Part shown: positions 1-64,000 of the stretch, piece after piece
Position numbering within the stretch: position 1 is the first letter of the stretch
Layout of the letters: every line of letters starts with the position of its first letter
NCBI GenBank assembly: GCA_021432655.1
Contig: MU271434.1
Location: 1 to 64,000 of the forward strand
Source of the DNA: Atractiella rhizophila
Taxonomy: Eukaryota
Length of the DNA: 64,000 nt
Direction of reading: 5' to 3'
Program-made: the position numbers and the translations under genes
Notes under the pieces: generated by a model
What the model was told of the DNA's origin: nothing
Seen by the model: the letters and a program-made list of their open reading frames with translations, nothing else
The model's database searches: none

Positions 1-1234
1 ACAGGTCCATCATCTTTTGCATACCAAGCATTGGGATCGAGGGGATTGAGTCCTGTACTATTGAGGCTCATGAGACCTCTACAACATCATTTTAGGTCCA
101 CCTGCTATTTATGAGAAGGAGATTCTTACAGCGAATAGCAGGGATCCCAAGAACCGCAGGCTGAGTATATGAGGAAGGTCTTGTCCCCGTTGACGAGGAT
201 TTCGGGTCCTTCATTTACTTTTCAGGGGGAGGAGCGTCAGCTTTGCAGAATTCAGAGGAAAAAAGCAAAAGGGCACACCTCCATAGTCGTTAGGTGACCA
301 TTGCCAATCTTTCCTCGATCCATCGGGCCAGTAAGGAGAGTGGATCATGGTCCTCTCACCGATGAGCGTGCTAGGTGTTGAGAGCTGAGCGATGTACCTT
401 CCCAGAATTGTTAGTCAAACCTTTTGAGTAGAAAAGGTAGAAAGCGCACAAGTATTGGACCGTGCCGGTGTCCCTGCTTTCTTTCCCGCTCCAAATGAAA
501 TAATTCGCGAGGACTCCCTCATGATTCAGATAATTGATGAGCACCGTTCCCTTTCGGCAAGTTATCAGGACCACAGTTATGTTATTATGAGAAGTCTCAC
601 ATCGATAGCGTAGTTCTCGTCAGGCGTACCGACGACCCCCAAGTCTTCAAACGGCTTGGTAGGGTCATTCGCATCCGTCCCCTTCAGGACATGCATGCGA
701 TGATCAGCGTCGTCTGGTCCATCAGGGAGCGTGCAGTAGACGTAGAACTCTCCGTCGATGATGTGCAGTTCCGGAGCCTATCACGAATCTTCATCCGAGG
801 ACATATGATGAAAAGAAGGAATACGCACCCAGACTGGTGGGTTTGGAGGCATAAATAGTCGGATTGGGGGAGAGTCGAAACGATCAAGAGTTTCGGACAC
901 AAAGACCGAGACAGACCCATCTGCCCCATCCTGTGATGAGGAGCAGCGTATCAGGTTCTTGAATGCAGGCTCATACCTGGCATTGTTGGCATCAGGTAGT
1001 ACATGTTGTTGTATTCTAACATCCATGGATCCGCATAGTTCCCATCAAGAATCTGCTCTCCTACGCTCATTACTACAACTGGGAAGAGTAGAAGAAGCGA
1101 ACAGGATTGGTATAAGTTCCACTCTGCCTCTTCAACTCGTCCTTGAGCCAAGGAGCGCGATACGCCCTCTGCGCCTGAGCCGCGACCGAACAGAGCAGTG
1201 ACAGAACTGTTGCGTTCAAAATTGAGTTCTTCAT
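1..1234 (-). CDS. Secreted GH43 glycoside hydrolase (arabinofuranosidase/xylosidase-like), multi-exon, 3' end beyond window
   Basis: Spliced translation gives a signal peptide (MKNSILNATVLSLLCSVAAQA) and GH43 motifs ADPWM, W|APELH, AID|GTV, YFIWSG, NEGPEIL, FLIYSACGSW. Confidence 0.9.
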
Positions 1235-2050
1235 CGCTTTCCTTTGTATCTGGAGAGGTGGAGAGAAAAGAAAAGAGAACACACCAAAAGCGAAAGAGGG
1301 TGCCACTATAAGTCTTCAGCTTCCCCGCCAATGCAGAGGCATTCCACCAGGTGTGATATCGACCCCACTCGTCCTCTATCCTAGCCTCATCTGGCCAGGT
1401 CGTCAAATGTGTGATGTTCCCCCCACAGTTGCTTGTGCGTAGTCACCAGAAATGCGGAGTGGAAGTCGGAACTACGTCACGCATTACGATTGCTGCTGCT
1501 TCTTCTGTCTTCTTCATCATCGGTCGTCGAGACGTAGTTCTGGAAATACGAAGCGTGTTATCGACACATTTGGGATTACAGTAAAGTTAATATGTGCTGC
1601 GAAAGACTGGAAGCTGGATCGAACTGTCACTTCTTGATGCGGCAGAGGCCATGATCATCAAATAGCTGGAATCATGATGGGAGGTGAGCTCAAGGTGAGT
1701 TTCTTCACATTTACGCTGTGAAAGCAGGATCCGTTTGGTGTCTCGGCTGAGCGACATCTGAAAGAAAGAGATTTTAAGAGATGATCTGATTTACCGGTTT
1801 CAACATTTCAAACACAAACGGAAATTCAGCCTTGCATGTAGGGGCTCTTGTATGGGCAGTTGTACTTTTTACAACTGTCCCTGAGCAAAAGAACGGTCCT
1901 ATAGAACAAGAGACAATACTATTGCAATTTATCACTCTACCTCTCAACGTCATACTTGCTACTTCTTGGAGGAGCTCTTGTCAGCGTTGAGTGCTCAATG
2001 TACAATGCTTCCTACAATCTGTAAATCCTCCCCATTCTCCGTGATTTCTT

Positions 2051-3186
2051 GTGGTATCGATGGAGACCGCCATTTCGGGGTTACATTCTGTTGTCGTGGC
2101 TTGTCCCGAGAATGGGCTTTCCTTTCACGTTCTTAGCTTTATCTCGCCGGATAGTCCTCCCGAGAGTAGCGTTCGACCGATGGTCATGGCACGTTGGCCC
2201 TTCCAACTTCGGTATCCAAAATTCATCTGGTTTTCCAGGTCAGCATCAACGCTGATTTAATAAAATGGTGGAGGATGCCATCATGTTTACTTGTTCCTTC
2301 GAGGCGAGGGGCAGTCAATCGAAGAAGGGTGGATTAATGTCCCCCAAGCATTAACATTCACACGAACGTTCTGGACTGTGACGTACAAGCACTCGGATGT
2401 GAGGTTCTCTTTGATCTATGTATATGACACAAAGCATATCTACTTATATGTTGCGGTTCCTCCCAGATCTCTGTGCAAAGGAATTTATTGCCAATGGGAC
2501 AATATCACCTGTAAGAGCGCGGTTCAATCTCTCGGGATCGCGGAGCTGAATCAATGGACCTTAAAGCTGGGAGACCTCTTTCTTCCTCTCAGGTCGTAAC
2601 GCTGTATTGAGGTGCCAGTATCAGTTGCACTCCCTAAAGTATCATCATGGCTCACGTCTTCACCTCTCTCTTTGATTTGACGACCACTTCACCAAGTGGA
2701 GCAATTGCAACAGCTAGTGAGCCTTTTCATGGTTGAAGAATTGATTCTGATGATGTTCAAGCGTCTGAACCCGGGCTATGTCTCGACAAATTACATGTAG
2801 ATGCCTAACTCTCATATTCTTTCCTTTCTGACAGACAGGAGCCAGATATGAAACGTATGGCTACAAGTCCAATATCTGGGAGACGGCCGCGGCTTCCAGC
2901 GGTTTGACTTTGGTCTATCTTGCCGTCCTCGTACGTCTGTGTCCATTTGCCTTTGACGGTTCTCATGCTTGCAGGACTGCTGTAGGGCATTGTGGCTGCT
3001 ACTATCAGATATTTCTGGTTGAAGAGGAAAGCGGCCCAGAAACCACAGCTAAGAGAGCAGAACCTCCTGCCTTCGGTTGTCGTTCCCTCTCACTCGCATC
3101 GAGATTCGCTTCCTTCTTATCATACAAAGCCTGCTGAATTCGTGGCTGTTTCTGTCGTCGGTGGCCCAACAGTCGATATCGAGTAA
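2051..3186 (+). other. Possible degenerate or spliced gene ending in a TM helix and a basic tail
   Basis: Last segment reads as a hydrophobic stretch then IRYFWLKRKAAQK...DIE*; upstream exons could not be joined cleanly. Confidence 0.25.
2345..2530 (+). repeat. ~185-bp segment duplicated at 3929-4113
   Basis: Near-identical direct repeat (CAAGCATTAACATTCACACGAACG...GCGCGGTTCAATCT). Confidence 0.95.
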
Positions 3187-3528
3187 GCTGATCACTGCTG
3201 TTGCAGCGAGCTTCTACTGACACTGAGCTCTAGTGAGAAGAGAGCGCTCAACCCAGAAGCGGCTAGGTTAGGCATGATTTGAATTGGGGAACTTGTGGTT
3301 CCTCAGTCAGTTCGTTTTCGATGGTTCCCAAAGCGGCATGGACGCTCTTCCAAAATTTGGTCTGCGTGGCTGAATTACATTGCACATAAGTAACAAACGC
3401 TTTCGCAGTGTCCAGTCGAAGCACTTTGTTGCTGATTGTAATCCTCATTGTGCAATGTCATTACTTTTGGATTTATTCCTCTGCGTCTGGGATGGGGTTG
3501 TTAGAAAATGTTTGAGCGTGTAAATCAC

Positions 3529-3922
3529 TATGCTTACCGTATAATTCTAATGTGAAATATTGGTTTAATTCCCGTCCATCCCAACCCTATCCGTCTCTTG
3601 AAGGCATCTCATCGTCCCTCCATCTTCCTCCCACTCCATCTTCTGTTTCCCTCCTGTTCCTTCTAGCAACCCGTTCCAAACATACTTCGCAAGCCTCTTA
3701 TGCGCTTCGAGGGAGGGATGAAAGCAATCGACGTTGCTGAGTGGTTCAACTGGTACCAGATATTCCCATCGACGTTGTTTTTCAGTGAAAGGAAGAGAGA
3801 TATCGCACTCGGAAATGACACCCAGTCGAATTCTAATGGGTGATAAAGCACCGTAAAGTTGTCATACTTTGCCTGCTTGTACTCGAAAGCGATCCGAATT
3901 AGCGCCTCGTTCATTTCTTCAG
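3529..3922 (-). pseudogene. Duplicated 3' fragment of the phospholipase-B-like gene (source 18109-18502)
   Basis: 394 bp with about 9 mismatches by eye; keeps the last intron, the DCFHP exon and 3' flank; lacks the 5' part. Confidence 0.95.
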
Positions 3923-3928
3923 GTACCG

Positions 3929-4113
3929 CAAGTATTAACATTCACACGAACGTTCTGGACTGTGATGTACAAGCACTCGGATGTGAGGTTCTCTTTGATC
4001 TATGTATATGACACAAGCATAACTACTTATATGTTGCGGTTCCTCCCAGATCTCTGTGCAAAGGAATTTATTGCCAATGGGACAATATCACCTGTAAGAG
4101 CGCGGTTCAATCT
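3929..4113 (+). repeat. Second copy of 2345-2530, joined to the lipase fragment
   Basis: Direct alignment; 6 bp (GTACCG) separate it from the lipase-derived block. Confidence 0.95.
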
Positions 4114-4129
4114 GGAACTCGAACCAACA

Positions 4130-7100
4130 AAAGTCGACTGTCGAAGGCTATTGGATTTATATGAGTGCACTGAATCTGACTATTCATGCGTAACGTTTTC
4201 GTGTTACCTCCATACCTATCTACAATGATCTGTGAAATCCCAGGTTTATTTAGTCCGGGACGACTTCTCTTGTTAAAGGAAACCACCTTAAAAGAACTGG
4301 TGCAGGGGTTTAACACCTTCGGAACACGGTATAAAAACGCGTCGATTGGGTTAGAGTACAGTGAAGATACGGTGAAAAGGCCAAGTAAGTTCAAGGACGG
4401 GAGGACCAGGTCCCGTCTGAGTTGCCCGGCCGAGTAGTTGCGACGTTCATTTGTCTGACTATGAAAATAAAATCGTAATAACAAAAATGCCTCAAAAGCA
4501 GGCTGCAAGCAACTCGCCTAGGTGGAAAAATACCTCTAGAACAGAAACCAGCGACTTAACTCTAGGTTGATCAGTGCCAATGTCACTTCGTTACTATTAA
4601 CACGTAAAGTTGTCCCTCGTTACGCCGTATCTTCAACAGCCTAACCCCCGTACTAAGACCCAAACCTCTTTACCTTTCTGCTTTTTCAGTACACTACTTT
4701 AGCATTCTAAAAGCACTCGCTTTCTATAGGAACGCTCACTAAGACAAAGCCGAGAGTCTGGCAAAGAACGTGACGAAAGAAACGTGACATTCCTCAGAGC
4801 AGTCGAAATAACGTTACGCTTTCTATGTTGAGTGAGTTGTTTTAGGTGTCATACGGTAACCGAAAGCCATATACGCCCTGCGAGTCGCAGGACCCGTGAT
4901 ACCCTGACCACAGTCGTGATAGGAAAACCACCACTCCTCGGAATGACTCCTCTTCTACCAGACGGTCGACACTGGTGAACCATTCTCCCTTCGCTAGAAA
5001 AGGACCCATCCTAGCAGGCAAAGAGAAGGTAGCAAAGGAGTCTCTGAGAAGCAGAGTTGGTTTCGGCGAAGGGCTTCTTCTTCTCTCGCGGGATACCGTA
5101 CTTGCGAGTACTCTAACAGACACAAACTTCGAGATCAATATTTGTATGGTCTTGTTTCTCTATCTCTTGCCATTTACGCGGGCTATTACGTCGATATCTA
5201 CATCCTAGAACGACTATGTATATCGACATTTTCGACGACTGCCTCAATCTCGTACGGTAGTTTATCTATTCCTCTTATGGTACAAAGTCCTATTAGACAA
5301 GTCTTAGCTAAGTTGTCTACATAGACTTTCCTTTTCTTAGTGTACGTTCTACAACTGTGACTTCGCGAGCATCAGCCTAGCCGTATAAGAGGTTCCCTTC
5401 AGCATCCCAAGCAGTTTTGTCGTCTGTACCGCGAATTACGTTAGCAAATTCCTTCTCTCCACCGTCCAAGAGACCCCTCACTGGTTTCTTGTGTCAGAAA
5501 ATATAAGCGCCCCATCTCCTGTTGTTGAAGTTCCAAAGTAGGCGGAAAGGCTCTGCTGCGCGAGCTCTGCACGACTTTAGAGCACTGAAGGCAAAGAACA
5601 CTGAGAACATGGTAAGGAAGGCTTCGTTAGTACAGAACCACGGTCAACTCTTCAACTAACTCGTCATTTAGAGATTTTTAGTTCCATGCAAGACAATTAG
5701 AAACACTTGTTACTAAATGTGCCAGTTCGCAAAAAGGTTGCTCGGGTAGGGTCTACGTCTCCTTATTTACATTTTCATTACTGTAACGTGTTACCCCTAA
5801 TCTCCTAATGTTAGTCGTTGTTTCGCGGAGCTGCCTGTCACGCTTTGCACAAATAAGGAATACACGTTACTTTAAGCAATCGAAGTCGGCGCATCTGGCT
5901 TAAAACGTTCATCGCAGGTACGGCGAAACCCTTTGTAGCTTTTGCTTGACTGACTCCTTGAAACACCAAGGAGTCAAGTTTAGTACGGGTTGGATCGGCG
6001 AAGACCCAACTCACGAGAGAAGAGTGATCTTGAGCCGCAGTCGTCTTCGAGCGACGTTGTCGCTTCTAGTCGAGTGAGCTATAGCTGACAACCTGGCGGC
6101 TGCTGTCTTTGTCGGTGCTTAAGTCGTCCAAAACATACTATTCTTCCTTCGCTTAGAGCTACGCTCACTCTCCCTTGCTGTTGGCTTCCGTCCTACCAGA
6201 CGAGAGAATCGACACCAAAGACCCGACGAAAGGAGAAGTTGGTCTTTATAGAATACCATCGTCGGTGTTAGGGGATGTTGTCGGGACGTTCGTACTCTTG
6301 TCAGTTTCTGTCTACCTATGCCCGCATGCTCTTGCCGTTCTATCTGGTTTCACTTTCGCGACCTTTGACGTCGGCAGAGGGTCTATAACATGAACATCGG
6401 CTTGCAGAGTATGGACCGAGGCAGACAGTCTTTCGTTTCTTACACTCAACCCGTGTGCATGTGTAAACAGTTCTGTATCGGCCAGCGCTGACCACGTCCA
6501 CGAACTTGAAGTAGTCGTGTTTTAATAAGTTGATACTTTTCCGAGTGATCGACAGCGTTAACGAGGTGAACCACTTCACCAGCAGTTTAGTTTCTCTCTC
6601 CACTTCTGCACTCGGTACTACTATGAAATCCCTCACGTTGACTATGACCGTGTGGACTTATGTCGCAATGCTGGACTCTCCTTCCCTTTCTCCAGAGGGT
6701 CGAAAATTCCAGGTACCTAAGTCGAGGCGCTAGGGCTCTNNNNNNNNNNNNNNNNNNNNNNNNNCGAAAGCTTTCAAAGCAGACACAGTGAGAGCAGGCT
6801 AAGGTCGAGGTTCTTTGAGTAGAAAGGACATTGTGGATGGCGTTGGTTACTCACTTAGGTTCCAGTATTGCTTCTTCTTTTCGCATGGCTCGAATCGTCT
6901 CTGTCTAGGATCGAACATGGGTAAGAGGAACTGTTTGCTTCCCGACGCAACACCGAGCGAGCGGCAGTCTCGACGACCGAGAAGACGAAGGTAACGAACA
7001 CCAAGCCTTACCTCCTACTTCTCTGGCTCTGGTTATGGACGTTCAACTTTCCCATTCCAGGAACGTTGTCTTCTTTCTCTCCTGTACGATCCTGTGAGTC

Positions 7101-8090
7101 TCCCAACGCAACTCTGAAGACGCATGTAGCCACGCCAGTTCTGAGAGCAACTTGAGCCTTGACTACGTTCATTTGCAATCAGTCTAGTCTTGCTTCCCTC
7201 CTCTTCCGAATCATTGGTAAGCCGCTCCTGTTTCCCTCATGAGCTCTATGAACTAATCATACGGTTTGTTCACCTGATAGAGCGCAGCGACGACTCCGAA
7301 TACGAGAAGGTTCTCAACGGAAAGAGAAGCTTGAAGTTCTGGAAATCATCTCACTCCCTCCGCTCAAACTCACCAACAAGCGCAGCTTCCTCTTCGAGTG
7401 CGTTCTCTCTCCTCTCCTCCTTTGAACCTCTGCTTAAATCGAGCTGGAACAGGCCTGCTTGCTCCTCCACCTTCGCCTTTGCTGCCTCTGCCTCTTACTC
7501 ATTCTCCATCTCCCATCTCTCAAATCAGCTCGTTCTTCGTCGACTTGGCACGCCGTGCGAGTCGAAGGAACTTGCATACGATGGTTGGAGATGAAGAGGA
7601 GGAGCTTTGAAGAACCAAAGGTTTCAATTATCATCCATGCCAACTATTTCCATCTTCCTGTTTTGTCTCTTTGATTTGTACGGCCTTTGGCTCCTGCCAA
7701 TGTTTTCAGGTATCTTCTCTGTTGTTTCTCTCACATCTTAAAGAATGTTGAGCCCAATGGATTCAGCCAATGGACTCACCAGCATCATTTCGTTTACTCA
7801 CTCGAACCCACTTTCTTTAATATTTCTTGTTTATCTCCTTCCTTCTTTTCTCGACTCATCATAACCGACTCTCAACACTCTTTTAATCTTTTCCTGTTCA
7901 TTCTTGATCTCTCCTCATATCTGATGCGTTGGTCTGAATAATTCCCTGTTCCGAGCCTGAATTGTGTGATTCAGTCTGCTGCGTTGTTCTAAACATCTTT
8001 TCTCTGCTCTCTTCTGTTGTGCCTTGTTGATTTGTCCATCATCTGCCAAGTATTCTTATTGTCTCCATTGAATCAAACCAGATGTTGTTG
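4130..8090 (-). mobile_element. Decayed transposon-like or pseudogene relic, family unassigned
   Basis: Long minus-strand frames broken by scattered stops, a Cys-rich patch (CTRVEC..C..CSC), TpA excess, and an internal assembly gap; no diagnostic transposase or RT motif recognised; boundaries approximate. Confidence 0.4.
6740..6764. other. Assembly gap (25 N)
   Basis: Run of N. Confidence 1.
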
Positions 8091-8278
8091 TGTATTTACC
8101 ACACTATGCTCGCATCGAGTGTGCAAATTCTCGATATCATAAGATAAGAAAATCCAATGTTCATCTCCAAATAAAAGTAGCTAAGCCTCAGAGCATTAAA
8201 TCACTTCAGAATATTGCACGTTATCAATTGAAGTACATCAATACAATCACGAAAGACGAACATCCCCTTTTGAACTCA

Positions 8279-9623
8279 TCACTCCTCCGTGACAGCAACA
8301 TTGACACCATTCATCCTCCTAATATCCCTCAACTTCTTCAACGCCAACGCCTTCGCCCTAGGACTCAACGCGCACTTGTACGCCCCATTGTTGGTGGGAT
8401 CGTTGTAGCCTACAGCGAGCTCGAAGCATTCCCTGTCCTCACAGACGTCCAAGAGGTCGTCCAACTTGCATCGACACCTCTCCACGAGCGCGTCCAGGTC
8501 CACGTCCTCCTTTTCGATCAGGTTCAGGGTCGCGAAGAAGCGGGCGAGGTCGGACCGGTTCGTGAAATGCTCTTCTTGGAGTTCCACTGTTCGTCATCCA
8601 CGTATCCAGTTAGATTCTATTCAATCCAGCAAAGGGGAAACGGACTCAGCCTCTGTCTCTTCGCTGGTGGGGAACCCCCGTACCGTTGCTCGCGACCTTG
8701 TTTTTGAGGAGAGTCGACGAAAGGAGCAAACGGATGAGGAGGAGGGGAGACGCGTTCTACGGGACCGTCCACCTCCACTTCGGCCAACGCGGCTCCCAAG
8801 ACAGTTCTTGGAGAATGCGGATGGGAGTGCGAGTGAGAATGAGAGGACTCGACGTATTCGGCGAGGCCGGTGGGGATCTCTGTGCTGTGAGGATGAGGAT
8901 GAGGATGGTGTGGATGTGGATGCTGATGCGGATCATGCGAGCTAGGACCGGGTGGCAGAGGAATGGGAGGAGCAGCAAAATCAGTGACGGCCAAGAACTG
9001 CTGTTTCTCCGTCAGAACAAAGACCGAGGAGAGGAAAGATGAAGTGACGAACGGATGGCCCTACTGACGAAGCGTCCTGAGGGATTGTGGTCCTTGAATG
9101 GAATTGAAGGCAGTCGGCGGTGTGGGTGGAGGTGATGTTCGACACTTGCCACTGACCGTCCGACGACGAGCGCTTCATCTTGACCCCGAAATCGCACAAC
9201 ACTCTTTTGCTGTCCGCCCAACAAAACAAACCAAACAAAATCAAAAAAACACGTTAGCAACGTCGCAAAACGAACAAACATTTGGGAGGAATAGAGAAGT
9301 ACGCACTCATTAATCTTGGGTGCTTTCTGACGTCTATTGTATGGATGACATTCATCGCCATACCAACAATAGCCGCCTCTGTTGATGCCACCGATGATCT
9401 GAATATTGAGTCCCAGACTCTTACACCACTCCTGCAGGGCATTAGCGACCTCTTCCCTCGAGTACGTCCTCGCGGAATTGATAGGGAATCCGTGTGGCGT
9501 AGGGAGCACGGGTGGGGTCCTCTTCCTGCCTCCCGACGGAGGAGGCGAGTGGCGCGGGGAGCCCTCGAAGGATGGATAGACGGGGAGGTCATCAGCGCTG
9601 GGCTCCTCGTGCGCGTGCGACAT
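8279..9623 (-). CDS. FAR1/WRKY-GCM1-fold DNA-binding protein with His/Pro-rich linker
   Basis: Exons give ALQEWCKSLGLNI...ECHP...CDFGVKMKRSSSDGQWQVSNITSTH, resembling the C-x-F...W-x-V...H pattern; then a PH/SH-repeat region and a small helical C-terminal domain. Confidence 0.6.
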
Positions 9624-9782
9624 TCTGAGCGATGTGGTCGTTGGTCGTTGTTGGTCGTTTTTGGTCGCTCGCTCCTCCTCCGCTCAGCTCCGCCTTTTCA
9701 ACATTTTGAAACTTGACACTGTTCAAACGACCAGACGACTTCTTTTGACTCATTCGACTTCACTTCCATCGACTCTAGCAGC

Positions 9783-10164
9783 ATGTCTCTTTTCGGCCGC
9801 GGACCCTCTGCCGCTCCCCCAGCGGGCCAAACATCCGACGCCCTCCACGCAGCCCAAATGGAGGTCGAAATGGTCAGCGACCTCTTCAAAAGGCTGACGG
9901 AGACCTGTTGGACAAAGTGTATCGGGGCCTCTTCACGGTTCACCGGAGGGGATCTGGAGAAGGCGGAGGGAGTTTGTAATGACCGGTACGCTTTTTCTCC
10001 CGTTCCATTCATTGGGACGTCAGAGAGAGGATGTGTGGAATGAATGGAAGTGTTGACAACATGGTGTTCTTGTGCGGTGGTGAAGGTGTGTCGCCAAATG
10101 GTTCGCCGCCTCCGACCTCATAGGGCGAAAAATGCAAGAAGCGCAACCACCAGGCGGCCTCTAG
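9783..10164 (+). CDS. TIM10: Mitochondrial small Tim chaperone Tim10
   Basis: AAQMEVEMVSDLF..CWTKC..GDL..EGVCNDR|CVAKWF twin CX3C; intron 9986-10085. Confidence 0.92.
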
Positions 10165-10302
10165 ATATCCTCCAGCAGTCAGTGATGAGTTCGTCAGTCT
10201 TCCCTCATCCCAGCCTGTTCTCACTCGTATGTTGATCTAATGCTGCTCTCTACAGGTGCTTGGAAAAGTAGATTGATATATAATACAATGCGTAATTCCT
10301 CA

Positions 10303-11823
10303 TCACTCATCCGCCGTCCTCAATGTGACGAAAACATCCGTCCCGAGTCCCCAAACGCTCGCAATGTCCAGACTCCCTCCAAAATACCTCGCATACAATC
10401 TAGCGAGCGGCAGACTGTCCATTCGATGCATTAGTCACTTTCCAATTGGACCAAAAAATAGCCATAATGAGAATGCCTACCCATATCCCAACCCAGCAAT
10501 CGTCCCCAATCCAGTCTTCAACCCACTGCTCGTCAACCCACCAAACATATCCGCTCCACCTCCTGGCATGGAGACTGCAGCATATATATCGCTCTCCTCA
10601 GGCTCATCCGGGCCGTGTCGGACGGTGGTGAATGCGTAGTCGAACACGTCCTTTAGGTTCTTAGGGTTGATTCCCCCTCCTCGATCCCGGATGCGGATCG
10701 AGAGAAGGGAGGGCGACCGAGAAAGGGTTATGAGTATCGGGGGGAGGTCGGAGGAGAAGGAGCCGAGGACGCGATGCGTTTCTGTCGTGGCGCGAAAGGA
10801 ACTGGATCCCAACCCAAACTCCTTTTAGCATGCTTGCGGTTGAGAGACTGGAGATGAGTGAGACGCACTTTTTGAGGAGTTCAGTGAGGATGTATTCCAT
10901 CTGTTTCTCTCGTAAGCAGAAGTGAGGGAAGAAAGGATGGGCGAAGACAAACATGCATCCCGATGTATCCCACCCTCACATCTTTATCCCCATCCACCTC
11001 CCACTCTGGCGCAACCCCATACGTTCCCTCACAAAGCTCCTGTGTAAAGCGCGCACAATCATCAATCAACTTCTTCGGAGAAAGTTTCATGTCCAGTATT
11101 TTCGTCTGGTCCGTTTTAGAATGATTCGACTGGTGTCGGGAGGAAGAACTGAGGGAGAGGGAGAGATGTTGTTCTGCTATCAGGCGGATAGAGATTCTGT
11201 TCCGGATTGCGGAATCGAGGAAGGAGGAGATTTCTCCAGAGGGGAGGTAGCGCGCACATTCTTGGAAACCTCTACCGGCGTCAGCCTGTGGACGTAGTAA
11301 CAAGAAAGCGTGACATGGCTTACCCTTTGCGAGGACAGGAATATTACCGCCGTGCTCATCTACCAATCCATGGAGCTCTTTGACGAATTCTTCATTCTGC
11401 TCTAGTGATGTGATCGGTGGGAAGGATGAGAAGAAGGTGAACCCTTTTAGGTAGAGACTGTAGATCGAGGATAGGTGTGGGTTTGTCATGAGAAAGTGAG
11501 GGAGGGATTGATGTGCTTTCACCTAACCGCACAACAAGACCACCAACGGTGTGAGAATGAAATTTGCGAAGAGAGGAGACAAGACCGACCCGTCGAGCAC
11601 AACGATGCACCAGCTCCCTCCTCGTATACTCCGCGCTCTCGATGAGAGCCGCTTCCGAAAGAGGAGGTGGACCGTACCGCTGCAGGTCGCGCAAGGTAAC
11701 TACGAATGTCGTTGAGTTGTCGGCAAGACAGAAGGAGACCACTAACTGAGTGGAGGTCTGATTTGAAAAAACGTCGAGTGCTCCCCTAAGTCGGACGCGC
11801 GTGTGGGAGCGGTATGAAGACAT
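10303..11823 (-). CDS. Mitochondrial alpha-ketoacid dehydrogenase kinase (PDK/BCKDK family)
   Basis: RISIRLIAEQHL, ELLKN, IRDRGGGI, VFDYAFTT, IAGLGYG|LPLARLYARYFGGSL, GLGTDVFV. Confidence 0.92.
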
Positions 11824-12151
11824 CTCAGGGATCGTGCGTGCCTCCACATCGCTTTTGAGAGGTTTCAAGAATGGAACTGGAAACGTTACTGTAAGCCTTG
11901 GTATGCGACCACCGAAAGAGCAGATACTCACTTGACGATCGTCAAACAAAAACCAACAACAGCCTCAACTTTGAATCTAGTATGGTTTGGCGACTACTTT
12001 GAAGTCCAGGTGGACACCAGTAGAAACAGAGAGATTTTTATAGTGGCTTGTGAATGTGATCGAAGTCAGGAGAGGTCCAAAGGTTAAAGTTCACTAAATG
12101 AGTCCATTGTTTTTCCGCAGCACGACCCTCAATAAACCGTCGTCTGCCACA

Positions 12152-13414
12152 ATGAGCGATTCTGCTGTGCGAGAAGGAGTTGACAGCTCCTTGCAAATTA
12201 CAGTGTCTCCGTATGAAAGCGCTCTTTCAGCACCCTTAGCGTTGATATTTTCCTTCGTGGACTGGCTTCGAGGAGCCCGCTTAGCATATAGTGGTGGTCA
12301 AGATGCTTATTATCTTTTCCCAAAGAAGAGCTCCGGACGTGATGGGGTCCTTCTTGATCTCCCTAACCAACCGGACGTTTCTTCTGCTTTAAGTTTTGGA
12401 AATCTCGTTCATACGCTACTCTTGAGGATTTTATCCACTCTTGGTATTGTTGAACACGCGCCAGCAGAGGTATGCACATTTGCATCGCATGTGAATTGAG
12501 CTCAATAAGACGAACAGGTTCACACGCCTACGACTCCGCCTTCCCGCGACGAGGTAATGAAGATCCTGGAGACCGCGCCACAGTATTCTCAACGAGTCAC
12601 GCCGATATCCCAATCTTTTTGTGTGAAGATGTCAGGACTTGATTTCGAGAATGAGCGTGCCGCTTTGGAGCTCATTGCAACCAAGACAACCATTCCGGTG
12701 CCTAAAACCTACGCCACATTTTACGAACCCTTTCCTGGTCTCTCATTCGGAATCCATATACTTCTCATGGAATTCATACCCAGCAGGACGTTGGAAGATG
12801 CCTGGGAGACTCTTAGCTGGTTTTCTCGTCTACGTGTCTGGTTCACGCTTCGAAGCTATGTACGACAACTTCGACAAATTCGCCGCGACCTGCCTGGTCC
12901 TTTGGTACCGTGTAACGAATGGATCACATCCTTTTGGTCTGGGATTGAGGGTTTCAAAGGATGCGATTATCGCGAACTAATTCGGTGGCTAAACCAGCGC
13001 ATTACTGACAGTAAGCGGGGCTCTACGGTTGGGCAAATACCATATTCACCAAAAAAGTTTCCACTGGTATTCACGCACGGAGATCTCAACTGGAGAAATG
13101 TCTTGCTCACTCCAGATGGCACCATATTTTTGATCGATTGGCAAACAGCAGGGTTTTACCCATCATTTTGGGAATATGCTGGTATGGCTCGGTACCACAA
13201 CCGCAAAACGCCAAAGATCTGGCACACTTGCTCTTCCTTGATAACCGGTTACTATCCAAGGCAGAGTGACCAGCTTGTAACTGTCGATGGAGAGGTCCAG
13301 TTCTCAGCTGGCCTTACCGGTCCTACATGTTGGTTCTTCGACTCTCTGTTTCCCTGTCTTGCTGATCGAGACCTACAGACAGTGTACAAAATATGTAATT
13401 TCTTACCGGTGTAA
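12152..13414 (+). CDS. Aminoglycoside-phosphotransferase-like (APH) kinase-fold protein
   Basis: TTIPVPKTY, LLMEFIP, FTHGDLNWRNVLL, IDWQTAGFYPSFWEY; intron 12470-12518; start uncertain. Confidence 0.85.
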
Positions 13415-14325
13415 TTTCAACATGAGGATAGGGTCTACTCGTCAGCCTCTTCGTGCCGCCTTTCGCAGTAATCAACCTGCGCTTGAGTCGTTTATCTCTC
13501 CTTTCCGCTCCCTCTCTTTTCTCCCTTGTGCTCAGCTTGTCTTCTGGACGTCCGTTGCAATACCCCATCTTCCCAGTTTACCCACGGTGGAGATGAAATC
13601 ATGCGCTGAAAGCGTGTGTATCCTCAAAGTATGTCCTAAGATTATTGGGGAAGGTGCCACGTCTTGCATCCTTTGGTTTGGAGAACTCGAAGCAGTCGAA
13701 ATCTTTCTCTCCCCAAATCAAGTCAGCCAGAAGCTCACAAAGTAAAGCAGGTTTTTCGAGGAGAGTGGTCCCAGCTCTCGCCCCTCAAGAACAAAACCGT
13801 TTGAGGCCGTCTGGGAAATGTATTGCCCTCAGGCTCTCAAAACCCAACGCATGGAGTACGTCGTGCTTTATCAGGAATCTTCTTCCATTTTTTGTAGACC
13901 AGTCGGCGGTTGAGGGTAGGATGCATGCATACGAAGATGAATTATACATTAGTATGCTTCGTCCCAAGCTCAGCCACTAATTGTTGTTTTCAAGCAGAAG
14001 CAAACATGATGCTGAGGTGAACTAAGTAATCAGTTAATGTTTGTGATTGTCTACTACCCAGCGAAGGGACAGGAGCAGGAATAAAAAGCTTTACTTCCAC
14101 TGCATTGGAACTGCTTTAACGACAGTGGCAGGGTCTCATGCTGCAATTGTCGTTGACTTGAAACATACTAGTTGTGAAGCTGTTGTTGAGGTTCCATCAT
14201 ATAAGCCGTGAATGCAAATGAAAACAGGCACGATTGATCGATATTGATACTCTTACTCAAAGTACTGCTGTCGTTTCCTTAGTCACGTGTCACACTGCAT
14301 TCTCCCTTGAAAGAACTTGCCAACA

Positions 14326-15817
14326 ATGGCTCAAACAGGGAGCGGTCTTACACCTTTAGGAATCCCCTTCTTCACAACTGGAACTAGCGATTCCAGCACC
14401 CTTTTGTCACTTCTACATCAATCCCAGAGCTTGTTGGAAGATTCACTTCCAAAACCGACGCAACTTCATCCGCTGCACCCTCCACCTAACCTCACACATC
14501 TCCTACTCTCTCTCCAGCTTATTCATTCTACGCTCTCGTCTTACAGCCCCCCATCGGATTCTTCTATCGCGCTCTTGAAGGAACAAGCGGCGATTACCCT
14601 TCGATCGGAGAGCGTAAAACGCGCACTCAGTTTTCGTAGCGAGCTGTCCAATCGCCAGCCTGTGTATCTGGATGATGACGAGGAAATCGAAGGGGTAGAG
14701 GGCATTGTAGATGCCGCGCGAAGAGCTGGGATGGAGCACTTTCGAGACGGTTCCAAACTTACCCTTGCTGGTAAATACGTCGTCGTGGATGTTGAGGTGT
14801 CGACAACGCCAGTGACGAGCCTTTCATTCTCTTATTCGATTCCAGGAGTGAATGAGAACGGGACAGATGAGGCTATCTCGTCTACACTCCTAGAGGCGAT
14901 TCAACTTTCAAATAAGGCACTGGCTGTTGCGCTCGCCAACTTGGTCAAGGTGGAACAGACTATCACGGCCGAGCTGCACGATCCCTTTGCACGGCTAAGC
15001 TCTCTCCGCTCTGCTCTATCCCCTTCTCTCTCGTCGAAATCACCCATCGGTCTCACCCTCCCCTACTTCACGGCACCCATTCCCGCCGATCAAGAATACA
15101 CGATTACCGTCGAATCATCGATAGATTCCTACAGCGCCTTCCTAGAGCCTTCAATCGCAATTGGTGACGGGACCGGTCGGAAGCTATGTTCCTTGTTAGG
15201 AATTGGGAGTGAAGGAGGTATGCTGGTTGATGGGCAGCGCGTTGTGTCGACTGCTCCAAGGATCGAGGATCTGCTCGGCTTCTCAGCATCAAAAACATTG
15301 GAACAAGTGTGCACTCCTCCTGCTCTCCTGCTCTGCCTTGGTTAACGGAGTCGTGGTGGGTGCCCAGCACTTTCCAGACGTTCCAACCCTGAAATATACG
15401 ATCGTCAGTCCACCGGCCAGCGAAAAGGCTTTCATTCTCTCTCGGTTTCCATTCTCCACATCTGAACAGCTCGAAAGCGCAATCAAGATTCTGCAGCTTC
15501 AATTGCGTGTCAATCATCTCCTACAGTCTCTATCCCTCCCAACGCCGTACGAGCGGACGAATGCCGACCGACAAAAGGTGATTGTTGAGACCTTCCCGTC
15601 TCAGAACGGCCTCGCATTTTTACTCTCGGATCCACAAGCGCTCATTACTATCTCTATGTTTGAAGAAGACGGAGATGATGACTGCAAAGTGGCTGTGGAA
15701 GGAGAGATTGTTGAGTTGCGAGATGGACTGGAAAAGGTGTTGAGAGAGACAAGGAATGTAGGAGTAGGTATTTGGTGGATTTTGAAGAGATGGAACGAGA
15801 GTAAAATACAGGCATGA
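14326..15817 (+). CDS. MED1: Probable Mediator subunit Med1
   Basis: GMEHF..LTLAGKYVVVDVEV resembles the fungal Med1 N-terminal domain; two exons. Confidence 0.55.
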
Positions 15818-15974
15818 TCAGAATGGATTTTATTCATTTCAGCCTAATACACTTAGCAGAAATTGTTTTTGTGGGAGAGAGCATTCACGCCGTCACGTGA
15901 TTGATTGGCAACTTCCGCCCACTCCACTCAAAAAAATCATCTACCGTGAGCTTCTGTGTTGGAGCTCTAGTGTC

Positions 15975-16253
15975 ATGGCGCAAGGTTTCAACAGCAAGAA
16001 AGCGCCGAGCGCACCGTCAACGAAGAAGATGCACCCATCAAACCGAAACAGCTCCAAAACATCCAAGGGAGCCCGAGTTGCAGCACCGAAAAAATCAGCT
16101 GCGATTCTGGAGAAAAACAGGAAGACTAAGATCTCATCCAGTGTGAATGGGAATATCGAGAAACTTATGGCGGAGAAAGCTGGAAGTGGAGGTGCTGGTG
16201 CGAAGTTGAGAATAGTGAAGGCAGAAGGGAAGAAAGAGGAGCAGAAAAAGTGA
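15975..16253 (+). CDS. Small basic DUF2462/UPF0390 protein
   Basis: MAQG...KGARVAAPKK...IEKLMAEKA..KLRIVK pattern. Confidence 0.8.
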   Translation: MAQGFNSKKAPSAPSTKKMHPSNRNSSKTSKGARVAAPKKSAAILEKNRKTKISSSVNGNIEKLMAEKAGSGGAGAKLRIVKAEGKKEEQKK

Positions 16254-16989
16254 GGTTGTTTTTGGGAGGTGCGTATCTTTTTCCTTCTGCAAGCGGGAGG
16301 TTTGATGAAATTCTGGTTAAGTCAGAATTTTCAGAATTTGCTTGACATGGTAGTCGTAGCATCCTCACGCCGAGCCAGAGGTAGTAGCTCGTTAAACATG
16401 CCTCTAGATATTTGTAATAAAAGAACAATAGAATACGCTCACTTTAGAGATGTTATCTCCCTGTTATCGTAGTGACGAGTGACATTGTCCCACCTACTTC
16501 TGCCACCGAGATTTATCTGCTCGCTCTTTTGCAATTCTACAAAGAGCGTGCTAAACTACCTCGGAATATTGAATCATAAAGTTTTTCCTGCAGATCTCAT
16601 TGGAAATTTCATATGAAGAGCGAGTTTTGATGGAAAAGCAAATTTTCTACCTTATCATGTCCGGAAGTAATGCTTCATCTTATGCAATTAAGTATTCCAT
16701 TGCAAACTAGATTCATAGTCGATGAGTCGCTTATCCTAAAAGAAAAGATACAGATCTTTCGTTCATGGTATCGCGGTGTTTCATCCTCCTCTAGTTTCAA
16801 TATCCATTGAGTTATACTCGATATCCCTTGTTTATTCATCCTGTTCAATCCCCGGATCTTCTAACGCCAGAATTCAAATACGTTTAAAAAAAGTAATAAA
16901 ATAATGCACGATATGAAGTGTTGGTTGATACTTGAACTTGGGCCGTCGGAAGTGAGAAATGATGAGACAACATGTACATGTTTGCGATC

Positions 16990-17500
16990 CATGCACTTCT
17001 GTAAGCTGGCTTTCACATCCTGAGCAAGCTCACGTATGTGCCTTTTGTGCATACCGAACTAGCTCCTTCCAAACCCATTCCGGACCCTAGGATGAGTCCT
17101 CTTTACAAGGACGTCAGTACTCCGTGGCTCGCACTGTGTATTGTTTAGCTTTGTGACGCTGCACGTGGGAAAGAATACGCACCAGTTTCCCCTCCACCTA
17201 GAACAGAAGCTGCAAAAGCAATTTAATAGGCATTCGAGGACTAGTTGTGAGAAACGCATGTATAACAACTTTGAATTTCCTGCTGCCAACCATTACTCTG
17301 TACATAGCCATAGCCATGTTGCCCCGATACCCCCTCCCCCCCCCGCCAGTTGTTTACCGCTCAGGTCATCCGAGACAAATCTGCCACGTTCAAATAGCAA
17401 TATCTGAAGATCAGGTCGGTTTTGCGCAATTGTAGAAGTGAGCAGTGTGACGGACCGCTCCGCCCTACATCAGCTCTGTAGAAGTATACTCTGCCTAGCG
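16990..17500 (-). pseudogene. Possible relic of a GMC/long-chain alcohol oxidase gene
   Basis: Broken frames give ILLFERGRF, (Y)QSNG and ASVLGGGET in the expected order; stops and a poly-G run disrupt it. Confidence 0.25.
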
Positions 17501-18144
17501 ACAATAACGAAGAATGTTTTTCGCACCCGTCACACATGGACGCGACCCAGAAAAGATTGTGCGATCAAAAACATAGAGTCGATCCATGTCTCCCAGATCG
17601 CACCATCATTCAAAAAGCTACTAGTAACGTCATCACTTGATCTTCATTTCCAGGAAAAGATGGCACTGGGCCGTGTTCCAGTTCTTCATGGTTGCCATCT
17701 TTGTCAAGTAGAAAGGCAGCCGTCGATGATTGGCGTGCTAGCCGCGAAGCAACTTTGTAAATAGAATCTCTGTAAAGGTTGGCATCTCAGAGAATCTCGT
17801 CTCTGACCGTCCAGTTCATAGCTATTTCGATTGGGTATCTCCCAGGGCAATGCTAATGCTTTGTGGCAAACCTCCCCTGGTCGAAATAATAACCTTCGAC
17901 ATAGTGCGCATACACCGAATAATTCAACTTTACAAGAACGAAAAGAATTTCATGAATTGAAAGGTCTACCACTCTGACACATTGGACTAATCCTACTACT
18001 GCTACTCCTTCACTATGGGTATCATTACGCAAAATGAAAATGCTATAAGTTGCTCTCTGGAGCTGAAGGCAATGAACCGTCAACCTCTGTAGAACAGGGA
18101 CGAACGAGTATGCTTACCGCATAATTCTAATGTGAAATATTGGT

Positions 18145-19760
18145 TTAATTCCCGTCCATGCCAACCCTATCCGTCTCTTGAAGGCATCTCATCGTCCCTC
18201 CATCCTCCTCCCACTCCACCTTCTGTTTCCCTCCTGTTCCTTCTAGCAGCCCGTTCCAAACATACTTCGCAAGCCTCTTATGCGCTTCGAGGGAGGGATG
18301 AAAGCAATCGACGTTGCTGAGTGATTCAACTGGTACCAGATATTCACATCAACGTTGTTTTTCAGTGAAAGGAAGAGAGATATCGCACTCGGAAATGACA
18401 CCCAGTCGAATTCTAATGGGTGATAAAGTACCGTAAAGTTGTCATACTTTGCCTGCTTGTACTCGAAAGCGATCCGAATTAGCGCCTCGTTCATTTCTTC
18501 AGCCAGAAGATCCATCATTCTTCTCGACAGGTCGCCACCGGGACCAGGGAGGAGAGCGCAAGAACACTCAAATTCGAAATGGGGGAGGATGGGGAGAAGT
18601 TGCTTGCTGTCGTTCAGCATCAATCTAACAATGCCAAAATCAAAAGGTAAAGAGTAGAACGAACCAGTAGCTTTGATGTTTCGTGAGCTCATGGACCCGG
18701 CTCACCCGAAATACACCTAAGAGATTAACGACAGTATTCCCAAGGTTCATCCTGAGACTTTCGAGTGCCGCTCGAACGCTAGACTCATAAGTGTTCCGCA
18801 TCCACCTCGCTCGTAGGTAGTATGGGACTAAGCGAGAGAGCAGTGCTTGATGGCACAAACTGCATTGGTCGTTGGAGCCAATCTGAAGATTCACATATTT
18901 AAACGATGTGGTGGTCACATTATATGACGCTAGGGTGGGGAGGAGGTAGCTATCGATTTCTTGCGCGAGATTGATAGCCATGGCTCCTGACTAAAAATGC
19001 TCAGACCCAGTGGCACATGAATGAGACCATCGCTCACTAATGCTGAATTCAGCCTGTCATGCTTGGGAGAGGTGTAAGGAATCGCCCCTGGGGAACAGAT
19101 CGACCCTACAGGGCGGCAGGCTGAGCCTGCCTCGACTGATGGAATATCCCAATCACGAACCTGAACAGACCTGCAAGCCAGTATTTCCAATGGAAAACCC
19201 TTTTAGGTCTGGATTATAATACCTCAGTATCTGATCATCTACATATTAGCGCTGACAAAGGAGAATAAAGCTACGCACATTGGCAACTGTCCAATTTCCC
19301 TCCCCCGCAGTTCCATCCCCACCTAAACAATATGAGACTCCGCGGTTCTCTTGAAACGTATACAGAGGGTGGATGATTGGCCAAGGTGTCCCATAGGTAT
19401 TAGACGAATTGATCCCTAACTCATTATTCAGCTCCGTCCATGACAATGGTCAACCCATTGCACCTTTCGCCAGGGCGCCTGAGTTGAAACTCTGTCAGTA
19501 TCGATGCATTCTGCGACGGAGTAAGACGAACCAGCAGTTATACTATCACCTAATCCAATAACCCATTCAAATTCATCAGCCCTAACATCTTGTACACTTC
19601 TCGAGCGCGCGGAAGGACGGCGTGCTGGACGCGGACAGGACGTGATGTTGTGGACGTATTGAGTTGGAACTTTCTGTAAGAATGGACTTTGCGACTTCTC
19701 GGAGAACACATCTCGAGGAAATAGAGTTAGGAGAAGTATGAAAAGTTCATGGGATAGCAT
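18145..19760 (-). CDS. Secreted phospholipase-B-like SGNH/GDSL lipase
   Basis: Signal peptide, GLGDSITAG, QIGSNDQC, ECSC, DCFHPS (catalytic DxxH); several introns. Confidence 0.92.
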
Positions 19761-19821
19761 GTTTCTACCCGTAGGCGACTATGCAAAGGCTTGTCGACTT
19801 TATAGGGAGTGGTCACGCGTA

Positions 19822-19828
19822 TCACGTG
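19822..19828. promoter_or_regulatory. TCACGTG E-box in the divergent lipase/U1-C promoter
   Basis: Same 7-mer also at 14283, 15893, 47522 and 49777, each shortly upstream of a start codon. Confidence 0.5.
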
Positions 19829-19932
19829 TCCTGGACATCCTGATCAACCGCATCAGCTGTCATCAAAGTGGCAAACAACGAATTGGACAATTTGGGCAAG
19901 TCTGGGAAATCGTTATTGGGAGGTCTTGCAGC

Positions 19933-20773
19933 ATGAGGAAGTGTGAGTGCTGTTTTACTGTTAGTTATAATGAATGCTGAATGTATGGGACAGCAAAATG
20001 TCAGCTTTGTCCTACTGAGCCGTTGGAGTGGAACTGAAGTATTAGAGCAGACTACTGTGATTATTGCGACGTGTTCTTGACGCACGATTCAGCTTCAGGT
20101 GTGCTTTTCTCTCTGACTTGGGGGTCTGCTCGATGCCAATTGCCTTTTCTTTCGAAGTGCGGAAAGCGCACAATTCAGGGAGGAATCATCTCACCAACAT
20201 TAGAGACTACTATGCTTGTTCGTCCATCTCCACTCTCTCGCTCATCAAAGGTTGTCGGCTCATCGAGTATGCGAACAGCATTGGGGCACGATCAGGCACA
20301 GGACATAATCGACGCCATCACTAAGGCGTACGAGACAGGTGCTCCGCGTGGCCCTCTTCCACCACAACCTGGCCTCTTTGCACCCCCTCCACCAGGTTTA
20401 GGACCGCCTAGTAGCGGCCCTATGATTGCAGGTGGACCAGTCATGTCTTTTGGCCCACCTCCTGGATTTGGTCCTCCACCAGGCTTTGGTTCGTATCCTC
20501 TCTATTCTAACATTGGCTAACCAGTCGAAACTAGCCCCTCCCCCAATGCCTGGCCCGTCGGGTCTCGCATCCCTGCCTCCGCGTCCCAACTTCCTTCCTC
20601 CTCCTTCCATCTCCTCTGGTCCACAGCTCAACGATCCGTCCATGGGTGCAGTCCCTATGCGCCCTGGTATGCCACCCATGGACAATGGACCGCCAGCAGC
20701 ACCACAGCACGGTGGCAGTTCTACGACCGCGCATATGAATCCAGAGAGGGCGAGAGCACTTGGATTGCTGTAA
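19933..20773 (+). CDS. YHC1: U1 snRNP protein C
   Basis: Spliced [30 protein letters not shown] zinc finger, Pro-rich tail, HMNPERARALG. Confidence 0.95.
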
Positions 20774-21275
20774 TTATGTGGGCGAGAATGGCAATGCATG
20801 GTGTCTGTGTGCGTCTCCTTGGAGTGGGTAGTCCAGATATGTACTTTGCTTCAAATTTTTATCCTAATATTCTCTCATCTGTGCCCTTGGCAATGATCCG
20901 TACAAGAATCGAGCAGTCTCTTGCTTAATTTCGCCATTTTCCTGTCACGGCTGTTATCTATACTGCCTATACTATTCTCTACAAGTGAGGCTTGTTGCTT
21001 TCCGCGTTCTTGCTAAGGATAGACCAGGGTAGACAAAGAAGCAAGGCCGCCCCTTGTGCCTTAGTCATAAAGTCAAACACTAAACTCAAGAAGACTGATT
21101 ACGCTTTGACACATTGCTGTTGCCTTCCGCTTCCCTCCAAAGCGAAGCAAAGAGAAGGAACATATGGGATGGAACAACACGATCGATTTGTAGTTTCTCC
21201 TGGCTTGCATAGCGACGTCACGAAGACTTCGAGACATCTCCTACTTCACTAGTTCACCACCTGAGCAGAGCAACC

Positions 21276-24050
21276 ATGTCAACTTATGCTCCCCCCGCTC
21301 CACGCCGAGCAGGCAAGAAACTGCCAGCTCGAGCGCCAACACCAATCCTAGTCGACTCTTCAGACCTGCCAAGCAGCGAGGATGACGAAAGCGATGGAAG
21401 TGACGAGGAGGAAACGGAGGTCAAGGAGAAAGAATGGGCCGTGGGTAAATCTCTCCTAAATTTCTACACATTGTCATTCAGAACAGGACAGAGAAAATCC
21501 TGGCATACACCGACTTCGAGATACCGAAAAGGCAAATTGATGAATGGGACGAGCGTGCGAAGCTGCCTATGTCGAGAGAAGAACGCGAAGGCTGGGAACA
21601 AGACAAGCAACTAACGCAAGGTTGGACCCGATTCTACTATGTCAAATGGAGTGGCTATTCTACATCTGAGAATACATGGTCAGAGTCTCTTTTCTACGAC
21701 CGGACTTGAAATCTGCTTACCTCCCTTCTTGAACACGGTTTAGGGAAGTAGAAGAAAATGTGCATGACTGTGACCTGTATATGGATTTTCTGGGAGAGAT
21801 TGAAGCTGGCAATGCCCTAAGATTTATGCCATTCATAGATCCCAAGTTCGATTTCACGATTGACATGGAGAACACGGAACATAGGCTGTTGACATGGCCA
21901 TTGAGCTATTGGATCCAAAATAGGGAGATGTTGGTTCGCACCTCCTTTTTGGTACTGATTATCTGACTTCTATCAGCGGCCTATTGGAGATCAACTCGAA
22001 TGAATTTATGGTGAGACATTGGTGGAGATGGGTTCGACGAGGTAAGTACTGCTCGTTTCGATATAATGTTCACTTCAAGAGGTACGCAGGCTACGTAGAT
22101 TTATCGCCTGATACAATGGCCATTCTTGAACCATCAAAGTCTCAAGATGAGCAGACAGCAAAGCTAGTCAAGAAACGTAGGTGGGCGCCAGTTCAGCGAG
22201 CGAAAGGACAACCAGCCTGCACGCGTTGCCGCCGGTACGTGCCTTCGGTGAGCAGATGGTCGTGTACTTAGGTCAATGTCGTGCTGCAGCATGAAAGTGC
22301 GGTGTATAGGTGCTGATACTCCTGGCAAGGCTTGCGGTATGCAATTTTTACTTGGTGGGTACTGGTTCACTAACACCCTCGGCAGAGCGTTGTGCAAAAA
22401 AACCAGAGATCGAACATGAGTGTTCACACTATACAGATGACGCTTTTGTGGAAGACCTTGTCCATTCCCTGCAACAAGGGGAACAAACCCTTTCGCAGAA
22501 TCGTTTAGAATGCGAGAGCCAAGTGGATATTCCGGTAGCACCTGATCTCTCCTTCCCACTGCCATCACCTTCACCTTCCGCCACAGAAAACATTCATCGG
22601 GACATGGCAAGTTTGGACATGGATGTGCCTGAGCTCAACTTCGACAGTTCATCAACCCTCCCTTGGCCCAGACCCGCGAGTCTCGAACCGTCCATGGCCA
22701 CTGATATGTGGGGGAATGAATGGGATGTTGGTTTATCAGTCGCAGGTTTCGGACTCGATAACACCATGGACCAATATCGAATAGGTGACGCCGATCCGCG
22801 TTTTGGCATTGATATTCCAAGCGGAAGGTCACGAGGAGAGCTCAATTTACAGCCATCGAACTCCTCACTATTAGCGGACAACTTCCTGGATCCGAGGCTG
22901 TTCTCCAACACCGACGCGCCAACGGATAAGATCACACAACCCAAGGATGAAAGGACAGATGGTCTTCCCGGTAGACTCCACTCTTTGTCGCTCCAACCTT
23001 CAATTTCTTCTCCGCTCCACCAACAAGACCGTGTGGACTCTGAGCCAGCAGATGAATTCTACACTCCAGCTCCTGTGTCTGAGGATCAAAATCCAGATTC
23101 TGAGGAAGAGTTCGTGACGCCAAGGGCATCTCCCATACTCGAAGACAGCGGCGTTCTTCATCCATCCACCCCTTCCCACGCTTCACCCACGTCGACAAGA
23201 AGCACATCTCAGACTCCTGGCATCTCTCCAATTATGTACCGCAGAGCGCTCACACCAACTGTGATTAATAATCACGCACCGACCAAGGGTTGGTCAATGA
23301 TCTTACATCTGTCCTCCAATCTGATTCATCGACACAGATATTCGCTTATTTATGACTTGGAACGCTGCTGCAAGCGATTTAAACGCTTTCCGAGAACTCC
23401 AAAAGATTGTGGAGAGTGACGACTCGATCCAGTTTCTTCTGCATCCAGTAACCGCAGCCATTGCACGACTCTGTTTCAACCCTACTTTCTCCAATGTAGC
23501 CCCGTAATTCTGCCTTCAAGTGATAAGGTCTATGCTGACATGTGTTATCAGGGAACCTAGGATCAAGGAGCTGCACAAGGAACTGAACTACTGGTGGTTA
23601 ACAGAAGAAGCAACACGAGTGCCTGTCGAAGCTCTTTCTGCCGCGGAATGGTCGATATTTTACAACGGCGGTCAATCACCATCGAGGAACTCAGGCGCGA
23701 CCATCTTGCGTTTTTTACCGGAGAATTGCGACCTTCCAGTGGGGTTGCGGCTGCCTCACTGTACAGATTACAACGAAGCCTACGATCATGCTGTGAGGTT
23801 GGAAATGACACATATCATCGGGGATTTGAAGTCGATACAGGACGTCCTTGGGCGAGAGGCTTCGAATTACAAGTTCGTCGTGGTGGTCGCCAGGCGGAAG
23901 ATGGCAGTGGATCTGAAGAGAAAGTTCAAGGTAATGAATCAAGCCTCCTCTACATGTTGGCCTTACTGTTGATTTTGTTAGCTGGAAGCTTACACACTAT
24001 CGAACGTTCTTCAAGACCTGAGAGAGACAAATCGACGTCTGCCAAAATAG
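21276..24050 (+). CDS. Chromodomain + Zn(II)2Cys6 protein
   Basis: Chromo: WAVEKIL...YYVKWSGYSTSENTWEVEENV. Zinc cluster across two introns: ACTRCRRMKVRCIGADTPGKACERCAKKPEIEHEC. One joining intron (~21930-21976) needs a GTTGGT donor. Confidence 0.75.
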
Positions 24051-24222
24051 CCTTTGGTACATGTCTACAATGAGTAACTTAGGCTCTTGCAGAAAAATGT
24101 CAATCCATTGGGAATTCATGGGATTCTGAAAGGGTATTATTGTCCATGAGCATCGGAATAGTCAAACGCAGGCGTACAAACACTCTGGTAAAGGAAAACA
24201 AAGCGAGTTCGGACTCAAAGTG

Positions 24223-27200
24223 TCAATGATTGATGAACCCCAACAACGGATTATCCCCCCATCCCTCTCTACCTCCTCCTCTCGACGCTTCGTCCATCCT
24301 TATTACTCCCATAACCCTGCCGTTTGGTTCATGCGAAGTCGCAGCAGGCGTTGCCCTTGTAAGGAGCAAGGAATCGGTCTATCCGTCCTTCAGTCCACAA
24401 TGTCCTCAGCAGTGCTTGGAGCGATGGAGACGTACAAAATGCGCAATGTTGTCATACCCCACGCTCCCAGGCTCTTCTCTTCCCTCCCCCTCCGCAACAA
24501 TGGGTCTGGTGTCTCCTAGCTCCGCCTCCTTCTCTCGCATGAACCGTAGGACCTCCCTTCCCCTCTCCATATCTGGAGGCAAGTGATCCTCAGTCCTTCT
24601 TGCCAGTGCTCGGAGTTCGTTCGCTGGCATGAAATGTTCATCTTGGATCATGAGGGTGTAAGAGACGATGGAGGCATAGAGAGCAGCGCGTGGGAAGAGG
24701 GATGGAGAGGAAGAAGGGTGTGTTGGAGGGGAGGATGGCGTGTGGTAGATGGACAGAATCGTACCTATCAAACCAACCCAAACCAATGTAAATCAGCCAT
24801 TCTTGAGTCCAATTAAAGCGAGGAGAGGAGAGGACTAACCAGTTGCCTGTACCAACCGATCGACGTGCCACGGAGAATCGACCTTGAGTCCGCCTCCTGT
24901 CACGCTGGAGAGCCCCATTCCTCCACTGGAACCACCAACGCCCATCCCGTCCCTAGGTTCCTTGACCAAGAACGGTGCGTGGCTGTAGAGAGAGTCAGGA
25001 CATCGTTCATCTCACTCCATGACAAAACAAGAGGAATCGTACAGCAACAAAAGTGCCAACGCCGCCACGAGGCAAGCCGTTTTTCTCCTCTCTTCCCCTG
25101 CCACTTCTCCCTCCCACTTGAGCGAATTAGCCTCCATGACCTGATTAAGCTCTCCATCGATCCTCAGGACTTCAGCGTACGTTCCCCTCCTCCCTCCTGC
25201 GGCATACAAAGCCTTAATTCGACACAGGAGGGCAGAGACAATGGCCGTCGCGCGGGGATAAAAGATGTCGGTTCTTTCCCGCGCTTTCTCGTGAACTGGG
25301 ACGGGGAGGGCCGGGATGGAGGAATATGTCGGATGGAGTGACTCGTCTGGCACTATCGAGGGAGGTTTGGTTGTCGAGGAAGATGGAGAGAGAAGTAGCG
25401 TGGGTGGTTCAGCATTGTTTAGCGCCGCTGATAAACTTAAAACGTCCACATGACATCACATTGGGTTGCAGGGAGGACGAGGAGGAAGACGTACCCGCAA
25501 ATTGTGTAGAGGGAGAACCATATCACTCGCCTGTCCTGGACCTCCAATGGCTCGGCGCCAGTAGAAACTATCGCTTCGACTTCGAGAGGGTCGTAGTTCT
25601 GTTCATTCGTCCGTCATCTGCTCTTCATGCCATGAAAGGATACAGAAGGACGCACAAGCTCTAGTCTGGTTGCGAGCGAGATGACGCGCGTCGTCAACCT
25701 ACGTTTCGCGTTCTCCATCTCCTTCGTCGACAGGAGAGAGTGGTTCCAATCTATAAACCACAACGGAGGTGGGAAAACAAAAGTCAGTCGATGTTCGATC
25801 TTCAGACGACAGAAGGGGAAGGCGCACGGAACAACAGCAGCATTACGGCTTTAATGGCGTCCAATCCACCCTCCTTCCGTTCCCACCACTCTCCACCCTC
25901 TCCATCCTCCTCTGTCTCTCTCTCGTCATCGATCTCGACGATCAACCTACACGCGGCGTCGATCCACCGTTCCTCCTCCGTCCCGCCGACTGGGATGGAT
26001 CCTTGGAGGGAAGAGCGGTCGATGGAGGTCGCGATCTCCTTTCCACGCGCCAGGAGGACGAGGTAGAGGGCGAGCCAGGAAGGGGACATGGTGGATGGTG
26101 GGGAGGTCCAATAGGTGGCGTATGCTCTTCGAAACGAAGGTGGGTGGACCCTATTCGAACCACATCACAAGTCATGACGGTGATATAAGCATAACACGGT
26201 GATAGGGCATAGAGGAAGGGACAGACAGATGGAGCATATCGCCTGCAAAGAAGCTCTGGAGATACGCATCGCTACCCTCTCTCCCCGGTAACAAGGATGA
26301 CAAATCGAGGGGGTTCTCTTTCTGCATTCTGTAGCCCAAGAGCCTCTTGAAAGGGGTTGGGAGTCTGGATTTCGAATTTGGATTTGAGGTTGAATTTGGG
26401 GCAGAGGAGAGTGCAGGATGGAGGGGAAGGTCAGGAGAGGTGGAAGAGTGCGAGGGGAAGATTGAGAGGAGGTATTCGCGAGCTTGGGGTAGGAGCCAGC
26501 TCTCCTCTTTCTCCGTTCCCTCTGTCCTTCTTGCTTCTGATCCGGAGGGAAGCTTGGAGGAGAGTGTGAGGGCGTAGAGGGAGGATGGGACGTCGTCTAT
26601 TCCCTCCAACGACGGCCCACGACGTTCTCTTCGTCCTATACATCGATAATCAATTTACCATTCCACAGAGGTGAGTTAGAAGAGACGTGCCAGCTTGTAC
26701 GCCTCCTCCCAGGTGTATGGCGGTGGTGAGGGATGCAAGTTGGGACAAGTCTCTATCGAGGCGGTCGAGCTGCTGCCGAAGCTGGGAAAGGCCATCATTT
26801 GGGAAACTTGTTGCAATGTCAGCGTCTAACTCTCTCGATTGCATGCAACCAGGACACGAACAGAGGCGCGCTTCCTGTCCCGATGTTTGGTCACGTTAGA
26901 ATGTAGATTGAATTGCTCGGAATAGGTGAAAAGAGACGGACCTTCCCAATCGCATTGTTCTCCTTCTCCTCGCGACACACAGCTCATGCAAGGCTTTGTG
27001 CGAGAGCACATCATCTTTCGTTTCCTGCAACACAACCGATCAATATCATGCATATCCCATGTTGAATCAGAATACAGAAATTACAGCAAAGACATAGACT
27101 GATAGTAAACCGAAACGGCGAACACACCTGCATTGAGCACAACTCCTCAACCGCGTACTCTTGTTCTTTTTGGCCACCTGCGCCATCGCGCTGGTAGCAA

Positions 27201-27372
27201 CGCTTGCAGCAGTCGCGCTGACTTGTCCTGATGTTGGGGCCGATGGATCCTGGCCATGTACGGGTACGCTAGGCTGAGACTGGCGGTGTTGGTGCTGGTG
27301 CTGCTGGATAGGCGGAGGGAGAGGAAGGGGAGCTGGGAGCGCGGGGAACGATTGGAGGTAGGGGTTGAACAT
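24223..27372 (-). CDS. Zn(II)2Cys6 fungal transcription factor
   Basis: SCAQC|RKRKMMCSRTKPCMSCVSRGEGEQCDW, a coiled coil, then a fungal-TF-like middle region over many exons. Confidence 0.88.
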
Positions 27373-28943
27373 GGGATTTACTGGGAGAACTCGTCAGATG
27401 AATTCCTTGCAATTCCTTAGCTGCGTGGTCGTTGGCGCTGAGCATCACCATTTCCTTTTTCGGAACTTTTTGCCTTTTTGCCTTTTTGCTTTTTTCATTA
27501 TCCGATTCTATTTCTATCACTCTCTGATATGCTATCGACTTGATTAGCTTGATTGCTGCAATCAAGTATTTGTCAATTCCTACGGTTTCACACCTGAAAA
27601 CAGATTTCAACGTTCCAAATTTGACATATTCAACATCCTTGCTTAATATTCATACATTCATCGACATTTTGGTGGTTGAAACTTATATCTTCACCAGGCC
27701 CACACCACTTAGAAATCGAATCTAAAGTTCCCAAGCGGTAGGGATGGTACAGCTGCAGTCCACAGCGTCGTGCGAGCCTCGAAGCTTGAAGCTTGAGGTG
27801 ATACAGCATGAAAACATGACGACAAACACTTTCACTGCAATTGATCAAACTATCAAGTGTCTCGATGGGGACACGGCCATGCCGGCGAGGGCTTCGTAAT
27901 ATTACTACAATACATTACAGCACATCACATACGTGCTAGCAAGTCTTATGTCGGCTGCTGAAGCTCTGAAGGCCAAGCATTGCCCGAGCCAGCTGGCTGC
28001 CCAGCAGGGATTGTGGACTTAGTTTCCATTGAGTTATAAACGTTAATTATCATCAAAGTGATCCATGTTATGTTGTGTTATGTGCTGTACGGAGGAGTTT
28101 GATGGAATTAGTCGCTATGGAAGAAGGGTAAAAGTTCTCCAACGGCTGTGAGTAGAGTGGGTTATGCTGTATGGTATGGAATATGCGAAATCAGGTGAAT
28201 TCACGAACGGAACGAATGAGAGAAGATGAGTGCCACAATACTGTAACATGTGGATCAATTTGAGAGCCAGCCATACGATGATAACGGACGAGAGTGGCTC
28301 AAATTGATATTGCAGGCGGTCGAGTAAGGAAGAAGGAGGGAGGGAACGCATGAAAGTGTGGCCTTCCTCGCGGCGCTGAGGCTGAAGCCGTGACGCCGGG
28401 ACAGACAAAAAAAGTCAGCATCTGCTTATCGCACGACGAATAATGAAAAGGCCGTCGAAATCGCCATTACTGCACTTGAACACAAATTCGAAAGCATCTA
28501 ACGCTGCTCACAATTAAACCCGGGTTGCTTCCAAGCTTGGATCTACCGCAGAGTCGCCGTGGAATTGATGGAGCCTATGTGCCGAATACACGATATGTAC
28601 ATCTCCACTTCTTCCACAGTTCTGTTCGATGGGACGCTCCAAGGATCCCCAGTCCATCGATCACTTACGGCACAAGTACAATCCTTCTGAACCAATCTGG
28701 TGCAAGATGTGACCCCTGTCTTTGTCTTTGCTCATGCCTCCGAATTGTAATTGCATGTTCCATGGGTTTACAAGGCACACAGAAAAAGAGGGGTTGACAG
28801 CTACGAACAGTTCTCTCCGAATCGTTATCCATCCATTTTGGCCAATCGCTGAATGCAATTCGTCACTTCCGCACTGGCCAATTGACGTGACCCGTACCAC
28901 AAAGCGTTGATTCGGCTTTCCCTGGGCCTTTCGACTTCTCCAT

Positions 28944-31602
28944 ATGATTAGCGCAGCACGTCTCTTTGATCTGCGCCTCAGCTGCACAGTACGACCGAAA
29001 GCTTCAAGTTAAAGACGTGAGCTGTTCTGCGAGCTAAAGAAGCGAAGAGGCTGGATGTTCCTATGGAGAAACACAAAAAGCTGGGTCGCTTAATTACAGT
29101 AGTACTGAATGTGTCATCCAACGGATCTCTGTGAAGGTCTGAGGTGATTCTTGTAATGTCATTCTCTGTCTTCCTCCGCGACGACGACGTACGGAGATAA
29201 CTGTGATTGGTACAAGAAAAGAATATGCCATTCTCGACCATCACTTTCACGCAAGTCGCCTCGTCCTCTACTGTGAGTATGGTACTGTCAATCCGACGAG
29301 TTCATGAGCCTGAAGAGTATAGACCAGTGGAGGTTCTGTTGGGCTCGGAACGGACGCGTTTTTACTGTCTTGTGACAGTACCGACAACATGTTTCATTGT
29401 ACGCGTATTTTGACACTTACGCCAAAGACGATTTGGAGACATACAGCTCATCTGGAGCTACAGGACGTGGGCGGATGAATGTATTCCAGGGCATCCGAAG
29501 GGCCGTAACCAAACTTGAAGTATGCGAATGTGCGAATGAAGGGAGTGGAATAACAACCTCCGCCTCGGTACAGTCGCTCTGTCTGGCCGTGATTAGGACG
29601 TTGAACGAGTAGTGACACTCGCAGTGGCTGCGTTGGATTCCCACTCCGGAGGAAGCTCCATAAATCCTGTTCACTTCTTGTGATGGAATACTTGACCCAG
29701 CCCCATAAAAGCCCTGTCTCCTCTTTCAACTGGACGCTTTCGGTCTCTCGTCATTTCATTTCCACCTTTGACAACTTTGACGTTTCGTGGTTTCGCATAT
29801 ACGTAAACACTCCAGTATGGTCATGATGGAGATGGATTACCTTCGACGCATCGAACTGGGTCACTCGTCCTCGCTCGAACCTGCAATTCCAGTATCTGCG
29901 ACAATGGACCAGCTCTCGAAAGACTCAAAGGTGCTCTTTGTCGCCCCAGGGCCGATCTCCGTGTCTTCGTTAGACTACGAATATGAACACCATTCAGCGA
30001 CCAAGCAGAACAAGCTGAAGAAGGTCTCGACGGCAGCAAAGGGAAAGCGGGGACGAGGTTCAGAAGTAGAACAGGACAGAGAGGACAGGATGGCGAGGAA
30101 GAAGAAGCGATCCCATCCTCCCTCTAGCCTGAAAGCCAGGCAACCCACCGCCTCAGCGGACTCTGACACTTCATCGCACTCCAACCCATTGCATCCTACT
30201 TCGACGCCGACGACAACTAGGACGCAGGAGGACAAGGGAAACCTCTGGTCCCATACCTTGGACCGTGCCTATTCGTCATCCTCATCGTCGCAACTCTCGA
30301 TTCCGCCCGTCGCTCAAAACCACCATGCTCAACCCCAAGCTCAAGTCCATCCTCCGAGCTCCTATGTCGACGGAAAACACACTCTCGACCTTCCTGACGA
30401 CCCTTGGACCGCTTGGAGCCGTCCGACCGCGGCAGAAAGAGTGGCTCGGGATGTAATTGGAGAGCCGGGGGAACATCCTGTCCGAGATCAGATGATCAAA
30501 CGGGAAGACGCACCATTGGGAGCAGAAAATCAGAGGCGAACACCTCCAGCGAATTTGCATCACACTCAAACAGGAGGCTCTATGAACCTGCCTCCTCATC
30601 CAGCTATGGTCTGCTCCACCTCGTCGCACTATCGGTACTCAGGTTTGTCTCATTTCTCACATTCTGAAGGGAACCATTCTCAGCTCAACTGGACCTAAAG
30701 TGCCTTCTTGTCCCATCATCCCACTCCCCCCACCCCAAACGTCTCAATACCCACTGTCCGACACACCCTCCCTCCCCAATCTGTCGACAACGGGGAGTAT
30801 CCCAACCCGCTCCCTCGCGGTATACGGTGATCCAGCGACCAGGAGCTGGAACGTTGATGCCGTGTGGGACTCGAGAGCTCCCATCGTTCCGTCCCAGCCA
30901 GCCGCCTATGTACCTGCACCATCGCATGCCGCTGGACATGCCATAGGGATGGGACCGAAAGCAGGATCAGGAGTACGCGATGAGGTGAAGGCAGAAGGAA
31001 AACCAGGCCGTGGGAGAGCGTCGGGTCGGGTCGCCTCAGCTGGAAGAGGAAGGGGAAGGGGACGTTCGACTGCAATTCGAACGGATGGAGGGGAGAAGAA
31101 GCCTCGAAAGCCTCGAAAGAAACCAGAGGCTCCATCTCAATTTCAATCTGTATCCCTCCCCACGTCCACTTCGACATCTACTACCAACTCCATTATCCTT
31201 CCACCTGTCAATCAAAGCATCAAGATCGAGACTTTCAGCCTTTTCGTCCCTTCTTCCTCAGCTGCCTCGTCCTCGTCTTCCAGATCCGATGTCTCGTCCC
31301 GAGTTTCCACTCCCCTCCCCTCTCCTCGTCCCTTCTCCACTGGAGGACAGTCAGCCCAAAACTCTCGCTCGCCACAAACCTCTAATTCGCTCTCGCCCCG
31401 TAACACACCAACCCTATCAGAGGTCTCGAGGACGTCGACCCCACTGCCGAAGTCTCTGAGGCACATCATGAATGACGACCAACAACATGAGGCTGCTTCA
31501 AGCAGCCCTATAGCGGATAAAGAACTCTCAAAAGACGTCGAGCGACTCCAAGTCTCCATTTCACCTCCCACCCCGTCAGTCGTGGTGCAACCCGCCTTGT
31601 AG
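28944..31602 (+). CDS. Uncharacterised low-complexity, probably nuclear protein; 5' exons uncertain
   Basis: Long open exons 29787-30698 and 30700-31602, Ser/Pro-rich, with GRGRGRGR and KKPRKPRKK. Confidence 0.5.
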
Positions 31603-31901
31603 AATCACTCATTCTGTTTCCCTTGTTCAAGTTATTGGCTGTCGCGAATAGTTTTAGGAGTATCACAACGCATAATTCGTACAACTGTTAAAATTTGTCT
31701 CTTGTTCATACGTACCAATGTACATTATGTTGCAACCATCATATTGCACATCGCTGAAATGAAGGCTGGTGGAATCCATAACCTTTGAAAAAGATAGATA
31801 ATACAAACGAAAACTACACTCCGCACCCCGACGGCAAAGGAACAGCACTCGAAAGAAAGATCAAAAAGAGCTGAAATGAAACTCGAAGGAGAAGAAAAAT
31901 A

Positions 31902-34900
31902 TTATTCAGCCTCCCATCTTCCAGTTACCTTCCTCCAGTGAGCAGGATTCTCCACTGCCAACGCTTTCAGTTTCCTTTCTCGCTCCCACTCTTCCTCCCT
32001 GCCCGAAGGGCTCATAAATGATGCGGAAGGAAACCACGACCTCTGACCTGCCGGATGAGCGTCTTCATGCGCTTCTGTAGCGTGAGGGATAGTGATGGGG
32101 TGAGTTGGCGGGGTTGACGAGGCCGAAGCAGAATGCGGTTGAGGTTGAGATGGAGGGACATGGGAACCAGAAATTGAGCGAACTTTGGCCGAAAGCTGGT
32201 CCAAGATCTGTTTTCGACTGGTCGACATCCCAGCCAGGACTGGGGCCGGGACGACTGTGTCTTCGATCGTACTTTCTATCCTACCTGCAGGAGTCAAAAG
32301 TCGGGATGCAATTGAATTCTGCTGTGTCGCACCGTGTGCGAGGAAGGTGGAATGGATTGAGGAGTCAGACAACCCACGAGACCGAAGAGTTTGCTCTAAA
32401 AGTCTGGGACCTCCTTGTCCTGTACCTTGGCCATGTCCATCGCCGTCGATGACGGCTTTCGCGGTGGACGTGGACGCTGTGGGTAGGGTATCGGCGTTTG
32501 GAAGGACGATCCAACGATCTTGAGGCGCAGCCTTTGGACGTAGAATGCCTCCAGCGAAGATAGAGTTAAGTCGTTGAACGTCCTGAACTGTTCTCTTCAG
32601 TGTCTTCCCACCAGCAGTAACTCCGCTTTCTCCAGGTCCCCGAGAAGGAGATGTTGTTGCAGAAACGGGATCGAGGGACGCTGGATTGACGGACACAGCT
32701 CGACGAACCACTCCAGTGCTCCCAAACTCGACGTTTACCGTGGCAGGCGTGACGGCATTCGAACCCTGAAGTTTCGGCATCCGACGTCCCCCACCGAGTG
32801 GAGGCGAGCGTGTCTCTGTACGATCTGGGCTGTTGAAGTTTGAGGACGAGAAAAACCGCGAAAAAGGAGCGAGGAGACCAGGTCCGGAATGCTTCCTCTC
32901 TGGTTCTTCAGGCAGAAGGGGACGGATGATGTCGACTACTTCAGTGAGGGGAACGTCCAACTCCTTCACCTTCAATGGAACGAGAGATGGATCCAATTCG
33001 ACTTTGTTGAGTAGGACGCGTAGACGCCCCATCTCAAAAAGGAGGTCGCGCAGTAATCGAACGAGCTGCGTAAAGTCCTTACGAGAGACCAAGCTGTCCG
33101 ATTGTGATTCAGAGAGAGACGAGGCACCTTCTTTCTGGAGAGATCGCTGCTCATTCTCAATGGCTTTCCTATAGCGCGGCCGCATGTTCTCGATGTCGAC
33201 GAGCTACGAAGCATCAGCTGTGTCCACAATGAGATTCGCAGGCTTACCAGATCCCTCAACGTCATATGCGCCAGATGGCGAACATCCCCCGTCAGGTTCT
33301 GCTTCTTCAATCTTTTCTCCAGGGAGCCGATATCCGCACTCTGCAGTCTAGCTAGAAGTCTGCGGAGAAGAATCAGTCAGTCCTTGGCAGTAGAGAGAAT
33401 AACTACTTGGTCGCATGCTCCACCAAGTTGTTGAGGAGCGCCGTGCGCGAATCGGGATGGCTTCCCATCCCAGCAAGATTGTACACTGATGGTCCAGGAT
33501 TGAACGTGAAGGTATCGGTGAGGTTGGGATCCTTATTCTCTGACGTTCCGGTGGAGCGTTCTGAGATCGAAGAAGTGTATCCTCTATTAAGAGACGGAGT
33601 TGAATCGCGGACAATGTCCGTTTGAGTAGCTCGATGAACACGAATGCCATCCGCAGCCGGCGAAGGCGGGCGGGCACGCAAAGCTGGTATTTCTCGTTCG
33701 TCTGGAGCGGATCGACTAAGGGCAATACTGAGCCCGGAAGGTTGACCTGGCGGATGAGTGTGAGCGTCGGCCTGCGACTTGATGCGGAACATGCTGATGT
33801 TGGACAATTCTCTCCGATGCCTCCCTTTTCGAGCTTGCTCTTCTTCCTCCTCTCCATCCCTAGGGAGGGGCGAAAGTACCTCTTTGAGAAGCTCTTCCTG
33901 CTCCAGTAAGTCCTCCAAGTCCTCTCGCTGATGCTCCGACCGGGAGTGGCTCCGAGAGCGAGAAGGAGGCTTGCTTCCAGAATCTGGAAACGCCGCAACA
34001 GCAGGGCTAGGGAGGTCAATGCTTGATGATCCCCTCGTATGTGTTTTCCGACGCAGACTCGTTGAATTCGCGAGAGGCGGGAGGACAGGACGACGTTTGT
34101 TGGAAGAATGGTAGTGATAGTGGGTATGCTTCTCTACCTTCCTCGGTTGAGATTGAGAGGACCGTCCAGCACTGTCGTCATCACTGAACGTCGACCTGGC
34201 GGGACTCCGAAGACCTTGAAGATCGGAGAGAGCATGGACACCCCAAGGCTTGCCCGCAAAGCTCGTCGTTTTATCCGTCCCAGTAGGACTACCGACGTGC
34301 ATGCTCGTGCCTACATCGGGAGCGAGGAGGACTTCGCTCATGAGCGTCTTCCGTGCTTCTCCCACCATGCTCTCTTCGATCTCCTCCTCTTCCATCCGTT
34401 TTCGTTCCTCCATCTGAGCGTAGCGATCTCGTTCCATTTCGTCCAAAAGAAGTGAATGTTCATCGCGGGTGGTGGAGAGGAGGTTTTGGAGGTGTGTATT
34501 TTCGGTCGTCAGAGCATCATTCTCAGCCCTCAGAGAGGACAGTAGTGAAAGGAGTGACGTGACTTCTGGATTCGTCGACTTGATGTTGGGTATCTAGAAA
34601 AAAGAGTTGATTGGTATCAGCAGACCGAATAAAGGAAGTCGATATGAACACGTTAGAGAACCAGCCAAGCTAGTTAGCTCGAGTTTCGAGGTAAAGGAGC
34701 AGCAAGATGGGTCCTCCCCTCCGCTTGCACTTCGAAAACCGAATGAAAATTAATATCAGAAGGAAGCAAGCGTCATAACACGGAACGCCAAATAAATCAT
34801 GCGCTCCGTGATTCTCGCTCCCAGCCAACGAGCGGTTAGCCAACATGGCAAAAGCTGCGGGGACCAAGTCATCGCATCGACACAGTATTCCCATCAGACC

Positions 34901-36154
34901 CATCAGAAACATTTCAGATGCGAATAACGCACGAGGGGACTATTACGAGGGAATCCTTCACTATGGCGAACAAGGAAATTGAGAAAAATTGAGAAAAGGA
35001 CCGAAAATTCATTTCTCTCGTATCCTTTAGTATGCTCAAGCAAATTAATAAATGGTTCAATCAGCGGAAATATAAACGAAATATGCTAAGAGTTTGTGCC
35101 TTGCAAAATGGCCATAGGCAACATCGGGTTCACAATCTTGCCAACCCAGTCAAAACCAGAAAGGAGCTTAACTCTCCAACACAACGCCCCGATCAGGAGC
35201 TGTAGCAGCTCAACATGAAGTACCATCTTATTTTAAAGTGAGGAAACAAGAGAGACACACCTTAATAGATTCTATGCCATTCTTCTCCGCACTCCCATTC
35301 AAGTTCCCATCGACCACCCTCCCTCTCTCCTCCTCGAACCTCTCCTTCCACCTCCTCATCGCCCTCTCCGCCTTCTCCCTCTCCCTCCTCTCCACCTCAT
35401 TCCCATCGACCACCCTCCCTCTCTCCTCCTCGAACCTCTCCTTCCACCTCCTCATCGCCCTCTCCGCCTTCTCCCTCTCCCTCCTCTCCACCTCCAACTC
35501 CTTCCTCGCATCCTCTCGCTCCCTCTCCCACCCCTTCCTCTCTCCATCCCTCCTCTGTCCCTCCCTCTCCAACATCCCATTCTTCACTTTCAGACCCTCC
35601 ATTTCGGCACGCAGCTCCGCCAGCTGGTTTTCGGAGGCAGAAGCACGAGAAAGAGATGCGGACAGGGAGGTCAGGAGCTGTGCGTTGCTCGTTTGAAGCG
35701 TGGAGACTTCTTTGGTGAGAGAGGTGCGTTGGGAAAGGAGGGATTGACCGAGAGAGGCGGAGAGGTGGAGGTCTTCTTGTAGCGAGTGCAAGGTGGAGAG
35801 CAGCTCTCGACAGGAGTCACAGCTCTCGTTGATACGAATGGTCATCTCCTCACCGCTTGAACTACCGCCAATCATACTCCCACTGGTACTCCCTCCTCCT
35901 CCGTCAGCTAGAGACTCCAAATCGTCCGCCGAGCTAGAAAACAGCACCTTTCCCGGTGAAGGAGAGACCAATGATCTCGTCCTGAAGTGTCTCAACTGTC
36001 TAGCATAGTCTCTATCGTCCCCATTCGCATTGTTGTCGTCTGCAGCGTGGGAGGTGGATGAGGCGGAGGGAGACGAGGTCACGCTGAGTTGGATGGAGAA
36101 GCGAGAGGGCGTCGGAGTGCGCGGTGGGGTTGATGGACCGGGGGGTGTCTCCAT
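31902..36154 (-). CDS. Large coiled-coil protein with CC1-box-like motif
   Basis: In-frame splicing joins four exons; DLHLSASLGQSLL precedes a long coiled coil; central KLLARLQSADIGSLEKRLKKQNL.GDVRHL block. Confidence 0.8.
34594..35260 (-). ncRNA. 667-nt intron with extensive sense-strand stems (candidate structured RNA)
   Basis: GT-AG ends keep the reading frame; stems include CACGGAGCGC/GCGTTCCGTG, GGGAGCGAG/CTTGCTTCC and long-range AAGATGG/CCATCTT. Confidence 0.35.
35304..35494 (-). repeat. In-frame 96-bp tandem duplication (32 aa x2)
   Basis: EVERREREKAERAMRRWKERFEEERGRVVDGN occurs twice. Confidence 0.95.
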
Positions 36155-36841
36155 TGCGCGTACTCAGTCCGAGCAACGGCGCTGGGAGTTAATGTGCGGA
36201 ATTGGTCGTTTAGATTCGGATTGAGCATGCGCAGGATAGCGCGCGTTCGCTCAACGATCCTTCCGAAGTTGGAGGTCGAACGAAAGCGAGAGAGAGAGAG
36301 ATAGAGTCGTAGTCATAGTGAGCAAAACGGGCCATAATGGTGCGCCTTTTACTCCTTCGCTATAGACCAGGAGGAGAGAGGAAGCCCATTTGGTTGTAGT
36401 TGACGCGGCTCCTGTCGAGGAGAAAAGGAATGCAATCCAGGAATTGCGACGCAGCAATTGCAATCATCAAGAGAAATAATGGTGCTATCCGTTGAACACA
36501 GGAGTAGGCAAAGTTTGTTGGCCTATGCTCCTTTCTCCTCAGTCCAGAATTCAGTGGTCCCAGTACTGAACATATGGACATCTCGTGGAATGTTCATTCA
36601 CACAGATGCGCGAAGCTGCGGTTCTTTCTTTGTCCCCTCTATTGTGAGGGATGCTTTTCAGCACCAGTAATACAATAACACTTCTGCTGTCTTAACTCAC
36701 GATTGCGTCCGTCCTTGCTGTAATTCTTTCCCCAATGCCCTTACACTCCATCATGAAATCTTGAAGTAGACTGCTCAACGCAGTCAGCATTGTTCTCCTG
36801 CTTTGAACAAGCCATCGTTTCCCTTGTTCAATTCTGCCTGC

Positions 36842-38377
36842 ATGACAATGCCGTTTCAATCATGCCTTGACCTCCTCCTCTGGTTCCAGAACTCAACTTG
36901 TCCTTTTCTTTATTACCAAAGTGACGCTTATCCTGGTTACCAACAGTCACGCAAAGCGCCAGTTCAGGCTTGTTTTCCCTTCGAGAAGCTGCCCACGGAA
37001 CTTCAATTGGCGGTCCTGCATCAAGCTTTTGTTTTTTCTGATGGCACGTCTTCGCGGGTGCTCAAGCGCCTCAGTTTAGTTTCAAGAAAGATTCGAGCGC
37101 TCGTGGCTCCAGACCTCTTTCGCTACGTTTGCATTGGTACTTTCGACCCAACCAAATCTAGCTACGATGAGTGGTCGGCTAACATCGACGTGCTATCTCT
37201 TTCTGAGCTCTTTCGGTTTACGGAAACAGTACATCTCTACCTCCTCATCTCACATTTTGGACACGTGGGGGTAGAAGAAAAACATGGCCGACCCTTTTTC
37301 TACCTTGATCAGGAGAAGCTGGTTGGACTGGGCAAAACTTTGCAGTCGCAACTTGAACTTATTCTCTCACGTCCAGACAACCAAGTGGATTCCATCCAGA
37401 TCACCTTTTCAGAATCAGGGATGGAGCTCCTGGATGAGCGTGATGACCTTGATCTTTCTCCGTCTTTGAAGCTAATTCTACAACCTTTGAAACTCAAATC
37501 AGACGTCAATCTGTTCCTAGCTTATGATCACTCCTATGATTGCTATGTGCTCAAGGTTGCGCGTCGCAGTTTCTTCGAGACATTTCAAGCCTTACCACCT
37601 CATTTACGGATTCGATCTCTCACCCTTGAAGCATTAGAACTTTGTTATAGTAATGTTGGCCTCCCGACAAACGTCATAGTTGACGACCTCACTCTCAGCT
37701 GCAACTCTCTTCAGGATGGGTTTGATGACTTGCCCACAGTATCGCCGCTTCCTCCGCTTCAACGATTGACTATACAAACAGCCCTTTATGCTGATGAACC
37801 TTACAGCGTATATGCCTCCACTATTTTCGAAATCCTAAAGATTTGTCCAGACTCTCTAGAAGAGCTTTCACTGTGCGGACAAATACTTCCAGATCCGGAC
37901 ATCCCACTGACACCTGCAAGTCGACCTTTATTTCCATCGCGTTTACGCCGTTTGCAAGTGCTCGAACAGTTTCAACTGAGGTCTATATCTGCCCTATTGG
38001 ACCAACTTGCGGTTTACTTCTCAGCTGCACCAATCCAAGTACTTGTCCTCGATAGCGAGTCACTTCACACAATAGCCGTGAAGGAGGAAGACCATGAATT
38101 TATTCTGGATTTTTTCCGAGAAACCTTCGGAAAACAACTTTCTGACGCTGGATTCCCCTTGGATGGCCAAGACCCTGCTTCAAACATCTGGGCTTCCATT
38201 TTTCATTCGCTGGTAGAACAAAGGAAAAAAGGAGGCTGGCCAAACCTGTCTACTGTTTGTCTTGGAAGATCTGCAGGGGATCTAGCGAGGCAGGGAATTC
38301 TTAAGATTGACAGCTCTCGTGCGCTGCTGACAGCGAATGGACTTGCTTTATGCGACGTGAAGGAGGAGAGATTGTGA
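36842..38377 (+). CDS. F-box-like protein with LRR-like C-terminus (paralog A)
   Basis: FPFEKLPTELQLAVL..LKRLSLVSRKIRALVAPDLFR; uninterrupted ORF; start uncertain. Confidence 0.8.
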   Translation: MTMPFQSCLDLLLWFQNSTCPFLYYQSDAYPGYQQSRKAPVQACFPFEKLPTELQLAVLHQAFVFSDGTSSRVLKRLSLVSRKIRALVAPDLFRYVCIGTFDPTKSSYDEWSANIDVLSLSELFRFTETVHLYLLISHFGHVGVEEKHGRPFFYLDQEKLVGLGKTLQSQLELILSRPDNQVDSIQITFSESGMELLDERDDLDLSPSLKLILQPLKLKSDVNLFLAYDHSYDCYVLKVARRSFFETFQALPPHLRIRSLTLEALELCYSNVGLPTNVIVDDLTLSCNSLQDGFDDLPTVSPLPPLQRLTIQTALYADEPYSVYASTIFEILKICPDSLEELSLCGQILPDPDIPLTPASRPLFPSRLRRLQVLEQFQLRSISALLDQLAVYFSAAPIQVLVLDSESLHTIAVKEEDHEFILDFFRETFGKQLSDAGFPLDGQDPASNIWASIFHSLVEQRKKGGWPNLSTVCLGRSAGDLARQGILKIDSSRALLTANGLALCDVKEERL

Positions 38378-38671
38378 TCGTCTGAGGGATCCACTCGCAT
38401 ACAATACCATTTAGTTTCCAACGCACAGTCCGCGCACAACGAAAAAAATCCTTGACTGGTAATTCTGGACGGTTCAAACGTAGATCCTATTAACGCTCAA
38501 TACTAGCGTCAATCTGCGTTAGAAAGTGCAGGAGCCAGCGTGCTCTCAGGTTCGTTACTAAAATGTGTTAGGAAACTAAAAGGAAAAATGTTCGATGAGA
38601 TTTCATTCCACCTATCGATATAATTAACATCCAATTCTACAGCACTAGTTCTTCTTGCCTAGTTGAGTTAT

Positions 38672-39330
38672 CAGTCTCCTTCAAGTTCCCATCCCCATTC
38701 TTATTGTCGTCAGCGCCGAGCCCCCTGGGAAGGAGGCTTGGAGAACCTTACACGGAGAAAGGCAGTCTGTGTAAATAATCGGAGTATCGAGGGTAAACGG
38801 TAGGCGATCCGGTGATGGGATTAAGATACAGGATCCGGCTGGTGGGTTTCATACTACTTGAGCAGGGGTGAGACTGTCTGCGCTATGCCGCCGTGGCGCG
38901 GTGAAGCCAAGAGCCAATGGAGTGTTATTTAGTCAAGAAAGAGGCGGCAAATATTGCAATGCAGGATTGCCAGAAGAAGGCAATGCAGTAATCAGAAAAT
39001 AACGGTGACGGGAGAGCTTCATTGGCATCGCACGCGAAATCCAGAACGTAACAATCCAGTTGTTCAGCAATGAGTAGTGAATATGCACTATTTTCTTTCA
39101 TCTTTAGCCTGTGTGAGAGCATGAGCTCTCTGGTTCACTCGGTCCCCCTCCATTCTACACTTAGGGTTAGGGTCATATTCTGGTTCCACAGCGATTTGAC
39201 CACCATCCGCTGTGGACCAGGTAGGGAGTTCATTGCATTGTATGAGAGCGATTTGACCACCATCCGCTGTGGACCAGGTCCAGCGCACAGCCTGAAGGAG
39301 GGAGCGGCTGTACTTCACTACTACCTTGCC
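38672..39330 (+). ncRNA. Candidate highly structured non-coding element
   Basis: Many nested stems with G-U wobbles on the + strand; no credible ORF; contains TTAGGGTTAGGGT at 39161-39173. Confidence 0.45.
39190..39279 (+). repeat. 33-bp identical direct repeat, 24-bp spacer
   Basis: AGCGATTTGACCACCATCCGCTGTGGACCAGGT at 39190 and 39247. Confidence 0.95.
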
Positions 39331-39751
39331 TGATGCTTCACGGAAAGTTGTACATTCTCAATTGCCTGTCAAGCGGCATGCAGTAAACGAACAATTTAGT
39401 CATTTTCATTAGTTCACAAGAGAGCAAGCACCCTTCAATCCATTTTTTATTCCGTAGACATCAGATCTTCTAGCTAACGATCTGATGGGACTGACCTTTC
39501 ATCGTGGATGGAGTGGAGCAGAAAATAAACGGCACGGTAATAACGAGAAGTTGCCTCTAGGCAGGTGGTGATCGACTCTGGGTGATGGACATTTACGCAT
39601 TCCCATTTCTCACTTCCTATGTCATTTTGGTCTTGTGACTTTTCTCTTTCCTTTTCTCCTTCTTCTATTGCTTGATAATTGGCTCAGGGAACGGCGACGG
39701 GCTACGGTGATATTTTCTCACACATATGCAAGACCCCTGCAGTGCGAGTCC

Positions 39752-39844
39752 CATCGCTTTTGTGGCTCACATTTGCAGGTAAAGTTATTTCTCTTAAGTA
39801 ACAATGAAATGTATTCTCATCGCTTTTGTGGCTCGCATTTGCAG
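39752..39844 (+). repeat. 27-bp direct repeat (1 mismatch), 39-bp spacer
   Basis: CATCGCTTTTGTGGCTC(A/G)CATTTGCAG at 39752 and 39818. Confidence 0.95.
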
Positions 39845-40115
39845 TGCTTACAGATCCGTATCTCGTCACTGGGTGCTGCTCAGAATCCACTTCATGAGCT
39901 GTATTTTCATCTGAAGGCCAGGCAACTTCAATCGGGAAGTCAGCTCGACCCGACGGCATCAGCACTATTTGAAAGTGACCATGTCCCAATAGGTAAATTT
40001 TGTCGAACTACAAGCACTCAGCCTCAGCAACTGTCCTGCACCAACTCTTCCCATTTGACACTCAGTATATCTCTATATTAAAGAGGGCATATGAACTCAT
40101 CTTTCCAAACAGGTA

Positions 40116-41528
40116 ATGGTCCACAAACCGCGAGGTGCACATTGTTTTGCCTTCGAGAGGCTACACCCAGAACTCCAACTAGCGATTGTAAAAATAGTTT
40201 TTGAATCGTTTTCTGGCGAGCCGTTCTCAAGAGAGCTCAAATCTTTCAGTTCGACGTCAAGGAAGGTCCGAGCGCTCACAGTTCCATACCTTTTCCGTCG
40301 CATCGTCATTGCTACTTTCGAACCCAACTACTTTGCTGGTTTGCCCGTTAATGACAAGTTATCTCTTCCTAAACTCTTTCGCTTTACACGAACAGTGCAT
40401 CTCCGCCTAAATATCTCACATTTCGGAAACGAATGGGTTGAGGAAGAAAGTGGTCATTCCTTTTTCCACCTCGAAGCAGAGAAGCTTGTAGGACTTGGCA
40501 AGGCCATTCAATCGTCGTTTGAATTCGTTCTCTCAGTTCCTGACAACCAGGTGGACTCCATCCATATCAGCTTTTCGGAATCAGAAGCTGAACCTGACTC
40601 TGAAATTGATCTTCTTCCAGCATTGAAGCTAATTCTGCACCCTTTGGAACTTAAATCGGAGATCGATCTTTCTATCAATCATTCACATTATCAATACTGG
40701 AATACTCCTGAGGAGGCACGTCGCAACTTCAGCCAGACTTTTCAAGCCTTACCATCTCAATTAAGGATCCGATCTCTCAAGCTTGAAGCAGTAGCGCTCT
40801 GCCACAGTGACGTCGGTGTTCCAACGGATGCTGTCATTGACAGCCTCACTCTTAGCTGTGGCACTTTTAATCCTCCGTACATCGACTGGCCTTCAACACA
40901 CCTTCCACCAATCAAAGAATTGACCATACTAACCTCGTTTACTTCCAAAGTGCATATTTCTCAGGTTTTCGCAATCTTGAGGGTTTGTCCGTCCTGTTTA
41001 GAAGTGCTTTCGATACGTGGTCAAATACTCTCTGATTTGGCGACAATTCCACAGGCACCTTCAAATCCTCCACGTCTACTTTTGCCTTTATTATATTTAC
41101 GCCGTTTGGAATTGCTCGAACAATTTGGATTCAGTCGTGATTTTGTCCCGCTCGACCAACTTATGAAATGCTTCTCAGCTGGACCAATTCAGATTCTTGT
41201 CCTCGACAGTCAATCGCTTCACACAATTGCCCTGAAAGAGCAAGGCTATGAAGGCATTCTGAGACTTTCTCAAGAGTCCTTTGGTCAGCGACTTTTGAAG
41301 ACCGGATTTTTCTTTGATGGATCGGATGGTGTTTCCAATGCGTGGGCTCTCCTTTTACATTCGCTTCTGCAACAAAGGAACAAAGGAGGGTGGTCGAATC
41401 TTTCAACTGTTTGTCTTGGCACTTATACACGAGAGCTAATAGCACGAGGGATTGTTACGGTGGACAACCCTCGGTCGCTCCTGGCAGAGAACGGGATAGC
41501 TCTACGTTTGCAGGGGGAAAGCATGTGA
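40116..41528 (+). CDS. F-box-like protein with LRR-like C-terminus (paralog B)
   Basis: FAFERLHPELQLAIV; collinear with 36842-38377 (EKLVGLGK, PDNQVDSI, KGGW.NLSTVCLG). Confidence 0.85.
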   Translation: MVHKPRGAHCFAFERLHPELQLAIVKIVFESFSGEPFSRELKSFSSTSRKVRALTVPYLFRRIVIATFEPNYFAGLPVNDKLSLPKLFRFTRTVHLRLNISHFGNEWVEEESGHSFFHLEAEKLVGLGKAIQSSFEFVLSVPDNQVDSIHISFSESEAEPDSEIDLLPALKLILHPLELKSEIDLSINHSHYQYWNTPEEARRNFSQTFQALPSQLRIRSLKLEAVALCHSDVGVPTDAVIDSLTLSCGTFNPPYIDWPSTHLPPIKELTILTSFTSKVHISQVFAILRVCPSCLEVLSIRGQILSDLATIPQAPSNPPRLLLPLLYLRRLELLEQFGFSRDFVPLDQLMKCFSAGPIQILVLDSQSLHTIALKEQGYEGILRLSQESFGQRLLKTGFFFDGSDGVSNAWALLLHSLLQQRNKGGWSNLSTVCLGTYTRELIARGIVTVDNPRSLLAENGIALRLQGESM

Positions 41529-42143
41529 TTTATTCGTCCAGGATATGTTTCTTTCCAGCCCTGAAGGGATTAGCGCATTCTAACTCTGAAAAACACTTGA
41601 CGTCAACCATGGCACGTGTGTCAATCTGGCTCTGGGAGTGGAGGGAACAACTTATGGGGGTTTAAGACCTTGATTTCTGAGAGACTACAGGAACAAGGAA
41701 CAACAGTTAAGGACAAAACGACAAAGGTTTTAAACACGATGATGGATGAAAAGATCCCATTTCTTAAGAGTTTGAATAGCAATTCCCCGTTCTGCAGACA
41801 CCGCACTACCAAGAAGATCTACAAGCATCAGCTGAACCCCCTCTAATTCATTCCGATACCGACCCCGCAGAAGGTCGGTTCTGACGTGAACCTGATTGGC
41901 CATAGCAAATAGCATTGGATGCAACGTTCTGACTCAATTCAGCACCTGACTGAGCCTGTCTGCGTCTGACATGACGGCGACGCGACGCGAGCGACCCAAC
42001 AACAGAAAGGCAACAACATAGCGGACGCAAATTAGCCTTCCATAAAGCTCGACATATGCCCAGCTTCAAAGAAAAGCGAGCCTCTCAAAATGTCACTCGT
42101 ACCAAAGGGCAAACTAGATTTACCCCCGGATGAGGTTGCTGCA

Positions 42144-43436
42144 TGGTGAGAGCTTGTAGTGGAGTATTGTCCTTGCTCTAACGCGACCGAGGACAGGTTG
42201 ACTTCATTGGAAAAGGAAGTGAGAAGCCTGTCTGCGCAAGTTGGAGCGATTACGCTTACATTGCATCAATTCATCCTCCAACATCAATCTCGACAAACCA
42301 ACGGTCGCTCAGACGATGGGGAGGATGCGGATCAAAGTTCCACCGTCACACTCATCAACAGCCTTCCAGCTCCGTCTAATGGATTAAGCTGTCCAACGCC
42401 ACCGAGCTCAGCAAAACAGTTACACCTTAGTAGTAGGTTGAAAATAGACTTTACTTTTAGACAAGGAAAGAAATTAGGAGGCATCACATTTCGTGTGGTT
42501 TGTGATGAAGCCTGACGCCTGCAATGTGTTGATCAAGTTTATAGGTCAGGAATGACAGGAACCTTCCGAACAGGCTCTTGGTGAGATATTGTCCGATCAT
42601 CTGAACACCCATTGAAGGAACAAGCAGGACGATGTTTCTGCCCTCATTGCTGCTCAGGGTGAAGAATCGTTAACTTGGTTCGATTCTTATTGCCTTCAGA
42701 ATGGACGATGACAGAATGAAATAGTACCAGGAATGGAGTGTCCGGTAAACCCTTAGCTTGGGCAATCAAAGCAGCTAAAGCAATCCCATTCGAGCCATAC
42801 AATTTCCCAACATCGGACGTGGCCATCAAACCGGAGTATCTTGTTTTCGTTACTACTACTAGGGTCGATATGGGTGAGCACTTCCAGCATCACTCTCTAA
42901 GTTTCAAACAATGGCACACAGGGTTTGAACGGACAAAGATAAGGGAATTTTACCTCACAATACCATCCGCCGAATCTTTGGGTGGTTTCTATACGGAGCA
43001 TCATCTTTGCACCGTTACGGAGCAACATCGATTTGCAAAGATGGTGCAAGGATCCGATGTTTGGGAAGAGCTAAAACGACTGGATAACAGAGATGATGTG
43101 AAAGTATCTGGTATCACAATCCTCGACTAATTGTCTCAAACCTCAATGTGGAATTTCTGTGCACAACATCAGGGGTTAAAGCCCATGCATTCATCTAGGT
43201 ATACCTTCAAATGGAGTATTATTCGTGATTTGATTTCTCAATCCCAAGTGAAGAGCACAAAAATATTCAACAAGGCCCCATCGGAGTCATGTCACTCAGC
43301 GCAGCTCAAAGCATGTCCCAGCAGTTGCCTTGGCGGGCAGTCAGCAGCAGCTAACAAAGCTTCTTCCTTCTTTCCCAACAAGTACCAATGTGAGATTCCA
43401 CCTCAATCATGTATCCTAAGCGACCTAATCCCATGA
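42144..43436 (+). other. Hypothetical spliced or decayed gene
   Basis: Coding-like segments (DRLTSLEKEVRSLSAQV; 42738-43130) without a recognisable family. Confidence 0.3.
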
Positions 43437-43857
43437 CACATCAACAGTCAGATTCCTCAGTATCCAGCTAAATAAAATAGGTGGGCTCCGACATATGCTT
43501 GTCTTATTTATTCGTTCCACATCTTTTTTTCAGAAAGAACGCAACGAATGATTTTCTCTTCATTGCCCTTATTTCGCGAACTTGAAGAAAGACTCACTAC
43601 TTCTCTTCCCTAAACAGCCTCATCACTATCAAGGCTCTGCTCCACTCAAGGTGATTAACAACAATCCCCAAACGACCCTGTCGAAGCAGGTTGAAACAAA
43701 TTGAAAAAGAGAAAAAGTTCATGCTGAGGGGTAGAACCTTGGGGGTGACCCGGCTATGAATTCCGGTGTTTCCGCTGTTATCATCATATCTTCCTCTTCT
43801 CGTCACCAGAATTTTGACGACCATTTGCTGTCTCCTAATAGTTGTTCTCCAAAAACG

Positions 43858-45466
43858 ATGTCTCAACCTGCACGCCTCTCTCCCTTTGGTAATGCACTCG
43901 CAGGAGCGATTGGCGGCTGCCTCTCCAATGCTGTTGTGTGAGTTCCTATGTAGAAACGCCGGACGGTTCACTGACGCTGGAGCAGATATCCACTTGATAC
44001 GTATGCCTTTTCTTCTCCATATATTCCCTTCTGGAGCGAGGAAAACGTAGCGTGAAAACTCGCATTCAAGCTGACACTTCAGCTGACGAGAAATCAACAC
44101 CTTCCGGCTCCTCACTTTCGAGACCAGCCGCACCGAAGCATATCGATCTGTCCTCTGTCACGGCTTCGAAAAAGGATGGAGTGCGGAAGACTTTCATGAA
44201 AATTTGGAAGGAGCAGGGGATTGAAGCGTTCTATCGTGGATTTGGAGCTTCAATGCTCAACACCTTCAGTATGCAATTGTACGTCACCTCCTCTTTCTGC
44301 AGTCCAGGGCAATGAGGTTTGAGACTCTTACGCTACTATTTCTGTGTAGTGCATACTTTTATTTTTATGCACTCGTTCGTGCGACATATTTGAAGCGCCT
44401 TGCGACTGGTTCCCTCTCATCGGGCAAAAAACAGTCACCACAAGCATTATCTACAGCGTACGCCTTTCCTTTCTATTCGGGGTTGAGCAGAATCTGAGAG
44501 GTGTATCACAGGACCGAGCTCATCCTCGGAGCCATAGCTGGCGTCCTCTCTTCTATATTCACCATTCCAGTCTCGGTCATTGCGACCGTCAACAACTCTC
44601 AAACAGCAAAAATGCGCCATCATTTATCCAAACTGCGAGCGTGATCCTCCAGGAGGACGGAATTACCGGTTAGCCTCTACCCATTTTCCGAGAGAAAATG
44701 GCTGAGATAGAGTTTGGATAGGGCTTTGGAGAGGTCTCAGGCCGTCCCTTGTTCTTACCATCAACCCAGCAATCACGTATGGCGTCTTCGAGCGCATTCG
44801 GTCAATGGTACAACGGCCAGACGAGGCGAAGATGGGAAGCGGTAAAGCTTTCCTCGTCGGTGCAGGGAGCAAAGCTCTGGCCACGATCGTGACGTGAGTC
44901 TCTTTCTAATGTTCCTTTGTTAATTAACGTGATTGGATAGTTATCCATACATTATGGCGAAAGTGCGGCTCCAAGCGAAATACGACGAAGAAGAGTCAGA
45001 CGACCAGAAGAGCTATGCATCCGTGGTGAAAGATGGACCGACTGCTGGTGACATCACCCAAGGGAATGGGACATCCAGCTTCATCATCGTAGACGAGGAA
45101 AAGAAGCTTGCAGAGTCCCAGTCTGCACTCGAGAAAGGACAGCCTGCTCCAGCTTCGATTAGGAGGAAGAAGAAAGAGAGATACAATGGCGCTATAGATG
45201 TTCTGGTGCAGACTCTGCGCTCCGAAGGCATCACAGGTTGGTACCGGGTAAGTATATTCCCATCTCTTATTCCTATTTTTGAGACTGATGTGTTGTGGAA
45301 CGGAATGAAGGGTATGCAAGCGCAGATCACGAAGGCGACGCTGGCGCAGGCGTTGTTGTTTGGTATCAAAGATTATCTCGATGGATATACCTTGCTTTTC
45401 CTCCTCGCTGTCCAAAAAGCTATGCCTGGAGGTGCAGATGTCTTCGAACAGCGAAAATTAGGTTAG
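43858..45466 (+). CDS. ANT1: Peroxisomal adenine nucleotide carrier (mitochondrial carrier family, Ant1/PMP47-like)
   Basis: GNALAGAIGG, YPLD.VKTRIQ, LRPSLVLTINPAITYG, YPYIMAKVRLQ, WYR|GMQAQITKA. Confidence 0.88.
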
Positions 45467-45964
45467 AGAGGGATCTAAGGGATTGTAATTATTTTTCTTG
45501 CTGTTCATTATCTGCCATGAAAATGTTCACTTCATTCATTGCTGTCTCTTCCACATGCCAATTTCAGGCTCCATTGCATGTTCCATCACTTGAGGATTGA
45601 CTTCAAACGCCAGCGTACAGCGATTCCTTAGAGCCTCTTCTCTTCATCCATACTCTTGTCCAGCGCAGTGACTGTTGCGAGATCGGGTTCATTCGTCACA
45701 GGTTTCGCCTTTCTTCCAGGTAGTATAAAGGTATAAATCGCAGTCTATCCATTGGTTGACAGCCCTGAGCATCAGCTAGTCATCATGTTTCTGGTGTCAC
45801 TCCACCTGCTTTTAGAATAAACCGGCGGCTTATCCACTTACAGCACCGCTGAAGAACGATAGGTATGCAATTTGTGCTTCACGGGTCTAAGTTACTTGCA
45901 AGGATGCTTAATTGGCAGAATTAATGTTGCACGAATAAACATTCAAATTATATACGTAACACGA

Positions 45965-47411
45965 TTACTGCTCATTGGTAAAGATGGCAGCCATTCCCAT
46001 GCCGCTACCAATACACATGCTAGTGACGATAATCTTTGCGCCAGTCCTTTTTGCTTGAGGGTAGAGAGTGGCGACCTGTCGACTGCCAGTCGCACCCAGG
46101 GGGTGACCTATTATCCCACGACGATAAATGATTAAATAAATAAATGGAAGGAAGGAAGAAACGTACCGATGGCGATAGCGCCACCGAGAGGGTTGACCTT
46201 CTCATAAGGAATCTTGACGGTGTCAACGCTCATGACAGCTTGAGAAGCGAATGCCTCGTTGATCTCGAAGAAATCGACGTCTGAGACGCTCAGACCGGTC
46301 TTCTTGAGAACGTGAGGAATGGCGACGGCAGGTCCAATACCCATGATTCGTGGAGGTACTCCAACCACTGAGGCAGTGACAAAGCGTCCGAGGATGGGAA
46401 GACCGAGCTTTTTGGCGACGGAACGGCGGGCGAGCAGGACGGCTGCTGCTCCATCTGACACCTGCGATCCATACCCTCTCAGCATGCTGCAGGTCATGAA
46501 GGAATAGAGAAGTGCGAACCTGCGAAGCGTTACCAGCATGGGTAGAACCATCCTTCTTGAAAGCAGGCTTGAGCTTGCCCAAGCTCTCGGCGGTAACACC
46601 GTCCCTGAATCCATCGTCCTTATCTACCGTCTTCTCATTCCCATTCTCATCCTTCACCACGACAGGTACGATTTCATCCCTGAACTTGCCTTCCTTCTGT
46701 GCCTTGAAAGCCTTCTGGTAAGAAGACGCGGCAAACTCGTCCTGCTTCGCACGCGACACTTTGTATTCGGTCGCGACGTTCTCGGATGTGATACCCATGG
46801 GGACGAGACAGTCTGCTGCCTCTTGGTTCGACATGACCTCGTCACTGAAACGCTCAGGGAAGACGCCGGGTCCGTAGTGAATGGTCATGCTCTCAACACC
46901 AGCACCGATACCAATATCGATCTCACCTGTGTACAATGTTCGTCAGCACTTTGACAAGGGTTTGACGGAGAGTGACGAACCAGTCTGAATCTCCAATGCG
47001 ATCTGGTTGATGGAGGTAAGACCAGAAGAGCATTGACGGTTCACGGTATTCACGGCCGCGGTATGCGGGATTCCAGCAGCAAGAGCAGCCATACGCGCAA
47101 TGTTGGCTCCTCCACCAGGGCAAAGGACAGTCCCGACAGCCACATCCTCAATGTATTTCGGGTCGATTCCTTCAGGTCGAAAGGATGGTAAGTCCCAACT
47201 TTGCCCAGATAATAACCCAAGTAAAAAGCATACCAGACTGCTTGATGACTCCCTTGAAGACTGTCAAGAGCAAATCATCAGGAACGACGTCCTTCAGTCC
47301 ACCTTTCTTCGCTTTCGTAATCGGTGTCCTGAGTGCGGAAACAACGACGACGTCGTCTGGCGTTTGCCTCAAGATGGAGCTCTTTCCGCCGCGAGTGTTT
47401 GGTGCTGCCAT
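45965..47411 (-). CDS. POT1: 3-ketoacyl-CoA thiolase (peroxisomal type)
   Basis: VNRQCSSGL, MGITSENVA, GNASQ|VSDGA, EINEAFASQ, GHPLGATG, MCIGSGMG. Confidence 0.93.
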
Positions 47412-47646
47412 TGCGATCGTAGAAGGGATCTTTTCTGTTTGTGATTGGATGGGAAAAGCTGGAGAACGGGGAAATGCTCTGAGGCAACAGGTGTTTTATG
47501 CGACGTGTTGATTGCCGAGTTTCACGTGTTGCCCGGGGGGATGATGTGAGCGTGAAGCCGGAAACCTCAACCGGAACTTACCGCGGAATGTCTTTGCACG
47601 TCAAAAACGATGGAGTATTTAGGTTGGGATATACACAATATGTACT

Positions 47647-47719
47647 GCCTTGGTAGCTCAGTCGGTAGAGCATGAGACTTTTAATCTCAGGGTCGTGGGT
47701 TCGAGCCCCACCTAGGGCG
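47647..47719 (+). tRNA. tRNA-Lys(UUU), intronless
   Basis: Cloverleaf GCCTTGG/CTAGGGC, anticodon arm TGAGA-CTTTTAA-TCTCA, TTCGA T-loop, T-run downstream. Confidence 0.98.
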
Positions 47720-47975
47720 CTTTTTGTTGGCTTAATTTTTTTTACTTTTGCCGGGAAGTAGTACCCGATAATAGCGAGCTCACCGAAGCTCCATGGTACC
47801 CAGCTCTTCCTCTTCTTCATTTCGGCCTATCTGTTCATTGCTCATTTGCAGCACCTCTGCAGTCTGAAGCGTCCCCCGTAAGCCGCGGAACCCGTCTTAT
47901 AATAACCCTCACCCGCGTTATTGGACATTACCCACCAGTCTTCGAATCAAACCACTAGATTTTTAGTCCCACGTC

Positions 47976-48694
47976 ATGAGTACCCAAGCAACTATCAACG
48001 CCCTAGGAGCAGATAATATCCGTCAATGGCTTGAAGGGTTCTGGGCTGCAGGTGGATACGGGTCAGAGGTCATGCAGAAGCTTCAACTGGTTTCATGCGA
48101 GTTGGAAGGCTTTGAAGTGGTGCAAGAGGATGGAGAGGACGTGTTGAAGAGCGGACGGGGAGCGAAGAGCACCGTTATCTTCAAATTGCTGGTTGACGAG
48201 TCTATGTGTAGTCCTACCGGTACGTTTTTGCCTTCAACTCTCCAGACACTTTCTAACGTGAACACCTGTGGACATCTTTCGCCAGGTTTCATACATGGTG
48301 GTTGCACAGTAAGAAATTGCTTCTCGTGATGTGGTAGATTGCTGATTCTCGTCCTAGGCATACCTTTTAGACGTTTGCACCTCGTTAGCTATACGGCCGT
48401 TCTCCAAACCTGGCTTTTGGTTCACGACGGGAATGAGCACTTCCCTCATCACCACCTTTCTAAACGCTGTCCCTTGCAATACTACCGTTTTGTATGCTAC
48501 CTTCCTCAGCTCGACGCAACCTGGACTAATTTGTTGTTCCACACAGACTTGTCAACCGGACATTATCACAAGGGAAGGCAGTAGCGTCCTATGACTTTGA
48601 AATGATCAGTGAGGATGGGAAGACTATTTACGCGAAGGGCACTCATACAAAGGCTGACACTAATAAGGTCAATACAGCAGTTAGTAAACTGTAG
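47976..48694 (+). CDS. PaaI/hotdog-fold acyl-CoA thioesterase
   Basis: MCSPT|GFIHGGCT|AYLLDVCTS, GMSTSL, AKGTHTK. Confidence 0.88.
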
Positions 48695-48763
48695 ATTTGA
48701 ATCTTAGATTGCATGCTCTATTCACTTCGTTCTCATGCTCTATTTACAACATTACTCGGGACC

Positions 48764-49622
48764 TCAGCTTTGCTTTGACAGGAAGTCGATCATCTTCTCC
48801 AGTGCCCTTGCTCGATGAGAGATAGCGTTCTTTTCTTCTGAGGCCATTTCCGCATACCTATAACAGCATTAGTTCACATTGTAGCTTGTGACATGGAGCT
48901 CCTCACGTCTTCCCAGTTTCCTCAGCTTCAAATACAGGATCCCAACCAAAGTTCTGAAACAAGAATTAACTCTTTTCACAAAAACAGGATGGCATCACGA
49001 ACAGGGGGACCACGAGGTGGAACGATCTTTCCATCTGTGCTGCCTTGAAACATTTGTGGCTTCGAGACGGTACCATCGACAATTTCACAATAACCGAACG
49101 TGCAAATTGCTTTTGCCCCTTTGTCGTCAAAGCCGGAAAGCATACTATTGAGGCCTACGAACGATTGAGCACTCAACTACTTCGAAGCAGATGAAGACAT
49201 GAAAGCACACCGTTCAAACCCAACGATTTGAGAAACCATTTGATGTATGGGCCAGGAAGCTCTCCCATGGCGTTGAAACATAGCGCCGTATCTTCAGTTA
49301 CGACTGCGACCTTTCCGACAGTAGCTTCTTTCCCTGTCTCCTGCAACAGAGCTTCAGCAGCTCGCTCAACTTTTGCGAGAGCGATGGAGGCGATTGTTCC
49401 CTGTAATTCAGGGACTATTTGACGTTTATACCTCTGTAGAATTGCAAACGACGTACGGTCGAGATCCAACGAGGTTATCTCCAGCCTAGATGTGACTGAA
49501 GAGCACCTCGCGTAACTTATTAGCGTTTCCGGTAACAAAGACTTAATTCTTTCATCAGAGACATTCACTCCATCATAAGAATACTTGCCTAATTTTGACG
49601 GTGCAAAAGAAATCTCAGCCAT
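48764..49622 (-). CDS. HAM1: Inosine triphosphate pyrophosphatase
   Basis: [46 protein letters not shown]; first intron is GC-AG (49542-49588). Confidence 0.95.
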
Positions 49623-49937
49623 ACTCGAAGTACTAAACTACTGAAGCAGAAGGATCAGGCTTTTTTGAGCTCCCAAGCGTGTGGGCCAAGTAGTAGATAA
49701 GATGGATGAAATAGTCGAGAATCAAGACACTGACAGGTTGAGGAAAGCAAAGAATATATTTGTCAGGTTCATACAGTCACGTGCTCTTTAGGTCGTCCCT
49801 TTGTCTTGGGTCAGGAACACAGAAAACAATGAGCGACGAGTGTCTGCCCTGATGCAACATCCCTCTTTGTATTCTCTCGCATCAAAGATACCAAAAACCT
49901 GTATATAACGAGAAGAAAACCCAGCGGGATCAAAGAT

Positions 49938-52759
49938 ATGGCCTACCCGTCCCCTGCAAGTTCTCCAACGGCAAAGCTGTTACCTGTTTCTAATGCTCTG
50001 GGTGGTGGAGTGGGGACATCTAAGAGAGATGTAGCTTACTACTATGATGGTAAGTCCTTCCTGTCACTCTACACGTGGCAAACGGACCTGTGTTTAATTT
50101 GGGAGAAACCCTTGGATCTCGGCCAATTTGCATATTCTGCAACTCGTCTCCATTCGTCTGAGTTATAGATGACACGAGAAATACCTGAAGGAGAAAAGAA
50201 GGAGAAAATCTTTGAGATGAAACTGTTACTCATGTGATGTGCGAATAAGCTGTGTTAGTCAGCTCATGAAGCTGGTCGGCGTAATACTGCATGCACCAGC
50301 AGTCTGGACGGGATTGATTTAGCTATGACAGCTACGGGTAGCTGTCCACTCTGTATCGCTACTTTTCGATTGAGTAAAACGATCCAGCATGACTGTATTC
50401 ATGGCTCAATGACGCATAACATGGCTGGTTCTCTTTGAGTCTAAATGTCAACTTGCGGAGCTACAAACTAATTTCCGTTGATAGAGGACATTGCCTGCTA
50501 TGGGTATACGCCGACCCATCCAATGCGCGTACGCCTTCTCTAACTCTATCAATCAAGCTCACAGCATCCCGTAGCCTCATCGAATACATATCACTCACAA
50601 CTTGATTCAAGCCTATGAGCTAGATCAACGTATGGATGTCATCGTAAGAGTTTGCGTCCTTTTATGCATAAGGCTTATGATCGGATAGCGACCGAATAGA
50701 CCGACTCCTCAGCAACTGACCACCTTTCACACGGACGAGTATATCGATATTCTTTACAACCTAAATCTCAACCTCGACCAGAAATACTTTGATAAAGCTA
50801 CTGGTGGAGGCAAAAGATGTATGTTTGACTTTGACGTGGCCAACACCTAAATCTAAACTGCTGGCTAGTCCTTGTGGGAGATGACTGCCCAGCTTTCAGT
50901 GGCATCTATGACTTCTGTTCAATCTCGGCTGGTGGCTCCATTGGTTTGTTTCCTCCTCCTTCGAAAGAATTGGAATTTGACTGTTGGACAGCCGGAGCAC
51001 GACGCCTCAACTCGAGAAAAGCGGATATTGCGATAAATTGGGCTGGCGGCCTTCACCATGCGAAGAAGCGGGAAAGCAGTGGGTTCTGCTACGTGAACGG
51101 TTTGTTCAATTCTCTTGTACGAGTGTGAGCTCAGAATGCGTTACTCGTAGACATCGTGTTGGGCATTTTAGAGCTTCTCAAATACCACACGAGAGTACTT
51201 TACATAGACATCGATCTGCATCATGGAGACGGAGTCGAAGAAGCATTTTACACCACGGACAGAGTCCTTACCTGCAGCTTTCACAAGGTTTGTCTGCCTT
51301 CCTGGAGCTCACAGCTAATGATTTGTAGTATGATGGTGATTTCTTCCCTGCTACTGGGGCGCTCGAAGATCTTGGGCAGGGAAAGTGCGTCTCTTTCTCA
51401 TTCAAGGGAGAGCACAACCGACTGTCAGCACCAGAGGCAAGAATTACGCAATTAACGTACCGTTGAAAGATGGAATCGACGATGAGACATTCATGCGCGT
51501 TTTCCAACCGGTGAGCAGGAGGCCGTATTTATAGAAACTGCATGACGTAGATTGGTAAAGGTCGTTCGGAACATCATCCAGCATTACCAGCCAACAGCCA
51601 TCGTGCTCCAGTGCGGCGCGGATTCGTTGAGCGGAGACAGGCTTGGCTACTTCAATCTCACCATGGAGGGTAAGCTTTAGATTTCTCACTATTGCTCACT
51701 CTGATATCGTCCAGGACATGCTGCCTGTGTTGCCTTCGTCCGATCATTCAACATTCCCACAATGTTGCTCGGTGGCGGAGGTTATACGGTGCGCAACGTT
51801 GCCAGGGCATGGGCTTACGAAACTGCCACCGCTATCGGGTGTCAGATGGAATTATCAAGGGAGATTCCTTGGAATGATTTCTACGAGTGGTTTGGTCCTG
51901 AGTATAAGCTCGAGATCCCAATGACGAATGCCCCGAATGCGAATACGGACAAAGATATGCAGCGAATTGTGTCAGTCCCTTTTCCATGAATGTATCATTC
52001 AGCTAATGGAAATATAGAGAGACAATTACAGAGAGACTGAGAGCACTTCCACACGCTCCATCAGTCGGATCTCGTATTCTTTCAACACAAGATGGGGAGT
52101 CTTCCGACGAGGAGTCAGACCCAGAGATACCACCTAGCGCTATCCTTGACGGGATCCGACCACCTTCTCCGCAACTCGAGCTGCCGATTGATTTGAGTGA
52201 ATTAGGATCTCCAATCCGTGCAGGCAAACGTTCTCGGCGACACTATGAGTCTCGAACTCCTTCTCCTCCTGGCGACAAAGATTCAGAATATCATTCAAGA
52301 CGGACCCCTCAAATTCAAAACGAAGAATGGGGATATGTCGTGGGTAGCTCGTTGGAAAGGCGCAAACAGCCGTCTAGGTTGTCCTCAAAAAATTCGCGGG
52401 GTGTTGCCAATATCGCAATGCCGCTTTTGCCTCCTCATCCCAATGGAGACGAAGTTGTACAGGATGAGGACACAGAAATGGATGTTGACGACCAACCTCC
52501 CTTACAACCACCCAGACGGTTCTTTCCTAAAGCCAGGAAGACAATGATCTCACTTCCTGCCACGATGCCTTCAACGGCATGGCAAATGGAGAATGGTTAT
52601 CCGAGCCCTTCTGACGGTGCAATTGAGAATCTGTCATCCGAGGACGAAGCTCAGGCGGAGGAGCAGGAGGATGAGGAGGATGAAGAGGACAAGTCCGGCC
52701 ACAATCGTTGGTTTGTACATGACATCAGGACGATGACTGGCTTTCGAGAGGCACTTTAG
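49938..52759 (+). CDS. Class I histone deacetylase (Rpd3/Clr6-like), copy 1
   Basis: [59 protein letters not shown]; many introns. Confidence 0.95.
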
Positions 52760-53048
52760 TGGGTTGGATCAGTTTAACTTCTGTGATAAGCTATAGCAGG
52801 CAAAGGGTTGCATTACATCATCGTTATTTGTTCTGAAGTTATAACGGGAACACATGTATTAACATTGTCCAATGAGGACCACTGAATAGGGTTCAAACCG
52901 ACTGAACCCTATCTCAGTCGGTGGTACGTACCGCTTGCTCGCATTCCTCCAAAAGCGACAATACTTGCTTGAACTCGATTGGGCTTCTGGTTCACACTTT
53001 CAGCACAACTCTTGCTTCTTCAGAACGAAAAACCTCTTACAGCGGATA

Positions 53049-55728
53049 ATGGACTTTGGAGCGATTAGTAACGCATTGAGCGGCGGAACTACAGTGTCAC
53101 AGAGAACAGTAGCATATTATTACGACGGTAAGCTGTTCTTCTATAAGCTCTAGGTATCTACACCATGTTAGTAGCTTTGCATGTGATTGCGAATTTACTG
53201 CGAAATCTCTTACCGGAAACACTTCTTTACGCTACAATGTCCTCCATTTCATACTATCCCCATTTCAGCGTTTGATTCTTCATAGTCAAAGGATCGCTCT
53301 AAATCTGTTGATTCTCTTTATTTCAACGCGCTTACTAATGATTTGATAGATGATATTGGAACATATATGCTAGCCGAAACAAATCCTATGAGGGTACTTC
53401 TTCCTTCTTGCTCCAACAATCTGACTCCTTGATAGCCACACCGTACCAAAATAACACACGACCTAGTTAGAGCGTATGGGCTGGACGAAAAGATGGATGT
53501 GCTCGTACGTCGTTCACCCGTCCTAGCATTGTTGTGCTGAACTGTTCTTATTCTGCAGAAACCAAGGCGGTCTACTGCACAAGACATGACTGCGTTCCAC
53601 ACCGACGAATACGTGGATGTATTACACACCTTGAACCTCGCTTCAAAAGACTGGAAGAAATTGACGGGGAATGGAAGTCGATGTTCGTAGCTTTCTTCCA
53701 CTCGGGAGCAACAGACCCACTCTAGTCCGCGTAGTCGTCTGTGTCGTAGAGCAAGACTGTCCAGCGTTCGACGGTGTTTTTGAGTTCGTCAGCATTTCAG
53801 CAGGTGGATCTGTGGAAGCTGCGAAGAGATTAAACTCAGGGAAGGCTGACATTGGGATTAATTGGGCCGGAGGCTTGCATCACGCCAAAAAGGTGGAAAG
53901 CAGTGGTTTCTGCTATGTCAATGGTATGGCTTATTTACAATAGTCGCAAAGCTGACATACTGTCTGCAGACATTGTCCTGGGAATTTTGGAGCTCTTAAA
54001 GTAACGTCTGGCACCGTCCGTTGAGAATCCTGCTAATTGTGCATAAAGGCATCATCAACGCGTATTGTACATCGATATAGACGTGAGTTATATTTTGTTC
54101 CTGGCGTGAATGAGGCTGATGATTTCTAGGTGCACCACGGTGACGGAGTAGAAGAGGCTTTCTATACTACGGATCGTGTGATGACTTGCTCTTTCCACAG
54201 AGTATGTCAAAACCCTCTTGTTTGTCTGCTCTGAAAGCTCCTCAGTATGGTGGCTTCTTCCCTTGGACAGGGGCTCTCGATGATGTTGGAATTTCGAGGT
54301 GAGTCTGCTTACGTGGATGTGCGTAGCATTGACCTTTCAATTAGAGGAAAAAATTATTCGATCAATGTACCCTTGAAAGAGGGAATTGACGATACGCAGT
54401 TCCACCAACTTTTCCAACCGGTGGCAGTTCCCGCTTCTTGTCTTTAATTGCATCTCATGTAAGGACAGGTGATTCGAGGCATCATGGAGCATTTCCAACC
54501 CGGTGCTGTCGTATTGCAGTGTGGAGCTGATTCCCTTGCTGGTGATAAATTAGGGCCTTTCAATCTCAGCATGGAAGGTAGGTGCTCATTGCACAGGGAT
54601 ATAACCTGACGATCAAGTAGGCCACGCCGCTTGCGTATCCTTCGTTCGATCTTTCAACGTCCCCATGATGGTTCTCGGAGGGGGTGGGTATACCTTGAAG
54701 AATGTTGCTCGAACTTGGGCATATGAAACGGCAACTGCCATTGGCTGTCAAAATGAACTCGACAGGGAACTTCCTTGGAACGATTACTTCGACTGGTTTG
54801 GACCAGATTACAAACTCCAGGTCCTCCCCACCAATGCTGCCAACATGAATTCTCAGAAGGATGTGGACCTCATCCTGTACAGATCTTTCCCCATTGTTAC
54901 CTTTCTCACACTGATCATGTGGCAGTGAAACTATTACTGAACGACTGAGGAGCCTAAGTCACGCCCCGAGCGTAGGCATGAAGCGATTGGGTGACTTTGA
55001 GAGCGAGGAGGAAGAAAGTGACGATGAAGATGCACAGAATATGCGCCGTATGTTGGCCCACTCCGACCTCAGTCAGTCTGACTAAAGAGAGAACCACAAT
55101 AGTTGAGCCAGCGCTCCCCGAAATTCACGTCAACGGCAATGGCCGTCCCCGTCCGCGATATCGCGAAGCAACAACATCAGAGAACGAATCAGCTGAAGAC
55201 GAAACTCGGACCCGCCACGGCCTCAACACACGCAACCGCTCCCGATCAGGTGGAACTCCTGTTGCCGAGGATCCTAATGACGCCATCCCATCTAGGAAGA
55301 GGCGGAGGAAGAACGTGTCTTTGCTCGACATCCCTGATATGGATGGTCAAGATGAGGAGCAACCGCCTCAATCCCTCAGCAGGGCATCAGGGAGGCAGAT
55401 TGCGACCCTTTACGACGACGAAATGACGCTCTACTCTGCCAGCGAGGACTTGGCTGCGAATAAAAGGGAAAAAAGACCAGTTCGCTACTTTTTCACCAAT
55501 CGCGCTAAAAGCGCGGCTGGCTCGGCGGGAGTGACGCCTGTCGTCACAAATGAGGCGAATGGACATTTGCATGTCTCAGACGACGAATTGGACATTGAAG
55601 CGCTTCAAGAAGAAGAAGGAGACGATGACGGCGATGACGGTCATCTCGTGGAACCAAAAGGGCTGATGAAAGCGAGACTGCGATTTTTACCCGATATACG
55701 AAGCTTGCCGGGTTTTGAAGACTTCTAA
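53049..55728 (+). CDS. Class I histone deacetylase (Rpd3/Clr6-like), copy 2
   Basis: Same motif set (DIDVHHGDG, QCGADSL, GGGGY); shares SNAL.GG...VAYYYD N-terminus with copy 1. Confidence 0.95.
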
Positions 55729-55852
55729 TCTGTGCATGATTTCTTGAAATGGTGCTGTTTAGTTTTGTATACTCAGTGATTGAATGCTTGTGTTTCTCTT
55801 TGTCAACAGATATGCGATTTACAAATACATTGCATGCTCTTTCATGAGTTGA

Positions 55853-57109
55853 TTATACATCGTCATCAGCGTGTGTGTAGAATCGTCTGAACGCACTGAT
55901 CACAATGCCTCGTGCCGTCCACCAAGCCTTATGCTCTGCAAATTCTTCAAGACTACAATCGAACACTTTCAATTGTTTCCAACGACGGCTGCACACAAAA
56001 TCCTTGACATGTTCCAGAAAATTCTCCTCTGTTGACGTTATCGTTTGGTCTCGACGAGGTATATAGTTCAAATGGGATATTGGAGAGTGTTCGAACAGAT
56101 GAGCAGTCCCAACGTCAAGAGCACAACGGTGTAAGAAAAGCATTTGCAAGTTCGGGAACGCGATGTTGCTTGCTTTTGCCCATTCGGCGGAAGGAAAGCG
56201 AAGATGAATATTTAGAAGCGCAAGAGCTTTCAAGTTTTCCGCTATGGGAAGGAAAATAGAAATACAGGTTTCCAGCGGACGGGAAGGCTGTTGGAACGGC
56301 GCATAAAGACCAAAAGACGAGACTGAAGAAGGAACCACTGGATTTAGAAACGGTGGGAAATATTCGTCTCGCACGTAGTCCTGCCAATAATGTACACAGA
56401 GAGTTTCGAGGTTGTTGAACGAGCTGAACCCAGTCTCGAGCACCTGCGGATTCACAAGGTCCGTGACGAGGTATAGTTTTTTGGCTGATAAGAAGCAACG
56501 TAGGGTACAAGGTAACATTAGCTGACGAGGTCCAAGGTTCGTCAAGGTCAAACGGATAGTGAGCCTCTCGGCAGAAGGGACAGTCCCAATGAGACGGAGG
56601 CAACGAAACTGCTGCTCTAACATACTTGCGTCTTCCTCGAAAGCGGCGGCATTGCGACACTCGAAAAGTAGCTCTTCCAGCGCGCACCTCCCTCTCTCAA
56701 CCACAGAATGGTGATAGCAAGTCCAAAACTGTTCAAGATAGTTCCACAGGAATCCGACAACATGGCGGTCCGTCATTTCTTCTGTTTCGCCTTGATCCCA
56801 GCCTCCATTATGCCACGTTACTTTTCGACCTTCGATGATGATGGATACCCTTTTGACGGAGGATGCAAAGGACCATGGGAAAGTTTCCAGTGGAAGCAAA
56901 TGATGAGGCGATTTTCGAGGCTTGGGAGCATATTTGTTGGCGTGCGAAGAAAAGTTGAGAGATTCGAATAAAGCTGGGAGTGAGAGAGCGCGGAGGAGTC
57001 GTGACGTTATGGATAAAGTGAGTAAGGTTGGCTTGTAAGATAGCGCGGGGAGGTGAGAAATTACTTCGGCCTGGAGTTCGGGAGGGAGCTCGTAAAATGG
57101 GAAGTGCAT
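55853..57109 (-). CDS. F-box-like/LRR-like protein (distant paralog C)
   Basis: FPFYELPPELQAEVISHL..LLTLSITSRLLRALSLPALF; single 418-aa ORF. Confidence 0.8.
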   Translation of the reverse strand: MHFPFYELPPELQAEVISHLPALSYKPTLLTLSITSRLLRALSLPALFESLNFSSHANKYAPKPRKSPHHLLPLETFPWSFASSVKRVSIIIEGRKVTWHNGGWDQGETEEMTDRHVVGFLWNYLEQFWTCYHHSVVERGRCALEELLFECRNAAAFEEDASMLEQQFRCLRLIGTVPSAERLTIRLTLTNLGPRQLMLPCTLRCFLSAKKLYLVTDLVNPQVLETGFSSFNNLETLCVHYWQDYVRDEYFPPFLNPVVPSSVSSFGLYAPFQQPSRPLETCISIFLPIAENLKALALLNIHLRFPSAEWAKASNIAFPNLQMLFLHRCALDVGTAHLFEHSPISHLNYIPRRDQTITSTEENFLEHVKDFVCSRRWKQLKVFDCSLEEFAEHKAWWTARGIVISAFRRFYTHADDDV

Positions 57110-57656
57110 GATAGATACAAACTCGGTTCAACTACATGAGGGGCTGCTCGGAAGGAAGCATTCGAATCGTCCTGTCTGACGAGCCTAACAGGTTGTAAGG
57201 CAAACTATTAGTTTTCGGTAATTTATCCGCAAAATATATAAAGCAAACACCAGGAACAGAGAACCAGAATATTCGTTGAGACTCTTGAGAGCAGTGGTCC
57301 CCATCCTTAATATTTATATTCAAGAAATACTTCGGGTATACCTCAGTGCTTACCAGAATGTGGCGACTTGACTTTTATGCCAATGCCTGTCCGGTCAAGA
57401 TAGCAGAATTTGATAAGTGTGCCATAGAAGGTCGGCATCACCTGGCTGCCAGTTCAGAAGTGCTGCGGTTAAACAAAGAATAATAAGTTCTACGAGTCCG
57501 ATGTTTTGGTTAATGGCCGAATTCTAACCATTATACCTTGGGGTGTTGCAGAGACATCTACAGCTAGCCCAGTGTACCTGCCAGTGATCAGATTAGACTC
57601 CTTCCAGACTGCGTTCAGACTTCGCTTCGTGGGCATAGAGTGCATACAGTGCAACT

Positions 57657-60600
57657 ATGGAGGCTCCGACGCTAGCAACCTTCAGCTCTCCCACATTCTC
57701 TCCCTCGCAACTGCTCTCTTCGCTGTCCTCCTCCACATCTGTGTCACAACTAGAGAACTCCATATCTTCCCTTCTCCCGCTGCGTCGGCAGGTTCAGCAA
57801 GAGATTCAGACAATCCAAGGGGAATGCTCGAAACAAGAGAAGGAATGGAAGCGCACGGTGAAGAAGGCGGAGGAAGGATGGGAGAACTTGGAGAAGGATT
57901 TCGAGCGCGCGATGGAAGGTAGGATTGGGGAGGTTGGGAGGAGAGCTGTGGGAATTGGTATGTGCCTCATCTGTGTTATGATATTTAGGTTTTGTGTTAC
58001 GTGCTGCTTAGCTTGTTGGGGAGCGTTTTGGGTCCATTCACACAAGTGTAGTTTAATGCCCGTCATGCTCGGCTACCAGTTAGATATAATGTGTGATGTG
58101 TCCGTCGCGCTGTTAAGAGAGAATGGGAGCAGCATATGTTACTTGAGCTTGATTACTACTGCACATTTGTGCAATTGCCGGAGACATAACGGTGCAATAT
58201 GGAACTAATGCTGTGCCCTTCAGGTGAACAATTAGAATCTCTGTCCCGACAACGCGACCGTGCGTCCGAAGCACACGACCTGATCCTGTACTACAACGAT
58301 TTCTGGCGAGGGGACACAACGCGTCTGGAAACGTTACGAAAAAACGGAGGGAAAGAGGGACGATTGAAGATTGCCATCGCTTGCAGACGCTTGGTTGCTA
58401 TCTCGAAATCTATTCAAGATTCTGGAGGCCTCGATGGTGGAGAAGAGACGCGAGATAGGATAGAGAAGTATTGCGAGAGGTTCGAAAAGGAGATTCTGAG
58501 GTTGTTTGATAAGGCTTATCGCAAAGGAGACCCTAAAATGATGAGCGTAAGTTTTGTCCTTACAGAAAGAAGAGTATTGATGTTGTAGCATAGCATTGTG
58601 CCCAAGTGCTTCTCGAATTCAATGGAGGGAATTCTTGCGTGCAAATATTTGTCAACCAGCACGATTTCTTCTATTCAAAGGATCGAATTTCGTATGCAGA
58701 ACGTATAGAAGATGGAGTCATGTACGTCCCTTCCATGATCGTTTCGGTTCCTCTCACATGTGGCTGCCGCTCAGCTGGGAGTCATTACCCTTTCCCGAAT
58801 CACTACCACCAAAATCAGAGCCAGGTCTTACTCATCTGTATAAAGAGATCAAAGAAACGGTTCAAAATGAGGCACACATAATCAATGCCGTTTTCCCCAA
58901 TCCTGGAACTGTCATGAGTGTTTTCTTGCAGAGGGTCTTTGGTCAAGTCGTACGCCGCTTCATGGTTCACTCTATGTCACACTCTTCACAAGTGTTGAAT
59001 TAGATACAAAACTACCTCGAGCGCCTCCTGACCGCTTCTACCACAACTTCCACCCTCGCCTTCCTACGCATCCTCCATCTCGCACGGTCTCAAACAACGC
59101 AACTCGTAGAAGACATCAAGTCTCTCGAATTCTTCCGCACCACAACCCTATCTTCCGTCTCCCCACTCTCTCCTACTCGCGCAGAGACCCTTCTCTCCCC
59201 GACGAAGGCCGAAATGTCGATACCTGGCGTATCTGGTCAAAGCATCGGCTCCCTGACAGGGATGCTCGACCAGATCGTGGAGGAAGTCTTCGTCCCGTGG
59301 ATGGAGGCTGAGGGGAATCGATACCTTGAAAAGGAGGTCAAGAGCTTGAACGAGCTGTATGCGAGTTTCTTGCTCAAATTCACAGAGTGGCATGTGCGTG
59401 TCCTCTCCTCTCCTATGGCGGAGGAACTCACAAGTAAAGCAGCGACAAGCTAATAAGACGAAGCCTTCCAACACACTATTTGATCGAATGGTGAATCAAG
59501 TATCTGCCGCCGCTCATGCTGCCCAAACGTCAGCTGCCTCCTCGTTTCAGACCCAAGCAGATTCAGCGGAATATTCTCGATTCAAGAATTTGCTCAAGAT
59601 ATCTGGTATGAGTAAGTCGGAGGGAAAGGAGGAGATTGTAGAAGAGCGCGTGGATGTCAAAGAAGGGGATGGGAACCTTGACTTGGAGAGGGCGGAAAAG
59701 ATGCTCAAATGGCACGCAGAAGCTGTTGGACGAATGGTCGAGTTGAGTCCACCTGGGGATGTGTATGTATTTTCCCTCATACGGCCCGCTGGCTGATAAG
59801 GATAGCTAGACCAAAGAGCTCATTTATGCTCATGCGTCTGCTGGCGGACAGCTATGGGCGAGCGTATATCGAAACTGCACTAGACACGTTTGTCCTTGCT
59901 TCTTCACTCTTACTTTGAATTAACTTGCCTTCTCGATAGCGCCTTAGCTTCCATTTCTAGTTATGACGGAAAGGTGGAACCTGACCTTAAACCCATTGCT
60001 GCCATCCGCCTAGCAGACATGGTCATGCATCTCATGCAACGCTACGTGACAACGGCGCTTTTGCCACTTGCTTCGTCCTCAGTCACTGTTCGTCGAGAGA
60101 TGTCGATCTACAACAATCATCTGGTGGTGCGAATAGAAGGGAAAATCAATTCCATTGTACAGCGCACTACAGATGGTACTTTTTCGCTAGTATCTGTCTG
60201 TAGTTTTGCTGATGGTGTGAACTCAGCAATTATATCGTGGCTCTCAGTTCTTCTCGCACGACAGAAGAGGACGGATTTCCGGCCAAAGCAGGATGATCTC
60301 TTTGAACTCTTTAACACAGAAGCTTGTTCGAGTTGTTGCGATTTCCTGACGAGAGTAAAGGATTCCGCAATCATTGGCATGAGTGGGAAGAACCTTGAGA
60401 TGTTCTTGACTGAAGTTGGCATCACTTTTCACGCGTAGGTTTTCTCGTAAGAATATGGAAGGAAGTCCTGAGGACGCAAGCAGTTTACTTCTCGAGCATT
60501 ACAAGAAGTTCCCTGTAAATGCTACAGGTGGTCTGTTCCTTACAAAGTACGTCCTGAACACTGCTATAAACACGCACTGACTATCTGTCAGTGACCTTGT

Positions 60601-60997
60601 CCTTTATCTCAACACTGTCACTGCTTTCGGTATCACCCAACTCACTGATCGATTCGAAATGCTGCGACAGCTTGCAAATGTCTTCATTGTTCGACCAGAG
60701 ACCTTGAAATCAGTCATGTCCGAATCCTACCTCTCACGGATTGACGATCGCCTGCTTCGACCCTACCTCATGATGCGTTCCGACTGGGGAGACTACTCAA
60801 AGAAGTATTGGGAAGAGGTTTTGGGTGCACCAGCTGGAGATTTGGATGATGCGAAGAAAGGAGGAATGGACAGGATGAGGGGTTTGATGAAGGAGCTTGA
60901 TAGGTTCAGCATGTCCAACGTGGGCATGTACGGTTATGGCTACGCCCAGACAATGTATGGAATGATGGGCGACATAGAAAGGAAGCCAACGATGTGA
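57657..60997 (+). CDS. SEC10: Exocyst component Sec10
   Basis: IGEQLESL, IEKYCERFEK, FNGGNSCVQIFVNQHDFF, VFLQRVF, QKRTDFRPK, NVFIVRPETLK. Confidence 0.93.
58008..58189 (+). ncRNA. Possible intronic H/ACA-type snoRNA
   Basis: In a 266-nt intron (57958-58223): hairpin 58008-58083, ANANNA box (ATATAA 58084-58089), second fold-back, ACA at 58163 or 58184. Confidence 0.3.
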
Positions 60998-61135
60998 GTC
61001 GTAGCCAGAACTGCTTTCAGTTATTGTTGTAATGCTATGTTTCCACGGTATATGTGAACGCCGAGTCAATGCGATCGACTGTCCAGGAATTATAGAGGAC
61101 ATATATACGAAGTCCATTATGAAGTCAAGCGATGT

Positions 61136-62922
61136 TCAAGAAATGATACAGTTCTTTCCCTCATCCTCTTCCTCTCCTTTCTTCTCCCAAGGTTCCTCCC
61201 CAAGTTCAAACATGTACAGCGAGCCACCATAACACTTGATTTCGACAGCATCCTTGTCAGGAATCACCTCCAACCCATCCCTCGTAACGACAGTCATCGC
61301 TCTCACGATGCCGCCGCTTCCCCTCCTCCCCGTTTCCTCCTCGCTATCCTCAGCATCCTGCTCCTCCTCCTGCACCGGAAAGTTGTATCCGCTCGCCGCT
61401 TTCTTTCCTTTCGGTTTGTTGAGAATCTCTCCGACTCCAATACCCTGGTCTAATTGCCAGAGGTTGAGACGTTTGCGCATTAGGGGAGAGGGGCGGAAGA
61501 CTCCTCCTTTGATTTTGAAGGAGAGCGGACCGGAGAATTGTGGTGGGAGGAAGAGCTGGATGTTGCCGTTGGACGACCGAAGGTGAAGTGTTACGAGCTG
61601 TTTTGAATGTCGCGAGAACTGTAACGTACCATCATCAGAATCGTACAATTCAGGGGAAGGGAAGCACAGAAAAGAGGAAGGTCATAACGTACGATTTCGG
61701 TTTTCACGTTCCCATTCCCACTTCCGACGACAATATGTGTCCTCGTCTTCAGCTTCTTCTTCGGCGGCTGCTCCTTGCTCTTCCCATCCTTACACTCAAA
61801 CCGACTCTTCACATGTCCACTCTCAGAAAATATATAAGCACTAGAGGTGTACCAGAAACCCTTGCTATCATCAGCGGGTGGATAGCGTCTTTTCATCATG
61901 GGTCCAGCTGACGGAGGAGTGGAAAATGGTTGTTGCTTAATCGACGGATCGAGAGTGAAGCAACCTGAGAGGCTATCGGAGGCGGATATGAGACGGAGAT
62001 GGGACAGGGGAGGTTGAGAAGGTTCGAAAGGCTGGATCACACGTTTTCCATTCGTCGTCGAAGGAGTGCCAGGGGAGTCAAGCGTTCCATTCGCGTTTGC
62101 ATTCGAGGCGGAACGAGACCGTCGTGAGACTAAGGACGGAGCAGGAGAGGGTGTGCGAGTCGTAAGAGTCGGAACTGAGAGTTGGATCGGTCCCCCAGTC
62201 GCGACTACGGTGCCGGTAGAACTTTCGGGAAAGGAGGGAGTGCGGGATATGCCAGAGTTGAGCGTACTTGACGACTGTTTCGAATTCAACTTCCTGCTCG
62301 ACTTCATCTTCGCAGGTGGGGTAGGTGCAGGCGGTGGTATTTCAGGGTGATACGTGGTGTAAGGGGTTTCAGAGGGATTGTGAAGTTGCAACTTGGAAGT
62401 GGACGCAGTCGGAAGTGGCGGCGATGGAGTCGGTTTCATGAGAGGTGGAGTCGGCGCGGCAGGCGGTACAGGTGGGGCTGGAGGTAATGGCGGCACAGGA
62501 GGCATCGGCGGTTGAAAATGGGAGGATGATGGAGTTGAAGACTGTCGAAGTCGCTCCATCGCACCTGCAAGGGCAGGAATCCGTGCGGAGGATGGAGAAG
62601 GGGACGGAGGAACTGGTATTGGCTGCCTCGGTGGTAGACTAGGTGGAGAAGAGGTAGGATCAGGAAGCTCCTCGACATACTCTTCATAGGCTGGAGGAGC
62701 AGTCATGGTGCTCAATACGGAAAAGCTGCGATCAAGGCTTGCGCCAGCGCCGCGGGAGGAGGTGGTAGCCAGGTGGAAGGACGCATGATTCGTGATGGGA
62801 TGACTAGGGAGTGGTCGCACGACCCGCCCAGAAGAGAAAGTGCTGCTACTGGTACTGCTGGGTGGGCGAGAGGTTGCCTGAGGTGGTACCATCTTGACAT
62901 GGCCGTTTTCATCGACAATCAT
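61136..62922 (-). CDS. Uncharacterised Pro/Ser-rich protein with beta-rich C-terminal domain
   Basis: Two long exons; PPAY motif; LSGCFTLDP, LHLRSSNGNIQLFLPPQFSGPL; ends in CIIS (CaaX-like). Confidence 0.75.
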
Positions 62923-63589
62923 ATTGACTGCTCTTCTGCACTACACAAGCAAGAAGTCAGTTCCAACCCAGGACTGATGGCAAAGACATCTCCGTGGTAT
63001 CTTCGGACCTCGCTAGCGTATAGACAATTCTGACGGAACAGAATCAATCATACAGAAAGGCCATTCCATTCTGGTTGATATGGCGTATGCCGATAGTTGC
63101 ACGGCTGTTAACCAAACATATTGCTAGGGAGGCATAATCGAATGCTTTTTTATCATAGCCAACCATCAACTACTTTCTCCCCCTCCCTCCCAAAATCCTC
63201 AGAAGCAACTGGACCCACCTGGAGACTGAAGTTCAAACACCGTAACGTTTCAAGCAGAGGACCAAGCAATCGCCAAAGTCAACAGGCAGTATTTCTTCTG
63301 TATTTCAGCTTGCACACCGCTCGGAATGTCGTATCTGCGCTGGTCCGGCCTTTGAAACCCTTGTCGTCGCTGAAGAAGCTGTTGATTCCTGATTCCTGAA
63401 TGGGACACGACTCACAGATCCGAACATGAATTCCGTCCGCCAGACAAGGGAAACATTTATTTCTTGAACACGCACATCAACACCAGCTAAAAAGTAGACA
63501 TTTACTATAAACCAATAATATTCTTGTTGGCACGTTTGTCCAATGCTTCCGGTGTATGCTGACGAATTTTTAGCACCTGAAACTGTCCA

Positions 63590-64000
63590 ATGTCGCTCAC
63601 ATTCGTTCGTCGAGCTTCAACGACTGCTCCGAGAGCTGCAAAAGCGCTGCCCACACTCCCAATCAACTTTTCAACGCTCCTACCCGCTGGGTACGAAGTC
63701 TCCTCCGTACTCATCCCTCCTCCCATCCCTCGAAAGTCCAAAAAACCGTCAGCAGCGCGCGACTACCTCTTCAACCACTACCGGAACGTGATAGGTTCGA
63801 CAGAGACAGAAAAGACGCCCGTCCTCCTCTTCTTCCAACACAAGGATTTTTCGACCAGCGAGTGGAGCGCGTTGAGGGAAGAGGTGTCGAAGGTGTGGAA
63901 GAAGGAGGTGGAACGGTTGAAGAAGTTGGACCCTGCTTTGAAGGAGGTGTTGGAGGATGAAGGGATGGGGAAACCCAAGATCACCGTGGTTAGGAAGACG
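63590..64000 (+). CDS. MRPL11: Mitochondrial ribosomal protein uL10m (partial)
   Basis: Open frame to the window edge: presequence MSLTFVRRAS, YLFNHY, VLLFFQHKDF..SEWSALR, KITVVR. Confidence 0.7.
   Translation, partial: MSLTFVRRASTTAPRAAKALPTLPINFSTLLPAGYEVSSVLIPPPIPRKSKKPSAARDYLFNHYRNVIGSTETEKTPVLLFFQHKDFSTSEWSALREEVSKVWKKEVERLKKLDPALKEVLEDEGMGKPKITVVRKT

Follow-up and report, generated by a model that had tools for sequence, protein, structure and literature searches.

A spliced gene of Atractiella rhizophila that joins a chromodomain to a Zn2Cys6 cluster

In the root-dwelling fungus Atractiella rhizophila (Pucciniomycotina) a spliced gene joins a chromodomain to a Zn2Cys6 cluster. It lies in a window of 64,000 nt (assembly GCA_021432655.1, contig MU271434.1, positions 1 to 64,000), the whole stretch of DNA that was analyzed, to which all coordinates refer. 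Both domains, about 105 residues apart, are encoded in one open frame of a genuine, transcribed gene; seven of its introns are seen to be spliced, and the motifs are intact. The protein represents a new combination of two known domains plus one or two domains of unassigned family. How fungi choose the sequences that carry H3K9 methylation, and what sets the limits of silencing, is understood only in part; AT-rich regions recruit the methyltransferase complex of Neurospora by an unknown mechanism, in the account of one review (PMC10246852). By pairing a heterochromatin reader with a domain of the family that fungi use most for sequence-specific DNA binding, the protein is a candidate for sequence-directed targeting in the Pucciniomycotina, and may thus recognize certain DNA sequences within silenced chromatin or along its borders. 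The weight of the finding is limited: this is a single-species orphan from a non-model fungus, each domain is well known alone, and the rarity of the pairing is unproven.

Gene Structure and Splicing

21276-24050, + strand: whole gene, 10 coding exons, 771 aa; ATG at 21276, stop codon ending at 24050
21276-21444, 21492-21678, 21744-21929, 21977-22041, 22090-22234, + strand: exons 1 to 5
22290-22336, 22386-23288, 23338-23503, 23552-23930, 23982-24050, + strand: exons 6 to 10
21930-21976, + strand: intron 3, joint 21929 to 21977 in run X7, in-frame donor at 21930

Removal of nine GT-AG introns, each of 47-65 nt, leaves an open frame of 771 aa that is letter for letter identical to NCBI KAH8920106.1 (hypothetical protein BT69DRAFT_1336745, A. 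rhizophila; label P0001). With exon 9 as the query this protein alone was returned, and its protein cluster has one member. Splicing and variants were read from contigs of four of the seven sequencing runs listed, which cannot prove a single transcript; run X7, whose library type is not on record, may be connected with the data from which the NCBI model was derived. Seven of the nine introns (2, 3, 5, 6, 7, 8, and 9) are absent from the X7 contigs and hence spliced, with one differing letter at the joint of intron 6, and introns 1 and 4 have no entry in the joint table. Runs X5 (intron 7) and X3 (intron 9) each give one near-identical joint, weak in view of short sides of 18 and 21 letters.

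The junction near 21930-21976, flagged for checking in an earlier note on this DNA, is spliced in the X7 contigs with the donor that keeps the frame; the other donor of intron 3, at 21934, would end the protein at 190 aa. Beyond this intron no stop codon interrupts the frame before the zinc cluster, with intron 4 removed or kept (787 aa if kept), so that translation of a transcript for the chromodomain alone would meet no stop ahead of the cluster. Intron 4 itself (22042-22089) is 48 nt long, with no in-frame stop and no clear branch motif, and its retention would add 16 aa between the domains.

The Chromodomain

21276-21422, + strand: N-terminus (aa 1-49), low-complexity, basic then strongly acidic
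21423-21804, + strand: HP1-type chromodomain (aa 50-139) in exons 1 to 3, from Pfam, PDB matches, and profile alignment
21435-21437, 21647-21649, and 21656-21658, + strand: cage residues W54, W109, and Y112, by alignment
21668-21670, + strand: acidic residue E116, by alignment
21506-21604, + strand: acidic insertion of about 33 aa (aa 62-94) between strands 1 and 2, predicted helical

Chromodomains bind methyl-lysine. The match to PF00385 (33.5 bits) lies above the Pfam gathering cut-off of 25.1, and the closest PDB matches by sequence search are HP1/CBX chromodomains. The intact three-aromatic cage that had been claimed for this domain is present by alignment. A global alignment to a profile of 121 chromodomains (hhalign, probability 98%) places strand 1 at aa 50-61 and the rest of the domain at aa 101-139, separated by a gap of 33 columns; an insertion of about 40 aa had been proposed earlier, and on this alignment it is present and measures about 33 aa rather than 40. 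Insertions at the same loop are known from CHD1-type chromodomains. Two helices (69-79 and 85-103) form the top-scored region of an otherwise poor structure model, and the net charge is -6 for the chromodomain core and -5 for the insertion.

Glu53 directly precedes the first cage aromatic, and in the alignment to the PDB matches a polar residue, His126, next to D127, stands opposite the Asp of HP1 that we take to be its lower "finger." HP1-class and Polycomb-class chromodomains are told apart by an acidic surface and polar fingers, as described by Kaustov et al. (PMC3013012), features which this domain matches loosely, with His rather than Asp as the lower finger. Together, Glu53, the polar His126, and the core charge favor an HP1-class chromodomain, which is predicted to read H3K9me. 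Which mark is read does not follow from an intact cage, since some chromodomains with cages bind weakly or take non-histone peptides (Kaustov et al., PMC3013012). Peptides could be kept out of the groove by the insertion of about 33 aa, a matter that both structure models (mean pLDDT 36 and 40) are too poor to judge.

The Aromatic Segment and the Zn2Cys6 Cluster

21817-22127, + strand: Trp/aromatic-rich segment (aa 144-215), 12 aromatics, 5 Trp in 72 aa
22170-22184, + strand: basic KKRRW stretch (aa 230-234) ahead of the cluster, from sequence
22218-22423, + strand: Zn2Cys6 cluster (C246-C279), spacing 2-6-9-2-9, split by introns 5 and 6
22235-22289 and 22337-22385, + strand: introns 5 and 6, which interrupt the cluster, both spliced in the X7 contigs

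The aromatic segment is probably folded and matches no Pfam family. Aligned to a two-sequence chromo-shadow profile, aa 140-228 score -1.3 bits, a value reached by 682 of 2000 shuffles, and Pfam gives no chromo-shadow match (PF01393) in the protein, a search that a very divergent shadow could escape. The KKRRW stretch may serve in nuclear localization or in contact with the DNA backbone.

Zn2Cys6 domains share the consensus C-x2-C-x6-C-x5-12-C-x2-C-x6-9-C and bind CGG-type DNA sites. The spacing from C246 to C279 (C-x2-C-x6-C-x9-C-x2-C-x9-C) fits this consensus, with all six cysteines present and a basic first loop, CTRCRRMKVRC, in which K253 presumably corresponds to the base-contacting lysine of Gal4. 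Without splicing, none of the six reading frames across the window contains the pattern, which bears out the earlier description of a complete cluster, split by two introns, that becomes visible only after splicing. The match to PF00172 (18.1 bits, E 0.0029) falls just under the gathering cut-off of 21, and in the PDB search HAP1 structures match the cluster at E 0.44-0.49 only. Pairing with an MHD is the commonest domain combination of the Zn2Cys6 family (PMC10141177), most described members of which are gene regulators (PMC5415576, PMC10141177); here Pfam gives no Fungal_trans/MHD match anywhere in the full protein.

The Linker and the C-terminal Domain

22517-23284, + strand: acidic Pro/Ser/Thr-rich linker (aa 311-566), disordered, with no structure in the model
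23285-24047, + strand: C-terminal globular-looking domain (aa 567-771, 205 aa), with an Atlas lead to a PIN-like alpha/beta fold

The long acidic linker that had been described is found at aa 311-566, a low-complexity stretch with a net charge of -22 and scattered hydrophobic residues. The C-terminal domain matches no Pfam family, PDB entry, or homologue. In the Atlas, on its own low-confidence model (pLDDT 0.41), PIN clusters occupy rows 1, 3, and 6 of 10 with the three best TM values (0.47, 0.45, and 0.44), above an unnamed viral cluster (TM 0.41) and Rossmann-type folds (0.31-0.38); purpose-made structure models were too poor for fold searches. Against profiles built from 49 prokaryotic PIN domains, this domain scored no better than shuffles. 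A PIN-like fold for these 205 aa is accordingly a doubtful, model-based proposal, if one worth keeping in sight. Active PIN nucleases carry three or four acidic catalytic residues at strand ends. Judged by eye, there being no reliable alignment, the order of strands suits a PIN fold, and the candidate strands FMTWN, FLLHP, and FVVVV lack the usual Asp/Glu, so that any PIN fold here may be catalytically dead.

Sequence Variation

Coding differences listed for X7 number 18 and fall in 17 codons, 10 of them amino-acid-changing and 7 silent, and none lies in codons 7-286, which span both domains. These counts are descriptive, as the variants are clustered and differences close to the ends of contigs do not appear in the variant table. 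A half-depth X7 allele carries five amino-acid changes in residues 287-303, the helix after the cluster, one of them to proline, which argues against an essential dimer coil of the Gal4 type. The distribution hints at constraint on the chromodomain and the cluster but not on the dimer helix. Directly behind the cluster, at 22447-22598, lies a dense block of X7 allelic differences, mostly amino-acid-changing.

In runs X1 and X3 together, six of the seven differing codons are amino-acid-changing and lie in the C-terminal domain; together with the 10 changed against 7 silent codons of X7, this could reflect either weak constraint or rapid adaptive change. Run X3 contains near-identical pieces and also a contig (23817-24023) that differs from exon 9 in 16 of 111 letters, an identity of about 86%, and shares the donor of intron 9, with an acceptor 7 nt further on. 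This contig hints at a diverged copy or paralogue, or at a sister lineage; the protein collections searched hold no counterpart of it.

Relatives and Comparison with Known Systems

No orthologue was found in the protein collections searched, and by these searches the protein is an orphan without detectable orthologues. All 42 other phmmer matches are tandem-chromodomain proteins without a Zn_clus domain. In a calibration the search would report one of 121 artificial proteins made of a chromodomain and a foreign zinc cluster, and its outcome therefore says "orphan" and not "unique architecture." No paper among the literature matches listed describes a fusion of a chromodomain with a Zn2Cys6 cluster; the main text of a survey of fungal transcription factors, whose combinations are of DNA-binding domains only, contains no word that begins with "chromo" (PMC5415576).

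On the tests made, the protein appears to lie outside the HP1, Chp1, and CeGAL families. It resembles HP1, Swi6, and CBX1, 3, and 5, its closest PDB matches, in the three-aromatic cage, the acidic surface, and the Glu of the upper finger, and differs from them in its 33-aa insertion, its own DNA-binding cluster, its length of 771 aa, and the missing match to a chromo-shadow domain. GAL4-like Zn2Cys6-MHD factors (CeGAL) share the six-Cys cluster, the basic first loop, and the basic stretch ahead of it; unlike in these factors, the cluster here is internal, behind a chromodomain, with no MHD match and a polymorphic helix after it.

An N-terminal chromodomain such as that of Chp1 in the RITS core is found here by both Pfam and PDB searches, and Schizosaccharomyces pombe Chp1 (RITS) and TASOR/MPP8 (HUSH) are similar to the present protein in having an N-terminal chromodomain of the H3K9me type, a long linker, and a folded C-terminal domain. 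RITS has Chp1 as its chromodomain subunit, with SPOC and DomII/PIN at the C-terminal end; TASOR likewise ends in DomII/PIN, and the description of Chp1 includes no zinc cluster (bioRxiv 10.1101/2020.03.09.974832). For the C-terminal domain of the present protein, structure comparison points weakly to PIN (Atlas TM 0.44-0.47); in contrast to Chp1, Pfam gives no SPOC match, and the PIN lead is without sequence-profile support. PDB entries of Chp1 match the query protein through the chromodomain only.

In Neurospora, DMM-2 carries a Zn2Cys6 domain, and DMM, which includes a JmjC subunit, is linked to HP1. Compared by description only, the present protein would resemble that system in coupling recognition of H3K9me to a zinc cluster at the borders of heterochromatin; in Neurospora these functions, and that of the JmjC subunit, are distributed over separate proteins acting in trans. 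DMM-1 and DMM-2 are reported to limit spreading from heterochromatin (PMC5144970).

Proposed Function and Alternatives

The protein may be a lineage-restricted nuclear adaptor that needs both H3K9-methylated nucleosomes and a CGG-type site, a reading held tentatively and at slightly less than even confidence. Such a two-signal adaptor could have arisen by domain shuffling. Its chromodomain would bind methyl-lysine, most likely H3K9me2/3, and its zinc cluster would bind a short element of the CGG type known for the family. This DNA contact is probably weak and may involve a monomer, the chromodomain serving as the second anchor. The protein would then stay only where the DNA motif lies in or beside H3K9-methylated nucleosomes, as in transposon copies or at heterochromatin edges, and there the acidic linker and the C-terminal domain would recruit partners. 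Support comes from the open frame and its splicing, the cage, the HP1-class features, the six cysteines and basic first loop, the lack of an MHD match, the DMM proteins as a precedent in trans, and, weakly, the lack of variants in codons 7-286; against it stand the lack of orthologue conservation, the score of the cluster below the Pfam cut-off, the insertion that could block the groove, the excess of amino-acid-changing variants, and the cage's failure to define the mark. A part in targeting heterochromatin or in setting its boundaries may reasonably be proposed for the protein. Because of the analogy with Chp1 we lean toward a role in silencing or genome defense over an activating one, the direction of the effect being the weakest step.

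Fungal activation regions are acidic with scattered hydrophobic residues, and acidic disordered linkers are common in silencing factors as well. A linker with these properties (net charge -22), the prevalence of gene regulators among described Zn2Cys6 proteins (PMC5415576, PMC10141177), and the existence in fungi of a boundary function of the DMM type (PMC5144970) would suit a transcriptional activator or anti-silencing boundary factor, in which the cluster picks promoters, the linker activates, and the chromodomain permits work in or at the border of silent chromatin, or else reads H3K27me or H3K4me. This we consider unlikely, though a serious alternative: Pfam finds no MHD, linkers of this kind do not single out activators, and the HP1-class features point to K9 rather than K27 (PMC3013012). 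Far less probable is a misjoining by gene prediction of two adjacent genes, or of chromodomain-only and zinc-cluster-only transcripts. The contigs cannot show one transcript, Met212 (22116) could start an isoform lacking the chromodomain, and the NCBI model, perhaps drawn from the same RNA data, is not necessarily independent, but intron 3 is spliced in frame and the frame runs open into the cluster in either state of intron 4.

The orphan status in the collections searched, the high share of amino-acid-changing variants outside both domains, and one Atlas row that is a basidiomycete Chromo + SH3_Tf2-1 cluster (TM 0.24) could also mark a young chimera, partly transposon-derived (a chromovirus chromodomain, an element-borne zinc-cluster gene, or both), with little function or with one domain in use. 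In a chromovirus the chromodomain forms the end of an integrase that has no introns, in an element bounded by LTRs. Here, unlike in chromoviral (Ty3/gypsy) integrases, introns lie inside the chromodomain, and neither integrase nor terminal repeats lie nearby: none of the 140 frames (at least 105 aa) elsewhere in the window matches a transposon family in Pfam, and no terminal repeats were seen in 20700-24500. Two introns in the chromodomain and two in the cluster, unlike a recently retroposed piece, and the position of both domains on one strand speak against recent capture, and every cage residue and cysteine is intact. A young or partly idle chimera of this kind appears improbable, and an old ancestry from a transposable element is possible.

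A more ambitious form of the adaptor reading would unite zinc cluster, H3K9me reader, and dead PIN-like RNA-handling domain in one polypeptide, a self-contained counterpart of Chp1/HUSH in which a DNA motif and not small RNA picks the targets, nucleating or bounding heterochromatin at particular transposon families; we regard this as a long shot. Since a CGG site contains a CpG, such a protein could in addition respond to CpG methylation, a mark of transposons in basidiomycetes. In basidiomycetes 5mC is described as mainly CpG and concentrated in transposon-rich regions (PMC13297926), a prevalence that makes methylation-sensitive binding a testable extension.

Genomic Surroundings

24300-27200 (approximate), - strand: convergent neighboring Zn2Cys6 gene, cluster at about 27140-26950, with a 103-nt intron and spacing 2-6-5-2-8

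The U1-C gene lies directly upstream, and Pfam matches among the 140 frames elsewhere in the window are to housekeeping genes (Tim10 finger, pyruvate-dehydrogenase-kinase type, mitochondrial carrier, thiolase, Ham1, histone deacetylase, and Sec10). Between U1-C and the gene, at 20983-21052, X7 has 21 other letters in place of 68 nt, a strain difference. The downstream neighbor carries an N-terminal Zn2Cys6 cluster (Pfam E 0.0012) and was rejected as a recent source of the cluster, since it scores -3.4 bits against KAH8920106.1 and its intron lies one codon earlier. An X7 contig spans exon 7 into the spliced 3' part of this neighbor, and the 3' ends of the two convergent genes may overlap.

Several long frames without a Pfam match at E 0.001 occur at 29781-41525 and 52007-57127, for example 36770-38374 (535 aa) and 40095-41525 (477 aa) and, on the minus strand, 31905-33203 (433 aa) and 55856-57127 (424 aa). 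At 12509-13411 a 301-aa frame without stops encodes an APH-family phosphotransferase domain.
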